A program made the position numbers and the translations under genes. This document shows, one piece after another, positions 1 through 64,000 of a DNA stretch of 64,000 nucleotides. How positions within the stretch are numbered: position 1 is the stretch's first letter; each line of letters opens with the position of its first letter. This DNA comes from an uncultured Candidatus Saccharibacteria bacterium (GTDB lineage: Bacteria; Patescibacteriota; Minisyncoccia; Phycocordibacterales; UBA1006), in assembly GCA_964464735.1 (NCBI GenBank), contig CAYXKF010000002.1, positions 3,833 through 67,832 on the forward strand, written 5' to 3'. The notes beneath the pieces are model-generated. The model was not told the origin of the DNA and did not search any database. It worked only from the letters and a program-made list of their open reading frames with translations.

Positions 1-99
1 CTTAAGAAAGACAGCAAGCGATACTCCCGCTATTCCCCCGCCTGATATAAGAATCTTTTTGTTTTCCATGAATGTATCGAAAATCTAACATGCAAGTGC

Positions 100-429
100 T
101 TACTCGAGCTCTTTTGAAACTATAGCAATATATGTACCGGCAATCCCCCACAACACGGGTGACCAAAAGGTAATGCCAAGAAAGTCAGACTGAAGATACG
201 CCCACGCGCCAGCATGAGTACCTGCTATATCACAAATGGTACCAAACAAACCAATCCATATAAATATCTTAAGTAACTTTTTTGACTTATGGCGTGCAAT
301 CATCACTGCACTTAAGGCAAACAACAGTATGGCAAGAATCAGTGAATGCGTATACAAAAGAAACACCAAACTAAGTGCGATAACACAAAAAAGAGAATCT
401 ATTATCGTTTTCGTAAATGCTTTTTTCAT
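100..429 (-). CDS. small integral membrane protein (3-4 predicted TM helices), function unknown
   Basis: 109-aa ORF made almost entirely of hydrophobic segments; no recognisable motif. Confidence 0.4.
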   Translation of the reverse strand: MKKAFTKTIIDSLFCVIALSLVFLLYTHSLILAILLFALSAVMIARHKSKKLLKIFIWIGLFGTICDIAGTHAGAWAYLQSDFLGITFWSPVLWGIAGTYIAIVSKELE

Positions 430-432
430 ACA

Positions 433-885
433 TTAATTGGTGATGTTAACTAACCCTTTCATTTGAGGATACAGGTCATCATGATACGCAAAAGGTCCTG
501 CTTTTTTAAACGTAAATGTATACGATTGGCCGGGTTCTAATGTTTTTGTACCAGCATATCCTAAGGTATCGGCAGTAACCTTGTGGGTCACTGTGTCATT
601 ATTTGTCCACATTACTTTTTGACCAGCTTTAATAGTTACTTCGGTTGGAGCAAACCCAGCGCTTGTGATACTGATTTTTGCATTAACAACTTCAGGTACT
701 GGCTTAGGCACAACCGGCGCAGAATCTGTAGGTTTTGTAGTAGGAGTCTCTGTCACCACAAGGGCAGGTTCTTCAACTAAAACTTGCGGCTGTGCTTTTT
801 TCTTAAGCACAACAATGCCGACAACAATAAGCGCGGCTAACACTACAAGCGAAATACCTATGATAAGATGTTTTTTCATATACAA
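433..885 (-). CDS. membrane-anchored cupredoxin-fold (plastocyanin/amicyanin-like) protein that lacks the Cys copper ligand
   Basis: N-terminal TM helix and a Pro/Thr-rich linker, then a C-terminal ~90-aa region with the amicyanin-like pattern 'IKAGQKVMWTNNDTVTHKV...GQSYTFTF..GPFAYHDDLYPQMKGLV'. The expected C-x2-H-x2-M ligands read D..Y..M instead. Confidence 0.5.
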   Translation of the reverse strand: MYMKKHLIIGISLVVLAALIVVGIVVLKKKAQPQVLVEEPALVVTETPTTKPTDSAPVVPKPVPEVVNAKISITSAGFAPTEVTIKAGQKVMWTNNDTVTHKVTADTLGYAGTKTLEPGQSYTFTFKKAGPFAYHDDLYPQMKGLVNITN

Positions 886-896
886 GATTTTTTACA

Positions 897-1301
897 TTAA
901 GCAGAAACAGATTTACCAAGAAGCAGTGCATACACCTTGCGGTTTTGCCAAAGGAAGTAAATATTAATCAACAGTAATACATTTCCCATGATCGCACCCG
1001 CAGCAAACAATCCGCCATCAAGGAACGCATGAAATAAGACGATGTTCAGCGTAATCGGCAAAATCAAAAGTGCAACCAAAGCCATCCGATTCATGATGGT
1101 CAAAATAATCGAAGCCGCAAACACCAACGCCATGGTATACATGACGTATTTTGTGACGTACAGCATGCTAATAAAATCGAAGGCGATCGCTGTGCTATAC
1201 ATATCTGCAGTCGGTTGAGGAAATATCCCCAGCACACCAAGAATAGGCGTGATAATAAGAAGGCACAGGACTACTCGTAAGATGATGTTGATTATTTTCA
1301 T
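897..1301 (-). CDS. integral membrane protein (4 TM), function unknown
   Basis: 134-aa hydrophobic ORF, 4 nt from the upstream gene on the same strand. Confidence 0.4.
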   Translation of the reverse strand: MKIINIILRVVLCLLIITPILGVLGIFPQPTADMYSTAIAFDFISMLYVTKYVMYTMALVFAASIILTIMNRMALVALLILPITLNIVLFHAFLDGGLFAAGAIMGNVLLLINIYFLWQNRKVYALLLGKSVSA

Positions 1302-1347
1302 ATCTAAAAGTATATCATAAACAAGAAAAACTTTTCCGGCACGGTGA

Positions 1348-1776
1348 TTATTTCTTGTCCGAAGATTCTATCACCCATTCAATGCCGTACTTGTCCCGAA
1401 ACATGCCAAAATACGTACCCCAAGGACTGTCGCCCATCGGACCTTCAATCTTTCCACCTACTGAGAGCCCATTGAATAACCTCTCTGCCTCTTCCCTGCT
1501 TTTTGCACTGACTAGGATTTTGCTTCGGTTTTCGTTTTCATTTACCTGACCCATGAACGACGGCACGTCATTTGCGGCAAGCATGCTACCGTTGCCGATT
1601 GGAAGCGCAATCATCATTAGCTTGTTTGCTTCAGTATCGGGTACCTGAAATTCGGGACTTGCAAGATCTTTGAAACGGACCATTTTTGTAAATTCGCCGC
1701 CAAATACTGATTTATAAAACGTAAACGCTTCTTCGGCATTGCCGTTAAAGTTAATCCAAGGATTTATTGTTGCCAT
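1348..1776 (-). CDS. PhnB/VOC (glyoxalase-fold, 3-demethylubiquinone-9 3-methyltransferase-like) family protein
   Basis: 142 aa; 'NPWINFNGNAEEAFTFYKSVFGG...' start and 'WGTYFGMFRDKYGIEW' end are typical of the PhnB-like VOC family. Confidence 0.6.
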   Translation of the reverse strand: MATINPWINFNGNAEEAFTFYKSVFGGEFTKMVRFKDLASPEFQVPDTEANKLMMIALPIGNGSMLAANDVPSFMGQVNENENRSKILVSAKSREEAERLFNGLSVGGKIEGPMGDSPWGTYFGMFRDKYGIEWVIESSDKK

Positions 1777-1957
1777 AGCTTAACGATATCAAATAGCAAC
1801 AGCTTGGTAAAGTTTCTCTTTAACAAAGATTAATTTAGAAACCAAAATTTCCGCTCTGATACAAGGTGCACTAACATCAATATTCGCATAGGGCTTTGGA
1901 ATATATATTACGCTCTTGTTGTAAGTAGAACCCTGATTCGATATACTTTCCCTACCT

Positions 1958-2422
1958 ATGACACTTGATTCAATGATACTTATAAACGCAATAGGATTAT
2001 TCTTTTTCATCGCCGGATTCGTGATTGGACTTGGTGCAGTAACCGTAATAGACATCCATGGATTCCTCGGGCGCACATCTTCGTATTGGACCGAGGCAAC
2101 TACTCGCACACACAAAGTCACCAAGCCGTTAATATGGGCAGGTATTATTCTTGCCATAATTGGTGGATGTATTTACTACCAAGGCGAAAGCTTTTGGGGT
2201 ATTCCGCTTGTCCACACCATTATTGCGCTTGTCCTCATCATCAACGGATGCTTCTTGTCTTTTGTTGTAAGCCCATTCATGCTAAAACGCGAACACCAGG
2301 GTCGTTCTAGTGAACTTATTCCACACGCATGGCAAATAAAAATCATGGCAAGTCTTATTGTATCTGATATTGGCTGGTGGGGCGGATTAGTTTTGCTTGT
2401 AGTGTACATAGTAAGTAAATAG
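1958..2422 (+). CDS. integral membrane protein (4-5 TM), function unknown
   Basis: One of the few plus-strand ORFs; hydrophobic; followed by a rho-independent terminator. Confidence 0.4.
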   Translation: MTLDSMILINAIGLFFFIAGFVIGLGAVTVIDIHGFLGRTSSYWTEATTRTHKVTKPLIWAGIILAIIGGCIYYQGESFWGIPLVHTIIALVLIINGCFLSFVVSPFMLKREHQGRSSELIPHAWQIKIMASLIVSDIGWWGGLVLLVVYIVSK

Positions 2423-2425
2423 CAA

Positions 2426-2448
2426 AAAGCGCCGCATGGCGTTTTTTG
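2426..2448 (+). terminator. rho-independent terminator
   Basis: gcgcc-gcat-ggcgt hairpin followed by TTTTTT, directly after the 1958..2422 stop. Confidence 0.55.
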
Positions 2449-2556
2449 TATAAGGTTTTTAGGGTCTAATGGAGAAATTGTTTTAGTGTACAAAATTAAC
2501 AACCAAAGTTTGATTAACAAAGGCTGGGATATATACCGGCTTTTTTGTACTTAAAA

Positions 2557-3093
2557 TTAATAGAGCTCAGGGTGCTCGAGCTGGACCATTGCCATGATAA
2601 TGGCATATCTTGTTTGATCTTCTCGGGGCATTCTTCCTTTGGTAAGTATACCAACAATACCGCCTGGCAGACTCCCCGCCTTTTCATGCTCAGTAAGTCC
2701 ACTTTTCTTAAAAGCCTGACTTCCATCCATTCCATTCAAAATTAACTGGGTGACCTTCCGAGGCCATTCAAAAGCAGGAGAAAGACCCAGGGCAATATTT
2801 CTTCCATCATAAATTGCACAAGCGGCTGTTTCTAAAAAACCACTTTTCGAACCAGGAACCCCGATAAGTCCGCTTTCAATACCAAAACTATAATCAGCAT
2901 TATCAAAAGCTTGTTTTGCCCGTTCTATTGCCCCCTCGACCACCTCTTGTATATTTTTAGGATGACCAAATTGTTCAATCTTTACATCTACACCAAAGAC
3001 TTCTGCATCTGGGAAAATCCCAGGGTACATTTTTACCGCATCTTTTACCGATTCTATTTTGGTAATATTTTGTGAGCCAACATTTATTTTCAT
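2557..3093 (-). CDS. inosine/xanthosine triphosphatase (non-canonical NTPase, YjjX/DUF84 family)
   Basis: 178 aa; N-terminal 'KINVGSQN..K' and overall length/composition match the YjjX-type NTPase family. Confidence 0.6.
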   Translation of the reverse strand: MKINVGSQNITKIESVKDAVKMYPGIFPDAEVFGVDVKIEQFGHPKNIQEVVEGAIERAKQAFDNADYSFGIESGLIGVPGSKSGFLETAACAIYDGRNIALGLSPAFEWPRKVTQLILNGMDGSQAFKKSGLTEHEKAGSLPGGIVGILTKGRMPREDQTRYAIIMAMVQLEHPELY

Positions 3094-3114
3094 AGATACT
3101 TATTTTACTTTAAT

Positions 3115-3648
3115 TTATGAATACGAGTGACTAACAATACATTTTACGGCATCCAAAAGTGTTTCTGCTGTATAAGTCGCTTGCTTAGCAACAACCGGAA
3201 TATTTGCAGTTTTTACAAGTATAGTTTTTGCTCCAGCGTTAATTCCCGCATTCACGTCCGATTCGCGATCACCTACCATATAAATATTGGCAAGATTAAG
3301 ATTAAATTCCTCTGCTGCATCTAAAATCATCTTAGGTTTTGGCTTTCGGCAAATACAGTTATCATTTGGCCCATGTGGGCACATAAACGTTTTTAAAATT
3401 TTTATCCCACTTGGTGCAAGCATTTCTAAAACTTTATTATTGATGCGATAAAAATCATTAACGGTTATTCTTCCCTCGGATATTCCGGCCTGATTCGTAA
3501 CAATAATAACCGCAAAATCATGATCGGCAAGATATTTTAATGCTTCGATGCTGTCAGGAAAAAGCTCGATCTTCTCTTCGGTATCAACCCGCTCATCAGG
3601 CGGATCAACAATAATGGTACCATCGCGATCAAGTAAGACTACTTTCAT
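3115..3648 (-). CDS. HAD-IIIA phosphatase, GmhB-like (D,D-heptose 1,7-bisphosphate / histidinol-phosphate phosphatase family)
   Basis: 'LLDRDGTI' HAD motif I, 'VTNQ' motif II and the Zn-binding 'CPHGPNDNCICRKPKP' signature of GmhB. The ORF track extends to 3831, but the ATG at 3648 (MKVVLLDRDG) is the plausible start. Confidence 0.65.
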   Translation of the reverse strand: MKVVLLDRDGTIIVDPPDERVDTEEKIELFPDSIEALKYLADHDFAVIIVTNQAGISEGRITVNDFYRINNKVLEMLAPSGIKILKTFMCPHGPNDNCICRKPKPKMILDAAEEFNLNLANIYMVGDRESDVNAGINAGAKTILVKTANIPVVAKQATYTAETLLDAVKCIVSHSYS

Positions 3649-3735
3649 GGCGATAGTATAACAGATTTTTATCTTACCCCGAACGCTGAATGAATTTCGA
3701 AAAGCTATTATCAGTGAAAATGCTATAATTCCGAG

Positions 3736-4302
3736 ATGAAAGAAATTATCGGGGGCATCGCCACCGTACTCACATTTGTTGCCTATATTCCATACTACCG
3801 AGACATACTTAAGGGTAAAACCCGCCCGCATGTTTATAGCTGGTCATTGTGGGGACTTTTAACAATCTTGATAGTTGCCCTTCAAATCAAAGGTGGCGCA
3901 GGACCCGCCACCTGGGTAACAGCCGCCGCGGGTTTGCTTTGTATTGGAGTGGTTATTTTGAGCCTTAAAAACGGTAAAAGAGATATTACCTACTCTGATA
4001 CAATCACAGCCATTTTATCATTAATAGCCATTGGATTTTGGGTAATAGCTAAACAACCTGTCATTTCAATTATTTTGGTAGTCATTGCTGACATATTAGC
4101 ATTCTTTCCGACAGTGCGTAAGTCATGGAATCAGCCCCATACGGAAACGGTATCGCTATATGCAACAAACGCACTTCGTTTTGCTTTAGCAATTCTTGCA
4201 GTTGAACACTACAGCATTCTTTCCACTCTCTGGATTGCAGTATGGGCTGCAGCAAATGGATTATTTTCGATTATGCTGGTTATAAGACGTAAATATAAGT
4301 AA
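3736..4302 (+). CDS. integral membrane protein (6 TM), function unknown
   Basis: 188-aa hydrophobic ORF. Confidence 0.4.
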   Translation: MKEIIGGIATVLTFVAYIPYYRDILKGKTRPHVYSWSLWGLLTILIVALQIKGGAGPATWVTAAAGLLCIGVVILSLKNGKRDITYSDTITAILSLIAIGFWVIAKQPVISIILVVIADILAFFPTVRKSWNQPHTETVSLYATNALRFALAILAVEHYSILSTLWIAVWAAANGLFSIMLVIRRKYK

Positions 4303-4377
4303 ACCTCAAAAAATGTCCCCGTAGGGTACTTCTAGAATCGGTAAACAGTATTCTCGAACTGGAGAAAGCCTTACTGC

Positions 4378-4408
4378 AAAAGAAAAAGAGAGCACTTTCG
4401 TGCTCTCT
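4378..4408 (-). terminator. rho-independent terminator (serves minus-strand gene 4476..5207; hairpin is symmetric)
   Basis: Perfect gagagcac-tttc-gtgctctc hairpin at 4388..4407 with an A-run on the plus strand, which is a T-run on the minus strand. Confidence 0.5.
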
Positions 4409-4475
4409 CATCCTATAGTGCTCGGGATCGTTGAACGTGTTAGAGCCTGGTTGATTCAAAATGAAATATTCTTAC

Positions 4476-5207
4476 CTAATCTGGAAGACCGGCAAGATCA
4501 TTTTCACTTGCAGCTATAACTAAAAAAATAAGTTTCCCATAGAAGACATAAACCCAGACAGACTGCATTGTCTCTGTATTAGCGTACCCATACGAATAGA
4601 CATTTTGATGATCAAAATTCCATCGTAATGTTTCTTGTATCTCTTTTGGTATTAAATCAATTCTCTCATAAAAAGCATGTTTCATTATAAAATCGTCTGG
4701 CATTTTTTGCTTGAACGTGTAAAAAAATAGACACTTTGTATATTTCTGTATAATCCTGTGGTAAATCTTCCAATCATCTTCAGATATATGTAAGAGCGCT
4801 TTTGGAATACGGGTTCCATCTTGATAAGTTATGTAAGCTGGAGCCATCTTTTTTAAAAGGTTTGCTGCTTTACCAGGAGCTTTCTCCATAGATCTTTTTA
4901 TTTTTCCTTTTAGAATATTGTCAGGGATGGAAGATTCTTCGCCAGAGGAGAGCGTTATCAAAAAGGTTCTAAAAAGTTCCTCATGGTGAGAATAGCTTTG
5001 GTTACAGGTTCTACATGTTGGAACAATAATTAGATCTTCGGTTCTGCCCTTAAAATAATCATCTGGAAATAAGTTTCGAGACACTGCGTGTTCTCGTGTA
5101 ATATTTTCAGTAGAAAGGCAAAATATACATCTTTTTTCTTGCTCTTCATTTGAAAATCCCATTTTATGAATATACAGCATTATGAGATTAAAGTCAGCGT
5201 TTTTCAA
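4476..5207 (-). CDS. HNH-endonuclease-domain protein (N-terminal CxxC..EH..CxxCN module plus a C-terminal domain of unknown function)
   Basis: 'CIFCLSTENITREHAVSRNLFP...PTCRTCNQSYSHH' resembles an HNH/zinc-finger nuclease motif. It lies immediately next to the tRNA-Asn 3' end. Confidence 0.45.
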   Translation of the reverse strand: MKNADFNLIMLYIHKMGFSNEEQEKRCIFCLSTENITREHAVSRNLFPDDYFKGRTEDLIIVPTCRTCNQSYSHHEELFRTFLITLSSGEESSIPDNILKGKIKRSMEKAPGKAANLLKKMAPAYITYQDGTRIPKALLHISEDDWKIYHRIIQKYTKCLFFYTFKQKMPDDFIMKHAFYERIDLIPKEIQETLRWNFDHQNVYSYGYANTETMQSVWVYVFYGKLIFLVIAASENDLAGLPD

Positions 5208-5366
5208 TTTGGCTCGAACCTAAGTAAAATATATAAAAACCATATTTATCAAGCCTTCTTACGAAAGCAAGGTTTTTACTCAAGAATAGATTTTTCTCCG
5301 CTCGAACCTAAAAAGCGGCTTGCCCTTAAAGAACAAAACACCACTTTCGTGGCGTCTGTTCCTTCT

Positions 5367-5441
5367 TGGCTCCGGGAGCAGGATTCGAACCTGCGACCAA
5401 TCGCTTAACAGGCGACTGCTCTACCGCTGAGCTATCCCGGA
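5367..5441 (-). tRNA. tRNA-Asn (anticodon GTT), genome-encoded CCA
   Basis: Folded by hand into a 75-nt cloverleaf: acceptor tccggga/tcccgga, D-stem gctc/gagc, anticodon stem gtcgc/gcgat with loop cTGTTaa, T-arm gcagg-ttcgaat-cctgc, discriminator g, then CCA. Confidence 0.85.
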
Positions 5442-5512
5442 ATATCTAAACTTACAAGGCCCATCTTGTAGGATGAGCCTTGCTAATATAGCAAAATCTT
5501 AAGATAAATCAA

Positions 5513-5740
5513 TTACTTGCGACCCTTGGCATATGCCGCATTTAAGGCAACACATTCGGGGGTTTTATCTTGTACCTGGCAGCGCAATTTATGCACTTCG
5601 GCCTCTAGGCTTTGGGCATATTCTCCCCCGCCGCCCAATTTATCAAACAGGTACAAAAAGCACAGCGACCCGACAATCAGGACGGTAAAGTAAATAAACG
5701 GGCGCAGGGCTCTCCAAATCATATATATCCAGTATAGCAA
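5513..5740 (-). CDS. small membrane-anchored protein, function unknown
   Basis: 75 aa, one N-terminal TM, a Gly4 stretch, and a C-terminal region with two Cys. Confidence 0.3.
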   Translation of the reverse strand: MLYWIYMIWRALRPFIYFTVLIVGSLCFLYLFDKLGGGGEYAQSLEAEVHKLRCQVQDKTPECVALNAAYAKGRK

Positions 5741-5767
5741 AACCGCCGGCTTTATAAAGCGGCGGTT
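5741..5767 (-). terminator. putative terminator hairpin downstream of ndk
   Basis: aaccgccg-(11 nt loop)-cggcggtt 8-bp stem just 3' of the ndk stop; weak T-run. Confidence 0.35.
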
Positions 5768-5778
5768 GTTGCAAGTAA

Positions 5779-6363
5779 TTACATGTCGATACCAAAGCGT
5801 TTGTATTCGAAGGTCTTGATGTCCCCGAACCAGTGCTTGATTTCGTGCGCCGCTTCTTCGGCAGTTTCAGAACAGTGTACGATGTTCATAACCGCGCGCT
5901 TTTCTTTGTTGGCCATTGCAGGCGAATCGATTGAAAAGTCTCCACGGATGGTTCCCACTTCGGCCAAGTATGGCATGGTTGGACCGGCAATCTTGCGTAC
6001 CACATCTACGGCATGGACACCTTGCACTACCATCTTTACCAACGGTGCAGATGTCATGTAGTCGATAAGCCACTTGCGGATTTCGGGACCGATCTTTGCT
6101 GCGTCAGTTGTGCCAAAGTCAGCTTGTGCATCGTATCCATATTTTTCGTAGGTCGAAAGCGTCTTGTTTCCTAAACGAGTAATCCATTCTTCACTTTTTG
6201 GATAGTGGTCGTTAATCTGATCGAATGATGGCTGAAACATTTCAAGCGCAACGATCTTAAGATCGCGTTGTTCAAGTCGTTTGATCACTTCGCCAGTCAG
6301 GCCTTTCATGACGCCGTCAGGCTTAAGCATTACATATGTTTTTTCTTCTTTCGGGTTGTACAT
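5779..6363 (-). CDS. ndk: nucleoside diphosphate kinase
   Basis: 'VMLKPDGV' nucleotide-binding start and the catalytic 'NIVHCSETAEEAAHEIKHWFG' (NxxHgSDS-type) motif. The ATG at 6363 is chosen over the longer ORF start. Confidence 0.85.
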   Translation of the reverse strand: MYNPKEEKTYVMLKPDGVMKGLTGEVIKRLEQRDLKIVALEMFQPSFDQINDHYPKSEEWITRLGNKTLSTYEKYGYDAQADFGTTDAAKIGPEIRKWLIDYMTSAPLVKMVVQGVHAVDVVRKIAGPTMPYLAEVGTIRGDFSIDSPAMANKEKRAVMNIVHCSETAEEAAHEIKHWFGDIKTFEYKRFGIDM

Positions 6364-6486
6364 ATCTATATAGTTGATTGTTGAATAATGACGCAATACT
6401 AACAGATGAGACAAAAAAAGCAACGAAAAAGCCTCCTATTTTCAGGAAGCCTCTCATTTTGACCTTTGATCGCTCATTATTACACT

Positions 6487-6717
6487 TTAGATGTTTTCAG
6501 CCCAGCTGAACCATCTTTTTGTGCGGCTATAGAGAAAATCTGTCGGTATTGGTAAATACTGGACTGTAGTGCTTACCAGAATTACCGCAAATCCTCCCAT
6601 AGCATTTTCAACCGTTGCTCCAGCAAACATACAGATAAAGCATGCTCCGATAATTGCCAGAATAGAGTTGACCCTTAGAGCGAACCATAAACAGGTCCAT
6701 TGATCCTTTGTATTCAT
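6487..6717 (-). CDS. small membrane protein (2 TM), function unknown
   Basis: 76-aa hydrophobic ORF. Confidence 0.3.
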   Translation of the reverse strand: MNTKDQWTCLWFALRVNSILAIIGACFICMFAGATVENAMGGFAVILVSTTVQYLPIPTDFLYSRTKRWFSWAENI

Positions 6718-6822
6718 AACCTAAGTTTTGAAAAATGATACCTTATTTATCAGAAAAGTCAATATTCTCAAACCCAAACAAAAACCGGCGAAAGCCGGTT
6801 TTTGTGTTTGAATATAAATAGA

Positions 6823-7293
6823 TTACCAAGCAAGGTGAGCAAACGCTTTGTTGGCATCTGCCATCTTGTGCGTATCCTCTTTCTTCTTTACCGCATTTCC
6901 TTCGTTCTTGCTTGCAAGAACAATTTCCTCGGCAAGACGCTCTGCCATTTTTGTTCCCTTTTTGCCGCGGGCTTCGCCAACGATCCATCGAAGGGCCAAG
7001 ATTGTTCGTCGGTCTGGGCGAACTTCGCGCGGAATCTGATAGTTCGAACCACCAACTCGGCGTGATCGCACCTCCATGGTCGGAGCAGCATTCTTCATCG
7101 CAAGATCAAATACTTCAAGTGGATCCTGGTTGCCGGTTTTTTCCTTGATCAGTTCAAAGGCATCGTAAACAATTGTCTGTGCAACCGTCTTTTTACCTGA
7201 CCACATGACGTAGTTCATCAGGCGAGATACTTTTTCCGAACCGTATTTCTGGTCGGCTACTACTATATTTTTTCGTTTGATTGGTCGTCGCAT
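6823..7293 (-). CDS. rpsG: 30S ribosomal protein S7
   Basis: Full-length S7 similarity; sits directly after rpsL. Confidence 0.9.
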
Positions 7294-7298
7294 ATAAA

Positions 7299-7709
7299 TT
7301 ATTTAGGTCGCTTGGTACCGTAGCGAGATCGGGCCTGTCGGCGCTTAGCAACACCTTGGGTATCAAGGCGTCCACGTACTACCGTGTAACGTACTCCAGT
7401 AAGGTCCTTAACGCGACCACCACGGATGATAACTACCGAGTGTTCCTGAAGGTTGTGTCCTTCACCAGGAATGTAAGCAGTTACTTCCATGCGGTTGGTC
7501 AAACGTACGCGGGCAATTTTTCGAAGCGCCGAGTTAGGCTTTTTAGGAGTCGTAGTCGTTACCTTAGTACATACGCCGCGCTTAAATGGAGATGCGTATG
7601 AAGTCGGCTTGTTTTCAAGCGCATTGAAACCGCGCGACAAAGCCACCGCTTTACTTTTGCGGGTTACCTTTTTTCGATTGCGGCGCACTAATTGGTTCAA
7701 TGTTGGCAT
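7299..7709 (-). CDS. rpsL: 30S ribosomal protein S12
   Basis: Near-identical to the canonical S12 core '[28 protein letters not shown]...[26 protein letters not shown]'. Confidence 0.95.
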
Positions 7710-7748
7710 AGGTGATAGATTACTTATTTTATCGTATTTAGCAAGGGC

Positions 7749-8288
7749 TTATTTTTTAAACGGAACACCAAGGTATTCGTAGAACATCTGCCCTTCTTTT
7801 TTTGATCCGGCGGTCGACACCAATGTAACAGCAAGGCTAAATACATCACGGACGTCTTCGTTTGCCGTTTCAGGGAAAATCGTATGCTCGCGGACACCGA
7901 ACGTCAGGTTACCAATGTTATCAACCGAGTCCTTTGAAAGACCGCGAAAGTCCTTAGTTCGAGGAAGCGCAATGTGGATTAGTTTATCCAAAAAGTCACG
8001 CATGCGTTCACCACGAAGTGTCACATACTGCCCTACGGCGTCACCAGTGCGGATCTTAAATCCTGCGATTGATTTTTTAGCAGCAGTAGCCGAAGGCTTT
8101 TGGCCGGTAATTTTAGCCAAACGTTCTGCAACGTGCTTTTGAAATTCACGGTCAACCTTAGCGCGCTTACCCGTACCGACGCTGATGACAATTTTTTGCA
8201 ATCGAGGAGCCGCAAGCTTATTAGTGTAGCCGCCTTGGTCTTTCAGAGCCTGATATGCATTATCCAGTTTTTGCTTCATCGTTTCCAT
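7749..8288 (-). CDS. rplE: 50S ribosomal protein L5
   Basis: L5 signature '..LTFGVREHTIFPE..' and length. Confidence 0.85.
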   Translation of the reverse strand: METMKQKLDNAYQALKDQGGYTNKLAAPRLQKIVISVGTGKRAKVDREFQKHVAERLAKITGQKPSATAAKKSIAGFKIRTGDAVGQYVTLRGERMRDFLDKLIHIALPRTKDFRGLSKDSVDNIGNLTFGVREHTIFPETANEDVRDVFSLAVTLVSTAGSKKEGQMFYEYLGVPFKK

Positions 8289-8289
8289 A

Positions 8290-8607
8290 TTACTTTATTT
8301 CTTGTCCTGAACGCTTAGTAATGCGCATCTTTTTTCCAGATACTTGCTTAAAACCAACACGCGAATGCTTGCCTGTTTTGCTGTCGACAATCATGACGTT
8401 TGATGCATGAATCGGGGTAGCCATATCGATAAGTTGCGGCTTTGCACCCTTGATGTTTGCACGCTTCTTTTTTGAAACAACACGGACACCTTCGACGATA
8501 ACCATGTTAGCATCACGAAGTACGCGTACTACGCTTCCCTTCTTTCCCTTATCTGCACCGGTCATAACCATGACGGTATCTCCTTTTTTGATCTTCAGTG
8601 ATTTCAT
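8290..8607 (-). CDS. rplX: 50S ribosomal protein L24
   Basis: KOW motif 'KIKKGDTVMVMTGADKGKKGSV'. Confidence 0.85.
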   Translation of the reverse strand: MKSLKIKKGDTVMVMTGADKGKKGSVVRVLRDANMVIVEGVRVVSKKKRANIKGAKPQLIDMATPIHASNVMIVDSKTGKHSRVGFKQVSGKKMRITKRSGQEIK

Positions 8608-8610
8608 ATA

Positions 8611-8979
8611 TTAAATAACTTCGGGTGCAAGTGATGCGATTTTCTGGAATCCTTTTTCAGCAAGTTCGCGTGGAATGGGGCCAAAGATACGTCCACCCTT
8701 AGGCTCTTTACCTTTTTCCAAAATAACGACTGCGTTTTCGTCGAAGCGAATGTACGAACCGTCCTTGCGGCGAAATGCTGTCTTTTGGCGTACAATAACT
8801 CCGCGAACAACGTCCTTCTTTTTAACTGCCTTGCGAGGTTCTGCAACCTTGATCGAAAGAACCACAATATCACCAAGCTGCGCGTAGCGGCGCTTTGACG
8901 CACCAAGCACTTTAAACACACGCCCGTGCTTTGCACCAGTGTTATCTGCAATTAAGATGTTTGAGCCTTCTTGAATCAT
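8611..8979 (-). CDS. rplN: 50S ribosomal protein L14
   Basis: '[17 protein letters not shown]' and overall L14 similarity. Confidence 0.9.
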
Positions 8980-8983
8980 ATAA

Positions 8984-9253
8984 TTATGCGGTTGCTACGA
9001 TATACGACTTGTCTTTTGAAATCGGGCGGCATGCCTTAATTTTAACGGCAGTACCAGGCATGATGTTCGCAGCATCGTCGGCATGTACTTTAAATTTCTT
9101 ACTAACGGTGTAGTACTTTCCGTATCGAGGGTGCTTGATAAAACGATCAATCTTAACGATCAATGTTTTTTGCATCTTGTTTGAAACAACGACACCTGAA
9201 ATCAGTTTCGCTTTTGCCTCGGTCTTTGGTTTTGCGGTAATGGTTTTTTTCAT
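8984..9253 (-). CDS. rpsQ: 30S ribosomal protein S17
   Basis: 89 aa, S17-like, positioned between L29 and L14. Confidence 0.8.
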
Positions 9254-9262
9254 AAATAGTGA

Positions 9263-9439
9263 TTATGCGGCCTTTTTCAAAGCGGTCTGTATTCTACTGA
9301 TTGTCGTGCGAAGCGCAAGCTTTTTAGTCGTATCCTTTTCGGTCATCGAAAATCGCATATCGCGAAGTTCGGCGCTTTTTTCGGCATATAGCTTAACAAG
9401 TTCTTCTTTGGTCTTTTTAGCGATATCAGGGTATTTCAT
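9263..9439 (-). CDS. rpmC: 50S ribosomal protein L29
   Basis: Not in the ORF track because it is under 60 aa. Manual translation of the minus strand gives MKYPDIAKKTKEELVKLYAEKSAELRDMRFSMTEKDTTKKLALRTTISRIQTALKKAA, which is L29-like and sits between rplP and rpsQ. Confidence 0.75.
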   Translation of the reverse strand: MKYPDIAKKTKEELVKLYAEKSAELRDMRFSMTEKDTTKKLALRTTISRIQTALKKAA

Positions 9440-9443
9440 ATAA

Positions 9444-9872
9444 TTAAATGGTGATCTCGCGTGATACGACTGATACCTTTACTGGAAGTTTTGCTCCTGC
9501 CTTGCGAAGTGCTTCACGTGCGATCGCTTCGGTAACGTTATCAACTTCAAACAACAATCGCCCTGGCTTTACTTCAAAGCAAAAACCTTTCGGGTCTCCT
9601 TTACCTGAACCCATGGGAGTTTCGGCACCCTTTTGGGTAACTGGTCGGTCAGGAAAGACGCGAATCCAGTAGGTTCCGTTTTTACCAAGAGTTCGAGAAA
9701 CAACCTTGCGGGCAGCTTCAATTTGGTTTGAGGTAATGCGTGAACCAGTTGTTGCTTTTAGACCAAACGAACCATACGAAAGTTTCATGCCGCGGGTTTC
9801 GACAGTTTTCTTTGACTCATTGCGTCGGGCAGATTGCCATTTTCGATGTTTTACCTTCTTTGGAAACAACAT
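9444..9872 (-). CDS. rplP: 50S ribosomal protein L16
   Basis: 'MLFPKKVKHRKWQ...' and full-length L16 similarity. Confidence 0.9.
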   Translation of the reverse strand: MLFPKKVKHRKWQSARRNESKKTVETRGMKLSYGSFGLKATTGSRITSNQIEAARKVVSRTLGKNGTYWIRVFPDRPVTQKGAETPMGSGKGDPKGFCFEVKPGRLLFEVDNVTEAIAREALRKAGAKLPVKVSVVSREITI

Positions 9873-9877
9873 AAGCC

Positions 9878-10552
9878 TTATTTATTGTTGCGCATCTCGT
9901 TTTCAAGCGAGTCGCCCTTGTAAATCCAAACCTTGATACCAATGTCGCCATAGGTCATGTGTGCCTTGTCAGTCGCGTAATCAATATCGGCGCGCATAAA
10001 CTGAAGCGGGATCCCGCCAAGCTTAAGCTCTTCTGAGCGTGCCATATCGGCACCGCCAAGACGACCAGTCATGTACAATTTAACACCCTTTACGCCACGA
10101 ACAGCCATAACTTTTTCGGCAGTCTGCTTCATCACAGGACGAAACGGCATGCGCTTTTCAAGAGCTTCAGCGATCATGTGCGCGACGATCTTTGCATTTG
10201 ATTCAGGTTCTGGAACATCAAGAATATCAATCTTAAGGTCTTGTGGAACTGGAATATCATGCTTCTTCATGAAAGCAAGGATGTCTTTTTTAAGTGCGTT
10301 TGCACCATCGCCACTGCGGCCAATGATCATACCTGGTCGAGAAGTCTTAATAAGGATACGTGTTGACTTTTGGTTGCGTTCGAATTCGATATCAGCAACA
10401 TAGTTTGCACGAAGCTTTTTTTCAAGGTATTCGCGCAATAAAACATCGCCTTTTAATAGGTCGTTGTACTTTTTACCTTTAGCAAACCATCGTGACTTCC
10501 AGTCGCGAAGGATGATAAGGCGTGCTGCATATGGATGGACAATCTTTGACAT
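9878..10552 (-). CDS. rpsC: 30S ribosomal protein S3
   Basis: KH-domain S3 similarity; 224 aa. Confidence 0.9.
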   Translation of the reverse strand: MSKIVHPYAARLIILRDWKSRWFAKGKKYNDLLKGDVLLREYLEKKLRANYVADIEFERNQKSTRILIKTSRPGMIIGRSGDGANALKKDILAFMKKHDIPVPQDLKIDILDVPEPESNAKIVAHMIAEALEKRMPFRPVMKQTAEKVMAVRGVKGVKLYMTGRLGGADMARSEELKLGGIPLQFMRADIDYATDKAHMTYGDIGIKVWIYKGDSLENEMRNNK

Positions 10553-10557
10553 AAAAA

Positions 10558-10992
10558 TTATTTAGCTGCTTTTTTAGTTCGCTTAGCAGGAGCCTTAGGG
10601 GCTGCCTCTTTTTTCGACGCGGTAACGGCTTTTACTGCCTTTGCCTTTGAAACCTTAGTGCCTTCGCGGACATCAGCAAGTACGACATGCACTTGCGCTG
10701 TTCGCTTGTTGATACGCGAAGCAGATCCGCGTGCGCGAGGCATAATGCGCTTCATGACAATTCCTTTGTTTACGGTAATTGACTTAACGACAAGCATATC
10801 AACTGGAACGCCTTGGTTATGCGAAGCATTTGCCGCAGCCGAATGAATCAGCTTGGCAATCGGATCGCTTGCACGCTTAACAGTAAAGCCTAATGCAATC
10901 AATGCATCAGGAACACGCTTACCCTTAACGGTATTTGCAACAACGCGGACTTTGCGTGGTGATTGTCGGTAGTTTTTAAGAAAAGCTTCCAT
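10558..10992 (-). CDS. rplV: 50S ribosomal protein L22 (with Lys/Ala-rich C-terminal tail)
   Basis: L22 core plus a 25-aa basic tail. Confidence 0.85.
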   Translation of the reverse strand: MEAFLKNYRQSPRKVRVVANTVKGKRVPDALIALGFTVKRASDPIAKLIHSAAANASHNQGVPVDMLVVKSITVNKGIVMKRIMPRARGSASRINKRTAQVHVVLADVREGTKVSKAKAVKAVTASKKEAAPKAPAKRTKKAAK

Positions 10993-11001
10993 ATATCAAT
11001 A

Positions 11002-11358
11002 TTATTTCTTAGCTGCGGCCTTAGGGTCGGCAGTTGCGGCTTTGGCAGCCTTAGCTGCTGCAATGTCAGCTTCCTTGGCTTTTTGGTCGATATCTTTTTG
11101 CATCTTACCTCCGTGTCGGTGGAAAGTCTTAGTTGGAGCGAATTCACCCAGGCGGTGACCGATCATGTCTTCGGTAACTAAAACAGGAATGTGCTTTTTA
11201 CCGTTATAAACGCCAAAAGTAAAACCAACCATTTCAGGGCTGATTTGGCACGCGCGGTACCACGTCTTAATAACCCCCGTTTCTTGAGGCTTTTTGCCGG
11301 CGATCTTCTTTAGAAGTCGGGCAAGAATGTATGGTCCTTTGTATAGTGAGCGTGTCAT
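11002..11358 (-). CDS. rpsS: 30S ribosomal protein S19 (with Lys/Ala-rich C-terminal extension)
   Basis: '[10 protein letters not shown]...[13 protein letters not shown]' S19 core; ATG at 11358 chosen. Confidence 0.85.
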
Positions 11359-11473
11359 ATCTTTTTGCAATAAAAAGAGCTCGGTAATGAGCTACGAGCG
11401 CTATACTATATCAACGACCCTTAAATGTCAAATACTGCTTAGTTTTCCGACGCTTGCCAAAAAAGCTTATATT

Positions 11474-12358
11474 TTACTTGCTACGTATGGCGTTTTTGCC
11501 ATCCAGGGCATATACGATGGTTCCGTCGGTTTGGGTCGAAATTGGCGTAATACCAAGTGCCTTCACAAAAGAGATAATTTCGGGTGCCGGATGATTATAT
11601 TTATTACCCCGCCCCGCCGACACAATGGCAACATCAGGCGACACTGCACGCAAAAACTCGACCGAACTGGATGTTTTTGACCCATGGTGGCCAAGTTTTA
11701 AAACATCAGCATCGACAACTGAAGGCTGGTACAGCGAAACTATTTGATGTTCATTTTGCCGCGACGCATCGCCGGTAAGCATGACTGAAGAATTACCATA
11801 CACCAGCTTTGCAACGATCGAATGCTCGTTGGTATCAGAAAATGCAGTGTCAATAAATGGATGCAGGATATCTAAATAAATTCCGCGCTGGTCATCAAGT
11901 ATCACGCGCATGCCCGCAAGCGCTTCAAGCTGTTCTTCAGTATCAAGTTCGGCAATTAAACTTGTCCAAGCACCCGAATCCCCTTTAATATTGCCTGGCT
12001 CCATAAAACGCTTGACCTTATAGTCGCGTAACACATCAACTAGGCCCGCGATATGATCACTATCAGGATGCGTTGCAATAACTAAATCGATCGAATGGTC
12101 AAAAAGCGGCATAGTGCCCCTCAGTCGTTGCAAGACCGATGCGTCAGGAACGCCATCAATTAAAATTTGCACTCCATTAGGTGCTTCGATAAATATTGCA
12201 TCGCCCTGCCCTATGTCAAAAAACGACACAGAGAGCATGTCGGATGAATTAAGTTTTTGATGCATACCAAAAGCAGCAATGCATGCGACTAGGGTAAAAA
12301 TAAAAAGAACAATCAGCGAACCGAACAGGACAAATGTTGTATTTATGACGCGAGCCAT
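11474..12358 (-). CDS. membrane-anchored MBL-fold metallo-hydrolase, ComEC C-terminal (beta-lactamase-like) domain homolog encoded as a stand-alone gene
   Basis: N-terminal TM anchor followed by the ComEC-type MBL motifs 'FFDIGQGDAIFIE', 'HPDSDHIAG' and 'LKLGHHGSKTSSS'. Confidence 0.7.
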   Translation of the reverse strand: MARVINTTFVLFGSLIVLFIFTLVACIAAFGMHQKLNSSDMLSVSFFDIGQGDAIFIEAPNGVQILIDGVPDASVLQRLRGTMPLFDHSIDLVIATHPDSDHIAGLVDVLRDYKVKRFMEPGNIKGDSGAWTSLIAELDTEEQLEALAGMRVILDDQRGIYLDILHPFIDTAFSDTNEHSIVAKLVYGNSSVMLTGDASRQNEHQIVSLYQPSVVDADVLKLGHHGSKTSSSVEFLRAVSPDVAIVSAGRGNKYNHPAPEIISFVKALGITPISTQTDGTIVYALDGKNAIRSK

Positions 12359-12918
12359 TCTTTGTATGCGGTGATAATTTTCTCTACGACCGTATCAAGA
12401 TTGTTTTCAGAAAGACCGGTATCAATCACAAGATCATATTGCGAAATGTCGCTCATATCGACATCATATAGATTCTTATACCGCTGCGTATCACGCTCAA
12501 GACGGCTGATTATTTTTGCCTTCAATTCTTGAGGAGTCTCGATACGATCTTCACTTTGCGAACGCAGTGGGTCGTTTTTCATACTTTCAAGAATACGTCC
12601 AACTGCAATATTAGGATCAAGATCAAGATATACCTTAAACGAATCAGGAATCCAAAAAAAGCCCAAACGCGAATCAAGTACTAACTTTTCTTCGTTGCCA
12701 CAATCACGAACCATCTGGTCGGTCTCGCGATCAGCCTCGGGGTGCGTTTCGGCGTAGACCATATATTCGGCAATTCCCATATTATGGCGCAATGCTCCGG
12801 CGCGCTGAAAGTCTCCAGATGATTTGTGAGTATATCCAAGCAGTGCAGCAATACGTTTTCCGGCACTACTTTTGCCGCTTCCATTCTTGCCATTGATGGT
12901 AATAATGGTTTTTTTCAT
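12343..12918 (-). CDS. cmk: cytidylate (CMP/dCMP) kinase, short archaeal-like type
   Basis: P-loop 'ITINGKNGSGKSS' and NMP-kinase architecture; 191 aa; overlaps the next gene by 16 nt. Confidence 0.65.
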   Translation of the reverse strand: MKKTIITINGKNGSGKSSAGKRIAALLGYTHKSSGDFQRAGALRHNMGIAEYMVYAETHPEADRETDQMVRDCGNEEKLVLDSRLGFFWIPDSFKVYLDLDPNIAVGRILESMKNDPLRSQSEDRIETPQELKAKIISRLERDTQRYKNLYDVDMSDISQYDLVIDTGLSENNLDTVVEKIITAYKEWLAS

Positions 12919-13089
12919 ATGGCGCGAGTATACCGTATTTTGTGATACAATGCATTATTATCCATTTATTTCATATATTGGTATTACTATTTTGAGAAGT
13001 TTTCAGCTGGTAACAGGTTGTCACTTAGCAAAACTCAAAAGTTATGTTCTGAAAACTGCGAGAAATAGTAATGCAAACTCAACACCATT

Positions 13090-13671
13090 ATGATAACCGA
13101 AAAAACATTTTCATTCCCTTCCGACCTAAAAGGCATCTCACAAGAAACCATGGCCGAGCATCTAAAGCTCTATGCTGGTTATGTAAAACACGCAAATTTA
13201 GCATTGGCGCATATTGAAGAATTAAGTAAAGATGTTGAAAAAAATACCTACGAAATTGGCGAACTGTCACGCCGCTTTAGTTTTGAATACAATGGCATCA
13301 AGAACCACGAATATTATTTTGAGCAGCTTGAAAACGGTGCACACCCACTTACTACTGGCAGCGCACTTGAAATAAAGATCAATAACCAGTGGGGATCCTT
13401 CGACCAATGGCTTACCGCATTTAAACTTTTGACAAAAACCCGCGGTATCGGCTGGGCAGTTTTGTATTACGATAGAGACCGCGACATGCTTTTTAACGTC
13501 TGGGTCGACGAACAGCATCTGGGTCACCTAAATAGTTGCCAATTTATTTTTGGTATCGATATGTGGGAACATTCGTACGTAAAAGATTACCTTCCCAGCG
13601 GCAAGGCAAAATATATTGATGAATACATCGAACAAGTAAATTGGGGTGTTGTTGAAAAACGAATGGCGTAA
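13090..13671 (+). CDS. Fe/Mn superoxide dismutase family protein (divergent)
   Basis: The C-terminal 'GIDMWEHSYVKDY' matches the SOD 'D-x-WEH-x-Y-Y' metal-ligand motif, and the mid-protein 'NHEYYF' matches the 'NH-x-F/Y-W' His ligand motif. The N-terminal His pair is only partly conserved. Confidence 0.55.
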   Translation: MITEKTFSFPSDLKGISQETMAEHLKLYAGYVKHANLALAHIEELSKDVEKNTYEIGELSRRFSFEYNGIKNHEYYFEQLENGAHPLTTGSALEIKINNQWGSFDQWLTAFKLLTKTRGIGWAVLYYDRDRDMLFNVWVDEQHLGHLNSCQFIFGIDMWEHSYVKDYLPSGKAKYIDEYIEQVNWGVVEKRMA

Positions 13672-13672
13672 C

Positions 13673-13703
13673 AAAAAAGCCGGACCTATGGTCCGGCTTT
13701 TTT
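13673..13703. terminator. bidirectional rho-independent terminator between convergent genes
   Basis: aaaaaa-gccggacc-tat-ggtccggc-tttttt; overlaps the stop codon of the minus-strand gene. Confidence 0.7.
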
Positions 13704-14496
13704 AATGCTCATGCGGTGGACGCGTATGGCGCTTGACCCACATTGCCAAATGAATGACATAGATCGAAAGGAATATCAGTGCGACCGTAAGGACAATAAT
13801 TGCAATCAGCGCGAACTTGGTAAACGATATCAGCATCGCCATTTGCGTTACCAACTGCTGGAATGCCAGTTCAGTCGGTGTTGGGCCTTGTGGTATTTGT
13901 ACGACGGGGACAGTAAAGACACCTTCGCTCTCGGTTACAACCGGCTTTGTTTCTTCAACCGGTGTCGGCTTAGATGGCACAATAACCGCAGGCTTTAATG
14001 TGTAAGTTCCGGTACCATAGGTGCGCAATACATCGCTTCCGGTTCCATCGTTTGCCAATACTGCACCGCTCGTGAACGCCAATTCGGCAGTTCCTGTTTT
14101 TTTAACCCTAAAGGTAACTTTAAAAAGTTCGCCGCTGTTTCCCTGAAAACCACCAATTGCTACTCCTTCAAAGTTAATGACACCGTCAGACGTACGCACT
14201 GTTGGGCCCGCCGCGCCGGGTGGAAGCCACTGGTCGATGATCGAATTTGATTTTGATGACGAGACATATTCAAGCATCTCGCGCGGATAACGGATCGTGC
14301 CTGAAAAGGCATTTACTGACGCATCAGTACTTGAAGTAACAACCGAGACCGTAAACGTCTTTCCTACCTCGAAACTTCCTGATGACGGCGAAAAACCAAG
14401 CGATGCCGCAAAGGCGCTGCCTGGAAACAACAACACCGCTGCAACAAATCCAGCTGCGATTACTGACGATGAAAGAATGTTACGAAAGATTTTCAT
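13702..14496 (-). CDS. cohesin-like domain surface protein with signal peptide and C-terminal TM anchor
   Basis: Signal peptide (..GSAFA-ASL). A ~140-aa region follows the cohesin beta-sandwich spacing pattern (G.F.VG.TFTV.V....VNA..G.I.YP.E.LE ... GELFKVTFRVKKTGTAELAF). A Pro/Thr linker and C-terminal TM with a basic tail complete the protein. Confidence 0.55.
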   Translation of the reverse strand: MKIFRNILSSSVIAAGFVAAVLLFPGSAFAASLGFSPSSGSFEVGKTFTVSVVTSSTDASVNAFSGTIRYPREMLEYVSSSKSNSIIDQWLPPGAAGPTVRTSDGVINFEGVAIGGFQGNSGELFKVTFRVKKTGTAELAFTSGAVLANDGTGSDVLRTYGTGTYTLKPAVIVPSKPTPVEETKPVVTESEGVFTVPVVQIPQGPTPTELAFQQLVTQMAMLISFTKFALIAIIVLTVALIFLSIYVIHLAMWVKRHTRPPHEH

Positions 14497-15394
14497 GACG
14501 CTTCAGTGCTTTTCGTATTATCGCATAGGCGAACACGATTGCAACGGTAGCGAGCAACGCGATAACCGCAAACGATCGAATGCGAATTGCATTTGGAAGT
14601 TTGGTTTTAGTAACGGTCTGATTACCCGCTTGGTCGACTGCTTTTACCAACACCGAAAATGCACTATATGGCTGACGAAGTTTGTATGGACTTGTTGCGA
14701 CACGCCACGTAAGCAGATTTTCTTTTACTTCGAAGTGTTCGATGCCCGAACCCTGATCAGAGGCGTCAAACAAAACCGTAAGATGCCCATCAAAAAGATT
14801 TTCATCTTGCACTATGATCGGCATCATCATAACTGGCTGCACAGTATCATTGATTGCATATTCTTTAGGCACCAACTTTGCATCTGCGCGTATCGGAAAT
14901 GCAGCCATGCGCACAGTGGCAGCACTTCCAGCACCATCGTGCACCAACAACTGTGCATCCTTGATTTCAATCATTCCCGCGCCGGCGTTGGTTGCCTTAA
15001 GGATAAGCCGAACTACACGGCCCGGAAGAATATTTTTTGGCGACCGCGGATCAATGAGACCCGAAAACCCGCCAGGGACAATGCCTGAAAGCCTTACTGC
15101 ATTTCCCGACACACTGGCGCGTGAAATCCATGTAGGAACAATCGAATCATTATCAAGCGACCGTACAAAAGTAAAATTCTGAGGGATCGAAACTGCAAGC
15201 GAAATTGCATTAATATTTTGATTTTCAGGATCAAGCATGACATCAACAGCGAACTCTTGGCCAATGTGCACAGCTTGGGTATTTGACTGCAAAAAAAGTT
15301 CGGCCGCATGCACCCCCGGTGCTGCGAAAAACAGCGCAGCAATAACAAGCGTCATAAAAATGTATGCAGAAATTTTTATAAGGGTATGATTCAT
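14480..15394 (-). CDS. cohesin-like domain surface protein with signal anchor and C-terminal TM anchor
   Basis: After 'MNHTLIKISAYIFMTLVIAALFFAAPGVHA' the region 'HIGQEFAVDVMLDP..NINAISLAVSIP..FTFV ... GRVVRLILKATNAGAGMIEIKDAQLL' is cohesin-like. There is a C-terminal TM and KRHENLS tail. ATG at 15394 chosen over the longer ORF. Confidence 0.5.
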   Translation of the reverse strand: MNHTLIKISAYIFMTLVIAALFFAAPGVHAAELFLQSNTQAVHIGQEFAVDVMLDPENQNINAISLAVSIPQNFTFVRSLDNDSIVPTWISRASVSGNAVRLSGIVPGGFSGLIDPRSPKNILPGRVVRLILKATNAGAGMIEIKDAQLLVHDGAGSAATVRMAAFPIRADAKLVPKEYAINDTVQPVMMMPIIVQDENLFDGHLTVLFDASDQGSGIEHFEVKENLLTWRVATSPYKLRQPYSAFSVLVKAVDQAGNQTVTKTKLPNAIRIRSFAVIALLATVAIVFAYAIIRKALKRHENLS

Positions 15395-15398
15395 ATAA

Positions 15399-16298
15399 TT
15401 ATCCGGTCCAATAATATGCAAGGATCGAGAAATCAACCAGCGAAACACTGCCATTGTGATTAAGGTCGATATGCGCCGGCACACCTGGTTTATTGTACCA
15501 AAATGCCATGATTGAAAAATCGACAATATTCACCCTCCCGTCGCAATTAAGGTCGCCAACAAGCGCGGCGCATGAATCAAGAGGGAGTGTTTCGGTTCCT
15601 ACATTAAATTGTACGATTTTTCCGTACGGGCTTACCTCAGCCGGCAGTACCGTTTTTGATTTCGTCTCGTGTCCACCCACCTCAAGCGGTGAAGTATCAA
15701 GCGTCAGCAAATAAGCACCTGACGTGTCGGTAGGGACCGAATGGAATGTCTCGATGGCCGAATGCACCGAGATCACGACGCTTTGGTTCGGGACGCTTTG
15801 ACCAAAAATAGTCAGGTTATCGCCTTGTTTGACCGTCGACTTATCAACTGCAATGGTTGGCGATAAAAATATCCCCGAAACGTCGGTGGTAACATTACTG
15901 GTTACCATGATCGAGAATGAGATACTTTCAGAATTGCGACCATTGGCATCAGTACTGTATACCGAAAAATTGTAATTATGTTCGGATAAATCAGAAAGCG
16001 TCACGTCAAAATGCGCATCGGGTCCACTAATTGTGGTAATTGCAACTTGACCGTTTTTTAAGATGCTTACTTTTGAAAAAGGATACGCACGGCCAGAAAA
16101 ATTCACGCTGGCGTTCCCACCCGAACCTTGGCCCGCACCTCCCCCTCCTCCTCCGCCACCGCCCCCACCTCCGGATCCAGGGCTATTTACCTGCGCAGAA
16201 ATTGAAAGGTTTTGCAAATCAGTAATGGCCAAGGTGCCGTGTGCGTACACGAAAGTGCCTATCACCAGAAGCGTAGTAAGAAAAAATACCGGCTTCAT
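15399..16298 (-). CDS. secreted protein with 14-residue poly-Gly tract, Ig-like middle region and C-terminal type-I dockerin domain
   Basis: Signal peptide. G14 is encoded by a (GGN)14 repeat. The C-terminus has two canonical Ca-binding dockerin loops, 'DLNCDGRVNIVD' and 'DLNHNGSVSLVD', each followed by 'FSI.A..W'. Confidence 0.7.
   Translation of the reverse strand: MKPVFFLTTLLVIGTFVYAHGTLAITDLQNLSISAQVNSPGSGGGGGGGGGGGGAGQGSGGNASVNFSGRAYPFSKVSILKNGQVAITTISGPDAHFDVTLSDLSEHNYNFSVYSTDANGRNSESISFSIMVTSNVTTDVSGIFLSPTIAVDKSTVKQGDNLTIFGQSVPNQSVVISVHSAIETFHSVPTDTSGAYLLTLDTSPLEVGGHETKSKTVLPAEVSPYGKIVQFNVGTETLPLDSCAALVGDLNCDGRVNIVDFSIMAFWYNKPGVPAHIDLNHNGSVSLVDFSILAYYWTG
16140..16185. repeat. simple sequence repeat (GGN)14 / C-rich homopolymeric tract inside the dockerin-protein gene
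   Basis: cctccccctcctcctccgccaccgcccccacctcc on the plus strand. Confidence 0.8.
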
Positions 16299-16307
16299 AA
16301 TAGTGCC

Positions 16308-17327
16308 TTACACTTGAGGCGGAAGATCGCCCGACTGCATCAAAGATTGTCGTGCCTGATTGATCACCCAGCGATTATAACGCCTAATGAGTGTTCGCAA
16401 GATCGTAAACAAAAGAACGATTGCAATAATAAGCACAAGCAATAATTGCCATGGGAAAACATACACCGCGGTATGTGCGGTCAGTTCACCCTGCACTTCG
16501 CTATACGTTACCAAAAGTTTTGCGCTATATCGCCCAAATGCAAAATGCTTCCACTGGTAGCCAACCGTGTTAAAAAATCCGGTAGTTGATGCTTCGCGTG
16601 CATGCTTTTTGCTATCCCATGCAACTTCAAATTTGCGAATGGTGCCAAGCGGCAACACATTTCCTTGTCCTGGGTTTGCATCAAGTTTTTGCGAAGTGAT
16701 GCCAATCATATTTTTTACGGTAATTGTCCCAGTTGGGCTTATGCGGTCACTTCCGCCATTTTGGAAACGGTAGGTAAAGTTAACTGGAAGCGAAGTGTAC
16801 AAACGCTTTTCAGGTTTAAAATCAAGCAGCGATGCACCTTCGGCAATCTCGCCATTAACGCGAAGCAGCACCAGCGTACCTACTTTATAGCCAATCGAAA
16901 CTTGTCCATTATTTTGCGCTTCTGGCGCAGTCGTGCTTAAAAAAACGCCGGCGAAGTATCCTCCAGCACGCGCGTCGGCCGGTACTGGAATCACGATGCG
17001 CACCACTTGCTGCTCGCCCGCGGCAAGCGAAATACTGGTCGGTGCTTGGATCCACGATGCAAGGCCGGTCGTACTTTCGACAAAGTTTGGAGTGCCCGAT
17101 TCGCCCTGCGCCTCAAAGTTCGCCGTTGAAAAATAAAATGTCGCCGGAGCATCTTGGTCGTTGTATATCAACATGTCCCCTGTCACCACAGTGCCTGGGT
17201 CGCCAGCGACCTCGATCTTGCTTGATGTCGTTAATGCCTTAGCCGCGTACGGAAAAAATACGCACAGCATAAGCAAAGCGACAAGAATAGTTATTGCGTA
17301 TCGATATCGATAAGTCATGCTAAGCAT
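16308..17327 (-). CDS. cell-surface protein with signal peptide and C-terminal TM anchor plus basic tail (CscA/DUF916-like topology)
   Basis: N-terminal hydrophobic signal, a ~270-aa extracytoplasmic region, then a TM 'WQLLLVLIIAIVLLFTIL' followed by RTLIRRYNRW. The topology matches the membrane-anchoring partner of WxL-type surface complexes. Confidence 0.4.
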   Translation of the reverse strand: MLSMTYRYRYAITILVALLMLCVFFPYAAKALTTSSKIEVAGDPGTVVTGDMLIYNDQDAPATFYFSTANFEAQGESGTPNFVESTTGLASWIQAPTSISLAAGEQQVVRIVIPVPADARAGGYFAGVFLSTTAPEAQNNGQVSIGYKVGTLVLLRVNGEIAEGASLLDFKPEKRLYTSLPVNFTYRFQNGGSDRISPTGTITVKNMIGITSQKLDANPGQGNVLPLGTIRKFEVAWDSKKHAREASTTGFFNTVGYQWKHFAFGRYSAKLLVTYSEVQGELTAHTAVYVFPWQLLLVLIIAIVLLFTILRTLIRRYNRWVINQARQSLMQSGDLPPQV

Positions 17328-17336
17328 GGAATGCTA

Positions 17337-18392
17337 TTAAAAGTTTGCCGTCGCGACGTACGTAAGGGCTGCGGTATAACTTCCGGCTTCGGTCGTTGGT
17401 GCAATATTGGCAATATAGTGAAGCGAATAAGTTGACGTACCGGTTGCACTTGAACCGGTTGCAAACGTTGCTGCAGTGCTGGCATTGGCATCATAACCAA
17501 AGGCTGGTGTCGCGTTGTCAGAATAGGTTGCATCAATTGAGGCACCGGTACCACCTGATACCGTCGCATAAATACCAAATTGTTCGCTGCCTGTTGTTGA
17601 AGCCGCAGGGGTTGAACCGTTAGCAGTAATGGTATTAAGCCCCGAGGTAAGCGTCGCGCCTTGGACAGTAATAGTATATCCCGAAGCACCGTTGGTTGCT
17701 ACGCCAAGGGTATGTGCAACAGTATCTGAACCGGTACCATTAGTGTCGCCTGTCGCATAGCGCGCAGCAGATGTTGAAAGCGTACCAAACCCAATCGAGT
17801 TATCCGAAATAGTAAATGTCAGTGTTTGTCCAACCGTTGCCGAAACCGCAACCACGTCATCGTCGACAATTGTTGTTGTGATTGTTCCAGAATCAGCAAA
17901 CGTACCGCCGCCAATGGTCACCGTATAACTTCCGGCAGTCGTTGGATTAGTAATTTGCTGGTCGCCAGTTGCGCCTTGCGTTGCATTAGTACCAATTTTA
18001 ATGCGCACCACCGAACCAGCGGCAATCGCGACGTTGCCGTTAGTAAACGTAATGACCGTCGATGATGTGCGCACTACACCCCATGTTGCACCCGACGGCG
18101 ACGCAGCAAGCGCCAACTGTACGCCATCATCAAGCAAATCAATATCAGTATCATCAAGTGCTCCGGGGATCGAATAGTCTGACTGAAAAGTAAGCACCAT
18201 GGTTTGCCCCGACGTAAGGCCGGTTGGTGTCGTAAAGGTAATATCGTGGTCTGAAAGCGTATTTTTTTTAACTGTTGACATCGTATCAGAAAGCGATGTT
18301 AGCGAAGCTGCGCTTACAAACGAAAACGGATACAACAAAATACTTGCAAAGATTGCAACTGCCGAGATTTTTTTAAACATGGTGTAGATCAT
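17337..18392 (-). CDS. secreted Thr/Gly/Ser-rich surface protein sharing a ~170-aa C-terminal domain with the adjacent giant protein
   Basis: Signal peptide. The C-terminal 'TLTFTISDNSIGFGTLS...SGYTITVQGATLTSG.NTI...GSEQFG...IANIAPTTEAGSYTA.LTYV.TANF' is nearly collinear with the last 170 aa of ORF 18487..24681. Confidence 0.6.
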   Translation of the reverse strand: MIYTMFKKISAVAIFASILLYPFSFVSAASLTSLSDTMSTVKKNTLSDHDITFTTPTGLTSGQTMVLTFQSDYSIPGALDDTDIDLLDDGVQLALAASPSGATWGVVRTSSTVITFTNGNVAIAAGSVVRIKIGTNATQGATGDQQITNPTTAGSYTVTIGGGTFADSGTITTTIVDDDVVAVSATVGQTLTFTISDNSIGFGTLSTSAARYATGDTNGTGSDTVAHTLGVATNGASGYTITVQGATLTSGLNTITANGSTPAASTTGSEQFGIYATVSGGTGASIDATYSDNATPAFGYDANASTAATFATGSSATGTSTYSLHYIANIAPTTEAGSYTAALTYVATANF

Positions 18393-18486
18393 AGTGTTAC
18401 ATGCGCATACGCGCTGTGCTTTTTACAGAATACTTGCTTTATTCTTTCTTGTCATCTTTTTTATGGGGATAACGCGTGAACAAAAA

Positions 18487-21400
18487 TTAAAAGTTTGCCG
18501 TAACTGTATAAATAATGTTTGTTGTGTATGTTCCAGCTTCGGTGGTAGGTGCAATGTTGGCGATTGAACGGGCAGAATACGTTGTTGTCGCCCCATCCCC
18601 GCTTGCGGCACTTGCAATCGCACTTGGTGTTGTTGCATTGGCGGCGTACGCAAAACCCGATGCTGCGTATGGAGACAAGACTGCACCTATTCCTCCCGAT
18701 GCCGTAAAGCGAAAACCGAATTGTTCGCTACCGGTCGACGAAGCGGTGTTTGTCCCACCAATTGCATTAATAGTATTACTTCCCGACGTCAGCGTCGCAC
18801 CTCGAATGCTTAATGTGTACCCGGATGTTGCGTTGGTTGCGACACTAATAGTATGCGCTTCGGTTTCAGAACTTGCACCACTAGTATCCCCCGTTGCAAA
18901 ACGGGCAGTCGAAGATGAAAGAGTTCCAAAGCCAATCGAATTATCCGAGATCGAAAACGACAATGTTTGCGCACTTGCAAACACCCAACACGAGTCGTTG
19001 TTACCCGAATTAATTGAGTTTGTTGTATTGATTGTAATGGCCCCAACTTCACATCCGCCGTCTTGCACGTCTGCATAATCAACCGACGCGGTGCCGGTTG
19101 GATTAAACTGCCACTTGGTTCCGCTTGAAACCGAGCGCAGTCGGATGCGGTTACCCGCGCTTCCGGCAACGGTAAATAAATTTGTTACTGCATAAATAGG
19201 CACTCCTGAAACGGCAAATTGAACTTCTTTGGCAGCGGTATGTGTAATAGTTAGGTTATAGAATGTTGTTGAACCTGTTACTACGGCAGTTGTGGCACTA
19301 TTAAGAATCACAGTCGAGGTTCCTTGCGTAAAAGTGCCAGCATTCGTCCAGTTGCCAGCAACCGTAATCGTTGATGCATTGGCCGTCAGCGTTGCCCCCG
19401 ACTGAATATCAATTGCACCCGCATTAAGGGCATAGTTCGTTGCGGTAGTAGTAAGCGTGTTGGCGGCAATACTTACGGTTCCTGTTGCTGTCGTCGTACC
19501 ATTTAAAGATTTTGTACCACTGGCTCCTGATATGGTTAATCCAACATATGAGATCGTACTGTCGACATTCTGAGTTGTACCGTTATACTCAACCACCGAT
19601 CCTGCGCCCATCGTTCGAGTTTCGAAGCTTTGATACGTGCCTGTAAAGTTCGCTGCACCTGCCCGCAAGGTGGCATTAGTCACTGTAAGAGTGTTAGTCC
19701 CATTTCCAATAAACGAGGACGTGGCAGCGTTTAGTATGCCGTTGGTAACAGTAAGATCATGGTTTACCGTTAAGTTACCTGCACCTGGGGTTTTAATCCC
19801 TGTTCCTGACGAAATAACATCATAAAAAACTCCTTGGATGTTTCCATCCCCGTTGCCCGAAAATGTAACCTCGGATGTTCCCGGATTCATAACCCCGTTC
19901 GAGTTTTTAAGAAAGATGTTTCCACTTGTACCAGTAACATTTATATTTGAGTCGTTAAGCGTCATAATCGCACTTGCCGTGTTTGCAATTAATACCTTTC
20001 CTACGCTCAAAGCATAGTTATTATTTGTTGTATCAAACGTACCGAGCGTAACCGTCAGGGTTCCTGCAGGGTCAATAGTTGTCGAGCCCTCTAATACATA
20101 GGTTTCAGAAGTGTTATTAAGTGTCAAGTTATAGTATGTAACATCATCTGAAATCGTGGTATTACCAGAAGCATTGTTTCCCATAAGCGTAACAGTCGAT
20201 GTGCCGCGGTCGAATGTGCCGGCGTTGGTAAGTACCGTACCCGTCGTACCATTAAGGGTAACACTCGATGAGCTTGCACTAAAAGTTCCACTTGCTCCAA
20301 TATCAAGTCGACCGAATGCACAGGCCTGCCCGCCGGTTGCAAGCGTTCCGTTACTGACGGAAAGTACATTAGAAACTGTCAGGGTGATACCAGCCGTTTT
20401 TGTTCCTGTACCTGATAGAGTCAAATTATAGAAAGTAATGGTAGTACCTGAAGTCAGTATCTGAACATCACCATTTCCAACAATATCAACGGTTGAGGAT
20501 CCGGCAGTAAATATGGCAGCAACCGGCTTGGTAATATAGATTCCCGATGTTGCAGTCAATGTAATCGTTGATCCGCGGGCATTCACAATAGCTGAAGCAC
20601 TGTTTGCCCAAACTATTTTCCCTACCGAAAGTGCGTAATTGTTGGTTGTGGTATCAAGAGTCCCTGCACTAATAGTAAGCGTACCACCGGCATTTCCTGT
20701 AGTTGCCCCTTCAAGCTCGTATGTTTCAGAACTATTATTGATAGTAAGGTTATAATACGGTATATCTTTATTTATAATGGTATTACCTGATCCATTATTT
20801 CCCGTATAGGTAGTAGTAGATGTTCCCATATTAAATGTTCCAGCAGTGGATAATACAGGATCACCACTAGTCCCTGAAAGGGTTAACGTGGACGCATTCA
20901 AGGTTAATGTTCCCCCAGATTGCACATCAATAATTCCTGCGGCTAATCCGAAGTTTGACGCGGTCGTGCTGAGTGTTCCGTTAGTGAGAGAAAAAGTATT
21001 CGATACTGTTGTCGCAGCCCCTAGCGTTTTAGTTCCTGTACCCGATATGGTCATATTATAAAACGTCGGCGGAGTGTTGGTCGTCAACGCGGCATCGCCG
21101 TTTCCGCTGAAATTTACAGTCGAGGTACCCGCAGTTACCGTCGAAGATGAACCTTTGGTAAAAAGCGTTCCGGATGTTGCGGTAATATTAATCGTTGATG
21201 CGTTAAACAGCATGATGGCACTTGCGCTGTTGGCTGTGATAATTTTACCTGTTGTGAGTGTATAGTTGGAACTTGTTGTATCAAGTGTTCCCAAAGATAC
21301 GGTCAATGTTCCCGCGGCATTCACCGTCGTTGCACCTTCAAGTACGAATGTTTCAGAGGTGTTGTTAACCGTAAGGTTATAATACGGAATTCCCTGACTT

Positions 21401-24400
21401 ATAATCGTGTTCCCTGATGCATTGTTCGCCGTATAGGATACGGTCGACGTTCCCATGTTTAATGTTCCTGCCGTCGAATCAACCGGATCACCGTCAGTGG
21501 TTGTAAACCCGATAGCAGACGCGTTTGCCGTAAATGTTCCTCCTGATTGCACATCAAGGTTTCCAACTGAAAGGCTAAGATTGCTGGCACTCGTACTAAA
21601 CGTACCATTGGTAATCGAAAGCGTTCCCGCGGCATTCAGTGTCAGCGCAAGACCAAGCGTTTTGGTTCCGGTTCCAGACGATGTCATGTTATAGAATGTT
21701 GGCGACGAGGTAGCGTTTATGGTCGCGTCTCCGTTACCAGTAAGCGCAACGGTTGATGTTCCGGCGTTGAAAACAGCACTTGATGCTTTTGTAAATAACG
21801 TTACCCCTGTCCCAGTGAGGTTAATTGTCGAAGCATTGGCCGTTAAAATACACCCCGAGTTATTAGATGCTAAGTTAATTCTTCCCGCGTTGAGCGTATA
21901 GTTACTGTTTGTCGTATCCAGAGTACCCAAGGTAATCGTAAGCACCCCGGCGGCGTTGATCGTCGTTGTCCCGTTGAGTACGAATGTTTCAGAGGTGTTG
22001 TTAACCGTAAGGTTATAATACGAGACGTTGCTTGGTATCGTCGTGTTTCCTGCCGCATTGTTTCCTGTAAGCGCAATCGTTGATGTTCCCGCCGTAAACA
22101 TGCCGCCAGCCGTAAGTGTAAGTGGTGTTCCAGTTGTACCGGTAAGGGTGATCGTAGAAGCGTTTGCAGTAAGTGTTCCCGTTGATCCGATGGTAAGCGT
22201 CGTGCCTGTAAGTGAGCGCGATGTACCGTTTGAAGTATTTAATATACCGTTTACCGTAATTGTTCCCAGCGCCGGAGAGTTCACGTTCATCGTTACGGTA
22301 TCGGTCGCAAGAATCGTGATGTTGTCCCCCGCCGCAGGAACGCCACCCGTACCTGCACATCCGCTCCAGGTTGCACCGGTGTTCCATGAACCACCACCCG
22401 TTCCGTTTGTCGTACACGTCGCGTCGGACGCAACTTGCCATTCGCGCGCTTCGTGAAAAATATCTTCGCCGTCTTCAAAAAATGTCAGCGGTCCTAGTAA
22501 GTAAAACTCAGGGCTTACGTCAGGCGCGTCAAAATAGTACCCTAAAACGGTTTCAACACCCGCTTCAAGCGAAACATTCCACGTAATTTTTTGCACACCG
22601 TATTCGTAATCAACTGATTCATATGCCTGGCTATGCTGCGGTTGCGTAATGTCAAAACTTTCCGGAACAATCTCAACGACTTCGCCCTCCCAATCAGTTT
22701 CCGAAGTAACATACAGTGTTACTGGGTATGGCGCGCCAGGATAAATGCGCGACGGCCCGGTACGGCGTACATCGAATTTTGGACGTGATGCAATTTTAAA
22801 ATAATCGGTAATCGATTTCTCACCGTTGTCGGTCATCGCAGTTAGATGCATAGAATACGTGCCGACCGCACTTGGCAAATTAAGATGCGCATAGTAATCG
22901 GGTGTCATGATAACGTTATCAATCTGACAGTCAGTGTTTTTTACAATTGTCCCATTGTCAGTTGAAAGTGATTGGTTATAGCCACCAGGACCAGTAACCC
23001 TAAGTGTAAGGTCAGCATTACAAATAGTATGACCATTGTCATCAAGGACACCCATCTGCAAGTATGCATTATCGCCCGGCACATATATCGATTTACTGGT
23101 GTTGATCGAAAGAACCCCCCACGTGAAATCCTGTTCGGAAATAATGATCATCTGCGGCGTCATCAAAGACACCTTAAGCGTATAGCGCCCGGGCTTAAAT
23201 GCCCGTTCGGGTTGATGGATTGTAATTTTTTGTTTTTCGACGCCGTTTTCGACAATAGTTTCGACCGTTACAACAATATCAGTCACGTTACCGTCACGAT
23301 CAAGCACGACAGCTTCGACCGTTTGGGGTTCGTCGGCTTCGACAACTGGCACATCTAAAGTCGAGACGATTTCTTCGGTGATTGCGGCCGTAGCATCAGT
23401 AAGTGTTTCGACAATCGGCGCAATAACTTCGGCAGCTTGTTCAACAATTGGGCTTGGCGTTTCAGCATCAAGCGTCGGCACGATTTCTGATTCGGGTGCC
23501 AACACTCCAGTAATATCCAAAATTACCTCGGCTTTATTTTCAGCAACCAACTCGGTCACTTGTTCAATTGAAAGTTTTGGATCCTCGACAATAAATGTCG
23601 GCAAAGCATTAGGTGCAAAATCAGTGTCACCGTCGACGATCGAAAGCGATTCGTCGGTAATCATGACGGTCGGCACAACTGCGGGATCTTCGGCTTTATG
23701 ATATTGCGCTTCGATACTTACGCTCTCTAGATACGCCGTTAATTTTTCTGGAGCTTCGTCGGCAATAGTAATTGCAATGCGCAGTTGCGAAACATCAGCC
23801 CACGTTGAAACATCAGGATCAGTGATTTCAAAACGCGCATTGTGCCAATCACTGGTGCTAATATCTGCAAGCGCTTTCCATGTCTCGCCGTCAACCGAAT
23901 ACACGATTTTTGCAAGTGGTGCATCCGTCGCAATATCCGCGTCATTTATTTCGCCATTTGTTTCAGCTTCTTCGGCATACACTTTTGCAATCAGTGAATC
24001 AAAAAATTGCATTGCGGTCGATTCGCCATCATCAGTCGACGTATCAGAATCTTCGGAAGAAGATTCAGAAACTTGCGACTCGTTTTCAACCAGCTCGTCA
24101 TGTGATTCTTCTTCCTGTACGGCTGTCTCTTCAACAACATTTTCTTGCTCTTCGACAATAGGCTCGTTTTGATCTTCGTCTGGTAGTGGAGCCAGTGTTT
24201 GTTCTTCAACCGAAGATTCACCTGAAATCTCTGGGTCGTCCTGACTTTCAGGCGCCTCATTGTCTTGTGTTTGATTATCGGTTGGCGATGATACTTTCCA
24301 GCGAAGCGTCAAAAAGAATTTTTCAGGCGAAACGCCTTCGGGTATTTCGCCATTAAAGTCGCGACATGTCATTTCGTTCCCTGCTTTTCCTTCGGCGCTG

Positions 24401-24681
24401 TTTTCGGACGTAATAGCACCTTCATCATCCGGATCCCCGACCGCACGATCGGCATTGTTCCACGAGCCAATACAAGTATCCGGGCGAAAGACGACAATAT
24501 CAGCACGCGTATTATGAAAAGGACTTAATACAAAAAGCGCAATGATGGTTACAGCCGTCAGTATAATTTTTGATGCATGCCAAAAACCACGAGGCAACGC
24601 GCTGACATGGTCACGAATTGGTTGTAAAGATGCGGTTGATTTTACAGGCAACATACGCACGCGATCCCAAAAGCGCATCAT
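18487..24681 (-). CDS. giant (2064 aa) surface protein
   Basis: Direct reading of the translation shows an N-terminal signal anchor and then an acidic Glu/Asp-rich segment. The central part carries at least four tandem ~210-aa repeats (YYNLTVNNTSETFVL.G.TT.NAAG.LT..LGTLDTT..NY.L..G...). These are rich in T/G/N/S and look like beta-helix adhesin repeats. The C-terminus is a domain shared with the adjacent 351-aa protein. Confidence 0.65.
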   Translation of the reverse strand: MMRFWDRVRMLPVKSTASLQPIRDHVSALPRGFWHASKIILTAVTIIALFVLSPFHNTRADIVVFRPDTCIGSWNNADRAVGDPDDEGAITSENSAEGKAGNEMTCRDFNGEIPEGVSPEKFFLTLRWKVSSPTDNQTQDNEAPESQDDPEISGESSVEEQTLAPLPDEDQNEPIVEEQENVVEETAVQEEESHDELVENESQVSESSSEDSDTSTDDGESTAMQFFDSLIAKVYAEEAETNGEINDADIATDAPLAKIVYSVDGETWKALADISTSDWHNARFEITDPDVSTWADVSQLRIAITIADEAPEKLTAYLESVSIEAQYHKAEDPAVVPTVMITDESLSIVDGDTDFAPNALPTFIVEDPKLSIEQVTELVAENKAEVILDITGVLAPESEIVPTLDAETPSPIVEQAAEVIAPIVETLTDATAAITEEIVSTLDVPVVEADEPQTVEAVVLDRDGNVTDIVVTVETIVENGVEKQKITIHQPERAFKPGRYTLKVSLMTPQMIIISEQDFTWGVLSINTSKSIYVPGDNAYLQMGVLDDNGHTICNADLTLRVTGPGGYNQSLSTDNGTIVKNTDCQIDNVIMTPDYYAHLNLPSAVGTYSMHLTAMTDNGEKSITDYFKIASRPKFDVRRTGPSRIYPGAPYPVTLYVTSETDWEGEVVEIVPESFDITQPQHSQAYESVDYEYGVQKITWNVSLEAGVETVLGYYFDAPDVSPEFYLLGPLTFFEDGEDIFHEAREWQVASDATCTTNGTGGGSWNTGATWSGCAGTGGVPAAGDNITILATDTVTMNVNSPALGTITVNGILNTSNGTSRSLTGTTLTIGSTGTLTANASTITLTGTTGTPLTLTAGGMFTAGTSTIALTGNNAAGNTTIPSNVSYYNLTVNNTSETFVLNGTTTINAAGVLTITLGTLDTTNSNYTLNAGRINLASNNSGCILTANASTINLTGTGVTLFTKASSAVFNAGTSTVALTGNGDATINATSSPTFYNMTSSGTGTKTLGLALTLNAAGTLSITNGTFSTSASNLSLSVGNLDVQSGGTFTANASAIGFTTTDGDPVDSTAGTLNMGTSTVSYTANNASGNTIISQGIPYYNLTVNNTSETFVLEGATTVNAAGTLTVSLGTLDTTSSNYTLTTGKIITANSASAIMLFNASTINITATSGTLFTKGSSSTVTAGTSTVNFSGNGDAALTTNTPPTFYNMTISGTGTKTLGAATTVSNTFSLTNGTLSTTASNFGLAAGIIDVQSGGTLTLNASTLTLSGTSGDPVLSTAGTFNMGTSTTTYTGNNGSGNTIINKDIPYYNLTINNSSETYELEGATTGNAGGTLTISAGTLDTTTNNYALSVGKIVWANSASAIVNARGSTITLTATSGIYITKPVAAIFTAGSSTVDIVGNGDVQILTSGTTITFYNLTLSGTGTKTAGITLTVSNVLSVSNGTLATGGQACAFGRLDIGASGTFSASSSSVTLNGTTGTVLTNAGTFDRGTSTVTLMGNNASGNTTISDDVTYYNLTLNNTSETYVLEGSTTIDPAGTLTVTLGTFDTTNNNYALSVGKVLIANTASAIMTLNDSNINVTGTSGNIFLKNSNGVMNPGTSEVTFSGNGDGNIQGVFYDVISSGTGIKTPGAGNLTVNHDLTVTNGILNAATSSFIGNGTNTLTVTNATLRAGAANFTGTYQSFETRTMGAGSVVEYNGTTQNVDSTISYVGLTISGASGTKSLNGTTTATGTVSIAANTLTTTATNYALNAGAIDIQSGATLTANASTITVAGNWTNAGTFTQGTSTVILNSATTAVVTGSTTFYNLTITHTAAKEVQFAVSGVPIYAVTNLFTVAGSAGNRIRLRSVSSGTKWQFNPTGTASVDYADVQDGGCEVGAITINTTNSINSGNNDSCWVFASAQTLSFSISDNSIGFGTLSSSTARFATGDTSGASSETEAHTISVATNATSGYTLSIRGATLTSGSNTINAIGGTNTASSTGSEQFGFRFTASGGIGAVLSPYAASGFAYAANATTPSAIASAASGDGATTTYSARSIANIAPTTEAGTYTTNIIYTVTANF
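19600..22400. repeat. intragenic tandem DNA repeats (~630-bp period, at least 4 copies, long stretches identical) inside the giant surface-protein gene
   Basis: For example 'gaatgtttcagaggtgttgttaaccgtaaggttataatacg' recurs at about 21346 and 21976, and related copies appear near 20110 and 20745. Confidence 0.7.
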
Positions 24682-24714
24682 GCCCCCAGTATAGCAAATT
24701 AAGCAAAAAATTCC

Positions 24715-26202
24715 TTAGACAATCATCTTTCTAAACGATACGCACAGCAAACAATAAATTGCGATCATACTAACTAATGAAAGCGAGAAATTTATAGTCG
24801 AAAATGGCAAAGCGCTAATAAAATGGGCAATGCTTATGATGTACCCGATCGCAATCTTAAAAGGTAAGGCAATGACAAAACCGATTGCATACGAGAAAAG
24901 CGCAACCGGCACAAGCAACGCACTAAGTGCCATAACAATAGGAACAAACGGCACGACCAAAAGATTTGCGATAAGCCCATAAATCGCAAACGTGCCAAAC
25001 TGGTACATACTGTAGGGATACACAAAAAGCGATACTGCCGCAGTTATCGCAAGCGTCTCGCGAAGGATAAATTTTTCTGGGACGCGCGAGAAAAGATTTT
25101 CAAAGTAATCGCTTCCCAAAACCATTCCCAAAGTTGCCAAAAAAGATAAATGAAACGACACATCATAAAGCAGTATTGCCGGATTAATTGACGCCATAAT
25201 AATTGCCGAAAAGCACAGCGCCCTAAATCCAAGCGCTGGATTCCCCCGCTCTTTTACCAAGTACGCTAGTGCCGCCATAATGACTGCGCGCAATAGCGGC
25301 GGATCGCTTCCTAGAAAAAATAATATCGCTGCAAACAGCAGCGTGTGTGCTAAAAATTTTACGAAGCGATTACGGATAATTGAAAATAGCGGCAACAAGA
25401 TGATAAGCATGATGGTTACATTTGATCCCGAAAGCACCATAATGTGCGACAACCCTGCGGTGCGAAATGTATTTTCAAGCATGTTAGGTATATGTGCTTT
25501 TTCGCCATATACAATACCTGCAGCAATTGCGGCATTAGCCGGCTGTAGATAACTACGGTACGTATTCCAAAATAATTCGCGCACTTTGTTTCGGACACGA
25601 TACAATCCACGCGCGCTTTCGCTGGCAACAATGCGTGCGGACTGCATCGTGCAGCACACACCTTTTGCTAAAAGATAATCAGCAAATGTCGTATCCGAAT
25701 CACCAAGCTTTGTTTGCTTAGGCGCAAGCAATATTCCAGCAACTGAAACGGTGCTGCCTTGTGTTACTGAAGGAGTTATTGAAACTATTACCCGCGCACG
25801 AAAATGTTTTTGCAGCTTTTCACAATACGTCGAATCGTTTGAACATATAGTTCGAAAGCGCATATCAAATTGATAGCCACCAAACTGTGTTTCTGAAACA
25901 TCGGTCACTACAATTCCTTGTATAACCGACTTTTCGTATCGGCGCATAAATTCTGTCGACATATCCGAGGAACGCATAACACCCAATGAAGCGACCAACC
26001 CGACTGCAAAGGCAAAAAATATCCAGCCGATCCAACTTATTTTTGCTGTCGCACGAAAACGAATACACCAAACAATAAGCGCACTAATTACAGAAAAAAT
26101 TGCAAGCCAAAGCAGCAATTTAAAAGGCACCTGCGGCACATGCCACAAAAGGGCTCCTGCAAGCCAACTGCTTATGCATGCAATAAACCAATACCGTGGC
26201 AT
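24715..26202 (-). CDS. comEC: ComEC/Rec2 DNA-internalisation channel protein, membrane part only (DUF4131 plus competence domain, no MBL domain)
   Basis: 495 aa, 10 or more TM. ComEC-like segments are 'GIVVTDVSETQFGGYQF..RARVI', 'AIAAGIVYGEKAHIP.....FRTAGLSHIMVLSGSNVTIM' and 'LAYLVKERGNPALGFRAL'. The protein ends without a beta-lactamase-fold domain. Confidence 0.7.
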   Translation of the reverse strand: MPRYWFIACISSWLAGALLWHVPQVPFKLLLWLAIFSVISALIVWCIRFRATAKISWIGWIFFAFAVGLVASLGVMRSSDMSTEFMRRYEKSVIQGIVVTDVSETQFGGYQFDMRFRTICSNDSTYCEKLQKHFRARVIVSITPSVTQGSTVSVAGILLAPKQTKLGDSDTTFADYLLAKGVCCTMQSARIVASESARGLYRVRNKVRELFWNTYRSYLQPANAAIAAGIVYGEKAHIPNMLENTFRTAGLSHIMVLSGSNVTIMLIILLPLFSIIRNRFVKFLAHTLLFAAILFFLGSDPPLLRAVIMAALAYLVKERGNPALGFRALCFSAIIMASINPAILLYDVSFHLSFLATLGMVLGSDYFENLFSRVPEKFILRETLAITAAVSLFVYPYSMYQFGTFAIYGLIANLLVVPFVPIVMALSALLVPVALFSYAIGFVIALPFKIAIGYIISIAHFISALPFSTINFSLSLVSMIAIYCLLCVSFRKMIV

Positions 26203-26359
26203 AATTTACAAGGAACCTTCGGCTCCAAAATATTTTCCGAAGTCCGAAGCTTGTCTAAGCGAAGCGAGTTCTGCAGGACTGAGGAAAATGTTTTGGGGCC
26301 GAAGCTATCCGAGCGAAAGCGAGTTCTGAAGGATCGTGAAAAATATAAAGGATGCGAAG
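26203..26359. repeat. intergenic region with imperfect ~35-nt direct repeats and ccgaag motifs, upstream of the comEC-led operon
   Basis: 'aagcgaagcgagttctgcaggactgaggaaaatgtt' and 'gagcgaaagcgagttctgaaggatcgtgaaaaatata', plus 'ccgaagtccgaagc' and 'gccgaagctatccgag'. Confidence 0.5.
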
Positions 26360-27085
26360 CTATTGTTTTTCTTGAAATTCTTCCATAATACTTTTTTCTT
26401 CTTCTGCCGAAAATACTTTTTTATATTTTGCCGCTTTGCCGTGCACACGCGCTTTTGTTTCGTCCCAGGTTTTATGTGTCATGATTTTTCCATCAACCAA
26501 ACTGACATAGCTGTAAGCGACTTTCTTTTCCGTAGCACTGGATGGCTTGGCTGGTCTAATATTAGTCGGCACATCCATAAATGTGTCGATTATTTTTGCA
26601 TAATCGGAAAACGAATATTGTTTCGAGAATTTTTTTTTCGAATCGGCCGCAACTGTCGCAAGCTCGTCTACCCGTTCGTTCATCGAGACCCCACTATGGC
26701 CCGATACACGCTTAACATCGCATTTCACACTTTGCATAAGTGCAAAACATTTTTTCCAAAGTTCAAGATTTTGAATAGATTCACCCGTTTGAGTCTTCCA
26801 TCCTTTCTTGATCCAGCCGAAAATCCACATGGTCATCCCCTGCGCAACATACGCCGAATCGGTATATAAAGTCATGTGTGAAATATTTTTTTTATGAGCA
26901 TGGCGCAGGGCTTCGACAACAGCTGTAAGTTCCATTGCATTATTAGTTGTCTTGGTGTCAAAACCAGCGGTTTCATACACGACTTGATTATCGGTATCGA
27001 TCAAGGCAAAACCCCACCCTCCTGGGCCTGGATTTCCCCGCGACGCACCGTCAGTAAATGCAACAACTCCTTCGTGTAATTTCAT
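26360..27085 (-). CDS. rnhA: ribonuclease HI with a C-terminal hybrid-binding-domain-like (Cauli_VI / RNase H1 N-terminal-type) module
   Basis: RNase H fold with DEDD residues ('AFTDGASRGNPGPGGWG', 'MELTAV', 'LYTDSAYV', 'HSGVSMNERVDELA'). The C-terminal 'VAYSYVSLVDGKIMTHKTWDETKARVHGKAAKYKKVFSAEEEKSIMEEF' matches the HBD consensus (Y.V..G...GIY..W.E....V.G...A.YKKF...EEA). Confidence 0.7.
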   Translation of the reverse strand: MKLHEGVVAFTDGASRGNPGPGGWGFALIDTDNQVVYETAGFDTKTTNNAMELTAVVEALRHAHKKNISHMTLYTDSAYVAQGMTMWIFGWIKKGWKTQTGESIQNLELWKKCFALMQSVKCDVKRVSGHSGVSMNERVDELATVAADSKKKFSKQYSFSDYAKIIDTFMDVPTNIRPAKPSSATEKKVAYSYVSLVDGKIMTHKTWDETKARVHGKAAKYKKVFSAEEEKSIMEEFQEKQ

Positions 27086-27519
27086 ATATGTGATTCCCTC
27101 TGCTTAAGAGTTTCATTAGCCAAAACTCCGCCAATAATCTCTATCGGTGATTTTGTTGCATATTTTGCCAGCTCTTTTGCTTTTATCGGGAGCGATGCGG
27201 TGGGTTCAGTTTCAGCTCCATAATATACTCGAGGGATTTTTGCCTTAACAAGCGCAGATAAGCAGGTTGCGCATGGTTCAGATGTTGTATAAAAAGTAAC
27301 ATCAGAAAGTGAAAGAGAGTTTCGCATTTTGCAAAGTCCTCGGATGCAATTAATTTCACCGTGAGCAGTCGGATCCATATATTCTTGTACGCGATCGTGG
27401 TCGCGCCAAACAATCTCTCCTTTCTCAGAGACTGCAATTGCGCCAAATGGAGCATTCCCTTCTTTAACTGCAATCTCAGCCTCTTTTAATGCTTCTCGCA
27501 TGTAATCTTCGTGGTTCAT
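27082..27519 (-). CDS. CMP/dCMP-type zinc deaminase (TadA / nucleoside deaminase family)
   Basis: 'HGEINCI' (H-x-E) and 'PCATC' zinc-binding motifs; 145 aa; 4-nt overlap with rnhA. Confidence 0.6.
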   Translation of the reverse strand: MNHEDYMREALKEAEIAVKEGNAPFGAIAVSEKGEIVWRDHDRVQEYMDPTAHGEINCIRGLCKMRNSLSLSDVTFYTTSEPCATCLSALVKAKIPRVYYGAETEPTASLPIKAKELAKYATKSPIEIIGGVLANETLKQRESHI

Positions 27520-27531
27520 ACCGATACTATA

Positions 27532-28062
27532 TCACTCTTTAAAAAATTTAGACTTTAAAAACTGACCGAAGTCCCATAACTCTTGTTGCCGCTGAGAAAG
27601 TTTAACAATCAGATCTTCTTTTTCACTTTCTGTCAGTTCTTTGTTCACTAATCGCATATCAATCTCTTTACTCACATTCGATACGATGAATTGATCACCC
27701 TCCATATCCTGAGCCCTCAGTTTGATATATTCTTCAGTGGGTCTATTTTTATAAAACTCAGTCAAAAAAGCTTCGGTGCGGGAATATATCGAAGCAATAT
27801 CTTCTTTCTGATTTTCTGATGAAATAAGTATCCAAGGATATGGAGTATCTCCCGTACCGCGTTGTTGCACTGCATGACCGGCGTTCGAGGCAATAGTAGG
27901 TATGCCGTTTACATTAAAAGCCACGATTACCTCTTTCAGTTCCTCATTATCAATAGGCAAGCCATCTTCCATGGTTCCACCCAAGAGATTCATTTGGTTT
28001 TCCCACAGCTTCTGCTTTTGGGATTTTTCAAACTTATTAAGTTCAGGGTTCTTTGGAAACAT
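27532..28062 (-). CDS. hypothetical cytoplasmic protein
   Basis: 176-aa ORF in an operon with recJ, tadA-like and rnhA; no motif recognised. Confidence 0.35.
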   Translation of the reverse strand: MFPKNPELNKFEKSQKQKLWENQMNLLGGTMEDGLPIDNEELKEVIVAFNVNGIPTIASNAGHAVQQRGTGDTPYPWILISSENQKEDIASIYSRTEAFLTEFYKNRPTEEYIKLRAQDMEGDQFIVSNVSKEIDMRLVNKELTESEKEDLIVKLSQRQQELWDFGQFLKSKFFKE

Positions 28063-28064
28063 GC

Positions 28065-29768
28065 CTATGTAATAATATCATCTATCCGCACAAAATGCCC
28101 CCCGCCATTATAGGTATCCTTTTCGATCGTACCAACAATCACCATCGTCTGCCCGGCTTTTAATGAATCTTTTTCATAGGGCGCATAAAATGATACGGCG
28201 CGAAAGGTCTTTCCCGACTGATCCGATGCGATTATTTCAAGGTGGGTTTTGGTTTTTCCAAACCACTTAATATCTTTTATTAAGGCATTCGCAAAAGCAA
28301 AGATTGGCTTCTCATTCTCCATTCCAAACGGACGAAGTGGATCCAGAAATTCTATAATTGATGGTATCAAATCAAATTCTTCGATTGAATCGCACACCTG
28401 ATGCGTTTCTTCGTGTGCTTTTTTATCTTTCAATGAAAGATTCTGGAATGCTTCGACCAAGTCGCCAATTTTTGACGCACTGGTCGAAAAGCCCCCTGCC
28501 CCATGGTGACCGCCGTATTGGTCAAGGACTCCTTCTGGAATCATCGACAAAATATCAAGAACGCTTTCACCGTCATACGCACGGCATGAGGCGCGAATCG
28601 TATCCCCTTCGGTAGTCCACACACAGGTAGTCTTGTGATACCGATCGACCAGCGCAGACGCGACTAATCCAATAACGCCCGAGTGCCACGCATGATTGCC
28701 GATTAAAATAACATCGCCCAATTCGCGCTTGTCTAAATCTTTTTTTGCCTCTTTGGTAATCTGCGCGGTCAATTGTTTGCGCTCGTCATTTTTCGCATCC
28801 ATACGCGCGGCATATATTTTTGCATCGCGTTCAGTTGTTGCGGTAAGCAAATGGTACGCACCAATGGCGTCGCCCATGCGTGATGCGGCGTTTAACGTTG
28901 GCGCGATCGAAAAACCAATATCATCTTCGGTTACCTCGCCAAGGCGAATGCGCTTTAAGGCAAATAACGCGCGCAAGCCCGGGCGTTTTGTTTTGTTTAA
29001 CACCTTGATACCAAAATGCACCAGTGTGCGATTTTCTTTGACCAAGGGCACCATGTCGGCAATGGTTGCAACCGCAACGACATCAAGCGACCATTTTTCG
29101 AACCCATCGGGTAAATCTTTCACTAATTCGGAATTCATTTTGCGCAATGTGATGATCAGCGCGCGGACAAACTGATATGCAACACCCGCGCCGCAAATCA
29201 TCGGGTCGGCATAGTTCCCCAATTTTGGATGCACCACCGCATGCGCATCAGGTAACGTTTCGCCCATTTCATGGTGATCGGTCACGATGATAACGTGGCC
29301 ATTTTTTCGCAAACACGCAATCCCGTCATGAGACCGTACACCAACATCAACAGTAATTACCAAGGCATCCTTGCTCCAATCAGTAATCGTCTGGCATACC
29401 CGTGTCGAAACTCCGTACCCATCTTGCGCGCGGTCAGGAAAAAAGACCTTGTATTTTTTATACCCAACTGCAGTTAAAAAATCAGTAATCACGGTTGCAG
29501 CCGAAACACCGTCGGCATCATAGTCGGCATAAATGGCGATGCTTCGTTCTTCGCGAAGTGCGTCGATAAAACGCTCAACGCCACTTTGCATTCCTTCCAT
29601 CGAAAACGGATCAGCCAAGGTGTCGTATCCAACAGCTAAAAACGCTTCGATCAGTTCGAGCGTATGCAGGGCACGGCTGGCAAAAACCTTAAGCTGCCAA
29701 GGTAAATACTTTTTGCGCAGTTCGTCTTGTTGTATTGCCGAGTCGTCGACATGGATTATGGCGTTCAT
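28065..29768 (-). CDS. recJ: single-stranded-DNA-specific exonuclease RecJ
   Basis: DHH motifs 'IYADYDADGVSA' and 'VIIVTDHHE', DHHA1-like region, 567 aa. Confidence 0.8.
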   Translation of the reverse strand: MNAIIHVDDSAIQQDELRKKYLPWQLKVFASRALHTLELIEAFLAVGYDTLADPFSMEGMQSGVERFIDALREERSIAIYADYDADGVSAATVITDFLTAVGYKKYKVFFPDRAQDGYGVSTRVCQTITDWSKDALVITVDVGVRSHDGIACLRKNGHVIIVTDHHEMGETLPDAHAVVHPKLGNYADPMICGAGVAYQFVRALIITLRKMNSELVKDLPDGFEKWSLDVVAVATIADMVPLVKENRTLVHFGIKVLNKTKRPGLRALFALKRIRLGEVTEDDIGFSIAPTLNAASRMGDAIGAYHLLTATTERDAKIYAARMDAKNDERKQLTAQITKEAKKDLDKRELGDVILIGNHAWHSGVIGLVASALVDRYHKTTCVWTTEGDTIRASCRAYDGESVLDILSMIPEGVLDQYGGHHGAGGFSTSASKIGDLVEAFQNLSLKDKKAHEETHQVCDSIEEFDLIPSIIEFLDPLRPFGMENEKPIFAFANALIKDIKWFGKTKTHLEIIASDQSGKTFRAVSFYAPYEKDSLKAGQTMVIVGTIEKDTYNGGGHFVRIDDIIT

Positions 29769-29806
29769 GATTGTCTACTATAGCATAGGCATGCTAGTAT
29801 CTGGAT

Positions 29807-30166
29807 ATGGACAATTGCGTGTTTTGTAAAATAGTAAAAAAAGAAATTCCCGCCCATATTGTGTACGAAGATGCTGATTTTATGGCATTTTTGGACATTC
29901 ACCCCCAATCACCAGGCCATGTACAAGTAATTCCTAAAAATCACATTCGCTGGGTTTGGGATCATCAAAACATTGCAGCGTACTACCAGCTGGTGCAAAA
30001 AATTGCACTTGCACAACGAAAAGCATTTGATACCGAATGGATCTTAAGCAAAGTCGTCGGCAACGAGGTTCCGCATGCGCATGTCTGGGTGTTTCCGTCA
30101 AACCAAGCACAAGGTAATCCGACCGATTTTGAAACAAATGCAGCCAAAATAAAAGCCACTCTGTAA
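29807..30166 (+). CDS. HIT (histidine triad) family nucleotide hydrolase
   Basis: 'CVFCKI' zinc motif and HIT motif 'HAHVWVFP'. Confidence 0.8.
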
Positions 30167-30203
30167 AAAACAGAGCGGCTAATTTAGTACTAGCTGGCAC
30201 AAA

Positions 30204-30749
30204 TTACTTTTTCCCTTGTTTCTTCTTATTAATATTCCAACGAACTCTTATTTGATATATTTCCAATCTTTTTCTTTCAGCTTGAATCTTGTTAATTACC
30301 GAGGCATCGATAGACGGATTATCAAGCAAAGCGTTAAAAAGGTCATCGGGCTTTTGTGCATGTTTTTCAAATTGTCTGTAGATATATAATCTTTCTTTTA
30401 CATCTACAGCAATGTTCTTTAGCTCATATAGTTTTAACTTTTTAAGCAGTTTTATGGGAACTATGTTAAATGGCTCAAACATTAGAATCACCCTGATGCG
30501 AACCATAAGGTCCTGTATAATCTTGTCCTTATATCTTAGATGCCTATTATATTGTATTACTTGGCCTGAATCTGTATCAATTAGGTGCATTCCTAACGTT
30601 TGATGTAGATTTTTATTTGAATCTGATTCTCCATCACCTGCAGTATCCTGCTCGAGAAAATCATTAATAAGTACCAACATTCCCCATAATCTCGCAAAGG
30701 ATATTCGACTTAGATTGCCCCAAAAAATTATTTTATTGCTTTTTTTCAT
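30204..30749 (-). CDS. hypothetical Lys-rich protein
   Basis: 181-aa ORF; coiled-coil-like basic C-terminus; no recognisable domain. Confidence 0.3.
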   Translation of the reverse strand: MKKSNKIIFWGNLSRISFARLWGMLVLINDFLEQDTAGDGESDSNKNLHQTLGMHLIDTDSGQVIQYNRHLRYKDKIIQDLMVRIRVILMFEPFNIVPIKLLKKLKLYELKNIAVDVKERLYIYRQFEKHAQKPDDLFNALLDNPSIDASVINKIQAERKRLEIYQIRVRWNINKKKQGKK

Positions 30750-30854
30750 TTTGTTTCAGTTTAGAAAAACAATAACACATATACAATGAATGTCAATACC
30801 ATGCAGAACAAAAGAAAAACACCCTTTCGGGTGCTTTTCATGAGTGAAAAAAGA

Positions 30855-31247
30855 TTACTTGATCTCAACCTTTCCACCTGCTGCTTCAATTTTAGCCTTG
30901 ATAGCATCAGCTTCTTCTTTCTTAACACCTTCCTTAAGTTTAGCAGGAAGTGCTTCAACAAGGTCTTTAGCTTCTTTAAGGCCAAGACCAAGAAGCTCCT
31001 TAACTTCCTTCATCACCGGAATCTTCGCGCCACCATCGGCAACAAGCATAACAGTGAATTCAGTTTGAGCCTCGGCAGCTGGTGCCCCTGCTCCTGCACC
31101 GGCTACAGCAACCGCTGCAGCTGATACGCCAAACTTAGCTTCGAATACTTTTACTAATTCGTTCAAATCAAGAACTGACATTTGTTCGATTTCTGAAACG
31201 ATCTTTGAGAACTTCTCAGGTACGACTACGTTGTTTTCTTCTGACAT
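30855..31247 (-). CDS. rplL: 50S ribosomal protein L7/L12
   Basis: Ala-rich hinge plus the C-terminal '[33 protein letters not shown]'. Confidence 0.9.
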
Positions 31248-31271
31248 AATGTTAGTGGTTAAAACCGATAA

Positions 31272-31757
31272 TTAAGCTCCTTTCTTTTCTGCGATCTGGC
31301 CCAATGCGATAACGAATGACTGGATCGGAGAATTGATAACGTTGACGAACATGCCGCGGAGTACGGGCATATCCGGAATAGTTGCAAGCGCGGTGATATC
31401 TGCTGCAGACTTTAACTGTCCTTCGAAAATACCTCCAGCCAATGCAATATTGTCCTTGTGGGTCTTTTGAAACTCAAAGACTTCACGGATCGGCGCAAGA
31501 ACGTCAGTTCCATACGCGATCGCAATATTGCCATCAAGGCCTGATACCGTAAAACCTGCTGCCTGAAGACCACGGTACAACAAAGTCTTTTTCAAGACCA
31601 AGTAACCAATACCTTTTGACGCAAGATTTTTGCGCAATTCGGTAGTAGCACCGCTATCCAAGTTCTTAAACTGCACAAACGTAAGTGTTTTTGCTTCTTT
31701 AAGAATATCAGCAAGCTTGCCGGTAATAGCACGCTTTTTCTCTTTTGTTACTGCCAT
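31272..31757 (-). CDS. rplJ: 50S ribosomal protein L10
   Basis: L10 similarity, immediately upstream of rplL. Confidence 0.85.
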   Translation of the reverse strand: MAVTKEKKRAITGKLADILKEAKTLTFVQFKNLDSGATTELRKNLASKGIGYLVLKKTLLYRGLQAAGFTVSGLDGNIAIAYGTDVLAPIREVFEFQKTHKDNIALAGGIFEGQLKSAADITALATIPDMPVLRGMFVNVINSPIQSFVIALGQIAEKKGA

Positions 31758-31886
31758 AAGAGAAAATACTGTTTATGAATGATTAAAGAACGACCTTTTA
31801 ATTCTAGGAAAGAGCTTCGGTAAGCTGTAATTTCAAGGGCTTACGCCCGCTTACTGTCTTTAGCCTAGTACCCAGTACTTTACTGA
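31758..31886 (-). promoter_or_regulatory. possible L10 leader (autoregulatory mRNA leader) upstream of rplJ
   Basis: 129-nt untranslated gap with GC-rich paired segments (gggcttacgcccgc); the call rests on position only. Confidence 0.25.
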
Positions 31887-32138
31887 TTATTTGATTAAAG
31901 TCAACTCCTTACCTGTCTTATGTTTATAGAGTTGCATAATATACTGAAGCTGCTCAGTAATATCCAAAAACTCCCGCTCTTCGTCGTCATCAAGCTCGCG
32001 ATCAGTAGAAAGCTGTTCAAGGTCGCCCTTAAGAAGTTGAGCTCTGATAAACAAATCTTCAGCATCCCATGAATCGTATGACTGATTAAGATTATTAAGC
32101 ACCTTTTCAAATTTAAATTGAGGGCCTTTGAAATTCAT
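31887..32138 (-). CDS. small acidic hypothetical protein
   Basis: 83 aa, D/E-rich, helical. Confidence 0.3.
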   Translation of the reverse strand: MNFKGPQFKFEKVLNNLNQSYDSWDAEDLFIRAQLLKGDLEQLSTDRELDDDEEREFLDITEQLQYIMQLYKHKTGKELTLIK

Positions 32139-32139
32139 A

Positions 32140-32577
32140 CTACATGTCCATTTTTTCGATGCGTCGTTCGTGCCGCCCGCCTTCGAACTGAGTATTTAAA
32201 AATAATTGAACTGCTTCTTTTGCCTCGTCTCCGTTAACAAAACCCGCCCCAAGCGAAAGAATGTTTGCATCATTATGCATACGGGCAAGTTTTACAATCT
32301 CAAGGTTGCCACCATAATATTCGATTGCTCGAACCCCATCAAAACGGTTTGCGATCATTGCTTCTCCTTCACCTGATTTGCCCAAGATGATACCACACGA
32401 GTCAGCGTCAATTTGAACCGCCTCTGCGACTGGTTTTATAAAATCAGGATAATCATCAGTCTCGTCATATTTAAAAGCACCCTTGTCGATTATGTCATGC
32501 CCAAGACCACTTAAATATTCTTTAAGCTTTTCTTTTAATTCAAATCCAGCATGATCGGTTCCTAAGTAGATTTTCAT
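32140..32577 (-). CDS. rpiB: ribose-5-phosphate isomerase B
   Basis: RpiB/LacAB signature 'KIYLGTDHAGFELKE...CGIILGKSGEGEAMIANR'; ATG at 32577. Confidence 0.8.
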   Translation of the reverse strand: MKIYLGTDHAGFELKEKLKEYLSGLGHDIIDKGAFKYDETDDYPDFIKPVAEAVQIDADSCGIILGKSGEGEAMIANRFDGVRAIEYYGGNLEIVKLARMHNDANILSLGAGFVNGDEAKEAVQLFLNTQFEGGRHERRIEKMDM

Positions 32578-32578
32578 A

Positions 32579-32884
32579 TTATTTTCCATCATCACCCTTA
32601 GCAATAATACGCTTCTCAAATCCCCCGCGCTTTTCGCGTTTTTGTGCTTGAACCAAAAGTACGTCTGAAAATTCAGGAAGCTTCTTCAATGCATCAACGA
32701 CTTCCAGAATATCAGCCAGCTCCTCGACATTTTTGTCAGCCAAGAATTCCTGAATTTCCTCACCAAGTTTTGTTATAAGAGCTTCCTTGTACTCTAAGTC
32801 GTCAGCAATCCGCTTTTCGTACGGAATATTTTTACTATCAAGCATTTCAGGAATCTTGTCGCGAACTAACTTTTCGTATTTCAT
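32579..32884 (-). CDS. MazG-like / phosphoribosyl-ATP-pyrophosphohydrolase-like nucleotide pyrophosphatase
   Basis: ~100-aa all-alpha protein with the 'EELADILEVVDAL' acidic helix typical of the MazG/HisE fold. Confidence 0.5.
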   Translation of the reverse strand: MKYEKLVRDKIPEMLDSKNIPYEKRIADDLEYKEALITKLGEEIQEFLADKNVEELADILEVVDALKKLPEFSDVLLVQAQKREKRGGFEKRIIAKGDDGK

Positions 32885-33915
32885 ACATGCTGCCCGGTCT
32901 TGATAACATGGTCAACCAACGTTCGCGTGTACCCCATCTCGTTGTCATACCATGCCAACACTTTTACCAGGTCCCCGTCGATTACCCGCGTCATTTCAAG
33001 ATCAGCAATAGATGCAAATTCACTTCCCAAAATATCAGATGACACTAACGGCTCTGCAGTTACGCCAAACAACTTACCCCAACGCGTACTTTTTGCCGCA
33101 TCTTTTAAAATCTGATTTACCTCGTCAACGGTTGTTTTTCGTTTTGCCACAAACGTTACGTCAACAATCGATCCGGCCGGCACGGGAACCCGCAATGAAA
33201 TGCCATCGAATTTTCCTGTAAGCGATGGGTACGCCTTAGTAACCGCAATTGCTGCACCGGTTGAACTTGGCACAATGTTTTGTGCGGCCGCGCGTCCTTC
33301 ACGCAAATCTTTTTTACTTGGACCGTCCACCAACGCCTGCGAAGCAGTGTATCCATGGGTAGTCGAGAGTATTGCTTTTTGAATCCCAATCGCGTCGTCC
33401 AAAATGCCAATCAGTGGGCTTGCCGCATTGGTAGTGCATGATGCATTACTGGTGATATCACAGGTGCCAAACTTTTCTTCATTTACTCCAAGCAAAATAG
33501 TTTCGCCATGCACCAGCGCGCCCGCTTCACCTTCTTTTGCCGGAGCGGTAATAACCACTTTTTTCGCGCCGCAATCAATGTGGAATTTTGCCTTGTCGTA
33601 TGATGTAAATAATCCGGTTGATTCGACAACGACATCGACATTTAATTCTTTCCACGGCAATTTGGTTGTATCTTTTTCTGACACAAATCGAACGGGATGC
33701 CCTCCAATAATAATGTGCGTGCCGTCGTTTGTAACATCGTACTTCCAAGTTCGATATACCGTATCGTATTTTAAAAGATACGAAAGCGATTCGATCGTAC
33801 CCAAATCGTTTACTGCAACGACATCAATCTCTGGACGTTCCCAAGCAAGTTTTAAAAACGCACGGCCGATACGGCCAAACCCATTAATCGCAACGCGGAT
33901 TTTTTTAGATTCCAT
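32881..33915 (-). CDS. gap: glyceraldehyde-3-phosphate dehydrogenase (type I)
   Basis: 'INGFGRIGR' Rossmann motif and active-site 'ASCTTNA'. Confidence 0.9.
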   Translation of the reverse strand: MESKKIRVAINGFGRIGRAFLKLAWERPEIDVVAVNDLGTIESLSYLLKYDTVYRTWKYDVTNDGTHIIIGGHPVRFVSEKDTTKLPWKELNVDVVVESTGLFTSYDKAKFHIDCGAKKVVITAPAKEGEAGALVHGETILLGVNEEKFGTCDITSNASCTTNAASPLIGILDDAIGIQKAILSTTHGYTASQALVDGPSKKDLREGRAAAQNIVPSSTGAAIAVTKAYPSLTGKFDGISLRVPVPAGSIVDVTFVAKRKTTVDEVNQILKDAAKSTRWGKLFGVTAEPLVSSDILGSEFASIADLEMTRVIDGDLVKVLAWYDNEMGYTRTLVDHVIKTGQHV

Positions 33916-33983
33916 ATATCATTATTATACCAACTTTCGCGCATACAAAAAAGCCGCCTTATTAAGCAGCGGCTTTTCTACAT

Positions 33984-34412
33984 TTACCCTACTGTAGTTC
34001 TTCCGTCACAAAAGTGACAACTAAATGATGAGCCAGGAAGTATCCCCTCATCTACATGATAGGTACATGACACAGTACCTTTCCCTTTTTTGCAAATAAC
34101 GCATTGGTGTGGACCATCCTTAATATGCAAACTTAAGAAGAATGGTTTTTGGCAAGTATTGCAATACATTTTTTCCTTGCCTGCAGCACGGATTTTGGCT
34201 ATTTCAACATGTAAGTCATAAAATTTATAATCCCTACCGCCACAGTTAGGGCATGCCGCACAATCTGTGCCGCTTACCAGGAGATTATCCCAGATTTCTT
34301 TCCCTGTCTTAGGGTCAATCTTGGGATCATTATCCTCAATAGGATCATCCAGAAAAACAACATACAGTAAAGTAATGCTCAAATTTTTTCTCATACAAGT
34401 GGATTTTTGCAA
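33984..34412 (-). CDS. Cys-rich small secreted protein (multiple CxxC pairs, zinc-ribbon-like)
   Basis: Signal-like N-terminus; CAACPNCGG, CNTC, CVIC and CHFC motifs. Confidence 0.35.
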   Translation of the reverse strand: MQKSTCMRKNLSITLLYVVFLDDPIEDNDPKIDPKTGKEIWDNLLVSGTDCAACPNCGGRDYKFYDLHVEIAKIRAAGKEKMYCNTCQKPFFLSLHIKDGPHQCVICKKGKGTVSCTYHVDEGILPGSSFSCHFCDGRTTVG

Positions 34413-34456
34413 ATACTACACTTAAGTATCCTTTTGTCAATTACCCCCTTTACCGT

Positions 34457-37201
34457 CTAGTAACCTGCCTTCTTGTATTTAGCCATAACTTCAGATTCGA
34501 CTTCATCACGCGGACGACCGTACTTAAGGTATGATAACTGCTTGATGTTCTCGACTTGCTCTTTGTTTGATGGCGGATAGTTTTCGGTAACCATATTAAA
34601 CGGTTTTACCGGCTGGCCGCCTGCCAGCATCGACAAATACGCATTGCGGTTATCCAACTTGGTGATATCTTCCCAACTAAACGTCGGCTTCACGCGCGGT
34701 TCAAGCGCTTTTGCATCTTCGGAACTGATGCGAAAGATCGCCATTGAGCCCACGTTACCCAATACCGCGTCGCGGATGTTGTCTTTAAGCTGCGCCATAA
34801 ACTGGTGCGCCATGTTAATCGACAGACGATATTTGCGGGCTTCAGACAAGATGCTTGAGATTGCTGGTGTTGTCACGTTTTGAAACTCGTCGATATACAA
34901 GAAAAAGTCTTCGAACTTTTTACCGTAACTGTCTACGCGCGAAAGCGCGGCCATTTGGATTTTTCCGACGATCACCATACCAATTAAGTTTGCATTGAGT
35001 TCACCTAGGCGGCCCTTAGAAAGATTTACCAAAAGGATCTTTTTATTGTCCATTACTTCGCGCATATTAAAGGCAGATTTTTCCTGCAGCACAACCGGAC
35101 GCATGATTTCGTTTGAAATAAATGGGTCAAACTTTGATGAAATGTACGGCACAAAGTTCGACAGCGATTGTTCGCCCGAGGTTTCCTCGGCGCTTTTCCA
35201 AAATTGGTGCACGATCGGGTTGGTACAGTGCGACAATTTCATATCGCGAAATTCTTTTTCGGCAATCACGCGTGTGATTTCAAGCAGTGTGCAGCCCGAT
35301 TCAGGATGCGACATAACCGCCATTGCGGCATTTTTAAAGTACTGCTGAAACATCGCGCCTCCCTGCTGCTCCATGTTAAACAACTGATTAAAGATACCCA
35401 TCAGCTCGTCGATGACCAGCGATTTTTGTTCGGGACGGTCGGCATCAAATTCAAGCATGTTTAAGCCAATCGGCCGCGGCGTGTAGGCCGGGTCAAAGTA
35501 AATGACATCATCCATACGCTCGGGCGGAATAAACGACAAGATGGTTTGAATGTCAGTACCGTGTGGGTCGATGTAACACACCCCATGCCCGGCTTTAATA
35601 TCTTGCGCGATCATGTTCATAAAGATACCCGTCTTACCAGTACCAGTTTGACCTATTACATAAAAGTGGCGCATGCGGTCTTCGGGCGCAAAGTGAATTT
35701 TGGTAACTTTGTTTTGGTACACGTTTTCGCCCAAAATAATCCCTTGGTCGGATAGTTCGATCGGCGGCGGCGCAACTGCAGCCTTTGACTGTTTAAGTTC
35801 GGCTTGGTCTTCGACCGTTGCCGGAAAGTGAAACAATGTTGCCAGTTCTTTAAAATTTAATGTAAGCCGTTCGCGGCGGTTGTATAGCCGGTATGAAAAG
35901 CTGTGCAAAAAGTCCTGCAGTCCCGATTTGCTTGGCTCGGTAAAATGCAGCCCCGTTGATGTTGTGTCGGTAAACTGGTTAAAGGCCGACTTCATGTCAT
36001 CCAAAATTTGCCGCGCTCGCGCTTCGGTTTGCGCTGATGCAACAATGCGCACGTGTGATTCGATAATGGTCGATTTTAACTTCTCACTGATGCTGGTAAC
36101 GTAATCTTGGTGCGCTTCGGGTTTTTCTTTTTTACTGTCGTCAAACAAGATCGAACCGACGTCGGACAAAAACTGGGTATGCAATTGGGTTACGTATGCA
36201 ATTGCCTTTTTAAGCTTTTTGCCTTTTTTAACTTCGTCCAAAATCTGACCATATTCTTTAATCAAAGTCTGCCCGACCGGCATTACAACAAACTGTATTG
36301 CGGCACCTTCGCCCTTTTTCTCGATCTTCGAAAACGCGTTCAAAAGCACATGCAATGGGTCATGCTCGATATGGTCATATGTCTTAAGTTGCAGCACGTC
36401 GGATACCGTTGCCTGCGCATACGCCCCGACCGATGCGCCGCCTTCGCAAAAAATATTATAGTCATCAAACACTTCTGTGATTTTTACGTCGTGATACAAC
36501 GCATTCACCTGCTTTTCAAAAAGACTGACCTTATGGTTTGGCACGCATGCATAAAACACAATGTGCGGTGAACTATTAGCCATTGCAATTTCAAGGGTAA
36601 AATAATTACGGTCCCGATTGTTCGCATCGCCCGCCACCGCAAGCATGCCGGCATAAAATTGCTCCATCAATTGGATCAATTCTTTATAGCCTTGCTTTTT
36701 GTCTTCGCTTGGGCGAGGCAGCGTCACTTCGAACAAACGCATATCGATTGCCTTGTATAATTCTTGACTTGGTGAAAGCCCTGGCAGCTTATGCTGCGAG
36801 ACTAGGTATTCTGACAAAAAGCGCTGAAAGTCGTCATCAAGGTGCGGATCTTGCATGTGTGTCACCACTTCAAGCGCACTTTTGACACCATGTTCCATCA
36901 TGATGCCGTACAGTTCGCCAATGCGATCGTCGTGCGTTTCAGGCGACAACCGAAGCGTCAGGCTGTGTTCTTCGACGGGCATGCTTTTATGCAGCGCATC
37001 AAGCACTTCGGCTTTTTTTGCCGACTTGTATGACTTAATAAGTTCAAGCGCCATTTTATTTTCTTCGTCCTGGGTCGGCTCGCGATGCTCGACTTTAGTA
37101 AAGTCTTCATGCTTTTTTACCATTTGTGTTCGCAAAAATTCCAGCTCGTCAGCCGGAGACTTTGGCTTTTCGGGCATCCCCGCTTTTGAAGGGTTAAACA
37201 T
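34457..37201 (-). CDS. large soluble P-loop NTPase of the VirB4/VirD4/HerA (DUF87, FtsK-HerA superfamily) type
   Basis: Walker A 'VIGQTGTGKTG' at about residue 505, Walker B 'FFLYIDEFQN' at about residue 765, then 'NMAHQF'. There are no TM segments and a ~450-aa non-ATPase N-terminal region. Confidence 0.55.
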   Translation of the reverse strand: MFNPSKAGMPEKPKSPADELEFLRTQMVKKHEDFTKVEHREPTQDEENKMALELIKSYKSAKKAEVLDALHKSMPVEEHSLTLRLSPETHDDRIGELYGIMMEHGVKSALEVVTHMQDPHLDDDFQRFLSEYLVSQHKLPGLSPSQELYKAIDMRLFEVTLPRPSEDKKQGYKELIQLMEQFYAGMLAVAGDANNRDRNYFTLEIAMANSSPHIVFYACVPNHKVSLFEKQVNALYHDVKITEVFDDYNIFCEGGASVGAYAQATVSDVLQLKTYDHIEHDPLHVLLNAFSKIEKKGEGAAIQFVVMPVGQTLIKEYGQILDEVKKGKKLKKAIAYVTQLHTQFLSDVGSILFDDSKKEKPEAHQDYVTSISEKLKSTIIESHVRIVASAQTEARARQILDDMKSAFNQFTDTTSTGLHFTEPSKSGLQDFLHSFSYRLYNRRERLTLNFKELATLFHFPATVEDQAELKQSKAAVAPPPIELSDQGIILGENVYQNKVTKIHFAPEDRMRHFYVIGQTGTGKTGIFMNMIAQDIKAGHGVCYIDPHGTDIQTILSFIPPERMDDVIYFDPAYTPRPIGLNMLEFDADRPEQKSLVIDELMGIFNQLFNMEQQGGAMFQQYFKNAAMAVMSHPESGCTLLEITRVIAEKEFRDMKLSHCTNPIVHQFWKSAEETSGEQSLSNFVPYISSKFDPFISNEIMRPVVLQEKSAFNMREVMDNKKILLVNLSKGRLGELNANLIGMVIVGKIQMAALSRVDSYGKKFEDFFLYIDEFQNVTTPAISSILSEARKYRLSINMAHQFMAQLKDNIRDAVLGNVGSMAIFRISSEDAKALEPRVKPTFSWEDITKLDNRNAYLSMLAGGQPVKPFNMVTENYPPSNKEQVENIKQLSYLKYGRPRDEVESEVMAKYKKAGY

Positions 37202-37294
37202 GCTGCCATTATATCACGATAAAATAAAAATCGCTGAAATATTCATAACAAAACCCGCACCGAGGTGCGGGTTTTGAAAGTAGAATGATACTTA

Positions 37295-39214
37295 TTATTG
37301 AGTCATCATCTTTGCCTTTGACTTAGGACCAAAGACACCGTCGCCTACAAGGCCGTTCTTGGTTTGCCATTCGATCAAAGCAGACTTTGTCGCTTGTCCA
37401 AATGATCCGTCAGCTCCACCATGGGCAGTAATATTTGCCGCAGCTGCTGCTGAAACATGGGTTAGCAAGAAGTTTTGCAAAGCTTTAACATCCATTCCCT
37501 TTGCACCAAGCTTTAGAACAACTGCAGTAATTGCGCTAATTGCATTGCTTGTTGCAGGCATAACTACCGGAGTAGTTGGAGTTGTAGGAGTAGGTGTTAC
37601 CGGAGTAGCTGGCTTTGGCTTAGGCTTTGATGAACCACCACCGCTTGAGCTTCCACCACCTGAACCACCGCCGCCTGTGTGCTTAGCAACCGATGCAGTA
37701 ACTGCAACCTGTGCATCTGTTGCCGCAGTTCGGTCGGTAAAGGCTACTTGCTTGGTAGTGAATCCTGCTTTTTCAATGAACAATCGGGCATCAACGTCAG
37801 ATAGCAAGGTTGGGCAGTAATAGACTCCTGATGATCCGTCTTCGGTACATGTTGCACCAACCGAATCAGCCGCCGCACCAGTGTATACGCTAGCACCAGA
37901 CAATGCTGCGCTGTCGTATGCACGGGTAACTGTTGCCTTTACTGCGTAGGTAAGACCCTTTGCAGATGCAGTTGCTCCTGCCGCCGTTGCGGTAGTCTTA
38001 GCTGCGTTTGCACCAAGGTTAATGACTGTCTGTCCCGAAGCCGAAGTAGATACGTCAGAAAAACCAGTGTTGGTTGATGCTGAATTTTGGTATCCATCTT
38101 CATTAAGGACCAATGCTGCGTTTGATGCGGCAACTGCCCAGTATGCGTTTTCAGATGAAGTTACTGTTGCAGCAGTTCCGTTGTAAGTCTTAGTATCAAG
38201 ATCAGAAGCTGTAAAGCTTGTTCCTAATTCGTCCGCTACGGCAACTTTAAGCTGGAACAAAATACCTGACACCGTTATGTCGCCTTGAGCAGTCGTACCG
38301 TCAGTGCGGTCTGTAGTGTCACCTGTCGTGTTAGTAACGTATCCTGCCTTGGTAATCGAAACGTCGTTTGCAACGCCGTCTTGCGCTACTGGAACGGCAC
38401 AGTAGTAAATTCCAGTCGATCCACTTTCAGTACATGAAGTCGGGCCTGAACCTGCTGTAACGGTTGCGCCAGTTAGGGCGCCACTGTCACCTTCGCGAGT
38501 TGCAGTAACTTTTTGACCAAACACCAAACCTTTAGCAGTAACGCTTGAACCTGCAGCAACTGCGGTTGTTCGAGCAGCGTTTGCTCCTAAGGTAATCACA
38601 GTCTGCCCTGAAGCTGAAGTAGATACGTCAGAAAAACCAGTGTTTGTCGTACCCGAGTTCAGGTATCCTCCTTCGTTAAGCACCAACGCTGCGCTTGTAG
38701 CATTAGTTGCCCAGTACGCGTTGTTAGTTGCATTTAACGTAACTGCGCCACCGTTAAAGGTTGCAGTATCCAAACCTGATGCTGTAAATGACGAACCAAG
38801 CTCGTTTGCAACGACCACCTTAAGCTGGAACGGAATGTTGCTAACGGTATAAGTGTTTACGGTTTCATCCGCACCGGTGTTATAAGTGAATGCAGCAGTC
38901 GATGTTGTTGTAACATACCCTGTTGCAGTTACACGGATATCGACGGTTTCGCCGTTACCGCAGTTTGCTCCACCTGGAGGTGTTGCAGTCACCGAACCAC
39001 TAGTTGTTGTTCCAAGCGTGGTGTATGTACCGCCGGCACATTGGATTGCAACAGTTGACCCGTTTGGAACGTTGCCGTTATCGCTTTCGCGATGCGCAAC
39101 GATCGTCATGTCACCGTTTGCCGCAAACGCGCCGTGCGCGCCGACAAACAAAGAAACCAAAGCAGCAAGGACGGCAAAAAATGCCAGCTTGCTTTTATTA
39201 AAAGTAAGAACCAT
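37295..39214 (-). CDS. secreted protein with two ~130-aa tandem repeats, Gly/Ser and Pro/Thr linker and C-terminal peptidoglycan-binding (PG_binding_1-like) domain
   Basis: Signal peptide (..GAHGAFA-ANG). Repeats 'FQLKVVVANELGSSFTASGLDT...' and 'FQLKVAVADELGTSFTASDLDT...'. The C-terminal 'KGMDVKALQNFL......GSFGQATKSALIEWQTKNGLVGDGVFGPKS' is PG_binding_1-like. Confidence 0.6.
   Translation of the reverse strand: MVLTFNKSKLAFFAVLAALVSLFVGAHGAFAANGDMTIVAHRESDNGNVPNGSTVAIQCAGGTYTTLGTTTSGSVTATPPGGANCGNGETVDIRVTATGYVTTTSTAAFTYNTGADETVNTYTVSNIPFQLKVVVANELGSSFTASGLDTATFNGGAVTLNATNNAYWATNATSAALVLNEGGYLNSGTTNTGFSDVSTSASGQTVITLGANAARTTAVAAGSSVTAKGLVFGQKVTATREGDSGALTGATVTAGSGPTSCTESGSTGIYYCAVPVAQDGVANDVSITKAGYVTNTTGDTTDRTDGTTAQGDITVSGILFQLKVAVADELGTSFTASDLDTKTYNGTAATVTSSENAYWAVAASNAALVLNEDGYQNSASTNTGFSDVSTSASGQTVINLGANAAKTTATAAGATASAKGLTYAVKATVTRAYDSAALSGASVYTGAAADSVGATCTEDGSSGVYYCPTLLSDVDARLFIEKAGFTTKQVAFTDRTAATDAQVAVTASVAKHTGGGGSGGGSSSGGGSSKPKPKPATPVTPTPTTPTTPVVMPATSNAISAITAVVLKLGAKGMDVKALQNFLLTHVSAAAAANITAHGGADGSFGQATKSALIEWQTKNGLVGDGVFGPKSKAKMMTQ
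37830..38790. repeat. intragenic tandem DNA repeat (~570-bp period, 2 copies)
   Basis: 'gtagatacgtcagaaaaaccagtgtt' recurs at about 38049 and about 38618, with flanking homology. Confidence 0.6.
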
Positions 39215-39411
39215 ATAATAATAAAAAAAACTAATAAAAAATGTCGCGACTTTTACCATCGCCATTGTATGCTTTTACTTTTACATACACAATTTTTTTC
39301 TGGGGAAAACTAACAAAAAATCTTCGCAGTAATGTGCGAAGATTTTTATTTATTAAAACTTTAAACGCCATTACCAAACGACATGTCGTTTTAATATTTA
39401 CATAGAATAAA

Positions 39412-39816
39412 TTATAGCCACCTATCTACCCCACCGTGATGCGAACAAGTACCTTGTCGACTGTGACTAAAACTGTAAGTTCCATCACGACACTCCGCAC
39501 TAGCGCCAGCAGGAACTGATGGTGCATATGCCGGCGAATGCACACGATTTCCATAGGTATTTGTATAATAGTTATTATTCGACAGAGGAACTGAGATAGG
39601 CTCTCTACGCGCAGAACTTGGCGCCGATACAGACGTTGATGTCACTCCACTCCGAATTTCTTGCGCCTGAGGAGTAGTCAAAACATTAGTCTTAGTTGTC
39701 GATACAGGTTGCGAACTTCTATCAAGTGCACTGACAACGAAAGCTACACCAAACATTACAATTGGAATAACAATCCAATTGCGCTCAATCCAATTATCTT
39801 TATTATCGTTTTGCAT
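39412..39816 (-). CDS. membrane-anchored DUF3761-like protein
   Basis: N-terminal TM, an S/T-rich linker, and a C-terminal 'ECRDGTYSFSHSRQGTCSHHGGVDRWL' matching the C.DGT.S.S....G.CSHHGGV signature. Confidence 0.5.
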   Translation of the reverse strand: MQNDNKDNWIERNWIVIPIVMFGVAFVVSALDRSSQPVSTTKTNVLTTPQAQEIRSGVTSTSVSAPSSARREPISVPLSNNNYYTNTYGNRVHSPAYAPSVPAGASAECRDGTYSFSHSRQGTCSHHGGVDRWL

Positions 39817-40327
39817 ACATGAATATGTTAACTAGACCAGATAAATAAATAATGAAGAAGCTTAATAACTTAGGTAATTATAATGATAAACCTAAATGCA
39901 AAGGCTGAGTCCTTATAGACTCTATCTGCTATATAGCTGCAGCAAAGATATACTAGGCTATCAATATCGCAATCACAATCCATTTATACCACTACACCTT
40001 CTTATGGACTACGATTGTTTCGCAATTTTTATCCCAGATAGTTGCACCCTTCTTTTCAAGATCATTTTTGCTGAGCACATCCATGCCATATTCACAAATG
40101 GCACACCCATTCCATATCTCCAAGCCATACAGTAACGCTTCTTTCAAGCGTAATAACAGGATCCATATTCTTACCCTTCTTGCTTGCTAGTTACACGAAT
40201 GTTGAAAAGATACTTTCCTGGGGTTGCGCCAACCGAGGGGAGCTCATCAAAATTATACAGTTATATGTTCATGCTAATATTCACATATATGCAACCTGTT
40301 TAAAAGGGTTTGTCTTTACTATATAAA

Positions 40328-40357
40328 ATAAAAACCGCCCCTTTCGGGGCGGTTTTT
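40328..40357. terminator. rho-independent terminator (bidirectional shape) 3' of gene 40401..42422
   Basis: aaaaaa-ccgcccc-tttc-ggggcgg-ttttt. Confidence 0.7.
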
Positions 40358-40400
40358 ATAGAGATCCATGACAGATCTAACTCATCTAAATACCTAAATA

Positions 40401-42422
40401 TTAGGCAGCAAGAAGAGTGATAGAAGCAGTCTTGAATTCTGGTTCATCAGGTACAAGGTATGAAGTTGTACCGTTAGCGTCAGTTAACGCGTAACCGATG
40501 TTTTCAAGAGTAACTTGAGCTGATGAGTCAGCAGAAGCGGTTGCAATTACTTCAAGAGTAAATTCTGCAGTGTCGCCTTCGCGGATTTCCCAGCCGTTTG
40601 TTCCTTCATCGTAGTCTCCATCTGTAGCTGACAATGTTCCAACAGTGCTGTTAGAAGTAGAGTTGGTGATGCTGTAGCTTGTAGATGTAGTTGCGTATGT
40701 ACCGTCGTTATCTTCAACAGGTGTCGAGTTGTCAATAAAGACATCGTCACCGAATGCAGTAACTTCGAATACAATAATGAATGTACCCTGGTCGAATTCG
40801 CTCGCATCATCAGCTACGAATGTTCGTTCAGCTGACTTCTCGATACCAACAACAGAGATACCTACAGACGCGATAGTCTGAGTTTTAGCTGAAGCTGATC
40901 CATCAATAGTACCAATATCATCACCTGATTCAGCATCTTCTACATCGCTTGATGTAACGTTTGCTTCAGCAAGGACTGTTGCACCATTGTTGTAAACAGC
41001 TGTGCTGCCCTGTGACTTGAACTTGACCTTAACTTCAAATTCCATTTCTTCTCCGGCCTCAATTACGACTTCGTCGTCTTCAAGATCTTCGAATGTGAAT
41101 GTTGCAGTTTCAGTAGTTGCACAGTCTGAAAGACCAGTTGTACCACCGCATGAACCTACTTCGTAGTCACCATTGTAAGTAGTGCCGTCAACAACAAGTT
41201 CTACCTCGTCGATGATATCAGCACCTGTAGCTGTTCCAGCTGCAGCACCGTCAGTGAAAGTCAAAGTAATGTCCACTGGGAAGTCAGTTACCATGATGTC
41301 ACCACCATCCTCATCAGCTGATGCAGTGAAGACTGCTACGGTGTGAGTTGATGATGAGCTTGCCTTTACTTCTAGAGTTCCAGTTTCAGGGCTGTCATCG
41401 CTTTCGCTAACTTCGAATTCTGAGTCACCGCCAGCTTCTTCAATAGTGAATTCAGCTGTGTCAGATGAACCAGTTTCTTCTAGGAAGCCATCAGCATCTT
41501 CGTATCGGATACCGTCAGCGTCACCAAGTTCATTCTCGAATGAGATTGCCCATGATTCGCCGTCGTCAGCACCGTCAACTGATGATGCGACTTCTGCAAC
41601 AACCGTAACTTCTGCATCTTCATCCTCATCTACTTGCCAGTCAAGGCCAGAGAATCGGACTCGGTATACATCGTTAGTGTCGTTAAGTTCATCCCAGTCT
41701 GACTTTGAGTCAGTATCCATTGAGGCGATTTCGTCGCCGTCAACCATTAGAGAAACTGAGTCAAAGACGTTCCAAGGTCGGTCTTCGTCGTTTCCTCCAG
41801 CTGCTTCAAATACAACGTCAATGCGGTTAACAAGGACATCACCATCTTCTGCAGTGAATTCTAGGACACCAAGTTCAGCTTCTGACTGTCCTTCTTCAAG
41901 GTCAGTATCATCAGCGTCGCTTACGTCGATGTTTTCAATTGAGCCTTCACCTGAAAGACCAGTTGAAGAACCACCATTTGAACCACCTGTTGAAGGAGCA
42001 ATTGCGCAGCTAGCAAATGTAGGAGCAACCGGAGTTACCTGTACATAGCCAGTTGGGCAGTTACCTTGTGAAGGTGTTGAAGGCATTGTTGCCAATGCGC
42101 TAGTAAGTGCAGCAGCAGTAGCTGGGCCGGCTGAACCGTCAACAGCTAGTGCATGTGTTGATTGGAACCATTTAACTGCAGCCGTGGTCATAGGACCAAA
42201 CGAGCCGTCAGTTGAAAGTGCAGGAGTGTAACCTGCTTGATTAAGTGCAGTTTGAAGGGCAGAAACAGCAGCGCTCTTCTGACCAGCCTTAAGCACGTAA
42301 CCAGGGTAAGTGTAAGTAGCAGCGTTAGCAGCGAAGGCAAAGCCCAAAACTGCAGCTGAAGCTACAAGCACTACAACCGCTTTAGTTAAAGTGTTTGTTA
42401 AATTCATAACAATTGTTATCAA
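40401..42422 (-). CDS. secreted protein with N-terminal peptidoglycan-binding domain and long, highly acidic (Asp/Glu/Thr/Ser-rich) region
   Basis: Signal peptide, then 'LKAGQKSAAVSALQTALNQAGY.....DGSFGPMTTAAVKWFQ' (PG_binding_1-like), then ~500 aa of D/E/T/S-rich beta-rich sequence. Confidence 0.55.
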   Translation of the reverse strand: MITIVMNLTNTLTKAVVVLVASAAVLGFAFAANAATYTYPGYVLKAGQKSAAVSALQTALNQAGYTPALSTDGSFGPMTTAAVKWFQSTHALAVDGSAGPATAAALTSALATMPSTPSQGNCPTGYVQVTPVAPTFASCAIAPSTGGSNGGSSTGLSGEGSIENIDVSDADDTDLEEGQSEAELGVLEFTAEDGDVLVNRIDVVFEAAGGNDEDRPWNVFDSVSLMVDGDEIASMDTDSKSDWDELNDTNDVYRVRFSGLDWQVDEDEDAEVTVVAEVASSVDGADDGESWAISFENELGDADGIRYEDADGFLEETGSSDTAEFTIEEAGGDSEFEVSESDDSPETGTLEVKASSSSTHTVAVFTASADEDGGDIMVTDFPVDITLTFTDGAAAGTATGADIIDEVELVVDGTTYNGDYEVGSCGGTTGLSDCATTETATFTFEDLEDDEVVIEAGEEMEFEVKVKFKSQGSTAVYNNGATVLAEANVTSSDVEDAESGDDIGTIDGSASAKTQTIASVGISVVGIEKSAERTFVADDASEFDQGTFIIVFEVTAFGDDVFIDNSTPVEDNDGTYATTSTSYSITNSTSNSTVGTLSATDGDYDEGTNGWEIREGDTAEFTLEVIATASADSSAQVTLENIGYALTDANGTTSYLVPDEPEFKTASITLLAA

Positions 42423-42892
42423 TGCAATGTCACCGTTTTATGTGTATGCATAATTACGCGTAAATTTATAATGTGCATACAAACGGCTTATTGCGTCCTC
42501 TCACACGTTCATGATTGTGACGAGCAATCATTATTGTCGAACGTGCTCGACCAAAGCGCGCAACTTTTTAGGTTATGCGATCAGGCCGAGCTCGTTAAAA
42601 CATCGTGTAAGAATTCTTATAATTTTTTGTCCGCCATTTTCATGACGAGACGTGATAAGATTTCTTCACTATTTGATTTACAATGATCAGGATTACAACC
42701 AAAACAGAACCTTTTTCGGAACTGCCGGTCATTGTAGCATCCTCTAAAAAAGAGTGCAACCATAAAGCGAATAACCGCTTACGACCGGCGTCTACTTGTT
42801 ATTGACGGCACACTGGTAAAAATCTTACACGCGCCAAAATACGCGGGCATATACTATATATTGTATGTTTTGGAATTCAAAAAGACACTAGT

Positions 42893-43777
42893 TTAGGCGA
42901 TGCGGACGATGCGGTATGTACTCCACCGCTTGTTCCCCTCTCGGACGATTTGTCCTTTTTGGATAAGATCCATTAAATCGCGCTGGATGGTCTTTTCACT
43001 CACTCCTTTAATTTCGGACACAATGTCGGTTATATTGATAGAATGCTTTTTTTGCATCAACGAAAGTATGCTTTGTTGGCGATCACTTGCAGGTCGTGCA
43101 ACTGAAACATTAAACGACATTGTTGGATTTTTTACGGATTGGATGTCTTTTTGAATAGGCGCAGCTTCGGGATTCCTTGTAGGTGTTTTAGGCAGCGACA
43201 TGTCGTTTTGAGAAACTGACTGCAGTGGCTTTTGAGGCGCAGCTGGCGGCACCGAGTTTACTTTTGCCGGTTTGGTTTCAAGAAGCACTTTAGGAAGTGA
43301 AAAATACGCAACGTGATCGGGTACATACGGAGCACTTTCTGACTGCATAGTATGCAGCGCATATTGGGTAACTGTAGTGCGCATGTCAACAAGGGTTTGT
43401 ACCAATACCGCGCGGTTCATCATGGTAATGTAACCAACCAGCGAAGCCGTTTCGATTTGAGCAATAAGCTTATCGACATAAACGACAGACTGCATAAAAA
43501 TCTTACCACACGAAAGCGGATCAATAATGTCTTTTACAAACAGCAAATCAAACAAATCGGTCGATGTCTTTTTAACCCCATAGTGCATTGGATCTTCGAC
43601 AGGAATAAACTTGGCAACCATATAAATGGCGCTTTGGATTTTCTTTGTCTTTTCGGCAATATTCTGCAGTATGTCGTTTTGCGTAATGTCCCTTAAAGGC
43701 TTTTCAAACGAAAAAAGAGTGTCGTTTACCTGGGCATCTTTTGGTTGGGTCGGGGCGACAAAGTTGTCGTTTTCCAT
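42893..43777 (-). CDS. DNA-binding protein with C-terminal DeoR-type winged-HTH
   Basis: The C-terminal 'RQQSILSLMQKKHSINITDIVSEIKGVSEKTIQRDLMDLIQKGQIVREG' matches the HTH_DeoR pattern; the N-terminal 230 aa are unassigned. Confidence 0.45.
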   Translation of the reverse strand: MENDNFVAPTQPKDAQVNDTLFSFEKPLRDITQNDILQNIAEKTKKIQSAIYMVAKFIPVEDPMHYGVKKTSTDLFDLLFVKDIIDPLSCGKIFMQSVVYVDKLIAQIETASLVGYITMMNRAVLVQTLVDMRTTVTQYALHTMQSESAPYVPDHVAYFSLPKVLLETKPAKVNSVPPAAPQKPLQSVSQNDMSLPKTPTRNPEAAPIQKDIQSVKNPTMSFNVSVARPASDRQQSILSLMQKKHSINITDIVSEIKGVSEKTIQRDLMDLIQKGQIVREGNKRWSTYRIVRIA

Positions 43778-44114
43778 ATAGGGTTGAGTATAGTCATGAC
43801 GTTTATTTTTGCAAGAGTCGTTTATATTCTATTTCACATCCTTTACCCAGACTTAAGGTATTTAATACCACTTTTTGCCTTGCCCATTTTGAAGACACAA
43901 GTCCTCACTATTCATTATTCGCTTAAGCGAATCACGAGAAAGGCTCTACGCTCGGTCGGGCTAAAGCCCGCCCTGCGCGAGTCTTTAAAAGGGCAAAGGC
44001 GGGATAATTTTCAGAGATTATAAACTTTGTTTTTTTGGTAAATTTTTATGCATCATCATGTTATGAATTAGACACATTGGTGTGGTACAATAGCCCTCAT
44101 AACACCAAAAAATC

Positions 44115-46334
44115 ATGGATGACATCAAAAAGAAAAAAATCAAAATCGTGCACCGCGATGACGCCGTCGAAGTGATTGTTCATCGCCGCACGCAAGACAT
44201 TATTGTCGGCATTATTTTATTATTCATAACGCTTGGATTCGCATTAGGCGCCGCCGGACAAGCCGGCGCGTTCGGTTCGTTTTTATATCACCGCGTTGCC
44301 GAAACCTTGCTTGGGTTCGCCGCAATATTACTTCCGCTAGGCTCGCTTGGATTGGGCATCTTTTTTTTAAGAAAAGAAAAACAAATTCCTGCAGGCAAGA
44401 TCGCCATGATGGGAGTCTTTGGATTGGCAACTGTAACCATGTTGGCAATCGCGTTCCCCGCGCATCAATTTAGCGTATCAGCCGGAGGAGGCGGAATCAT
44501 CGGTGCGTTCTTAAGCGCACCGCTGGTGAATTTTTTTGGCTTATACTTGGCGATCATATTGATCATTTTAATTTTGATCGGGTCGTTCGGATTGATGTTC
44601 TTGCGCCACGACATTCCTACCTTATTAGCCAACCTGTTAAGTGCAATCAAAAATATCGGCAAAAAGCACGCACGTATCGAAGCGGTTGAAGAAGACGGGA
44701 ACGAAGAAGTGGCAGAAGAAAAGCCTGAGCCTAAAAAAGCCGCAAAAGTGTCCGCTGCCGAAGAATCAACCGAAAGCGACGAACTGACCATCAACAGCTT
44801 TGATGCCAAAAAGAAAACTGCCGGCAAAAAGCCAGTTAATTTTGGCAGCGCAGCGCTTCCTCCCCTTTCACTTTTGGTGCAAACCCAAGAGAAACCCGAA
44901 TTCGGCGACATTAAGGCAACAGCAAACTTGATTCAGCGCACACTGTCGAATTTTGGTATTAACGTCGACATGGACGAAGTATCAGTTGGCCCAACCGTTA
45001 CGCGCTATGCGCTGAAGCCTGCCGAAGGCGTAAAACTTTCGCGCATCGAAGCGCTTGAGCAAGACCTGGCCTTGGCACTTGCCGCCCATCCGCTACGCAT
45101 CGAAGCGCCGATTCCAGGACGCAGCTTGGTTGGTATTGAAGTTCCCAATAAAGGAAAGGCAACAATTCGCATCGCTTCCCTCTTATCTGATGAAGGCTTT
45201 GCAAACCCTAAATTCCAGCTTCCGGTTGCATTAGGTAAAGGCGTTACCGGTAAGTCGCATTTTGCCAATATAGCCAAGATGCCTCACCTTTTGATTGCGG
45301 GCGCAACCGGTTCGGGTAAATCGGTTACGGTGCACAACATGATTATCTCGTTACTGTATAAGCATACGCCAGAAAGCCTGCGATTTATCTTTGTCGACCC
45401 AAAACGTGTCGAGCTTACCTTGTACGACAAGATTCCCCACCTCCTGACTCCGGTTATCAAAGATCCTAAAAAAGCAATTTTGGCACTACGCTGGGCAGGA
45501 AAAGAGATGGAACGTCGCTATGACATACTTGAACACAATGCAGTGCGCGACATTCATTCATATAACGAAAAGATCGTTAAGCCAGCATACGAAACCGCGC
45601 CAAAAGATATCGATGAATCAACCCTGCCCGAAAAGCTTCCTTATATTGTGGTCATTATCGACGAATTGGCCGACATCATGCAGGCGTATCCGCGCGAACT
45701 TGAAGCTGCGATTGTACGCTTGGCACAAATGTCTCGCGCCGTTGGTATTCACCTTATTCTTAGTACCCAGCGCCCTTCGGTAAACGTTATTACCGGACTT
45801 ATTAAGGCAAACATCCCTGCCCGATTAGCACTGCAAGTATCGTCGCAAATTGACTCGCGCACCATTTTGGACGCAACCGGCGCCGAGTCCCTTTTGGGAG
45901 CCGGCGACATGCTCTACATTGACGGTGAAATGGCCAAGCCGACCCGCATTCAATGTGCATTTATTTCGGAAGATGAAGTAAAAAAGGTAGTGCAGTATCT
46001 GCGCAAAAATACCGAAGAAGTGTACGACGAACTTGATTTGGGTGATGGCCCCGCAACGGCCGATAAAACTATTTTTGAAGTCGGCTTGGGCGGCGATGCC
46101 GACGATGACATGTACGAAGAAGCAAAGCGCGTCGTGATCGAGGCCGGCAAGGCATCCACCAGCTACATTCAGCGAAAATTGCGTGTCGGATACTCGCGTG
46201 CAGCACGCCTCATGGATTTGCTTGAAGAAAAAGGTGTCATCGGCCCCGCCGATGGCGCAAAACCGCGCGAAGTATTAGTTGCCGGCGCGGCAAAGCCATC
46301 AAACGAGCCCGAAACAGAAGAAACCAATGAGTAG
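44115..46334 (+). CDS. ftsK: DNA translocase FtsK
   Basis: 4-5 N-terminal TM, an acidic/basic linker, motor domain with 'AGATGSGKSV' and 'VVIIDELAD', and a gamma domain 'SYIQRKLRVGYSRAARLMDLLEEKGVIGP'. Confidence 0.9.
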   Translation: MDDIKKKKIKIVHRDDAVEVIVHRRTQDIIVGIILLFITLGFALGAAGQAGAFGSFLYHRVAETLLGFAAILLPLGSLGLGIFFLRKEKQIPAGKIAMMGVFGLATVTMLAIAFPAHQFSVSAGGGGIIGAFLSAPLVNFFGLYLAIILIILILIGSFGLMFLRHDIPTLLANLLSAIKNIGKKHARIEAVEEDGNEEVAEEKPEPKKAAKVSAAEESTESDELTINSFDAKKKTAGKKPVNFGSAALPPLSLLVQTQEKPEFGDIKATANLIQRTLSNFGINVDMDEVSVGPTVTRYALKPAEGVKLSRIEALEQDLALALAAHPLRIEAPIPGRSLVGIEVPNKGKATIRIASLLSDEGFANPKFQLPVALGKGVTGKSHFANIAKMPHLLIAGATGSGKSVTVHNMIISLLYKHTPESLRFIFVDPKRVELTLYDKIPHLLTPVIKDPKKAILALRWAGKEMERRYDILEHNAVRDIHSYNEKIVKPAYETAPKDIDESTLPEKLPYIVVIIDELADIMQAYPRELEAAIVRLAQMSRAVGIHLILSTQRPSVNVITGLIKANIPARLALQVSSQIDSRTILDATGAESLLGAGDMLYIDGEMAKPTRIQCAFISEDEVKKVVQYLRKNTEEVYDELDLGDGPATADKTIFEVGLGGDADDDMYEEAKRVVIEAGKASTSYIQRKLRVGYSRAARLMDLLEEKGVIGPADGAKPREVLVAGAAKPSNEPETEETNE

Positions 46335-46776
46335 CACCTTCCCCATCGCCAAATATATTATTGCCACGGTAATCGTCATTGCGTTTGGATACGCGCTGTT
46401 TGCAACACATACGTTGTGGCGTGGACCGGTATTTGTATATTTGCTTCCGCGCGACAAAACGGTAACTGATGAAAAAACCACCACAGTCGAAGGCCATGCG
46501 CGGCGCGCGCAAACGATCACGATTAACGGCTATACAGTTACCCAAGATCTTGAAGGTTATTTTGCCGAAGAATTTGCGCTACTGGACGGTGAAAACCGCT
46601 TTACCGTAACGCTTACTGACAAGTTTAACCACATCAAAACTCGCGAAATACGGGTTATTAAACAAAAGGAGCCTGAGCCTGAAATGACAGTGCCCGAGCC
46701 GACAGAAACCCTTGCACCACAAGCAGAAAACAAGGTTTTGGGAGTTAGCGACGACACTTTAAATGTGGTACGATAA
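46327..46776 (+). CDS. membrane-anchored hypothetical protein (overlaps ftsK stop by 8 nt)
   Basis: ATG at 46327, then the TM 'YIIATVIVIAFGYALFA'. Confidence 0.4.
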   Translation: MSSTFPIAKYIIATVIVIAFGYALFATHTLWRGPVFVYLLPRDKTVTDEKTTTVEGHARRAQTITINGYTVTQDLEGYFAEEFALLDGENRFTVTLTDKFNHIKTREIRVIKQKEPEPEMTVPEPTETLAPQAENKVLGVSDDTLNVVR

Positions 46777-46803
46777 GATATTATCCGTAATTTAAGAACA
46801 TGT

Positions 46804-47907
46804 ATGGCAAAAGCAAAAAAAGAACCGAAAGAGAAAGAATCGACCGATAAGAAATCAGGAAAACTCTCAGAACTTTCAAGCACGATTAAGATGATCCAAA
46901 CCAAATTTGGCGAAGGATCAATCATGAACTTGGGCGAAGCGCCTAAAGTGAACGTGGGCATCATCCATACCGGTTCGATCGGATTGGACCATGCGCTGGG
47001 AATCGGCGGCTATCCGCGCGGGCGCATCATCGAAATTTTTGGACCAGAATCGTCAGGTAAAACTACATTGACCTTGCACGCAATCGCCGAAGCGCAAAAA
47101 GCGGGCGGCATCTGCGCGTTTATCGACGCCGAACACGCAATGGATCCCGAATACGCAAAAAAGCTTGGCGTTAAAATTGACGAGCTTTTGATCTCGCAAC
47201 CCGACACCGGTGAACAAGCGCTTGAAATTGTCGAAAGCTTGGTTCGTTCGGGTAAAATTGACCTAGTAGTGGTGGATAGTGTTGCCGCATTGACGCCAAA
47301 GGATGAAATCGAGGGCGAAATGGGCCAGGCACAAATGGGCAAGCAAGCGCGCCTTATGTCACAGGCACTGCGCAAATTGACTGCCATTGTTGCAAAGTCA
47401 AAGACGATGATCATTTTCATCAACCAAATTCGTATGCAAATCGGCGTGATGTTTGGTAACCCTGAAACAACGACCGGCGGTAAGGCGCTAAAGTTCTATA
47501 CCTCGGTACGCATCGACATTCGCAAGACAGCACAGATTAAAAAAGGCGAAGAAGTGGTTGGATCACGCACACGTGTAAAGATCGTCAAGAACAAGGTGGC
47601 TCCCCCATTTCGTCAAACCGACTTTGATATTTTGTACGGCGAAGGCATTTCACTTGAGGGCGAATTGCTGGCATTAGGAGAAAAGTTTAAAGTGATTACC
47701 AAATCAGGCGGCGCGGTGTTTACCTACGTTCCTAAAAATGGCACCGAAGAGGTAAAGCTTGGCCGCGGATATGATGCTGCCCGCACGTTCCTTCGCGATA
47801 ATAAGCAAGTTAAAAACGCGCTCATGAAAGACATTCGCGGCGCAATGGAAAACGAAGAAGTAACTGATGGTGTCAGCGACCCAGACGAAGCAAACGAGCC
47901 AGAATAA
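46804..47907 (+). CDS. recA: recombinase RecA
   Basis: '[25 protein letters not shown]' and full-length RecA similarity with an acidic C-tail. Confidence 0.95.
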
Positions 47908-47943
47908 ATCCTTCCTACTTGTCTTAATATCAAGATTAGCATC

Positions 47944-47978
47944 AAAGCAAAACCGGACATAGTGTCCGGTTTTGCTTT
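47944..47978. terminator. bidirectional rho-independent terminator between recA and efp
   Basis: aaagcaaaaccggac-atag-gtccggttttgcttt. Confidence 0.75.
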
Positions 47979-48020
47979 ATCGATAACTTTTGTATTCGCG
48001 TTCGAGGTTCGATATTTTAC

Positions 48021-48611
48021 TTATGCCTTATTTGCGCGTTCAACATATTCGCCTGTTTCGGTGTTTACGACAACCGTATCACCAACATTGATGAACATTG
48101 GAACGGTTACTTTGGCGCCGGTTTCAAGTGTTACCAATTTGTTGCTTCCCGTTGCGCTGTCACCCTTAAAGTTCGGTGGCGCTTCGGTTACACTGAGCTC
48201 AACCTTGTTTGGAAACTTAATACCAACATATTTCTCTTCGTCATCAGCGTTGGTAAAGATAGTCGCCGCAACTGGGGTCTTTTCTTTTAAGTATTTGATC
48301 TGCTCGCCCACGACCTCATGATCAAGAGTAAAGCGGTTTTTTGGATTCGCTTCTTCAGAAAACCACAGTTCTCCATTTTTTGGGTTCGTGTATAAAAACA
48401 CGACCATGCGCTCCATCAAATCAGCCTCGTTTACTTTGTCAGATACCTGAAACGAATGTTCCATAACTGACCCAGTAAATAAGTTACGCAGCTTGGTCTG
48501 GTTAACCGGCTTGCGCTGCTGTTTGCGAAATACCCATGAATCTAATACTTCGTATGGCTGGCCTTCGAACAAGATTACCTTGCGCGGCTTGATTTCGTTA
48601 TATTCCAACAT
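48021..48611 (-). CDS. efp: elongation factor P
   Basis: EF-P N-terminal KOW-like and two OB domains; 196 aa. Confidence 0.85.
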   Translation of the reverse strand: MLEYNEIKPRKVILFEGQPYEVLDSWVFRKQQRKPVNQTKLRNLFTGSVMEHSFQVSDKVNEADLMERMVVFLYTNPKNGELWFSEEANPKNRFTLDHEVVGEQIKYLKEKTPVAATIFTNADDEEKYVGIKFPNKVELSVTEAPPNFKGDSATGSNKLVTLETGAKVTVPMFINVGDTVVVNTETGEYVERANKA

Positions 48612-48623
48612 ACGTCAGTTTAA

Positions 48624-48836
48624 TTATGCTTCGATGTACGCAAGCAATCCCATAAAGCGTGCGCGCTTAATGGCAAGTGCCAGCGCGCGTTGTTTTTTGC
48701 TTGAAACTCCGCTTCGCTTGCGAGGCATGATTTTGCCGGTTGGCGAAAGGAACTTGCGCAGCAATTCGATATCCTTGAAATCGACGTGCTTGATGTTGTT
48801 TGTCTTAAAGTAGCATTGTGCTCCTGCTTTGTTCAT
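48624..48836 (-). CDS. rpsR: 30S ribosomal protein S18
   Basis: 'YFKTNNIKHVDFKDIELLRKFLSPTGKIMPRKRSGVSSKKQRALALAIKRARFMGLL'. Confidence 0.9.
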   Translation of the reverse strand: MNKAGAQCYFKTNNIKHVDFKDIELLRKFLSPTGKIMPRKRSGVSSKKQRALALAIKRARFMGLLAYIEA

Positions 48837-48848
48837 AGTTAATTATAG

Positions 48849-49304
48849 TTAAAATGGAATGTCTTCCGGATTAATGTCCTCGTCTGGGTATTCGATCGTT
48901 TCGACTTCGTCAGATTGCGCTTTTGGTTTTGAAGCCGAAGCAGATCCTGATGAAGCGCCGCCTTCGCCTGGGCCACGAGTGTTTCCAAATTGAACGCTCT
49001 CGGCAATGATTTCGGTGCGATATTTTTTAGAACCGTCCTGGGCATCCCAGCTGCGGGTCGTAATACGCCCTTCAATCAATACATTGCTTCCTTTTTTAAG
49101 AAACCTTGCCGAGCTGTCAGCCTGCGGTCCGTACACCACAATGTTGTGATATTCGGTCTGCTCTTTGCGCTCGCCAGTTTTTGCATCCTTCCAGTAGCGG
49201 TTTGTCGCCAAACTAAAATTCGTTACTTTGGTTCCTGATGGAAGCGACTTAAGTTCTGGGTCGCGGGTAAGGTTTCCGATCAAATACACTTTGTTAAGAT
49301 ACAT
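48849..49304 (-). CDS. ssb: single-stranded DNA-binding protein
   Basis: OB-fold 'NKVYLIGNLTRDPELK' and an acidic 'DIPF' C-terminus. Confidence 0.9.
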   Translation of the reverse strand: MYLNKVYLIGNLTRDPELKSLPSGTKVTNFSLATNRYWKDAKTGERKEQTEYHNIVVYGPQADSSARFLKKGSNVLIEGRITTRSWDAQDGSKKYRTEIIAESVQFGNTRGPGEGGASSGSASASKPKAQSDEVETIEYPDEDINPEDIPF

Positions 49305-49324
49305 ACGAGGTTTAGAGTGAATTA

Positions 49325-49822
49325 CTATTCAATGTTGGCAAGCTCGTCGATCTGCTTGTCAACGGTTTGGATGTCGATCGGCTTTGCCTCTTCGGTCGCC
49401 GTCTCTCCTCCTTCAATTGTATCACGAGCCTTGCTTGGGCGCGATGATGGCGCACGACGAGGCTTTTTTTGTGCACGCGTATCTTCGCGGACAGTCGTGA
49501 TCGAAAGGTAGCGAAGTACCGCCGCATGCGCATCAAAGGCAGCGTTAATTGCCGCAATGCGATCAGGTGTTACATCAAACTTGATCCATCCAAAATACCC
49601 TTGGGTAAAGGTCTTCGGAACATTGTCGATCACTTTGCGCATTGGGTAGGCCAATGTCATTAACCGTGCAGCTTCTTCCATAATTGGAAGACCTGTTTGG
49701 TCGGTAATAATTTTTCGAAGCGCATCAGTGGCTTGCACTGATTCTTCTTCTGAAAGCGTCGGAAGTAGCAAATAACTGACTTCGTAGACGCGCGGGTCTT
49801 TATACTGTACTTCTTGTGACAT
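49325..49822 (-). CDS. rpsF: 30S ribosomal protein S6 (with C-terminal extension)
   Basis: 'YEVSYLL.P' S6 start; first gene of the rpsF-ssb-rpsR unit. Confidence 0.8.
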   Translation of the reverse strand: MSQEVQYKDPRVYEVSYLLLPTLSEEESVQATDALRKIITDQTGLPIMEEAARLMTLAYPMRKVIDNVPKTFTQGYFGWIKFDVTPDRIAAINAAFDAHAAVLRYLSITTVREDTRAQKKPRRAPSSRPSKARDTIEGGETATEEAKPIDIQTVDKQIDELANIE

Positions 49823-49953
49823 AGTACGTTTTAGTGTGAGTTACCCCACATTATGATTAATTCCCCTGCTGCGGCGCAAGAATACGACGCACTGGACTAA
49901 TGGCAGAGGTATCAAGGATATTACTGAAAAATGGCAATTTGTCAAAGGCCGTT

Positions 49954-50829
49954 TTAATTAAAAATCTTGGCAAAGTCGACACCAAAAAATCGTTTATTTG
50001 TTTCAAGAATTTTAAGGGCTAATGTATCAGGATCTTCCCCCCGGACCCTTGCGATATGCTCGACAATATATCGGACATACGATGGTTCGTTTCGTTTGCC
50101 GCGATGCGGAGCCGGAGTTAGGTATGGACAGTCAGTTTCGACCATAAACTTATCAGCTGGAACCCATTTTATGACTTCGTCATATTGAGATGCAAATGTA
50201 ACAATCCCCGTAAACGAAATTGTGCAGCCAAGTTCAATAAATTTTTTGGCAGTTTCAAGTGAGCCAGTAAAACAATGCACATTTGCGCGCAAATCTGGAT
50301 ACGTAATTTTATATTCAGCAAGGATTTTTATGACATCCTCGTATGCATTTTGCGTATCCTTTGTTGGTCGCACATGCAGCATCAATGGCAAATTATGCAT
50401 CAATGCAAAATCAAGTTGATCGCGGAATATTTTTTCTTGCACTACGCAGGTTGTATCCTCAACGCGATAATAATCTAATCCGCACTCACCGACCGCAATT
50501 ACTTTTGACGTCAATATTTTTTCGTATTGGGCCGCGTCAAAAACTTCGGCACGCGAAACAAATTCGTCTCCACCCTCGCCGATCTCGGCTTCATCATGAT
50601 GGCATTTTGCCGTATGGATCGGATGCAGTCCAATGCAGCTAAATACATGCGGATATTTTTGTGCAAGCTCGATTGTTTTTCTTGAAGTATCCAACTGCGT
50701 CCCGACATTAATAAGCGCAACGTTTTGTTCGCGAGCGCGCTGCAATACCGCATCATAATCGTCGGCAAAAACCGCAAAGTTCACATGCGCATGAATATCA
50801 ACAACCGGGATTTTAGGATCCATATCCAA
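49954..50829 (-). CDS. TatD-family metal-dependent deoxyribonuclease/hydrolase
   Basis: 'VVDIHAHV' and His/Asp/Glu spacing of the TatD fold. Confidence 0.65.
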   Translation of the reverse strand: MDMDPKIPVVDIHAHVNFAVFADDYDAVLQRAREQNVALINVGTQLDTSRKTIELAQKYPHVFSCIGLHPIHTAKCHHDEAEIGEGGDEFVSRAEVFDAAQYEKILTSKVIAVGECGLDYYRVEDTTCVVQEKIFRDQLDFALMHNLPLMLHVRPTKDTQNAYEDVIKILAEYKITYPDLRANVHCFTGSLETAKKFIELGCTISFTGIVTFASQYDEVIKWVPADKFMVETDCPYLTPAPHRGKRNEPSYVRYIVEHIARVRGEDPDTLALKILETNKRFFGVDFAKIFN

Positions 50830-50999
50830 ATATCATAGCATGATGTTCACATATTCCGAAAATATCCCCGTACAGCCTTTTCCAAGGGCTCGCCGGAAGG
50901 GCTTGGCCCTGAGGCAAACGATTTTTGCCAGTAGGAAAATATTCGGGTCCTTGGAAAAGGTTGTATAAAAACTGTCCCTTGGATTTTACTCCCCCCTAG

Positions 51000-51581
51000 A
51001 TGCTATACTATCGACATATGAACGACTTTTTAAAACACTTTCCAGCCTATCTTACCCGCACCATATTAGTAATTTGTTTTTTGGTGCTGGTAACCACTTT
51101 TACCACTCGGTTATTCCAACTTGTATTTCATAAACCTGAATACAACGCGTTTTGCCCCGATAGCCTATATTCAAAACAATACACAAACGAAGCAAACTGC
51201 ATTGCCGACGGCGGACAATGGTCGCCATACGCAGTAGCACCAATGCAAGTTGACGAAGTACGTCCTGCAAAGGACGCTGTGACGGGATCATGCAACATTA
51301 CCTATACCTGCAACAAGCAATACGAAGAAGCAAACAAAATATTTGAACGAAACATGTTTATCGCGACCGTCGCGATTGGACTTGCACTACTACTGATCAG
51401 CACGTTTATCGCGATGCGCTTACTATCAATTGCCCTTATGGTTTCGGGCGGATTCATTGCCATCTTTGGTGCGCTGCGCTATTTTGGCAACGTACCCGAA
51501 CTGGTGCGCGTCATCTTCTTAGGAATTGGCATCGCAATTTTAGTTTACATTATCGTCAAACGGCAAAACAAGGCTGATTAG
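51000..51581 (+). CDS. integral membrane protein with Cys-containing extracytoplasmic loop, function unknown
   Basis: 193 aa; 1 + 3 TM. Confidence 0.35.
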   Translation: MLYYRHMNDFLKHFPAYLTRTILVICFLVLVTTFTTRLFQLVFHKPEYNAFCPDSLYSKQYTNEANCIADGGQWSPYAVAPMQVDEVRPAKDAVTGSCNITYTCNKQYEEANKIFERNMFIATVAIGLALLLISTFIAMRLLSIALMVSGGFIAIFGALRYFGNVPELVRVIFLGIGIAILVYIIVKRQNKAD

Positions 51582-53191
51582 TTTTTTCGAAGCGTAATAG
51601 TAAAGGTTGAACCTTGTGCCAAACCAGGCGAGGTTACAGTAACGGTACCTCCATGCATTTCAATTACCTGTTTTACCAAATACAATCCTAATCCCGACCC
51701 CCCGCTTGCCTTTTTACCCGCTTCGCCACGTACAAATTTTGCAAACAATTTTGGCAATTCTGCCGATGGGATACCTGCACCAGTATCCGAAATAGCAATC
51801 GTGATTGTCGACATATCATCATGCAGCGAAACCTTAACCGACCCGACTGGCGTATATTTGATCGCATTATCAACCAAATTGATGATGGCTTGTTGAAGTT
51901 TTGTTTCGTCGCCCATATACGTTAACGGATGAGCAGTTGGGGCAATGTCAGAAATAAGCGCAAGACCCTTATGAGTTGCAACAATGGCAAACTCGTCAAC
52001 CACCTTGCGCACCAATTTTTCAATATCAATGGCCGTTTTATTAAGCGCTAACTTACCTTGATCGATCTTTGAGGTATCAAGCAAATCACCGACTACACGA
52101 ATAAGATCATTAACTGTTGTACCAATATGATACAAGGTCTTTGCCTGCAAGTCGGTCAGATTTTGCACGCCGGCATCCTGCACCGCTTCGACTCCCCATT
52201 TAATTGACGTAAGAGGGCTTCGCAACTGGTGAGTCGCAAGCGATAAAAATTCGTTTTTCTGTTGGTTTAAGTCAGCCAACCGCACGTTAAGATCCTCAAT
52301 ATTTTTTTGATGCGCATGTTCGCGGCCGACCTGCTTGGCCAACGTATATGCAATTAACAGCGCCAACAGCAGTGTTATGGCATTAAGGATATAACCGGTC
52401 GTATCACGGATAAACAAAAATTGCGACGCCACCAGAATAATAAACGAAAAGACGCCGACCTGTATGCCGTATTCGCTAATCTTAAATAAGTTGCCGCGCA
52501 CAATCACAAACAAAATCATCAAAAGCGATATTGGAAGTGCAAACAATCCATACAATCCGATTTCGTAAATGCCGGTTAATGAAGAAATATGGTCGGTGAT
52601 TGAAAAGACCGCCAAAAATGTGACCAGTGACAAAGCTACCATGGCAATCTGGGCACGCTCGACATGTTTAGTTACAAATAACTTGATCGCACCGACAACT
52701 ACCCACAATACTGTCAGTATTTCGACGGTAAATTTGTAATAGGTTAACAGCGCACCGTTTGCGACTTCGCAATATGCGTACGACAATTCGCCAACTGACA
52801 AACCCATGATATTTATTACAAACGGAACCATCGCGACAATACCTAACCCCCAAGCAAGTTTTTTTGATCCTCCAACTTCAGAGGTCAGCGTATTGAAAAA
52901 GTATACCGCCGCCAAGCAAAACAAGACATTAATAAAATCCAAAAGTGACCATATAGCATATACCGCAATATAGTCAGGCATCACCCAAAGCAGCAGGTCG
53001 CCCAACAGCCACAGTGAAAATAAAAATCCGAACCATGAGAACACTCGGATGCGCGGCGCTGATCCTTTAACCAGCGCAAAGATGATGATCAATAGTGTCA
53101 GTGCCAATGGAACCAGGTGCGTATAATACGCGACCGTATGGTAAGCAGCGGTCGTTGCAGTACACGTATTGATCAAAAATTGCATGGGCAT
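51578..53191 (-). CDS. sensor histidine kinase (multi-TM sensor region, HisKA + HATPase_c)
   Basis: About 7 TM N-terminal, H-box 'LATHQLRSPLTSI', N-box 'LVDNAIKYT', G-boxes 'ISDTGAGIP' and 'GGSGLGL'. Confidence 0.85.
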   Translation of the reverse strand: MPMQFLINTCTATTAAYHTVAYYTHLVPLALTLLIIIFALVKGSAPRIRVFSWFGFLFSLWLLGDLLLWVMPDYIAVYAIWSLLDFINVLFCLAAVYFFNTLTSEVGGSKKLAWGLGIVAMVPFVINIMGLSVGELSYAYCEVANGALLTYYKFTVEILTVLWVVVGAIKLFVTKHVERAQIAMVALSLVTFLAVFSITDHISSLTGIYEIGLYGLFALPISLLMILFVIVRGNLFKISEYGIQVGVFSFIILVASQFLFIRDTTGYILNAITLLLALLIAYTLAKQVGREHAHQKNIEDLNVRLADLNQQKNEFLSLATHQLRSPLTSIKWGVEAVQDAGVQNLTDLQAKTLYHIGTTVNDLIRVVGDLLDTSKIDQGKLALNKTAIDIEKLVRKVVDEFAIVATHKGLALISDIAPTAHPLTYMGDETKLQQAIINLVDNAIKYTPVGSVKVSLHDDMSTITIAISDTGAGIPSAELPKLFAKFVRGEAGKKASGGSGLGLYLVKQVIEMHGGTVTVTSPGLAQGSTFTITLRKN

Positions 53192-53194
53192 ATA

Positions 53195-54022
53195 TTATAC
53201 CGTATCAGGCATTAAAAAGTTTCCTTCGGGATAGTAATACCAAAAATGATCCGCTGCATCTTCGGCAGGCAGCAATCGGACAATAAGGGGCTTAAGGCCA
53301 AATTCGGCCTGGACTTCGGTGAACGCTGGCAAAAATACGTTGTCGATGAACGGGCGCTCGACCGCATCTTCGGGGGTAAATGTTTCAACCAGTACGCCAA
53401 AACAAATAAACAGCGCCAAGAATTTTTTGTAATACAACTGCGCGCTGTCTCCCCAATCGGCAAAAACTGCGCTGGCATCAAACAGCGACGGCGCAAATTC
53501 GGGATACAACCGCAAAAATATCTTGTGATGAAAATCAATCAACGTTTTACCATCGATCGTATGCACATCACGGATCAACTTGCCGTTTGAAGCATTAAAG
53601 TCAATGATCGTATGATGTTCAATTTTTTCGCCGCCATTTTTACCTGTACCACAATAGACATGGCATTTGCCCAGCATATGCTTGGCAGGATTATTGCTGG
53701 TAAACTTGTCGTCAAAATATTCAAAAAATACCGGTCGCATTGAAGCGTTTTGGGTAAACGAAATAAAGCGACTATTTTCAAAGTTAGGCGTTGCAACGTG
53801 CCGAAACGAAACGCCGACCGGTTCGTGCAATATGTACGGGATCTTTGAGAGCGTATCAAGCCCGATGTATTCAGTAACGCGTTTTTTAAGTTCGGTATCC
53901 AAGTAGCGTTTTCGCACTTCGGTAACCGCATCCTCGACTTGCGTATACACTTCTGCGTCAAATGCTGATAGCGAATCAGGGGACATATGTATTATAGTTG
54001 GCACTCGCCTGCTTCGACGCAT
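53195..54022 (-). CDS. hypothetical cytoplasmic protein
   Basis: 275-aa ORF; no motif recognised. Confidence 0.3.
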   Translation of the reverse strand: MRRSRRVPTIIHMSPDSLSAFDAEVYTQVEDAVTEVRKRYLDTELKKRVTEYIGLDTLSKIPYILHEPVGVSFRHVATPNFENSRFISFTQNASMRPVFFEYFDDKFTSNNPAKHMLGKCHVYCGTGKNGGEKIEHHTIIDFNASNGKLIRDVHTIDGKTLIDFHHKIFLRLYPEFAPSLFDASAVFADWGDSAQLYYKKFLALFICFGVLVETFTPEDAVERPFIDNVFLPAFTEVQAEFGLKPLIVRLLPAEDAADHFWYYYPEGNFLMPDTV

Positions 54023-54276
54023 CGCGCAAACATTTTTCCGTCGATTGTTTCGTTGCGAACCAGCGCCCTTTCACCTTCGATGCATCCGATCAGTTGAGTA
54101 TATATATCGTCGCAATCAATTACTTCACACGGATTCGTAAGCATGCACGGTGTCGGTACCGTAACCAAAAAATCCTTATGGACACCAAAGCGTACCAACG
54201 CACCGATGACAGCCACAACAAGCAACGTTGCAGTAAATACGATAAATAATGACCCGTTCGAAGGAGTGCCTTCCAT
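53992..54276 (-). CDS. small membrane-anchored Cys-rich protein
   Basis: 94 aa; one TM; 7 Cys in the C-terminal half. Confidence 0.3.
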   Translation of the reverse strand: MEGTPSNGSLFIVFTATLLVVAVIGALVRFGVHKDFLVTVPTPCMLTNPCEVIDCDDIYTQLIGCIEGERALVRNETIDGKMFARCVEAGECQL

Positions 54277-54299
54277 AGGGTAAGTATACCACCTTAGGA

Positions 54300-55220
54300 T
54301 TATAAAAGCAGGTAAGTTCCGACGATTAAAAGTATTGCGCCGATGATTTTAAGGGCAATATGCCGGCGGGTTTTTTCGACAGTAAAATACTTAGGCGCAA
54401 AGTATGCCATCGGGATCGTCATTAAATAGACAATAAGAGGTTGGTATCCTTCGATGCTGGTAACAAGGGCAACGGGGGCCATAAGGATGGCAAGAAATTT
54501 AAGCGCATTTCCGGCAATAGTCGCAAGCTCGCTTCCAAAATTTATGATAAAAAGCGCGCTCCCCTTTTGATACAACATCCCAAAAAAATCTTTGCGAAAT
54601 TTGGGAACAATAAACAATAGCGACGCGACAATTCCTGAACCAATATGGCTTACGCCAAGCGTAGCTAAAAAGTGCGCACTAGTGCCCGATCCTTTTTTAA
54701 AAATGATATCTGCCAACACTAAAAGTAAGCTTGCTAAAACCATCCCACGGATCATCTTCCACGGAATATGGTGCGTTTTAGTTTCTTCATGGTAATGCAC
54801 CGAGAAAAATAACGCGCCAGCAAGAATAACAACGATTCCTAAAACCTGCAAAAGGGTCAGTACTTCACCCAAAATAAGAAATCCTCCTATGTATCCAAAG
54901 ACAGGCATCAACAAAAACCAGGCGGTCACGCTTGAAGCTTCAGCATGGAGCAATGCATTAAGATAAAACCAAATTGCAACCACCTGAAGAGCACCCGAGG
55001 CAACAAGTAAAAGGAGCGATGACCCCGAAAGCGTTGCAATATTAACAGCTTGAATTGCGACAATAATACCGCCCACAATAAACAAACATGGGCCGGTAAA
55101 CATAAGCAGTGCTTCGTTTGACGATTCGCCCGCCTTAAATTTTTTTACTAAATACTGATCGGCCAAGTTAACCGCCGCCCAGATAATATGTGCACTCATT
55201 GCAACAAGAAACCAGCTCAT
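54300..55220 (-). CDS. EamA/DMT-superfamily transporter
   Basis: 306 aa, 10 TM, duplicated EamA-like halves. Confidence 0.55.
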   Translation of the reverse strand: MSWFLVAMSAHIIWAAVNLADQYLVKKFKAGESSNEALLMFTGPCLFIVGGIIVAIQAVNIATLSGSSLLLLVASGALQVVAIWFYLNALLHAEASSVTAWFLLMPVFGYIGGFLILGEVLTLLQVLGIVVILAGALFFSVHYHEETKTHHIPWKMIRGMVLASLLLVLADIIFKKGSGTSAHFLATLGVSHIGSGIVASLLFIVPKFRKDFFGMLYQKGSALFIINFGSELATIAGNALKFLAILMAPVALVTSIEGYQPLIVYLMTIPMAYFAPKYFTVEKTRRHIALKIIGAILLIVGTYLLL

Positions 55221-55222
55221 AG

Positions 55223-56692
55223 TTATTCTTTACGCAAGAAAAGTGGCGTTTCGGGTTTTTTGCTTTCTTTAATCAATGCTTTTAATTTCGCATTGGTCTC
55301 GGGCATTAAAGGATTTAGCATTCTGGCGATGGTATAGAGTTCGATGACAAGTTCCGAGATCAGCGTTTTTCCGGCTTCAAGATCAATCTTTACTAATTTA
55401 AACGGTTCAGTTGATTGGATTTTTTTATCAAGCGACTGCGCGGCTTCCCAGACAAAGTTTGTTGCACCAGCGATATCAAATGCATTCAAGCGGTCAAAAA
55501 ATTCTTGCGGGATTGACTGCTCGGGGATCGATGGACATGCGTCAAGGTATTTTTCAGACAAAGCCAAAATGCGTGATGCAAGATTCCCTAACCCGTTTGC
55601 CAAGTGAGCATTATATGCGGCCTTAAAACGATCGATGGTAAACGGACTGTCTTCGAAATTCCCCACTTCTTTTGCCAAAAACAATCGCAGTGCATCAGTG
55701 CCATATTCAGCGACAATATCTGACGGGTTCACAACATTACCCAATGTCTTTGACATTTTTACTCCACCATCGGCCGTAATGTAACCATTGATGATAATTT
55801 GCTTTGAATTAGGCACGCCTGCTGCCATAAGCATCGCTTGCCACATAGCGCTTTGAAAGCGCAAATTGCCCTTGCCGCAGTATTGGATCGGATTTCCGCC
55901 AAGCCAGTATTTTTGAAACTTTTCACTTTTAACCAAAGCGTCAACGGTTTCAATGCCATCGTCAGCCAATGTTGATATGTAGTTAACCAGCGCGTCAAAC
56001 CATACATACATGACATGATCAGAATCGTTAGGAACAATAATTCCCCACGGCATTTTTGTCTTTAACCGCGAGATCGAAAAATCCTCAAGACCGCGCGCTA
56101 CAAACGATTTAATTTCGTTAAAGCGAAAATCCGGCACGACAAAGTTTGGATTTGCTTCGTATAAATCAAGGAGTTTTTGCTGGAATACCGAATACTTGAA
56201 AAAGTAATTCTCTTCATCGATAAGTTCAAGTTGCTTGCCGGGGTGTTCAGGACACTGCCCGTCAACCAAGTCAGAGTCGGTTTTTTCTTCCTCACACCCA
56301 ACGCAATATTTTGCTTGATAGGTTTTTTTGTAAATGTACCCGCCATCAAAGCAGCGCATCCAAAAATCCTGGGCGATTTTTTCGTGCCGTGCATCGGTGG
56401 TGCGAATAAAATGCACGTCGTCGATCATGCCAAAAATATGAACCGAATTCTTAAACTCTTCGAAACTTTGATCGACAAATGCCTGGGGTTCTATCCCCTT
56501 TTCTTTCGCCTTTTCAAAGATCTTCATGCCGTGTTCGTCAGTGCCGGTATTAAAGTATACATCAAAACCCTGCAATAACTTTGCACGCGCAATAATGTCG
56601 GCACGAATGAATTCAAGCGCATGGCCCATATGCAGTTGGGCGTTCACATACGGCAGTGTTGTCGTAATATACTGTACTTTTTTGTCTTCCAT
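55223..56692 (-). CDS. metG: methionine--tRNA ligase
   Basis: 'PYVNAQLHMGHA' HIGH motif, zinc knuckle 'CVGCEE...CPEH', 'KMSKTLGN' KMSKS motif. Confidence 0.9.
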   Translation of the reverse strand: MEDKKVQYITTTLPYVNAQLHMGHALEFIRADIIARAKLLQGFDVYFNTGTDEHGMKIFEKAKEKGIEPQAFVDQSFEEFKNSVHIFGMIDDVHFIRTTDARHEKIAQDFWMRCFDGGYIYKKTYQAKYCVGCEEEKTDSDLVDGQCPEHPGKQLELIDEENYFFKYSVFQQKLLDLYEANPNFVVPDFRFNEIKSFVARGLEDFSISRLKTKMPWGIIVPNDSDHVMYVWFDALVNYISTLADDGIETVDALVKSEKFQKYWLGGNPIQYCGKGNLRFQSAMWQAMLMAAGVPNSKQIIINGYITADGGVKMSKTLGNVVNPSDIVAEYGTDALRLFLAKEVGNFEDSPFTIDRFKAAYNAHLANGLGNLASRILALSEKYLDACPSIPEQSIPQEFFDRLNAFDIAGATNFVWEAAQSLDKKIQSTEPFKLVKIDLEAGKTLISELVIELYTIARMLNPLMPETNAKLKALIKESKKPETPLFLRKE

Positions 56693-56695
56693 ACA

Positions 56696-57763
56696 TTAGG
56701 CGCTGTGCATTGGTTCGCGTTCACGCTTTTCAAGCATCAGCATTTGCTGGCGGTCATATTCGTTCATGCATTCAATAATAATGATACAAGCAGGTAATGC
56801 CAAAACAAGGCCAAAAAATCCAAGCAGCGTCACGCCGATGACCGCCGAGATAAGCACGATAAGCGACGGTACGCCCGTAACGCTTTTCATAATAACCGGC
56901 TGCAGCACGTAATTTTCAAGCTGCTGCAATAATGTATAGTATCCCATCACTAAAAGCCCTAATGTCACGCCGCCGCCGAGCGTTGCCACGACTGCAGCCG
57001 GAATAGTGGCGATAACGATACCGTACGGGATCAGGCTAAAGACCAAGGCGGTAATCGAAAGCAACAGCGCATAGGGTACACCCATGATCAACAAGCCAAT
57101 GTATGTTGCGATTGCCAAAATAGTTGCCGACAGTAATTGGCCGCGAAACCAGGCCATGATGCGCACCTTTGATCGTTTCCAAATCCCCAGCACACGCTCT
57201 TCATACGTATGCGGCGCTAAGATCATTAAAAACTGGTCGACGCTTTTATGCTGGATCGAAAAGTAGAATGACATCACAACCAAAAGACCAAAGTTTAAGA
57301 TACCGCCGAAAATCTGACTAAACGAACTGACGATCCCTTGAGTTGTAAGCGATGAACGAATGCTGGTGATAACTTGCAGCGGCGCATCGTTATGCAGCAG
57401 CGACGATTTAACAGCCGAAATGTTTTCAAAAACCGCACCCAAACTTGAAAGAAAATCATTTTGCGGAAACAGCTGCGCGATCGAAATTAATTCCTCGATA
57501 AAGATTGGTATCAAAAGATACAACAAGCCGATCAAAATACCAAAACCAGCAACATATACCAAAATCACTCCGACTATCCGCGGAATCTTAATGCGCTCGA
57601 GCTTAAGCACGGCAGCTTCGACAAATACCGAGATCAACAGCGCGACCGCGATCAGCAAAAAAACACCGCGCAGCTGCCACGCCATGTACGCAAGCGCAGC
57701 AACAATGGCCGCATAAACGAAAGTGCGGGGGCGGATGTCAAAGACGGTCTGGATGCGTTCCAT
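56696..57763 (-). CDS. AI-2E (PerM/UPF0118) family transporter
   Basis: 355 aa, 7-8 TM with a large central loop. Confidence 0.5.
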   Translation of the reverse strand: MERIQTVFDIRPRTFVYAAIVAALAYMAWQLRGVFLLIAVALLISVFVEAAVLKLERIKIPRIVGVILVYVAGFGILIGLLYLLIPIFIEELISIAQLFPQNDFLSSLGAVFENISAVKSSLLHNDAPLQVITSIRSSLTTQGIVSSFSQIFGGILNFGLLVVMSFYFSIQHKSVDQFLMILAPHTYEERVLGIWKRSKVRIMAWFRGQLLSATILAIATYIGLLIMGVPYALLLSITALVFSLIPYGIVIATIPAAVVATLGGGVTLGLLVMGYYTLLQQLENYVLQPVIMKSVTGVPSLIVLISAVIGVTLLGFFGLVLALPACIIIIECMNEYDRQQMLMLEKREREPMHSA

Positions 57764-57802
57764 GCAGCCAGTGTAGCATAAAAATATTCAGATAAAAGGG
57801 TT

Positions 57803-59071
57803 TTACGCGCTGATGATTTTTGACAGTACATCGGCATCGCTAAAGCGCCCAATCATGGCCACGTTGGCACGGCTTGGCATAAAAATCGCCTTGGCTACCT
57901 TTTGCACCTGTCGTGCAGTCATTTTTTGGATCATCTTTTCACGTTCTTTAGGCGAAAGTAGTTTTGATTTTACAATCTCACTAAAGCCATAAAAATCAGC
58001 CCATGCATCAGTAGTTTCCAGGCCCAGGTACATATTGCCGATAAGATATTCTTTTACTTTTTTCAGTTCGTCGTCGGTCATTGGTTCGTTTACCAGTCGC
58101 ATGCATTCTTCATGTATTGCTGCCACAGTCTCGACGACACGGTCATTTGCGACACCGACGCCGATTTTTAAAATCCCATGGTCGGTATAGGTATCGTTAT
58201 AGGCGTAGACATAGTAGCCCAATCCCATCCGCTCGCGGATACGGTCAAAAAGCCGACTTGACATCCCCCCACCCAAGACCGTTGCCATAAATGACGCAGC
58301 GAACGACTGCGCATGCTTTTTCTTAAACGTGCGGTATCCCAACATAATGTGCGTTTGGTCAGTTTCTTTAAACACTGCACGCACGGCAGGCGCAGTTTGC
58401 GAATCGTCAACGGCAGGCTTTGGGTGTTTTTTTGAAGTAGCTATCGGCGCAAACGCTTTTTGGATATCGCGCACCGTTTTTGCGGCAGGCATATTCCCCG
58501 CCACCACGACGAGCGTTCCGGCCGCAACGTAGTGTTCGTTATGGTATTGCTTGATCATGTCCTGCGAAATCATGCGAATATTCTCGCGCGTTCCCAAGAT
58601 CATTTTGCCCGCCGGCTGTTCGCCGTAGACTAGTTGCATTAAAATATCATCAACCTTTTTCTGCGGATGGTCTTCGTACATGTTGATCTCGTCTAAAATG
58701 ACGCCGCGCTCGCGGTTAAGTTCGTCTTGCGGAAATGTCGAGTGCAAGTAAATGTCCGAAATAATCTCGACTATTTTTTCGTAATGTTTAGTCGCACCCT
58801 TGATATAGTAACCAGTATATTCGTGGCCAGTAAACGCGTTGTACTGCACACCAAGCGCATCAAGTTCATGCGTAATATGCTGCGGCGTCGGGCGCTTGGT
58901 TGTTCCCTTAAAACACATGTGTTCCAAAAAGTGCGAGATGCCGTTATTTTCGGGAACCTCGTACTTTGACCCAGCCGCGACAAGTACCATGACGGTTACT
59001 GTTTGAGCGTCTTTGATGGGAACGGTCAGAATGCGCAATTTGTTTTTAAGTGTCTTAAGATTGTATCTCAT
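57803..59071 (-). CDS. M16-family zinc peptidase (insulinase-like)
   Basis: Inverted zinc motif 'HFLEHMCFKGT' and an M16 inactive C-terminal half. Confidence 0.8.
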   Translation of the reverse strand: MRYNLKTLKNKLRILTVPIKDAQTVTVMVLVAAGSKYEVPENNGISHFLEHMCFKGTTKRPTPQHITHELDALGVQYNAFTGHEYTGYYIKGATKHYEKIVEIISDIYLHSTFPQDELNRERGVILDEINMYEDHPQKKVDDILMQLVYGEQPAGKMILGTRENIRMISQDMIKQYHNEHYVAAGTLVVVAGNMPAAKTVRDIQKAFAPIATSKKHPKPAVDDSQTAPAVRAVFKETDQTHIMLGYRTFKKKHAQSFAASFMATVLGGGMSSRLFDRIRERMGLGYYVYAYNDTYTDHGILKIGVGVANDRVVETVAAIHEECMRLVNEPMTDDELKKVKEYLIGNMYLGLETTDAWADFYGFSEIVKSKLLSPKEREKMIQKMTARQVQKVAKAIFMPSRANVAMIGRFSDADVLSKIISA

Positions 59072-59195
59072 GTTGGCAATTGTACACGAAATATTTTCCG
59101 CTTCAATTTGAGTGAAGAGATATTGACAATTTCTATAGTATATATTATTGTTTTATAGAATTTTCACACTAAACCACATTTAAAACATAAGCGTT

Positions 59196-60290
59196 ATGAA
59201 ACAACTTAAAACCCTAATCGTGTTTGCCATATCGGCACTTTTCTTTTTTACCGCACAGGCTCAAGCCCCACAAAAAATGAACTACCAAACCGTAGTACGT
59301 GACGCTGCTGGCAATGAACTTTCAAACACTGCCATTAATATTCAATTTATTATCCACGACAGCGTACCAGCAGGTCCTACTGCTTTTAGTGAAACCCAAT
59401 ATGGTCTTACCACTAATCAGTTAGGACTATTAAATACCCAGATCGGCCGCAATAGCGGAAACCTTGCTGCCGTAAATTGGGGTAAGGGCGAAAAATATTT
59501 ACAGGTAAAAGTTGATATAAATAACAACGGTACTTTTATTGATATGGGCACAACCCAACTAATAAGTGTGGCGTATGCTTTGTATGCAGCCAATAGTCCA
59601 CCTGGCGCAACTGGTCCAACCGGACCAATAGGAGCCCAAGGCATTGTCGGCCCAACTGGACCTATCGGTTCAGGAGGCGGAGCGACTGGTGCAACGGGGG
59701 CCACAGGAGCTGATGGTGTTGGCATCGCTGGTATTACATATGCAAACGGAGCTTTATCAATTACCCTCACCAATGGAATAATAAATTCTTTTCCCATTAC
59801 AGGCATTGTTGGACCAACTGGTCCTCCAGGAATTCCTGGCCCAACTGGACCAACCGGCAATACAGGCCCTAAAGGTGAAGGAATGGACTCTGTTGTCCAT
59901 GAATTTACTCCTGCCGAAATGCAGCAGTTGGCCTTAGGTAATGGAATAGACCTACTTCCTGCCCTACCAGATAGCGGCAAATATTTTATCATCGGTGCCT
60001 TTGTTAAAATTGAAGGCGGGCAAATTCCTTTCTTGCCATTCTATGCACCTGCATATGGATGGAAACTCGGAGCTGGTCCTGACGCTCAAAACAATTACAC
60101 GTTTTACAGCGGCGAATTCGCAGACGGAAATGCACCTGAAAAACATATTGACCTAACCCAAAATAGCAATACCGGCGCCTGTACAGACCCCGGTCAAGCT
60201 ATGAGATTCTGGATTAGCTACTTCAACCCAGGAAATTTTACTGGAAAAATAAAAGTAAAAGTATATTACAGAGCTTCTGCAAAGATGTAA
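59196..60290 (+). CDS. secreted collagen-like (Gly-X-Y triplet repeat) protein with globular N- and C-terminal domains
   Basis: Signal peptide 'AISALFFFTAQAQA-PQ'. Two G-X-Y runs (PPGATGPTGPIGAQGIVGPTGPIGSGGGATGATGATGADGVGIAG; GIVGPTGPPGIPGPTGPTGNTGPKGEG). Confidence 0.7.
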   Translation: MKQLKTLIVFAISALFFFTAQAQAPQKMNYQTVVRDAAGNELSNTAINIQFIIHDSVPAGPTAFSETQYGLTTNQLGLLNTQIGRNSGNLAAVNWGKGEKYLQVKVDINNNGTFIDMGTTQLISVAYALYAANSPPGATGPTGPIGAQGIVGPTGPIGSGGGATGATGATGADGVGIAGITYANGALSITLTNGIINSFPITGIVGPTGPPGIPGPTGPTGNTGPKGEGMDSVVHEFTPAEMQQLALGNGIDLLPALPDSGKYFIIGAFVKIEGGQIPFLPFYAPAYGWKLGAGPDAQNNYTFYSGEFADGNAPEKHIDLTQNSNTGACTDPGQAMRFWISYFNPGNFTGKIKVKVYYRASAKM

Positions 60291-60311
60291 CATTTTGAAT
60301 TAATGAAAACG

Positions 60312-60343
60312 AAAAGCCTCGCGCAAAGCGAGGCTTTTTTGTT
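60312..60343 (+). terminator. rho-independent terminator
   Basis: aagcctcgc-gcaaa-gcgaggctt followed by ttttttgttt. Confidence 0.75.
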
Positions 60344-60364
60344 TATAAATTTTAGACGTAAAGA

Positions 60365-62314
60365 TTATTTCTGCAGTTCAGAAATAGTGATCGGCCCAAC
60401 GACTCCGTCTACTTTTATATTGCGCGATAATTGAAACGCCTTTGTTGCAGCATCGGTCATGCGGCCAAAGATGCTGTCTTCAACTAAACCGGCTTTCATT
60501 TTGCAGTTAAGGATTTTTTGAAGTACCAAAACCCCCGCACCACGGTCTCCTATTTTTGTAAGTTTGCCCTGCAATTCGGCAACACCAGCCGGACAGGTTT
60601 CTTGTGTCGAAGGAGTCTGAACTACCGGCGTTGGCGTTACGCCTGTTGCATAGGTACAGCGCGATGGGTCGTCCCGGCCACTGTCGTCGTAATTAGTCGC
60701 ACGCGGATCATGGCAACGACGCGCTACCCCTCCACCCGAGCTACCACCCGAGCGCGGTGGCGTTGGTGAACTTTCGGATACATCAGTAACTGTAATAGTA
60801 AAATCTTCGTCGTACGTACCCGCAGAACCATCGGTTACGCGAACACAAATGCCATAGCTTGTTTTGGTTTCGTAGTCTAAAGCAGTTGCTGTTTTTAAAC
60901 TGGTTCCCGTAATACTAAACGAAGCATCGTCCGCACCTGGTGTAGTACAAGCAAGGCTAAATGTTGCACTATCGCCCACATCAGCATCAGTTGCTGACAA
61001 AGTTCCTACCGTTGAACCTGATGCCTGATCTTCGGCAATGCTTGATGCTGAAAGTTCAATATCGGTCGGATCCGCGTTTACCGGAGCAAGATTAAATACC
61101 ATAACACGGTTGTTCCCTTCATCGCTTACGAACAAGTAATCATTGTTAGTGTCATAGGCAACCCCCTCCATACTTGAAGCAAATCCTTTCTGGCTTGGCA
61201 GTACTGTAAATCCGCCACGGCCATCGCTTACCAATGTTCCACCATAGTTTCCATCTTGCGAGGTAAAATTTGGCTGACCTAATACTGCAATGGCATTTTC
61301 ACCATCGGTAATACCATTAGAAAGGTCGAATGCCACTACACGAATATTGCCGTCCTCTGACACAAACAACCGCTCATTGTTGGGGTCCCAAGATACATCC
61401 TGGGGATAGTTAAGACTGTTTTGATCAGTAGCCAAACTGTCCGAACTAAAATCAGGTTGCCCCAAAACATGGATTGCACTTTCATTGTTGGTTACCGCTG
61501 CAATATCAAAAACCAGCACGCGATGCGCGCCGTTTGCATCGGCTACATACAAAAGACTATTCAATTCATCAACTGCGACACCAAGCGGATCGCCTACAGT
61601 ATTAGCGTCAATCGGCAAATCGATTCCGTCAGTGAAGTTCGCCTGGCCAAGCACATGCGCAGCATCCATGCCGTTGGTGATTCCCGCCGAAAGGTCATAT
61701 ACCATGATGCGGGCAGCCGCCTGATCGGCGACATATAAAAAATCTGTGCCCACGTCATACGCAACATCACGCGGACTGTTCAATGTATCTTGATCTACTG
61801 TCGCCGTACTTGAAGTATAATCTTCTTGCCCTAACACATGAATTGCGTTTTCGCCGTTTGTGATCGAAGCGACGTCAAATACCAGGACACGGTTCCCATT
61901 GTAATCAGCAGCAAACAAGTAATTATGATTAGGATCGTACGCCAATCCGTATACGCTAGAGAACTTATCTTGCGCGACCGCACGTGAATCATCTGTCATG
62001 GTTGCTTGTCCCAACACAGCCGAAGCGCTCATCCCGTTTGTAATACCTCCTGAAACGTTAAAAACCAAAATACGGCCGCTTGCCGAGTCGGCAACAAACA
62101 ACCGATCGTGATCAGCATCATAAGCAACACCTTGTGGGTTTCCACCAAGTTTGCTTGCTGTTGTCGAAGCCGAATTTGTTTCAAAGTCCGGCTGGCCCAA
62201 TACAAACGCAGCATCCATGCCGCTTGAAAGATTTTCGGCAAACACTGGAACCACAAATAGCGCAACCAACGTGATAATCGTTATATATTTTAATGTGCTA
62301 AAAAATCGTTTCAT
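60365..62314 (-). CDS. secreted protein: NHL-repeat beta-propeller + cadherin-like domain + C-terminal peptidoglycan-binding domain
   Basis: Signal peptide; six 'LF/YVAD...R(V/I)(L/M)VF(D/N)' NHL blades; 'LSATDADVGDSATFSL'; C-terminal 'GVLVLQKILNCKMKAGLVEDSIFGRMTDAATKAFQ' PG_binding_1-like. ATG at 62314 chosen. Confidence 0.6.
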   Translation of the reverse strand: MKRFFSTLKYITIITLVALFVVPVFAENLSSGMDAAFVLGQPDFETNSASTTASKLGGNPQGVAYDADHDRLFVADSASGRILVFNVSGGITNGMSASAVLGQATMTDDSRAVAQDKFSSVYGLAYDPNHNYLFAADYNGNRVLVFDVASITNGENAIHVLGQEDYTSSTATVDQDTLNSPRDVAYDVGTDFLYVADQAAARIMVYDLSAGITNGMDAAHVLGQANFTDGIDLPIDANTVGDPLGVAVDELNSLLYVADANGAHRVLVFDIAAVTNNESAIHVLGQPDFSSDSLATDQNSLNYPQDVSWDPNNERLFVSEDGNIRVVAFDLSNGITDGENAIAVLGQPNFTSQDGNYGGTLVSDGRGGFTVLPSQKGFASSMEGVAYDTNNDYLFVSDEGNNRVMVFNLAPVNADPTDIELSASSIAEDQASGSTVGTLSATDADVGDSATFSLACTTPGADDASFSITGTSLKTATALDYETKTSYGICVRVTDGSAGTYDEDFTITVTDVSESSPTPPRSGGSSGGGVARRCHDPRATNYDDSGRDDPSRCTYATGVTPTPVVQTPSTQETCPAGVAELQGKLTKIGDRGAGVLVLQKILNCKMKAGLVEDSIFGRMTDAATKAFQLSRNIKVDGVVGPITISELQK

Positions 62315-62369
62315 ACGAACCGAGTATAGCATCTTAGGATGGTTTTTCAAAAGGTATTAAAAAAAGTTA

Positions 62370-62930
62370 CTAGGCTGATTGCTCCATTATAAGCATGTCG
62401 TACCCCTTCTTTGTTTCATGCTCTTTTAAAACACCGAGTGAAAATAAAAACTCTTCCAGTTCAATGCGTACCACGTTTTCATCTTCAGATGACATCTTTT
62501 CAACTTCAATAAATTCTCCAAGCCCTTCAATATGATCGATACAGATTTCAAAATTCTGATAGTGCCCTACCTGACGCGTCTTCTTTAGACGATTGGCCTG
62601 CTGGTACCCCATCACCATAAGCGCCTGCATCATCGCATTACCATTATCAATTGCGGTTTCATATTCGGTTTTAGTAAGTTCGTTGCCCATCTGCATTTTT
62701 ACTGTAAACAAAAAAGTACCGTCGTTTTTCTCACGGATGCGGATGAAATATTCGTTTTTTAAGTAGTTAGCATACGGAGCAACCACTTTTGCAAATACTG
62801 TATCAGTTTGAATAACTGGCTCTGAAAATTCACACCCCAGTTCGGCAAGTTTTTGTAAAACTGCTGGTTTGTTTTTTAAGTATGCTTTTATTTCGATTTC
62901 TTTCATAATCATTTTTGATGCTTGATCCAA
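62370..62930 (-). CDS. CYTH-domain protein (triphosphate tunnel metalloenzyme / class IV adenylate cyclase-like)
   Basis: N-terminal 'EIEIKAYL' ExExK signature; 180-aa size; the start may be the internal ATG at about 62906-62912. Confidence 0.6.
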   Translation of the reverse strand: MDQASKMIMKEIEIKAYLKNKPAVLQKLAELGCEFSEPVIQTDTVFAKVVAPYANYLKNEYFIRIREKNDGTFLFTVKMQMGNELTKTEYETAIDNGNAMMQALMVMGYQQANRLKKTRQVGHYQNFEICIDHIEGLGEFIEVEKMSSEDENVVRIELEEFLFSLGVLKEHETKKGYDMLIMEQSA

Positions 62931-63172
62931 AAGTTTTTTACAAACTTCAAGGTAAATGTCGAGATTAAAAATCCAATTGCCGGCACCAGCGCATTAATAA
63001 ACGGATGTGGCAGGTGTGCCACCAGAAAGAAAAGCACTACGACAACATAGGTAATCACCGAAAGCCACACCTTTCGCGCAAGGCTTATCTCCCACGCTTT
63101 ATCAAGTTCGACACGAGCATTGCGAGCCTTGATCTCGGCTAATTCTTTTTGCAGAGACTCAAACTCGCTCAT
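62909..63172 (-). CDS. small membrane protein (2 TM) with N-terminal coiled-coil
   Basis: 87 aa. Confidence 0.3.
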   Translation of the reverse strand: MSEFESLQKELAEIKARNARVELDKAWEISLARKVWLSVITYVVVVLFFLVAHLPHPFINALVPAIGFLISTFTLKFVKNFWIKHQK

Positions 63173-63173
63173 A

Positions 63174-64000
63174 CTATTTTACTTTCTGAATCAGATCAGA
63201 AATTTTTACACGTTCTTGCTCGCCGCTATCGCGATGGCGGATAGTTACCGTATCAACGAGTTCTGGATTTTCGCCCAATGTATCAAAATCTACAACAATA
63301 CAATAAGGAGTACCAATTTCATCTTGCCGTCGGTAGCGCTTGCCGATGTTTCCGTTGTCATCAAATTCGCATGTTACATGCTTGCGAAGTTCTTCGTAGA
63401 CAGACCGTGCTTTGGCAACCAGTTCGGGCTTATTTTTTAACAGCGGAAAGACCGCGCATTTAATAGGCGCAATGCTTGGGTGCAGTTTCAAAAATACGCG
63501 CGTTTCGCCGTCGGCGGCTGCCTCTTCGGTATAGGCGTGATCCAAAAACATAAGCATCGTTCGCGCCAATCCGGCTGACGTTTCGACAATGTGCGGAACA
63601 AAACGCTCTTTGGTGTCTTGATCAAAATAATCAAGCGCAACACCCGAGAATTTTGCATGCTGCGATAAATCCCAATCACCTCGCGCATGAAAACCTTCGA
63701 CTTCGTCGAATTTTCCCAGCGATTCAAAATGATATTTGATGTCGTAGGCTTCGGTCGCATAGTGCGCAAGCTTATCGTGCTTTGACCACTGCAGTTTTTC
63801 GGCTGGAATGCCATGGTCTAAATACCATTGATAGCGGTAGTCTTGCCACATCTTGTAGAGTACGCTTGTTTGCGATGGATGATGAAAATACTGCATTTCC
63901 ATTTGTTCAAATTCGCGAGTACGAAAGATGAATTGGCGCGCTGCAATTTCGTTTCGAAACGCCTTACCAACCTGCGCGATACCAAATGGCAACGACGGAT
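63174..64000 (-). CDS. glyQS: glycine--tRNA ligase (alpha2 GlyQS type), C-terminal part; 5' end lies beyond the window
   Basis: 'PFGIAQVGKAFRNEIAARQFIFRTREFEQMEMQYF' class-II motif 2/3 region and a C-terminal anticodon-binding domain. The reading frame is still open at position 64000. Confidence 0.8.
   Translation of the reverse strand, partial: PSLPFGIAQVGKAFRNEIAARQFIFRTREFEQMEMQYFHHPSQTSVLYKMWQDYRYQWYLDHGIPAEKLQWSKHDKLAHYATEAYDIKYHFESLGKFDEVEGFHARGDWDLSQHAKFSGVALDYFDQDTKERFVPHIVETSAGLARTMLMFLDHAYTEEAAADGETRVFLKLHPSIAPIKCAVFPLLKNKPELVAKARSVYEELRKHVTCEFDDNGNIGKRYRRQDEIGTPYCIVVDFDTLGENPELVDTVTIRHRDSGEQERVKISDLIQKVK

Follow-up and report, generated by a model that had tools for sequence, protein, structure and literature searches.

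S19–L5 ribosomal protein genes joined to the S12–S7 pair in a Paceibacteria-type genome

In the stretch of DNA analysed here (64 kb, hereafter the window), the ribosomal protein genes from S19 to L5 run directly into the S12–S7 pair, and this gene order is real and vertically inherited. Assembly error can be excluded because both unusual junctions, L5/S12 and that of S19 with a stand-alone ComEC-type MBL gene, recur in diverged relatives that were assembled independently. The organism is of the Paceibacteria type (Patescibacteria/CPR) by best hits, and we are confident that the best explanation as a whole is an inherited rearrangement in this lineage, built from the modules of the class, in which S19–L5 was joined to S12–S7. 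According to this explanation, the superoperon of the class would be a chain of autonomous modules, namely S12-S7, fusA, tuf-S10-L3-L4-L23-L2, S19...L5 and S14...SecY, and the junctions between them would tolerate inserted genes and later come apart. In the lineage of the window, the S19–L5 module, bringing the promoter and the 5' hairpin leader that it typically has in the class, would have been placed directly before S12–S7, and the DNA between the two would have been trimmed to 39 nt, leaving no terminator and, of the S12 promoter, only a relic. The modules absent from the window would then have to lie elsewhere in the genome.

Genes of the locus and its three breaks

The genes were identified with Pfam hmmscan, with E-values from 1e-16 to 1e-58 except for L29 (Table 1). 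The order on the minus strand is cmk, MBL, a gap of 115 nt (11359-11473), rpsS-rplV-rpsC-rplP-rpmC-rpsQ-rplN-rplX-rplE, 39 nt, rpsL-rpsG, a terminator, a 76-aa ORF and ndk. The genes for S19-L22-S3-L16-L29-S17-L14-L24-L5 are nine consecutive ORFs with gaps of only 1–9 nt, all 11 ribosomal genes are full-length and match their Pfam profiles from end to end, and the composition has no anomaly or step across the region. The ATG of rpsS at 11358 is the same start as in the relatives. Homologues of the window MBL are labelled 'competence protein ComEC' by JGI, and cmk occupies the same position in two relatives (L172 and L176). The 76-aa ORF has its own promoter-like and terminator-like sites, and it is missing from the relative with 94% identity, where ndk directly follows S7. 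In several relatives, ndk is found downstream of secY-adk.

Table 1. Features of the locus in window coordinates
Feature	Position	Strand	Basis or remark
ndk, right flank	5779..6363	-	Pfam NDK
Hydrophobic ORF, 76 aa, between S7 terminator and ndk	6487..6717	-	
Intrinsic terminator after rpsG	6778..6805	-	12-bp stem + T-run, -20.9 kcal/mol; conserved in 94% relative
rpsG (S7), final gene of predicted fused operon	6823..7293	-	Pfam 4e-58
rpsL (S12)	7299..7709	-	Pfam 3e-37
L5-S12 spacer, fusion joint	7710..7748	-	39 nt
rplE (L5), final gene of S19-L5 module	7749..8288	-	Pfam; homologues
rplX (L24)	8290..8607	-	Pfam KOW + ribosomal_L24
rplN (L14)	8611..8979	-	Pfam 3e-47
rpsQ (S17)	8984..9253	-	Pfam 2e-22
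rpmC (L29)	9263..9439	-	Weak Pfam match, 22.9 bits vs 24.5 cut-off; canonical position
rplP (L16)	9444..9872	-	Pfam 1e-40
rpsC (S3)	9878..10552	-	Pfam S3_C + KH_2
rplV (L22)	10558..10992	-	Pfam 5e-31
rpsS (S19)	11002..11358	-	Pfam 8e-31
S19 5' leader hairpin, AGCTC-loop-GAGCT + T-run	11378..11393	-	Conserved S19 leader motif of Paceibacteria
Promoter-like site before S19, TTGACA-17 nt-TAGTAT	11403..11431	-	Invariant in three species; class-typical for S19
Stand-alone ComEC-type MBL gene, directly upstream of operon	11474..12358	-	Pfam Lactamase_B
cmk-like cytidylate kinase gene, left flank	12343..12918	-	Pfam Cytidylate_kin2/AAA_18
Fe/Mn superoxide dismutase gene, conserved upstream neighbourhood	13090..13671	+	Pfam; synteny
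RecJ, dCMP deaminase, RNase H, ComEC membrane part; neighbourhood common to L104, L110, L112	24715..29768	-	Pfam; tblastn synteny

A sequence-only reading of this DNA had described a canonical order from rpsS to rplE, followed after 39 nt by rpsL-rpsG, with ComEC MBL and cmk genes in place of rplB and the genes for L23, L4, L3 and S10 upstream, and with no S14, S8, L6, L18, S5, L15 or secY after rplE; Pfam and tblastn bear out all of this for the 64-kb window. Neither tblastn with Pfam-verified queries nor Pfam on the other large ORFs gave any match to L2, L23, L4, L3, S10, S14, S8, L6, L18, S5, L15, SecY or tuf in the 64 kb, and there is no EF-G (fusA) among the other large ORFs by Pfam. The MBL gene stands upstream of rpsS where L2 is expected, rpsL follows rplE where S14/S8 are expected, and the terminator, the 76-aa ORF and ndk follow rpsG where fusA-tuf are expected. 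The 'small membrane proteins' reported after rpsG reduce to a single small membrane-like ORF, while ndk is indeed there. Likewise, the breaks at L2/S19, L5/S14 and S7/fusA are as claimed, but to call the superoperon universally conserved is an overstatement for this class, in which the same junctions are commonly invaded or open.

Signals of the predicted joined operon

Upstream of S19, 52–53 of 71 loci have TTGAC-N-TAnnWT combined with an RGCTC...GRGCY hairpin, and a promoter-like site with leader is present in 14 of the 15 loci where L2 still adjoins S19; the S19-type motif was found upstream of S10 in none of 33 loci. The class-typical leader is missing from several of the nearest relatives (L007, L011, L020, L021, L026 and L032), while the window keeps it. 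Rfam gave no leader RNA match upstream of the operon, only a tRNA-Asn reaching the threshold in the window, and no match in the loci of six relatives. The promoter-like site and the leader suggest that L2/S19 is a boundary between transcription units.

The 39-nt spacer contains CTTGC (7745-7741)-N16-AGTAA (7724-7720), a remnant of the promoter that is typical of S12 in the class. CTTGC-N16/17-AGTA precedes S12 in 14/19 class members and occurs only 4 times on both strands of the 64-kb window, the spacer included. The usual S12 leader of 39–72 nt is deleted from the spacer. No terminator or stable hairpin was found between rplE and rpsL by folding (-1.3 kcal/mol) or by consensus scan, and since a terminator is missing and the fold is weak, transcription probably reads through from L5 to S12. 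Consensus scans, folding and conservation together predict, at the level of sequence, one promoter upstream, no internal terminator and one terminator at the end of S19...S7. This points to a single transcription unit of 11 genes, from the promoter at 11431-11403 through S19 to L5, S12 and S7 up to the terminator at 6805-6778.

It is rather unlikely, yet a serious alternative, that the two modules are adjacent without forming one operon, with S12–S7 expressed mostly from the promoter relic as a near-leaderless mRNA, in which case the arrangement would have little regulatory meaning. The invariance of CTTGC-N16-AGTAA and TAAAATAAGTAA in the spacer across three species speaks for it, as does relative L026, where the modules are clearly apart and the order is L2, an insert, S19...L5, a terminator, a 79-aa ORF, a second terminator, a full S12 promoter and leader, S12-S7, two further ORFs and fusA. 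However, the -10-like hexamer of the spacer (TAATCT) is poor and only ~10 nt from the S12 ATG, and read-through from the S19 promoter would be expected anyway with nothing stable between rplE and rpsL to stop it.

Recurrence in relatives and origin of the arrangement

The comparison of gene order with close relatives, which the sequence-only reading had called for, shows both junctions in at least three diverged genomes from different samples. L5 followed after 39 or 40 nt by S12-S7(-ndk) was found in Logan SRR11567520 (L5 100% identical), in GCA_964482675.1, ERZ27283041, ERZ27283032 and SRR6837583 (94%) and in SRR25018350 (80%). The order cmk-MBL-S19-L22 is present in GCA_964482675.1, SRR6837570 and SRR25018350, with MBL just 72% and 61% identical; MBL adjoins S19 in L172, L174 and L176. 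Moreover, a Logan contig of SRR11567520 (L171) carries S19 and 195 nt upstream of it, by length alone enough to span the 115-nt gap. The spacers are alignable across the relatives, and their promoter, hairpin and terminator blocks are invariant.

Junction statistics were drawn from 80 GTDB representative loci picked by similarity to the L5 of the window, which describe that part of the tree and not all Patescibacteria, and a junction was taken as invaded when its gap exceeded 600 nt. This was the case for L2/S19 in 29/44 loci and for L5/S14 in 35/58, with full separation in 6 and 8, respectively, while the remaining 18 junctions exceeded 600 nt in 0–1 of 35–77 loci each, and the S19...L5 block was without exception uninterrupted. 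S7/fusA was adjacent in 12, invaded in 6 and separated in 5, and fusA/tuf was adjacent in 2 and invaded in 6. The invaders in relatives include a DAG kinase, pilin-like genes, a toxin-antitoxin pair and a restriction-modification system. Many relatives in the class keep tuf-S10...L2-S19...L5-S14...SecY and S12-S7-fusA-tuf. The cuts in the window thus coincide with junctions that are commonly open among the sampled loci. Because Paceibacteria-type genomes commonly have these junctions invaded or open, the window stands at the extreme of a pattern seen across the class and is not a singular event.

In six relatives (L104, L110, L112, L126, L132 and L135), RecJ, RNase H, ComEC-TM, SOD(-) and MBL stand before M50-S12-S7, and the same set in the window stands before S19...L5-S12-S7. 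In 33/33 informative class members, S12 has M50 as its neighbour upstream. The upstream neighbourhood of the window locus thus appears to be ancestral. Since S12–S7 keeps this neighbourhood and the spacer keeps the S12 promoter relic, the event is best seen as a reshuffle of modules, presumably followed by operon fusion, rather than as random scrambling, and L026 may represent an intermediate state toward the arrangement in the window. The tree that places the lineage is a neighbour-joining tree with long branches and without support values.

Two other origins are very improbable, to a similar degree. The locus could be a second, partial copy from a segmental duplication, with a canonical full cluster elsewhere in the genome; in other bacteria, parts of the cluster are known to have been duplicated in this way (Brandis 2021, PMC8046335), and the inspection covered 64 kb of this genome. 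The completeness of all 11 genes speaks against such a copy, the arrangement persists in relatives with as little as 80% L5 identity, as a redundant copy in a reduced genome would not be expected to do, and S19–L5 is isolated also in several relatives with 10-kb flanks (L011, L050). Alternatively, the S19–L5 block could have been acquired horizontally, by xenologous replacement or through a mobile element that carried it, and have landed beside S12, considering that it lies in differing genomic contexts in different relatives and that defence and toxin-antitoxin genes sit at the junctions in some genomes. Yet S19 in this block has the promoter and leader typical of the class, the closest matches to the block's proteins come from Paceibacteria, neither flanking repeats nor an integrase or IS were found around it, and a composition shift is absent. 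A chimeric join at L5/S12 or MBL/S19, which the MAG-type source and the high conservation of ribosomal clusters might invite, can be dismissed, as the junctions come from different assemblers and samples and from genomes differing by 6–39% at the protein level, with alignable spacers that carry conserved functional blocks and no step in composition.

Wider reading and comparison with known systems

Few known gene orders are as stable as that of the S10-spc cluster, and when uncultivated bacteria are binned or placed in phylogenies, 16 of its proteins are routinely handled as a single syntenic block. Within one large class of Patescibacteria, this block consists of at least three separable pieces, which some lineages have scattered and partly re-fused. 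For work on MAGs, this means that ribosomal markers may legitimately sit on different contigs, and that a break at L2/S19 or L5/S14 alone is no sign of mis-assembly. For genome evolution, the adjacent, invaded, separated and re-fused states form a graded natural series for testing why operon concatenation normally persists. As a tentative reading, it is possible that in Paceibacteria as a class the superoperon has been divided anew into some five expression modules that are self-contained, each with a promoter and an undescribed 5' leader RNA as a candidate for a new autoregulatory operator, that accessory and defence genes (toxin-antitoxin, restriction-modification, pilins) land preferentially at the junctions, and that the window is the first case of two modules re-fused. 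The leaders in question would be the S19 hairpin (AGCUC-loop-GAGCU with a U-tract), the S12 hairpin with a U-tract and, ahead of S14, a multi-helix element. Such conserved leaders provide concrete candidates for new cis-regulatory RNAs, with a putative regulatory role.

Compared with the canonical str-S10-spc(-alpha) cluster of E. coli and B. subtilis, the S19...L5 order and the S12–S7 pair of the window are exactly canonical and tightly spaced, whereas the cluster is broken at L2/S19, L5/S14 and S7/fusA, and S12–S7 comes after L5 instead of before fusA. In E. coli the border of the S10 and spc operons is S17/L14, while the window is cut inside both operons and not at this border. The S12–S7 gap of the window is just 5 nt, which leaves no room for an intercistronic S7 operator of the E. 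coli type, and the L4, S8 and S7 feedback circuits of E. coli cannot work in the same configuration because the operator positions are missing or unlinked. The known ribosomal peculiarities of CPR/Parcubacteria, such as the loss of L1 in the 'OD1-L1' group, and the use of 16 'syntenic' ribosomal proteins for phylogeny concern gene content, while the peculiarity of the window lies in gene order. The limited literature searched gave no description of a modular break-up of the ribosomal cluster in the Paceibacteria-type class, which is not proof of novelty. The S5/L15 junction had no gap above 600 nt in any of 38 relatives (no L30 query was used), which fits the loss of L30 reported for CPR (PMC5220378).

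The known process that comes closest is the 'invasion-separation' by which concatenated translation operons break up (Brandis et al. 2019, PMC6735719; Brandis 2021, PMC8046335), here at boundaries other than those of E. coli. That work dealt with Gammaproteobacteria and Bacilli, and its junctions were those that separate operons by the E. coli definition (PMC6735719, PMC8046335). As in these studies, the relatives show a few foreign genes entering a junction first (L2/S19 in 29/44, L5/S14 in 35/58) and a complete parting later in some lineages. Unlike in them, the permissive junctions are different ones, apparently set by Paceibacteria-specific promoters, and the end product in the window includes a new fusion of two modules.

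Gene order and neighbourhood of the cluster

The nine genes from rpsS to rplE lie in a row on the minus strand in the canonical S10/spc order and lead after 39 nt into rpsL-rpsG, with coordinates by Pfam that match those of the sequence-only reading. L2, L23, L4, L3, S10, S14, S8, L6, L18, S5, L15, SecY and tuf, described there as absent from the cluster, gave no tblastn match within the whole 64 kb when the Pfam-verified proteins of a canonical relative, RAAC4_OD1_1 (locus L049), were used as queries, and the other large ORFs of the window have functions unrelated to the ribosomal cluster. The gene identities and the negative searches therefore confirm the gene order. The ComEC-type metallo-beta-lactamase (MBL) gene and the cmk-like gene reported upstream of S19 are both present, the former 115 nt from S19. 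As to the small membrane proteins and ndk placed after rpsG, ndk and a hydrophobic ORF were found, but this ORF is single.

Features of the window discussed in the text (window-relative coordinates)
Feature	Coordinates	Strand	Remark
rpsF-ssb-rpsR	48624-49822	-	canonical order; then efp
S18 gene	48624-48836	-	70 aa, under the 100-aa ORF listing cut-off; Pfam-confirmed
TraG/VirD4-like gene region	34457-42422	-	
rplJ-rplL (L10-L7/L12)	30855-31757	-	stand alone
RecJ	28065-29768	-	Pfam
RNase H	26360-27085	-	Pfam
ComEC membrane part	24715-26202	-	DUF4131 + Competence
Surface-protein cluster	13702-24681	-	11 kb
SOD (superoxide dismutase)	13090-13671	+	Pfam
cmk-like (cytidylate kinase)	12343-12918	-	Pfam
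MBL, 294-aa Lactamase_B protein	11474-12358	-	Pfam; homologues named ComEC by JGI
S19 promoter-like site and hairpin	11378-11431	-	
Region of 12-nt insertion	11359-11377	-	
rpsS	11002-11358	-	Pfam
rplV	10558-10992	-	Pfam
rpsC	9878-10552	-	Pfam
rplP	9444-9872	-	Pfam
rpmC	9263-9439	-	Pfam, weak, 22.9 bits
rpsQ	8984-9253	-	Pfam
rplN	8611-8979	-	Pfam
rplX	8290-8607	-	Pfam
rplE	7749-8288	-	Pfam
L5-S12 spacer	7710-7748	-	39 nt
rpsL	7299-7709	-	Pfam
rpsG	6823-7293	-	Pfam
Intrinsic terminator after rpsG	6805-6778	-	strong, -20.9 kcal/mol
76-aa hydrophobic ORF	6487-6717	-	between rpsG and ndk
ndk	5779-6363	-	Pfam; tRNA-Asn also downstream of rpsG

The 76-aa ORF has promoter-like and terminator-like sites of its own and is missing in the relative with a 94% identical L5, where ndk follows about 120 nt past S7; it looks like a fresh 'invasion' of the rpsG-ndk junction. 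ComEC is split in the window, with about 12 kb between its membrane and MBL parts, and in relatives only an oppositely oriented SOD gene lies between the two. Compared with other class members (Paceibacteria-type Patescibacteria), the window has an insertion between SOD and the ComEC membrane gene. It is a cluster of probable cell-surface proteins, among them Big_6/dockerin and cohesin proteins and a giant of 2064 aa that contains a G8 domain; this cluster is kept in GCA_964482675.1 (L172). The isolated rplJ-rplL pair, with RpiB and GAPDH upstream instead of L11/L1, and a 181-aa ORF, RecJ and others but no rpoB downstream, marks another point at which the classical cluster is broken. The window also encodes, beside two large proteins with peptidoglycan-binding domains, a 914-aa TraG/VirD4-like coupling-protein homologue; this homologue may belong to the type IV secretion or conjugation-like apparatus of Patescibacteria.

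Recurrence of the junctions in relatives

The best matches of L5, MBL and S7 are from Patescibacteria (record names Paceibacterota, Nomurabacteria and Parcubacteria), with only about 60-67% identity beyond the window's own small lineage. Proteins identical to those of the window are carried only by short Logan contigs, and none was found for S7. A mis-assembly, named in the sequence-only reading as what could undo the observation, is rejected, because both junctions recur in independent assemblies of diverged relatives. L24-L5-S12-S7 is present on an independently assembled Logan contig with an identical L5 protein, L16...L5-S12-S7-ndk in GCA_964482675.1, two ENA assemblies and SRR6837583 (L5 94% identical), and L16...L5-S12-S7 in SRR25018350 (L5 80% identical). 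On the other side, GCA_964482675.1 (MBL 72% identical) repeats the window's series of surface-protein cluster, oppositely oriented SOD, cmk, MBL, S19, L22 and S3, and SRR25018350 (MBL 61% identical) has the order cmk-MBL-S19-L22. The intergenic DNAs of these relatives can be aligned with the window and contain three conserved blocks: an invariant TTGACA-17-TAGTAT with a GTAGCTC-loop-GAGCT hairpin and a T-run before S19, two motifs without variation, CCTTGC and TAAAATAAGTAA, within the L5-S12 spacer, and a common terminator after S7. A foreign origin by composition is rejected as there is no step in GC or skew over the region, and so is a mobile element at the breakpoints, since the repeats in 5000-13500 are short, at chance level and do not flank the block; no IS remnants were found at the breakpoints, and no integrase or transposase among the neighbouring genes by Pfam. 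The arrangement is thus real and inherited.

Module borders, leaders and a proposed route to fusion

Relatives were sampled around the window's L5 and S7, giving 80 GTDB species-representative loci listed for an L5 profile, the window's own genome not among them, and 80 metagenome loci found via S7. The S19...L5 block is uninterrupted in every one of the 80 GTDB loci listed. The L2-S19 and L5-S14 junctions are not only broken in the window but open in the majority of relatives: among the GTDB loci listed, gaps above 600 nt occur in 29/44 and 35/58 loci, respectively, and in 0-1 of 35-77 loci at each of the other 18 junctions from tuf to secY, while six loci have no L2 within at least 3 kb and eight no S14. 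The inserts are heterogeneous and on either strand, with a DAG kinase before S19 (at least 16 of the GTDB loci listed), pilin-like N_methyl proteins after L5, and Kelch, Band_7, SMC and DUF1543 proteins. Genomes like that of L026 (CAZVLM010000014.1) also carry accessory or defence genes within the S10 cluster (locus L179, 4526-7147 and 8209-12411; locus L177, 12117-15682), one of them having a Gp49-type toxin with an HTH antitoxin between L23 and L2 and a DNA methylase with R.HinP1I endonuclease between L2 and S19, where L177 has Kelch and DUF4907 proteins. Class members among the S7-anchored loci usually retain the order S12-S7-fusA-tuf-S10..., but its junctions can also give way: S7-fusA is intact in 12 loci, has inserts in 6 and is separated in 5, and for fusA-tuf 2 loci are adjacent and 6 invaded. 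Locus L078 (JAYVLF010000020.1) reads L5, tuf-S10-L3-L4-L23-L2-S19...L24, as though circularly permuted, which could be a wrap-around or duplication artefact of assembly or a genuine L5-to-tuf adjacency. The most economical interpretation is that the cluster is expressed in Paceibacteria as several separate modules, and therefore the module boundaries are free to take insertions and eventually to part.

Leader-like elements are found at these boundaries. S19 is preceded by a conserved promoter-like site: TTGACw, 17 nt and an extended -10 TTTGCTAgTAT. Only a few bases separate it from a hairpin, RGCUC-loop(4-6)-GRGCY, after which U-rich sequence extends to the start codon. Among the GTDB loci listed, this site with its hairpin is present in 52-53/71 and in 14/15 where L2 is still adjacent, and upstream of S10 in 0/33; one stem pair covaries (A-U 44, G-U 4, G-C 3) and the rest is invariant. 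It lies about 30-90 nt upstream of S19 in loci L014, L017, L029, L049, L051, L065 and others, with no obvious Shine-Dalgarno sequence after the U-tract. Judged by its sequence, it is a candidate for an undescribed ribosomal-protein leader or 5' stabiliser. In the window, a specific 12-nt insertion (ATTGCAAAAAGA), missing in the relatives with 94% and 80% identical L5, stands between the U-tract and the S19 ATG; in the MFE fold it can pair with the U-tract, which gives a second hairpin. The S19 leader is absent from several of the nearest relatives, so relationships within the clade are tentative; the placement tree is a neighbour-joining tree with long branches and no support values. Upstream of S12, 14/19 class members have CTTGC-N16/17-AGTA; a hairpin and a U-tract come next, and AGTA is 39-72 nt away from the ATG. 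In relatives, a larger conserved multi-helix element with apparent compensatory changes stands before S14, between rplE and rpsN and some 110 nt ahead of the S14 gene (L014 at ~10890-11000, L018, L024, L028, L029, L017, L025). It reads, for example, GAUCUGUGUUUCUCC...stem-loop...GAAAAUACACAAGAUAUC, carries a conserved GAGAUAU tail and folds with an MFE of -20 to -39 kcal/mol; it may be an S8/S14-type operator. Known leader RNAs are rejected, since Rfam gave no match for the S19, S12 or S14 leaders, only tRNA-Asn in the window (gathering threshold and E<=1) and nothing in six relatives' loci.

In most bacteria, the usual gene upstream of rpsL is rpoC. An M50-family peptidase is directly upstream on the same strand in 33/33 informative class loci (S7-anchored, L091-L135), and the window has no M50 homologue within 64 kb. 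A subset of relatives has the series RecJ, RNase H, ComEC membrane part, oppositely oriented SOD, MBL, M50, S12, S7 and in some fusA; the window shows it from RecJ to MBL; cmk and the surface-protein cluster are additional inserts there, and the S19-L5 module occupies the M50 position. ComEC upstream of S19 holds for the window's lineage (MBL part) and locus L007 (membrane part), but it is rejected as a clade signature, as other close relatives have Band_7, SMC or RNase J-like genes there and thus no common S19 neighbour. The spacer contains CTTGC-N16-AGTAA at 7745-7720, just some 10 nt before the ATG of S12; on its sequence this is the putative S12 promoter motif minus its leader. The motif has only four occurrences in the window, both strands taken together. 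L026, the closest among the GTDB matches listed by concatenated identity (67.6%), reads L4-L23-[insert]-L2-[insert]-S19...L5, terminator, 79-aa ORF, terminator, S12 promoter (complete, CTTGCA-type) and leader (~190 nt), S12-S7, two ORFs and fusA, a plausible intermediate state. In L177 and L179, close to L026, the ComEC membrane part precedes tuf by about 6 kb, and fusA is not before tuf. From the shared neighbourhood, the promoter relic and the L026 order we infer two steps, in which the S19-L5 and S12-S7 modules would have been juxtaposed, and a deletion that took away the terminator(s) together with the leader of S12 would then have given a single unit. The juxtaposition is possible by a move of S12-S7(-fusA) behind L5 with later excision of tuf...L2, or by insertion of S19-L5 in front of S12.

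Predicted expression of the fused unit and comparison with known systems

With the -10 at 11408-11403, transcription would probably start shortly after it, which would place the conserved hairpin at 11393-11378 at the 5' end of the mRNA; the candidate roles of this leader are a stabilising 5' hairpin, an attenuator or a protein operator. The spacer folds with -1.3 kcal/mol and has no terminator-like structure, hence RNA polymerase should continue from S19...L5 across the joint into S12-S7 and be halted by the terminator after rpsG. It seems rather unlikely that the relic promoter adds some transcripts of S12-S7 only, and a single S19...S7 transcription unit is predicted as most likely.

The feedback circuits of E. 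coli cannot apply in their known form to this cluster: L4 and S8 are encoded elsewhere, outside the window, and a gap of 5 nt between S12 and S7 means that an intercistronic S7 operator is absent. Operators of this E. coli kind are in any case narrowly distributed (PMC3616713). No published description of the S19...L5-S12-S7 arrangement in CPR was found in full-text literature searches. The arrangement is relevant to genome evolution, CPR biology and ribosomal-protein regulation, and calls for caution with MAG curation and with marker-gene synteny assumptions. It is an extreme outcome of the class-wide modular organisation, and the pattern is like the 'invasion-separation' at operon borders described by Brandis in Gammaproteobacteria and Bacilli (PMC8046335; PMC6735719), although the borders in Paceibacteria are different ones. 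The evolutionary process behind it is thus already known, and this is not a new kind of system.

Follow-up and report, generated by a model that had tools for sequence, protein, structure and literature searches.

The window studied here is a 64,000-nucleotide stretch of DNA, whose minus strand carries a cassette of six co-directional genes coding for a giant secreted protein, a pilin, and the proteins P4, P3, P2, and P1, in that order, with successive intergenic gaps of 94, 9, 9, 4, and -17 nt (Table 1). P3, P2, and P1 make up the 3' half of the cassette and are called the trio below. The initial annotation had seen in them a minimal cohesin-dockerin set within a ComEC-led operon. A gene with the Competence domain of ComEC does precede the giant gene, in the same orientation and at a distance of 33 nt, but ComEC was not seen beside the cassette among the related loci whose called genes were inspected, and the minimal set tied to ComEC gives way to a module conserved at the 3' end of a Pam-type pilus cassette. 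Besides, a search of all six frames of the 64 kb with a generic loop regular expression and a family HMM returned no dockerin outside P3, and no cohesin other than those of P1 and P2 was found in the window. Glycoside hydrolases and carbohydrate-binding modules are absent from the ORFs scanned, namely the neighbours and ten further large ORFs, in agreement with the non-cellulolytic setting noted at first. No PHROGs match was obtained, which rules against a phage origin of the locus, and a promoter/terminator scan of the region from 13.0 to 26.6 kb gave counts at the level of shuffled sequence. The closest species-representative locus (L006, 77-85% identity) belongs to a MAG labelled Ca. Saccharibacteria, the next-closest ones to Nomurabacteria and Kaiserbacteria.

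Table 1. Positions of the cassette genes and of their features in the window.
Feature	Position	Strand	Remarks
P1	13702..14496	-	264 aa; membrane anchor 2; signal peptide
P1 membrane helix	13732-13854	-	residues 215-255, hydropathy
P1 Pro/Thr-rich stalk	13855-13989	-	
P1 cohesin domain	13990-14406	-	
P2	14480..15394	-	304 aa; membrane anchor 1
P2 membrane helix	14504-14593	-	residues 269-297
P2 Ig-like domain	14600-14833	-	
P2 cohesin domain	14864-15304	-	
P2 signal peptide	15305-15394	-	
P3	15399..16298	-	299 aa; proposed adaptor and terminator
P3 dockerin	15402-15572	-	Ca loop 1, 15519-15554; Ca loop 2, 15432-15467
P3 Ig-like domain 2	15594-15866	-	
P3 Ig-like domain 1	15867-16112	-	
P3 poly-Gly tether	16113-16178	-	
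P3 donor-strand mimic LQNLSISAQVNSP	16179-16217	-	
P3 signal peptide	16227-16298	-	
P4	16308..17327	-	339 aa; secreted, beta-rich
P4 C-terminal membrane helix	16380-16475	-	hydropathy
Pam-type shaft pilin	17337..18392	-	351 aa; signal peptide, N-terminal domain, linker, C-terminal acceptor domain
Pilin C-terminal acceptor domain	17340-17798	-	
Pilin linker (donor) strand DDVVAVSATVGQT	17823-17861	-	
Giant secreted protein, proposed tip adhesin	18487..24681	-	2064 aa
Pam-pilin C-terminal acceptor domain of the giant	18490-18939	-	last ~150 residues

P3, the coordinates of which were checked by translation, matches Pfam Dockerin_1 (PF00404) with 25.6 bits against a cut-off of 22.9, as well as Big_6. 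Its dockerin contains two 12-residue loops, DLNCDGRVNIVD, followed by FSIMAFWY, and DLNHNGSVSLVD, followed by FSILAYYW, thereby bearing out the dockerin gene with canonical Ca2+ loops that had been announced. In the AlphaFold model (pLDDT 87.7), a helix comes after each loop (residues 258-266 and 287-298), and these two dockerin helices are preceded by a strand at residues 32-37, with a moderate pLDDT of about 76 in the monomer, a disordered Gly run, and two beta domains. D249, D260, and D289 are invariant across 68 homologues. Neither Pfam, the AlphaFold model, nor Foldseek points to a catalytic domain, and hydropathy indicates no membrane helix, the protein ending in its dockerin. Foldseek retrieves tandem Ig/FnIII proteins, among which RbmA at rank 26, a resemblance of generic tandem Ig/FnIII nature. 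At least 849 P3 homologues were found at 50-60% identity, the Ig-Ig-dockerin core being conserved to that degree across lineages, with a very conserved dockerin sequence specific to the family, VNLVDFSI[ML]A[YF]YW.

The two neighbours of P3 were described from the outset as cohesin-like proteins with C-terminal membrane anchors, and both points hold. P1 matches Pfam Cohesin (PF00963; E 3.7e-8, 34.1 bits against a cut-off of 24.1), and P2, which has no Pfam Cohesin match of its own, is a divergent cohesin as judged from profile comparison and from its predicted structure. One of 16 members of the P2 family reaches Pfam Cohesin, at 4.3e-7, the family is homologous to that of P1 in hhalign (probability 100%, E 1.7e-41), and in the PDB its profile finds no proteins but cohesins of Ruminococcus flavefaciens (E 7.5e-4). 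In the same line, the AlphaFold model of P2 (pLDDT 95.7, pTM 0.84) contains nine main strands within residues 31-177, with pLDDT above 94, as in the nine-stranded jelly roll on which the initial annotation had staked its reading, and nearly all of its first 33 Foldseek matches in the PDB are cohesins. The top match is 2w1n, a cohesin + FnIII double module (E 3.8e-10), and 2xdh superposes with a TM-score of 0.80 and an rmsd of 2.7 Å. Strands 3, 5, and 6 of P2, together with the loop that comes after strand 8, carry a cluster of its conserved positions; many of these are Gly or Pro, so that the cluster is at most a hint of a dockerin-binding 8-3-6-5 sheet. An OmpL47-type domain scores below the cut-off in P2 (28.5 bits). 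The true start of P2 is at 15394 (MNHTLIK...), where the public gene call P0156 also has it, and the ORF listed as 14480-15526 is too long. With a hydrophobic C-terminal helix on each cohesin protein, the picture of one secreted dockerin protein and two membrane-tethered cohesin proteins is retained. The stalk varies in length, as P1 homologues measure between 189 and 891 aa. In the protein P0028, a P1-type cohesin and a dockerin are naturally fused in a single chain.

Upstream of the trio, the pilin and the giant are recognised by a Pam family model of NCBIfam, NF058581. The pilin matches NF058581 with 77.1 bits and the C-terminal 199 aa of the giant match the same model, CPR_Pam_pilin_C, with 75.7 bits, both against a cut-off of 55, and neither protein has an LPXTG sorting signal or a hydrophobic tail, both ending in ...TANF. 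The linker of the pilin, DDVVAVSATV (residues 178-187), is invariant or nearly so in the pilin alignment, with V181, A185, T186, and V187 fully invariant. The giant also has a G8 domain (residues 778-848), and its orthologues occupy the same position in L006, L010, L013, and L018. P4 is a candidate membrane-anchored chaperone of the PamC/PamD type. Sequence matches for it were found neither in the PDB nor in NCBIfam, and the Pam-named NCBIfam models give no match to any of P1 to P4 even at E 10. Three of six members of the P4 family match PF06030 (WxLIP_PGBD; best E 6.3e-5), the P4 of the window itself remaining below threshold; this weak match recalls the WxL/CscA-type loci of Firmicutes, with which P4 has the C-terminal membrane helix in common, and no WxL domain was found. 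A weak comparison with FimC, whose query sequence was approximate, gave an hhalign probability of 0.1%.

The pilin and P3 resemble each other in a short strand. At its mature N-terminus, P3 carries the strand LSISAQV on a poly-Gly tether, copying the VAVSATV of the pilin linker, and the pattern [VLI]x[IV][ST]AxV followed by poly-Gly directly after the signal peptide is found in 65 of 120 P3 homologues. A PSSM built solely from those P3 N-termini has its top site in the linker before the C domain in 12/12 shaft pilins, and ranks the pilin linker of the window 3rd of 56,924 six-frame positions, while giving no strand site in the giant, including before its C domain, or in minor Pam-domain proteins. 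The strand type of P3 is moreover associated with pilus genes: a P4-like gene lies immediately upstream in 18 of 21 loci with strand-type P3 compared to 2 of 28 with other N-terminal types (Fisher 1.8e-8), and Pam C domains are encoded upstream in 10/14 versus 0/33 loci (Fisher 1.9e-7). The likeness is confined to the strand, and homology of the cohesins or of whole P3 to pilins was rejected: in hhalign the pilin family meets the cohesin family in the signal-peptide region only (39% probability), and the pilin has no real match to whole P3. Neither this N-terminal copy nor the pilus context of the trio had been noticed at first.

The whole order giant-pilin-P4-P3-P2-P1 recurs in L006, L007, L010, L013, and L018. 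Among 69 related loci with enough flanking sequence, the order P3, P2-like gene, P1-like gene is kept in 64, and a P1-like gene lies downstream of P3 in 68. This near-obligate synteny fits a docking of P3 by the cohesins at the membrane, as predicted from the domains. The trio is also found without detectable Pam pilins or P4; in such loci, P3 has extra FnIII or other N-terminal domains. As some other N-terminal module stands on P3 in about 60% of the loci surveyed, anchoring a pilus cannot be the sole role of the trio.

The Pam pilus of the ultra-small CPR bacteria (NCBIfam NF058581 and NF058579) was described in 2026 by Troman et al., who proposed as terminator and anchor PamR of Ca. Mycosynbacter amalyticus, a single chain made up of a strand at the N-terminus, two FnIII domains, and a membrane helix (bioRxiv 10.64898/2026.03.03.709456). 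The cassette has in common with that system a pilin whose C-terminal Pam domain is of the acceptor type and whose linker (donor) strand is conserved, a proposed tip protein with an acceptor domain and without donor strand, accessory proteins anchored in the membrane, a putative terminator in which a strand at the N-terminus is joined to two Ig/FnIII domains, the absence of an usher, and a pilin without sortase signal. It differs in that the tip is a 2064-aa giant instead of the small PamT, that the shaft has one pilin instead of PamA, PamB, and PamE, and that P3, likened to PamR from the description of the latter, ends in a dockerin where PamR is described as ending in a membrane helix, the helices being here on two separate cohesin proteins and not in one chain with the strand. 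The words "cohesin" and "dockerin" are absent from the Pam preprint (bioRxiv 10.64898/2026.03.03.709456), and no literature linking either to CPR pili was found.

We lean, with some reserve, towards the view that the trio serves to anchor a Pam-type pilus, built by donor-strand exchange, in the membrane of a CPR/Patescibacteria bacterium; P3 would cap the base and its dockerin would plug into P2 or P1. The giant would form the tip adhesin, its C-terminal Pam domain offering an open acceptor groove; the 351-aa pilins would then polymerise, the linker strand of each entering the groove of the subunit ahead, probably with the help of P4 as a PamC/PamD-like chaperone. P3 would terminate the fibre, its N-terminal mimic of the pilin linker filling the groove of the last pilin, and its poly-glycine tether and two Ig-like domains would act as a spacer. 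Its internally symmetric, Ca2+-binding dockerin would bind the cohesin of P2 and/or P1, which their C-terminal helices would keep in the cytoplasmic membrane (which cohesin serves P3, and when, we can only infer). P3 with P2/P1 would thereby be a split, non-covalent counterpart of PamR. The domains and folds, the neighbouring Pam genes, the short co-directional gaps, the conserved gene order, the strand mimicry with its link to pilus genes, the parallel with PamR, and the natural fusion P0028 were counted for this anchor model. Counted against it were the presence of two different cohesin proteins for one dockerin, the occurrence of the trio without detectable Pam pilins or P4, the failure of P4 to show similarity to PapD/FimC-type chaperones and of P1 to P4 to match any Pam model of NCBIfam, the generic nature of the RbmA match, and the moderate pLDDT of the N-terminal strand.

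Parallels for its parts exist in several known systems. Chaperone-usher (Pap/Fim) pili are likewise based on donor-strand exchange between subunits and have a terminator subunit, PapH, which ends growth; they differ from the present locus, which shows no outer membrane, usher, or homology detectable by hhalign (with the approximate FimC query), and where anchoring would be by cohesin-dockerin. Sortase-assembled pili differ as well, the pilin here being without LPXTG-type sorting signal. As for the cohesins, the best structural matches to P2 are single modules of non-cellulosomal pairs from Clostridium perfringens toxin/glycosidase complexes (2w1n, 2jh2, 2vo8) and from Archaeoglobus fulgidus (2xdh), 2w1n and P2 having the cohesin + FnIII-type tandem in common. 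However, those cohesins join enzymes or are without known role, whereas the present ones are on dedicated membrane-anchored proteins of ~300 aa, and the pilus cassette has its dockerin on an Ig-domain protein that is no enzyme. The anchoring scaffoldins of the Clostridium thermocellum cellulosome (OlpA/OlpC, SdbA; 3ul4, 4dh2), whose cohesins are among the Foldseek matches of P2, capture a dockerin with a cell-bound cohesin and so tether an extracellular assembly, as proposed here; they do so, however, through SLH domains, on the wall of cellulolytic Firmicutes, and for enzyme complexes, while the present proteins have a membrane helix and neither enzymes nor carbohydrate-binding modules.

These differences bear on the idea of a miniature cellulosome scaffolding polysaccharide-degrading enzymes, which the domain names alone would evoke. 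None of the hallmarks of a cellulosome, i.e. a multi-cohesin scaffoldin, dockerin-tagged glycoside hydrolases, or a carbohydrate-binding module, is found at the locus, where each protein has a single cohesin, the only dockerin in the window is on a protein without catalytic domain, and the scanned ORFs contain no such enzyme or module; the idea is effectively refuted for this locus, and fastening the pilus base to the cell membrane, rather than organising enzymes in the cellulosome manner, is most likely the task of the trio. P2 and P1 could also be pilus-assembly factors, chaperones or a platform in the sense of PamC/PamD, with a cohesin-like beta-sandwich, the dockerin of P3 being then a mere Ca2+-stabilised terminal domain. 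The Pam model does include membrane-anchored beta-sandwich chaperones, and three membrane-anchored proteins of such kind are in the cassette, but the fold of P2 matches cohesins specifically and not PapD-like chaperones, P2 and P1 persist in loci without Pam pilins, and where a cohesin and a dockerin always go together, the simplest assumption is that they bind each other, which leaves this explanation very improbable.

Two further explanations keep the cohesin-dockerin contact. P2 and P1 could be a general docking station for several dockerin proteins encoded elsewhere, P3 being one cargo encoded alongside. The existence of two distinct cohesins for one local dockerin would suit this, only 64 kb of the genome are visible, and dockerin envelope proteins occur in other CPR bacteria, such as SEML1_0315 of Southlakia, which is essential by Tn-seq (PMC10633639). 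The window holds no other dockerin, however, and both the one-to-one synteny of P3, P2, and P1 in 64/69 loci and the dockerin sequence, which is very conserved and peculiar to the family, suggest partners made for each other, so that we regard a general docking station as unlikely. SEML1_0315 itself, with 927 aa and a different gene context, was rejected as a P3 orthologue. A more serious competitor, still doubtful in our opinion, is a stand-alone surface display, in which P2 and P1 would hold a P3 functional by itself as adhesin, spacer, or envelope component, the pilus genes nearby reflecting only an island of surface proteins. The conservation of the trio beside varied upstream genes, often without Pam pilins or P4, speaks for it, as does the Ig-Ig-dockerin core preserved across lineages, and the extra N-terminal domains of P3 in those loci could be functional heads. 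Nevertheless, it leaves unexplained the strand of P3 that copies the pilin linker, the confinement of this strand type to loci with Pam pilins and P4, and the spacing of 4-9 nt to the pilus genes.

Beyond this locus, the anchoring of the pilus by the trio may be one case of a broader arrangement, which we put forward tentatively and at somewhat less than an even chance: cohesin-dockerin binding, familiar as what keeps cellulosomes together, would serve across much of CPR/Patescibacteria as the universal means of fixing surface filaments non-covalently to the membrane, with P3 as a conserved Ig-Ig-dockerin adaptor whose interchangeable N-terminal connectors match the upstream fibre or giant and which P2 and P1 receive, here terminating and anchoring a Pam-type pilus. 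The connectors in this wider reading are the mimic of the pilin donor strand, a module rich in Cys, or an "STNF" domain combined with FnIII. If true, no pilus before this one would have been shown to rely on a cohesin-dockerin pair for its anchoring, and PamR would here exist in a split version. CPR bacteria presumably live attached to host cells, and little is known of the way in which their surface fibres are made and retained. Should the anchoring model be right, it would assign a definite task to the cohesin-dockerin pairs outside cellulosomes, which are on record from all domains of life but have had no function attributed to them, and explain how a pilus can be anchored when neither an usher nor a sortase is involved and its terminator has no membrane helix. 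The very widespread three-gene module, with thousands of protein clusters, could then reveal surface fibres of uncultured CPR lineages, since the type of fibre served could be read from the N-terminus of the adaptor. The module is indeed not rare: P2-like proteins make up 7215 cluster representatives (E<=1e-3), and of the first 600 metagenome stretches that were checked, 559 contained a confirmed P3-like gene.

On the minus strand, a gene coding for the Competence domain of ComEC is followed by a head-to-tail string of six genes. They encode, in order, a giant protein proposed as tip adhesin, a shaft pilin, the membrane-anchored, secreted and beta-rich P4, the dockerin protein P3, and the membrane-anchored cohesin proteins P2 and P1, with intergenic gaps, from ComEC to the giant through P2 to P1, of 33, 94, 9, 9, 4, and -17 nt. 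The P2 reading frame as originally listed was over-extended, and its true start at 15394 agrees with the public gene call P0156. The initial annotation described a ComEC-led operon; the ComEC gene does directly precede the giant one here, but ComEC was not seen adjoining the cassette in any related locus with inspected gene calls.

Positions of the cassette genes, neighbouring genes and features of related loci
Feature	Sequence	Position	Strand	Length
ComEC, Competence-domain gene	window	24715-26202	minus	495 aa
Giant protein	window	18487-24681	minus	2064 aa
Pilin	window	17337-18392	minus	351 aa
P4	window	16308-17327	minus	339 aa
P3	window	15399-16298	minus	299 aa
P3 C243 to C252	window	15545-15572		
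P2	window	14480-15394	minus	304 aa
P1	window	13702-14496	minus	264 aa
Fe/Mn superoxide dismutase	window	13090-13671	plus	
Metallo-beta-lactamase-domain gene, apparent second part of ComEC	window	11474-12358	minus	294 aa
ORF	window	34457-37201	minus	914 aa
PG_binding_1 protein	window	37295-39265	minus	
PG_binding_1 protein	window	40401-42422	minus	
PG_binding_1 protein, NHL repeats and cadherin domain	window	60365-62350	minus	
Cohesin-dockerin fusion P0028	L005	10001-10744		247 aa
Small LPxxETPT-motif protein	L002	6817-7248		
Small LPxxETPT-motif protein	L004	7600-8112		
Small LPxxETPT-motif protein	L009	3496-3963		
Small LPxxETPT-motif protein	L009	3963-4334		
Small LPxxETPT-motif protein	L011	9538-10011		

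Both the pilin (77.1 bits) and the C-terminal 199 residues of the giant (75.7 bits) exceed the cut-off of 55 bits of the NCBIfam family CPR_Pam_pilin_C, which stems from a 2026 preprint on the Pam pili made by Ca. Mycosynbacter amalyticus, a member of the CPR (bioRxiv 10.64898/2026.03.03.709456). In that system, the fibre is started by PamT, a tip protein without donor strand, and ended by PamR (WP_260763282.1), described as a protein with a strand at its N-terminus, two FnIII domains and a membrane helix. Neither cohesin nor dockerin is mentioned in the preprint, and a literature search found no published link of either with CPR pili. As to P4, searches of the PDB and NCBIfam and a comparison with FimC gave no match, and three of six relatives show sub-threshold matches to PF06030 (WxL-interacting protein). 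The domains of P1-P3 are bona fide cohesins and dockerin; likewise, the pilus genes are genuinely of Pam type.

In Pfam, P3 is assigned to Big_6 and, with 25.6 bits against a cut-off of 22.9, to Dockerin_1; it contains two textbook Ca loops, DLNCDGRVNIVD and DLNHNGSVSLVD. Six-frame translation of the window, searched with a generic loop pattern and the family HMM, revealed no dockerin loops outside P3, in agreement with the single dockerin gene proposed initially. The two dockerin halves are nearly identical (VNIVDFSIMAFWY and VSLVDFSILAYYW), a feature that accompanies a dual binding mode in cellulosomal dockerins; by analogy, such a mode may allow one P3 dockerin to serve the cohesin of P2 or that of P1. 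Besides, the cysteines C243 and C252 form a C-x8-C pair bracketing the start of the first Ca loop (SCAALVGDLNCDG); the pair recurs in many P3 homologues (C...GDxNCD), and a disulfide between the two cysteines might have a stabilising role.

On the cohesin side, P1 matches Pfam Cohesin with 34.1 bits against a cut-off of 24.1. P2 by itself has no Pfam match; its family aligns with that of P1 with an hhalign probability of 100% (E 1.7e-41), and the only PDB matches of its profile are Ruminococcus flavefaciens cohesins. In the AlphaFold model of P2, built from 120 homologues (pLDDT 95.7, pTM 0.84), residues 31-177 form a sandwich of nine strands, 188-265 an Ig-like domain and 268-303 the membrane helix. 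With this model, Foldseek returned almost exclusively cohesins, headed by 2w1n (E 3.8e-10), the cohesin and FnIII tandem of Clostridium perfringens GH84C; the non-cellulosomal Archaeoglobus fulgidus cohesin 2xdh, also a top hit, superposes with a TM score of 0.80 and an rmsd of 2.7 A. The fold-based refutation envisaged in the initial annotation thus did not materialise for P2. The conserved positions of P2 are concentrated on strands 3, 5, and 6 and in the loop after strand 8, which correspond to the dockerin-binding sheet of known complexes; as many of them are Gly or Pro, the pattern is no more than suggestive. Since both P1 and P2 combine these domains with an N-terminal signal peptide and, as anticipated, a C-terminal hydrophobic helix, the cohesin-dockerin observation of the initial annotation is confirmed. 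P1 homologues range from 189 to 891 aa through a stalk region, whereas most of the 150 P2-like proteins listed are about 300 aa long and match end to end, a difference that points to one long anchor and one short one.

Two further arrangements of these domains were encountered. P0028 is a natural one-chain fusion of a P1-type cohesin and a dockerin with almost no linker; it ties the two families functionally, but its dockerin is of a more generic type. In principle, it could chain head to tail. In addition, the second, Ig-like domain of P2 (profile about 180-263; motif SGIDHYEV...VKAVDxAGN) occurs in 10-31 tandem copies in metagenome giants such as P0161 (4269 aa), P0162, P0164, P0165, and others.

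A putative link between the two halves of the cassette, and the key new observation, lies at the N-terminus of P3. Its signal peptide is followed by a short strand, LQNLSISAQVNSP, of which residues 32-37 are modelled as a strand by AlphaFold, then by a 22-residue glycine-rich tether, two Ig-like domains and the dockerin. Strand and tether are found in 65 of the 120 best P3 homologues, with the consensus [VLI]-x-[IV]-[ST]-A-x-V. The window pilin carries DDVVAVSATVGQ directly before its C domain, and no other stretch of the pilin alignment is as highly conserved as this linker. When a position-specific matrix derived from the N-termini of P3 homologues alone was run over all ORFs, the best matches, the P3 proteins themselves aside, were exactly the pilin linkers: in 12/12 shaft pilins the highest-scoring site coincides with the linker, which ends 9 or 10 residues ahead of the C-domain model in ten and abuts or slightly overlaps it in two. 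The linker of the window pilin ranks third of 56,924 six-frame positions. No matrix site was found in the giants and other minor Pam-domain proteins, as expected of tip subunits. The match of P3 to RbmA at Foldseek rank 26 reflects generic tandem-Ig similarity.

This mimicry goes together with pilus genes in the 93 related loci compared by tblastn and HMM (80 drawn from a metagenome scan, the other 13 found by exact-protein look-ups and by scanning genomes). A P4-like gene lies immediately upstream of strand-type P3, bearing the linker mimic, in 18/21 cases, against 2/28 for STNF and other N-terminal types (Fisher p 1.8e-8), and a Pam C domain is encoded upstream in 10/14 against 0/33 for all other types, Cys-rich included (p 1.9e-7). 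The full order from giant to P1 is conserved in L006, L007, L010, L013, and L018. Where at least 2 kb of sequence follow the P3 gene (69 loci), a P2-like gene comes next in 65, a P1-like gene follows in 68, and both occur in that order in 64. The P3 family is large and unusually conserved, with at least 849 homologues typically 50-60% identical over the Ig-Ig-dockerin core, and a check of the first 600 metagenome candidates upheld 559; P2-like cluster representatives number 7215 at E<=1e-3, of which 1952 reach E<=1e-30. Relatives that bear a label belong to CPR lineages: Ca. Saccharibacteria (MAG label), Nomurabacteria, Kaiserbacteria, Wolfebacteria, and Minisyncoccia.

Taken together, these data suggest a fibre in which the giant would form the tip, contributing an acceptor domain only, and the pilin would build the shaft through donor-strand exchange, with P4 as a candidate membrane-anchored chaperone. 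P3 would cap the fibre, with its linker-mimicking strand inserted in the final pilin, and its dockerin would dock to the cohesin of P2 and/or P1, thereby fastening the fibre to the membrane. The cassette differs from the described Pam operon because its putative terminator bears a dockerin instead of a membrane helix. In functional terms, P3 with P2/P1 would represent PamR split into adaptor and anchors and held by a Ca-dependent protein-protein lock. A cohesin-dockerin lock serving as pilus or fibre anchor would be unexpected; the module is very widely distributed, and small recombinant domains suffice to test each step.

A stand-alone display module would account for the occurrence of the trio without pilins, but leaves the strand mimicry unexplained and is rather unlikely. 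With only 64 kb of sequence in view, the trio might also serve as a general docking station that receives cargo from genes in other parts of the genome, which seems improbable. The idea that P2 and P1 act as cohesin-like assembly chaperones fits the data poorly and is very improbable. A mini-cellulosome fits them poorly too and is extremely unlikely: with one cohesin per protein, no enzymes and no carbohydrate-binding modules, the cassette is no cellulosome. Neither glycoside hydrolases, whose absence nearby had been pointed out, nor such modules were found in the ORFs scanned.

The other P3 variants, which stand behind other large secreted proteins, begin with a Cys-rich module or with a 'STNF...GFLYFP' domain and FnIII. 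The latter type, with a domain of about 60 aa ('SSTNFxLENP...GFLYFP') and FnIII in place of the donor-strand mimic, is present in about 40% of loci (L001, L002, L004, L008, L009, L011, and many of L015-L094), without Pam pilins and P4. Collagen-repeat or other giant proteins are encoded upstream, as is, in L002, L004, L009, and L011, a small protein (about 120-170 aa) that matches no assigned family and has one N-terminal membrane segment and the conserved motif LPxxETPTxATVSDPxxLKDQPFFxxAxKGDKVLIY. Cys-rich variants (CGNGxxExGEQCD... after the signal peptide) occur in L003, L025, L029, L030, L040, L048, L071, and others, usually preceded by a short (about 200 aa) P4-like membrane-anchored protein; L003 also encodes small pilin-like proteins ending in ...TLTVLGES. 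These loci may represent a third fibre type on the same anchor.

Directly beyond P1, a superoxide dismutase gene on the opposite strand closes the cassette. ComEC is apparently divided between two genes some 12 kb from each other, one with DUF4131 and the Competence membrane domain, the other with a metallo-beta-lactamase domain and a hydrophobic N-terminal segment; the interval is occupied by the pilus cassette, the dismutase gene and a cytidylate-kinase-like gene. A collection of 15 billion proteins contains P1, P2, P4, and RecJ of the same 110-kb NCBI contig but not the exact sequences of P3 and the pilin, and the public gene calls for these two probably differ from those used here. For the 914-aa ORF, no Pfam family matched at E<=1e-5. 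Finally, three large window proteins contain a PG_binding_1 domain, which binds peptidoglycan, and may be further envelope or host-interaction proteins.

Follow-up and report, generated by a model that had tools for sequence, protein, structure and literature searches.

Does the run of ~630-bp repeats inside the giant gene of this locus mark a site of rapid length change, or is it the trace of old duplications? The question arises in a 64-kb stretch of DNA (64,000 nt, hereafter the window), for which an initial annotation had proposed near-identical tandem units, recently homogenised and open to RecA-mediated expansion and contraction. We find that the gene encodes an ordinary repeat-built surface protein and is not a fast length-switching locus. 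The best explanation, at a probability of roughly 0.8, is a set of ancient, diverged beta-helix modules whose copy number changes slowly and which have undergone one micro-conversion.

The giant gene, its modules and its operon

The giant protein is identical to an entry in the NCBI collection (P0001) and is encoded on a 110-kb contig. From the N- to the C-terminus it comprises a putative signal-anchor, an acidic linker, an MG2/Ig-like region, a G8 domain, a long beta-helix of super-modules, and a beta-sandwich domain (Table 1). The hydrophobic segment near the N-terminus is a putative signal-anchor or uncleaved signal peptide, and it is this segment, read by eye, from which the surface location of the protein is taken. 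G8 alone exceeds its Pfam gathering threshold, by a small margin (24.2 bits vs a cut-off of 22.9), and the precomputed G8 family (PF10162) is also found on two relatives, P0002 and P0003. MG2, WxLIP_HBD, and DUF3290 all score below their cut-offs, and the protein matched no NCBIfam family. The predicted structure superposes on solved right-handed parallel beta-helix (pectin-lyase-like) proteins, a match that beta-helices in general would give and that fits an adhesin and a glycan-degrading enzyme alike. A sequence search of the PDB with the module profile returned no match.

As the initial annotation had it, ~210-aa modules recur at least four times in this ORF. A module HMM recovers four full in-frame copies at E-values of 1e-74 to 1e-89, plus a half copy and a degenerate copy. 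The YYNLT module starts fall at aa 888, 1100, 1309, and 1516 (window positions 22020, 21384, 20757, and 20136, minus strand). The resulting spacings of 636, 627, and 621 nt are all divisible by 3, and the reading frame would thus survive the gain or loss of a module. On its sequence, the giant protein looks like a cell-surface protein built of such modules.

The gene shares an operon with p351, p339, and a cohesin/dockerin pair, which is conserved in the related locus L002. p351 is modelled as two beta-sandwich domains, the second of which is homologous to the C-terminus of the giant protein (BLASTP 58% identity, E 5e-53). This C-terminal domain is likewise conserved in the paired giant and small genes of L002, L005, and L007. 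It has no Pfam or PDB sequence match, and a PDB profile search gave noise alone (E>2). p339 has a syntenic homolog in L002 (52% identity) and no Pfam hit.

Table 1. Features of the giant gene and its surroundings, in window coordinates
Feature	Position	Strand	Description	Basis
Giant gene	18487-24681	-	2064-aa ORF	ORF list and translation
Hydrophobic segment	24517-24567	-	aa 39-55, IILTAVTIIALFVLSPF	Translation, read by eye
G8 domain	22138-22350	-	aa 778-848; beta-helix start	Pfam PF10162
Half module	22024-22335	-	aa 783-886; HMM positions 106-207, second half of profile	hmmsearch, E 1.1e-11
Module 1	21385-22020	-	aa 888-1099, 212 aa
Module 2	20758-21384	-	aa 1100-1308, 209 aa
Module 3	20137-20757	-	aa 1309-1515, 207 aa
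Module 4	19516-20136	-	aa 1516-1722, 207 aa; positional ortholog of module 5 in five-module relatives
Degenerate terminal module	19003-19539	-	aa 1715-1893	hmmsearch domain, E 1.1e-13
C-terminal domain	18490-18987	-	~166 aa, ends ..TANF; common to giant protein and p351
46-nt patch, module 1 start	21977-22022	.	Putative donor
46-nt patch, module 2 start	21341-21386	.	Putative acceptor of micro gene conversion
p351	17337-18392	-	351 aa, secreted; downstream of giant gene; two predicted beta-sandwich domains
p339	16308-17327	-	N-terminal signal-like segment, C-terminal transmembrane helix	Translation
Big_6 and dockerin protein	15399-16298	-		Pfam; synteny in L002
Cohesin-domain protein	13702-14496	-	C-terminal transmembrane helix; last operon gene	Pfam, translation, synteny in L002
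ComEC competence channel gene	24715-26202	-	Immediately upstream of giant gene	Pfam Competence, E 7.5e-37
recA	46804-47907	+		Pfam RecA, E 1e-137

Divergence and orthology of the modules

The near identity and high nucleotide identity first claimed for the units are not borne out. Pairwise identity among the four modules is 47–64% at the nucleotide level, 42–65% at the amino-acid level, and 28–39% at third codon positions. Units of a near-identical, length-variable array would be expected to share ~90% or more of their nucleotides. By the NG86 method, dS between modules is 1.7–2.7, or saturated or not computable, and dN is 0.28–0.66. Identical residues outside the 46-nt patch described below are encoded by the same codon in 34–42% of cases, approximately the level that codon usage alone predicts. 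At lag 627 the autocorrelation of the nucleotide sequence reaches just 0.355 (background 0.288 ± 0.011), and Tandem Repeats Finder, run on window positions 15000–28000, reported no array in the giant gene. The repetition is essentially one of amino acids rather than nucleotides, the single 46-nt patch excepted. With dN well below dS between units, diversifying selection, also suggested at first, is not supported. The sequences point to copies that have diverged to silent-site saturation under purifying selection, in keeping with the reading favoured above.

Comparison with the relatives indicates how old the units may be. The giant gene has four full modules and P0002 and P0003 (~51–59% protein identity) have five each, a difference that may reflect loss here or gain in the P0002/P0003 lineage. 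Ortholog identities are 74% for module 1, 65% for module 2, 61% for module 3, and 60% for module 4 here vs module 5 in the relatives. The giant gene lacks an equivalent of the relatives' module 4, the gap coinciding precisely with a module start. Each module resembles its ortholog at the same position in a relative about as closely as it does its neighbouring modules, or more closely. Within the protein, module identities range from 44 to 66%, and only the pair of modules 1 and 2 (66%) equals its ortholog value, because the start of module 2 has apparently been converted. Units within the genome are not more alike than positional orthologs; this pattern is the opposite of concerted evolution and, together with the saturated silent sites, contradicts the recent homogenisation that had been proposed. 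Since the modules match their positional counterparts in two five-module relatives, the duplications predate the split of those lineages. We also considered module 3 as a hybrid from an intra-module crossover and rejected this, as it is of module-3 type through to its C-terminal part.

The giant protein belongs to an extensive and uncharacterised family of giant surface proteins, found in this analysis in MAGs of Patescibacteria, in which the operon with p351, p339, and the cohesin/dockerin pair is conserved. The module profile matches 966 representatives at E≤1e-3; the best 150 of these are mostly 1000–6700 aa long with 3–32 matched stretches. Fifteen more distant members that we examined carry 2–9 full modules, and their within-protein module identity peaks at 0.47–0.71, leaving out a spurious value of 1.00 for P0128. 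That value is taken to be an artefact of overlapping domain hits, as the longest exact peptide repeat in P0128 is 17 aa. In a metagenome scan that yielded 80 loci, identity in the best-matching segment did not exceed 53%. Just 15 long ORFs across all loci carry recognisable modules. Length variation, as first proposed, is thus real in that module number differs among lineages (4 vs 5, and 2–9 further afield), but frequent change is not supported; module number appears, on these sequences, to change slowly, on evolutionary time scales. We found no description of this family in the literature. The PTD-repeat gene of Gracilibacteria is a different phenomenon, with 9-nt units (PMC6851277).

The exact 46-nt patch and the integrity of the assembly

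The two copies of the 46-nt patch form the longest exact direct repeat in the window, where a single other exact direct repeat of at least 18 nt, of 29 nt, occurs. Between modules, all other exact matches are at most 17 nt long. Exact stretches of 40 nt or more had been noted between units; there is one such stretch, not several. Identical codons across the patch peptide would arise by codon usage alone with P ~4e-7, and dS between modules 1 and 2, as low as 0.10 over the first 16 codons, is saturated beyond them. All module-1 orthologs carry the ETF signature. Module 2 of the giant gene reads NNTSETF where its orthologs read NGSGEVY, and the residues flanking the patch (..GIP and EG) remain of module-2 type. 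Because a module-1-type NNTSETF lies within module-2 flanks, with so low a local dS and P, the patch is, to judge by the sequence, the mark left by a recent micro gene conversion in which module 1 was the donor and module 2 the acceptor. P0002 likewise has exact patches (64+45, 42, and 31 nt) at profile positions 1–28+, but these join other modules: modules 4 and 5, modules 1 and 4, and modules 3, 4, and 5; no exact patches were found between the modules of P0003.

That exact patches occupy the same module position in two lineages might suggest that the identity is held by selection on the nucleotides themselves, through mRNA structure, a regulatory or protein-binding site, or a template/variable pair like that of a diversity-generating retroelement (DGR). 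We consider this barely credible. The patch sequences and the module pairs that they join differ by lineage, P0003 has none, modules 3 and 4 of the giant gene differ at many silent sites within the very motif where the patch lies, and the amino-acid sequence of module 2 has switched to module-1 type. By Pfam, the ten neighbouring ORFs contain no reverse transcriptase; the rest of the window was scanned in part, and the single RVT_3 hit is inside an RNase H. The copies are exact, without adenine-specific differences. A DGR target was rejected on the lack of a reverse transcriptase in the scanned ORFs and on the 46-nt exact copies.

The patch also bears on whether the locus could be a recently homogenised contingency array, expanding and contracting frequently to vary length or antigenicity. 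The units are in frame, recA is present, copy number varies among lineages, the contig of a related strain stops at an exact patch, and the 46-nt tract itself offers a substrate. It is, however, the only tract that could serve homologous recombination, and frequent RecA-driven expansion and contraction is therefore unexpected. A length of 46 nt is only just above the minimum for efficient RecA-dependent recombination in Escherichia coli. The low nucleotide identity with saturated silent sites, the lack of an array by Tandem Repeats Finder, the positional orthology without within-genome clustering, and the limit of 17 nt on all other exact matches make this reading very unlikely.

The four-module structure could itself be an assembly shortcut. 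A collapsed or chimeric short-read gene with truly at least five modules, formed by an assembler jump at the 46-nt patch or at the module 3/4 junction, would fit the five modules of the relatives, the missing one of which drops out exactly at a module start, the patch site in P0002. Two related MAG contigs (L003 and L004) stop inside module 1; L004, an independent assembly of the strain that carries P0002, stops 2 nt past a 42-nt exact patch. To this extent the view that the repeat causes assembly trouble holds up, an exact patch having coincided with an assembly break. Here, though, the 110-kb contig carries an uninterrupted, in-frame ORF, both flanks of the 46-nt patch are of the expected module-1 and module-2 types, and the module 3/4 junction has no exact repeat above 17 nt. 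An assembly artefact is unlikely.

Proposed origin, significance and comparison with known systems

We propose that the ~630-bp repeats arose long ago, when a 207–212-aa super-module was duplicated in tandem and in frame; these duplications would be older than the split from the nearest sequenced lineages, and the copies would since have diverged to silent saturation under purifying selection. The modules would jointly fold into a single, unbroken right-handed parallel beta-helix that makes up the stalk of a giant surface protein of an ultra-small Patescibacteria (CPR, Saccharibacteria-labelled) bacterium. Module number most likely changes when, on rare occasions, unequal recombination takes place in register at the conserved start of a module, each module gained or lost altering the stalk by perhaps a few nanometres. 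A single recent gene conversion of at most ~48 nt probably transferred the first residues of module 1 to module 2, and similar patches would have formed independently in a relative, at the same motif. The fold and context suggest an attachment or contact fibre that probably co-assembles, via its C-terminal beta-sandwich domain, with p351, p339, and the cohesin/dockerin proteins.

It is tempting to speculate further that the module start (YYNLT..ETxVLxG..GTLDTT) serves as a recombination anchor at which short exact patches are renewed by micro-conversion in independent lineages, allowing in-register loss, gain, or swapping of modules in the stalk of epibiotic Patescibacteria, with a possible contribution from imported DNA. 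This idea is doubtful; if true, anchor-based module exchange would be a slow, cassette-like retuning of host contact. In the closest relative, protein identity falls from 92–96% to 60–64% exactly at ComEC and the giant gene, which is far more diverged there than its housekeeping flanks. The imported-DNA idea draws on this jump and on the adjacent ComEC gene.

With units that are old, distinguishable, and in principle resolvable by short reads, the locus ought not to be labelled a hypervariable or collapsed repeat array. The few exact patches at module starts are nonetheless long enough to end contigs, and module counts taken from MAG-derived giant genes of this family therefore call for a check against reads. 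The Patescibacteria in culture are attached to host bacteria and depend on envelope adhesins; in Southlakia, a dockerin-domain protein was essential (PMC10633639). The operon of the giant gene, p351, p339, and the cohesin/dockerin pair is therefore a plausible candidate for genetic tests of host attachment.

Several known systems resemble the locus in part. In type V beta-helical adhesins and passengers (Ag43, Hap, pertactin, Vag8, TibA, FHA) the repeat is a ~19–25-aa coil rather than a 207–212-aa super-module, and the giant protein differs further in ending in a beta-sandwich domain that recurs in the product of a neighbouring gene. Pfam and NCBIfam searches, even at E≤1, detected no beta-barrel translocator or TPS domain in it, and an autotransporter or two-partner secretion adhesin was rejected on these grounds. 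Patescibacteria are, moreover, described as having no outer membrane. With the G8 and parallel beta-helix proteins CEMIP, TMEM2, and PKHD1 the giant protein shares a marginal G8 domain; the remaining architecture is unrelated.

WxL/Csc clusters of Firmicutes combine WxL-domain proteins with a DUF916/DUF3324 membrane protein. The gene order here is similar to that of such clusters: a large and a small secreted protein sharing a C-terminal domain of ~170 aa, followed by a C-terminally membrane-anchored protein. Unlike WxL, the terminal motif is Y-x-V..TANF, and neither the C-terminal domain nor p351 nor p339 has a WxL or WxLIP match in Pfam, even at E≤10. The sole trace of this type is a WxLIP_HBD hit in another part of the giant protein (E 0.056), and a WxL cluster was rejected. 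Adhesin-like proteins of gut methanogens and the tapirins of Caldicellulosiruptor have no detectable sequence relationship to the giant protein and differ in anchoring and operon context.

The closest parallel in organisation is with alpha C/Rib of group B streptococci, Bap/Esp, and Als, which likewise carry in-frame modular surface repeats with lineage-variable copy number. Those arrays are near 100% identical in nucleotide sequence and vary in length within species by recombination, whereas the units of the giant gene, at 47–64% identity, are saturated at silent sites.

Module divergence and the single exact patch

The giant gene carries an old, diverged, in-frame module array, from which a very large surface protein builds its beta-helix stalk. 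The initial annotation reported a ∼210-aa module recurring at least four times, and both the YYNLT starts and profile matches confirm this unit and essentially its coordinates. A profile built from the modules recovers the four copies with E values of 1e-74 to 1e-89, together with a half module upstream and a degenerate copy downstream. A repeat search groups four copies, spaced 621, 627 and 636 nt apart, at an identity of only 63–75%; Tandem Repeats Finder reports no array in the gene.

The units had also been called near-identical, which is wrong. In a codon alignment, module pairs share 42–65% amino-acid, 47–64% nucleotide and 28–39% third-position identity, with dS of 1.7–2.7 or not computable and dN of 0.28–0.66 (Nei-Gojobori). 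Beyond the first 16 codons, shared residues use the same codon in 34–42% of cases, approximately the expectation from the gene's codon usage alone. The nucleotide autocorrelation at lag 627 (0.355 versus a background of 0.288 ± 0.011) is a weak echo that arises because the protein sequence is conserved between modules. Exact repeats of 40 nt or more between units reduce to one 46-nt pair, the next longest match being 17 nt; save for this patch, repetition across the array is at the amino-acid and not the nucleotide level. Elsewhere in the 64-kb window, a single exact direct repeat measures ≥18 nt; it lies in an ORF for a 656-aa protein whose C-terminal part is a peptidoglycan-binding domain.

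Features of the module array and of the surrounding window
Feature	Window position	Strand	Protein position or comment
Giant gene	18487–24681	-	ORF, 2064 aa; contains the initially flagged region
Half module		-	aa 783–886, upstream of module 1; profile match
Module 1 start (YYNLT)	22020	-	aa 888
Module 2 start (YYNLT)	21384	-	aa 1100
Module 3 start (YYNLT)	20757	-	aa 1309
Module 4 start (YYNLT)	20136	-	aa 1516
Degenerate copy		-	aa 1715–1893, downstream of module 4; profile match
Exact repeat, 46 nt	21341–21386 / 21977–22022
Exact repeat, 29 nt	38043–38071 and 38616–38644		573 nt apart, within ORF 37295–39265 (-)
Big_6 + dockerin protein and cohesin protein (C-terminal transmembrane helix)	13702–16298	-	same operon as giant gene
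p351	17337–18392	-	L002 homolog at 9729–10775
VirD4/TraG-like type IV coupling protein	34457–37201	-
Two peptidoglycan-binding-domain proteins	37295–42422	-	adjoining coupling protein
NHL/cadherin/PG-binding protein	60365–62350	-

Age of the array and probable micro gene conversion

Two orthologs, P0002 (2256 aa) and P0003 (2252 aa), are 51–59% identical to the window protein, depending on the alignment, and contain five full modules each. Window modules 1, 2 and 3 match the relatives' modules 1, 2 and 3 with 74%, 65% and 61% identity, and window module 4 matches their module 5 with 60%, against 44–66% among the modules within the window protein. From this positional orthology we infer that the array was already present before these lineages separated, and that it has evolved without homogenisation. 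The proposal of recent homogenisation finds no support in these identities or in the saturated silent sites.

In a sliding comparison, window module 3 is of module-3 type right into its C-terminal part and window module 4 is of module-5 type, so that a counterpart of the relatives' module 4 is absent here, cleanly cut at the module boundary. One whole module has been lost in the window lineage or gained in the relatives since the split. Because the relatives' module 4 has a best non-orthologous identity of ∼60%, and hence is no recent copy of another module, we lean towards loss in the window lineage.

In the exact patch, the chance of 15 identical codons across YYNLTVNNTSETFVL from codon usage alone is P ∼4e-7, and dS between modules 1 and 2 is 0.10 over the first 16 codons, with the remainder saturated. 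All module-1 orthologs read ..NN(S/T)xETFVL and module-2 orthologs ..NGSGEVYVLEG; window module 2 instead reads NNTSETFVLEG, within flanks that are still module-2 type (..GIP before, EG after). A module-1-type motif inside module-2-type flanks indicates gene conversion from module 1 into module 2, with a tract of at most ∼48 nt. The P0002 gene contains exact patches of 64 and 45 nt (modules 4/5), 42 nt (1/4) and 31 nt (3, 4, 5), all starting at profile positions 1–28, an independent occurrence of the same process; in the P0003 gene, no exact patches >16 nt were found.

Such patches also bear on assembly, where trouble had been predicted; it is seen for short exact patches and not for whole units. 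L004, an independently assembled MAG contig from the strain that also yielded L001, the contig of P0002 (99.965% identity over 2894 nt), ends at L001 nt 2894, 2 nt past the 42-nt patch (L001 2851–2892), a concrete instance in the family of a contig end coinciding with a short exact intragenic repeat. The contig of L003, the window's closest relative, likewise stops within module 1. The window's own four-module count could be affected as well, because a patch-to-patch jump between two module starts would drop exactly one module.

Predicted stalk fold and wider family

Sequence searches of Pfam, NCBIfam and PDB returned no match for the module. An AlphaFold2 model from a 14-module alignment is all-beta (pLDDT 87.7), and a G8 domain, with a score barely over the cut-off, lies immediately ahead of the array. 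Together these argue that the 'repeats' are super-modules of a single, predicted continuous helical stalk, whose length should be set by module number. Beta-helices usually rise 4.8 Å per coil, from which we estimate a few nanometres of stalk per module.

Searching the module profile against 1.84 billion representative proteins gave 966 matches at E ≤ 1e-3 (71 at E ≤ 1e-30), of which the best 150 are mostly 1000–6700 aa long with 3–32 matched stretches each. Fifteen members, excluding the window protein and its two orthologs, were compared. Many, where complete, share a layout in which an MG2-like region precedes the helix and the C-terminal domain ends in ..T(A/G)NF. They contain 2–9 full modules, with a maximum within-protein module identity of 0.47–0.71 (an artefactual P0128 value set aside), and their longest exact peptide repeat is mostly 10–23 aa, reaching 40 aa in P0135 only. 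Judged from these sequences, diverged modules are the family rule and recent duplications the exception. Some members have near-identical ∼79-aa segments (P0135 aa 1952–2120, with the 40-aa exact repeat). By eye, some of the distant members P0135, P0132 and P0128 carry an intein-like insertion or NHL/BNR-like propeller runs within the helix, so large insertions seem to be tolerated in the stalk. Relatives in genome collections are MAGs labelled Saccharibacteria, Nomurabacteria and Paceibacterota.

Operon and genomic setting

ComEC lies upstream of the giant gene and p351 (351 aa) directly downstream, followed by p339 (339 aa, with a C-terminal transmembrane helix), the Big_6-dockerin protein and the cohesin protein, an order kept in the syntenic locus L002. 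The C-terminal domain of p351 and the C-terminus of the giant protein share 58% identity, and pairs of giant and small genes with a common C-terminal domain also occur in loci L005 and L007. At least 1000 homologs match p351 at 50–86% identity, none with a Pfam domain. Between the window and L002, p351 is 81.5% identical, SOD only 58% and the giant protein 51–57%. p351 is modelled as two beta-sandwich domains (pLDDT 91.4). Its very large, highly conserved family comprises ∼350-aa secreted proteins, and the source-named homologs come from Patescibacteria MAGs; p351 could be a main structural component of the surface or of a fibre. The dockerin protein has a 13-glycine run (aa 43–55). Epibiotic growth of Southlakia epibionticum requires envelope adhesins, among them a dockerin-domain protein (PMC10633639). 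ORF 14480–15526 (-), listed as 348 aa with a TTG start, shares 128 nt with the 3′ end of the dockerin gene. Since the corresponding L002 gene is annotated as 298 aa, translation probably begins at an internal ATG.

Comparison of window 24715–28506 with L003 1–6678 reveals a sharp divergence step. Protein identity is 96% for RecJ and 92% for RNase H, both in the flanks, but 60% for ComEC and 64% for the giant gene, and the deaminase gene and a 176-aa ORF (27082–28062) have no tblastn match in L003. The locus therefore seems to evolve, or to be exchanged, much faster than its surroundings, which suggests a surface/competence island. The coupling protein and peptidoglycan-binding proteins point to further envelope machinery encoded here; recA, too, lies in the window.

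Overall, the initially described modules, their period and one exact patch stand, without the near-identity, and the evidence gives no support to length variation readily driven by RecA. Copy number changes slowly, with occasional micro gene conversion at the conserved module start. The giant protein belongs to a large family from Patescibacteria MAGs that is so far uncharacterised, and it fits among the repeat-built beta-helical surface fibres, an already known kind of protein.
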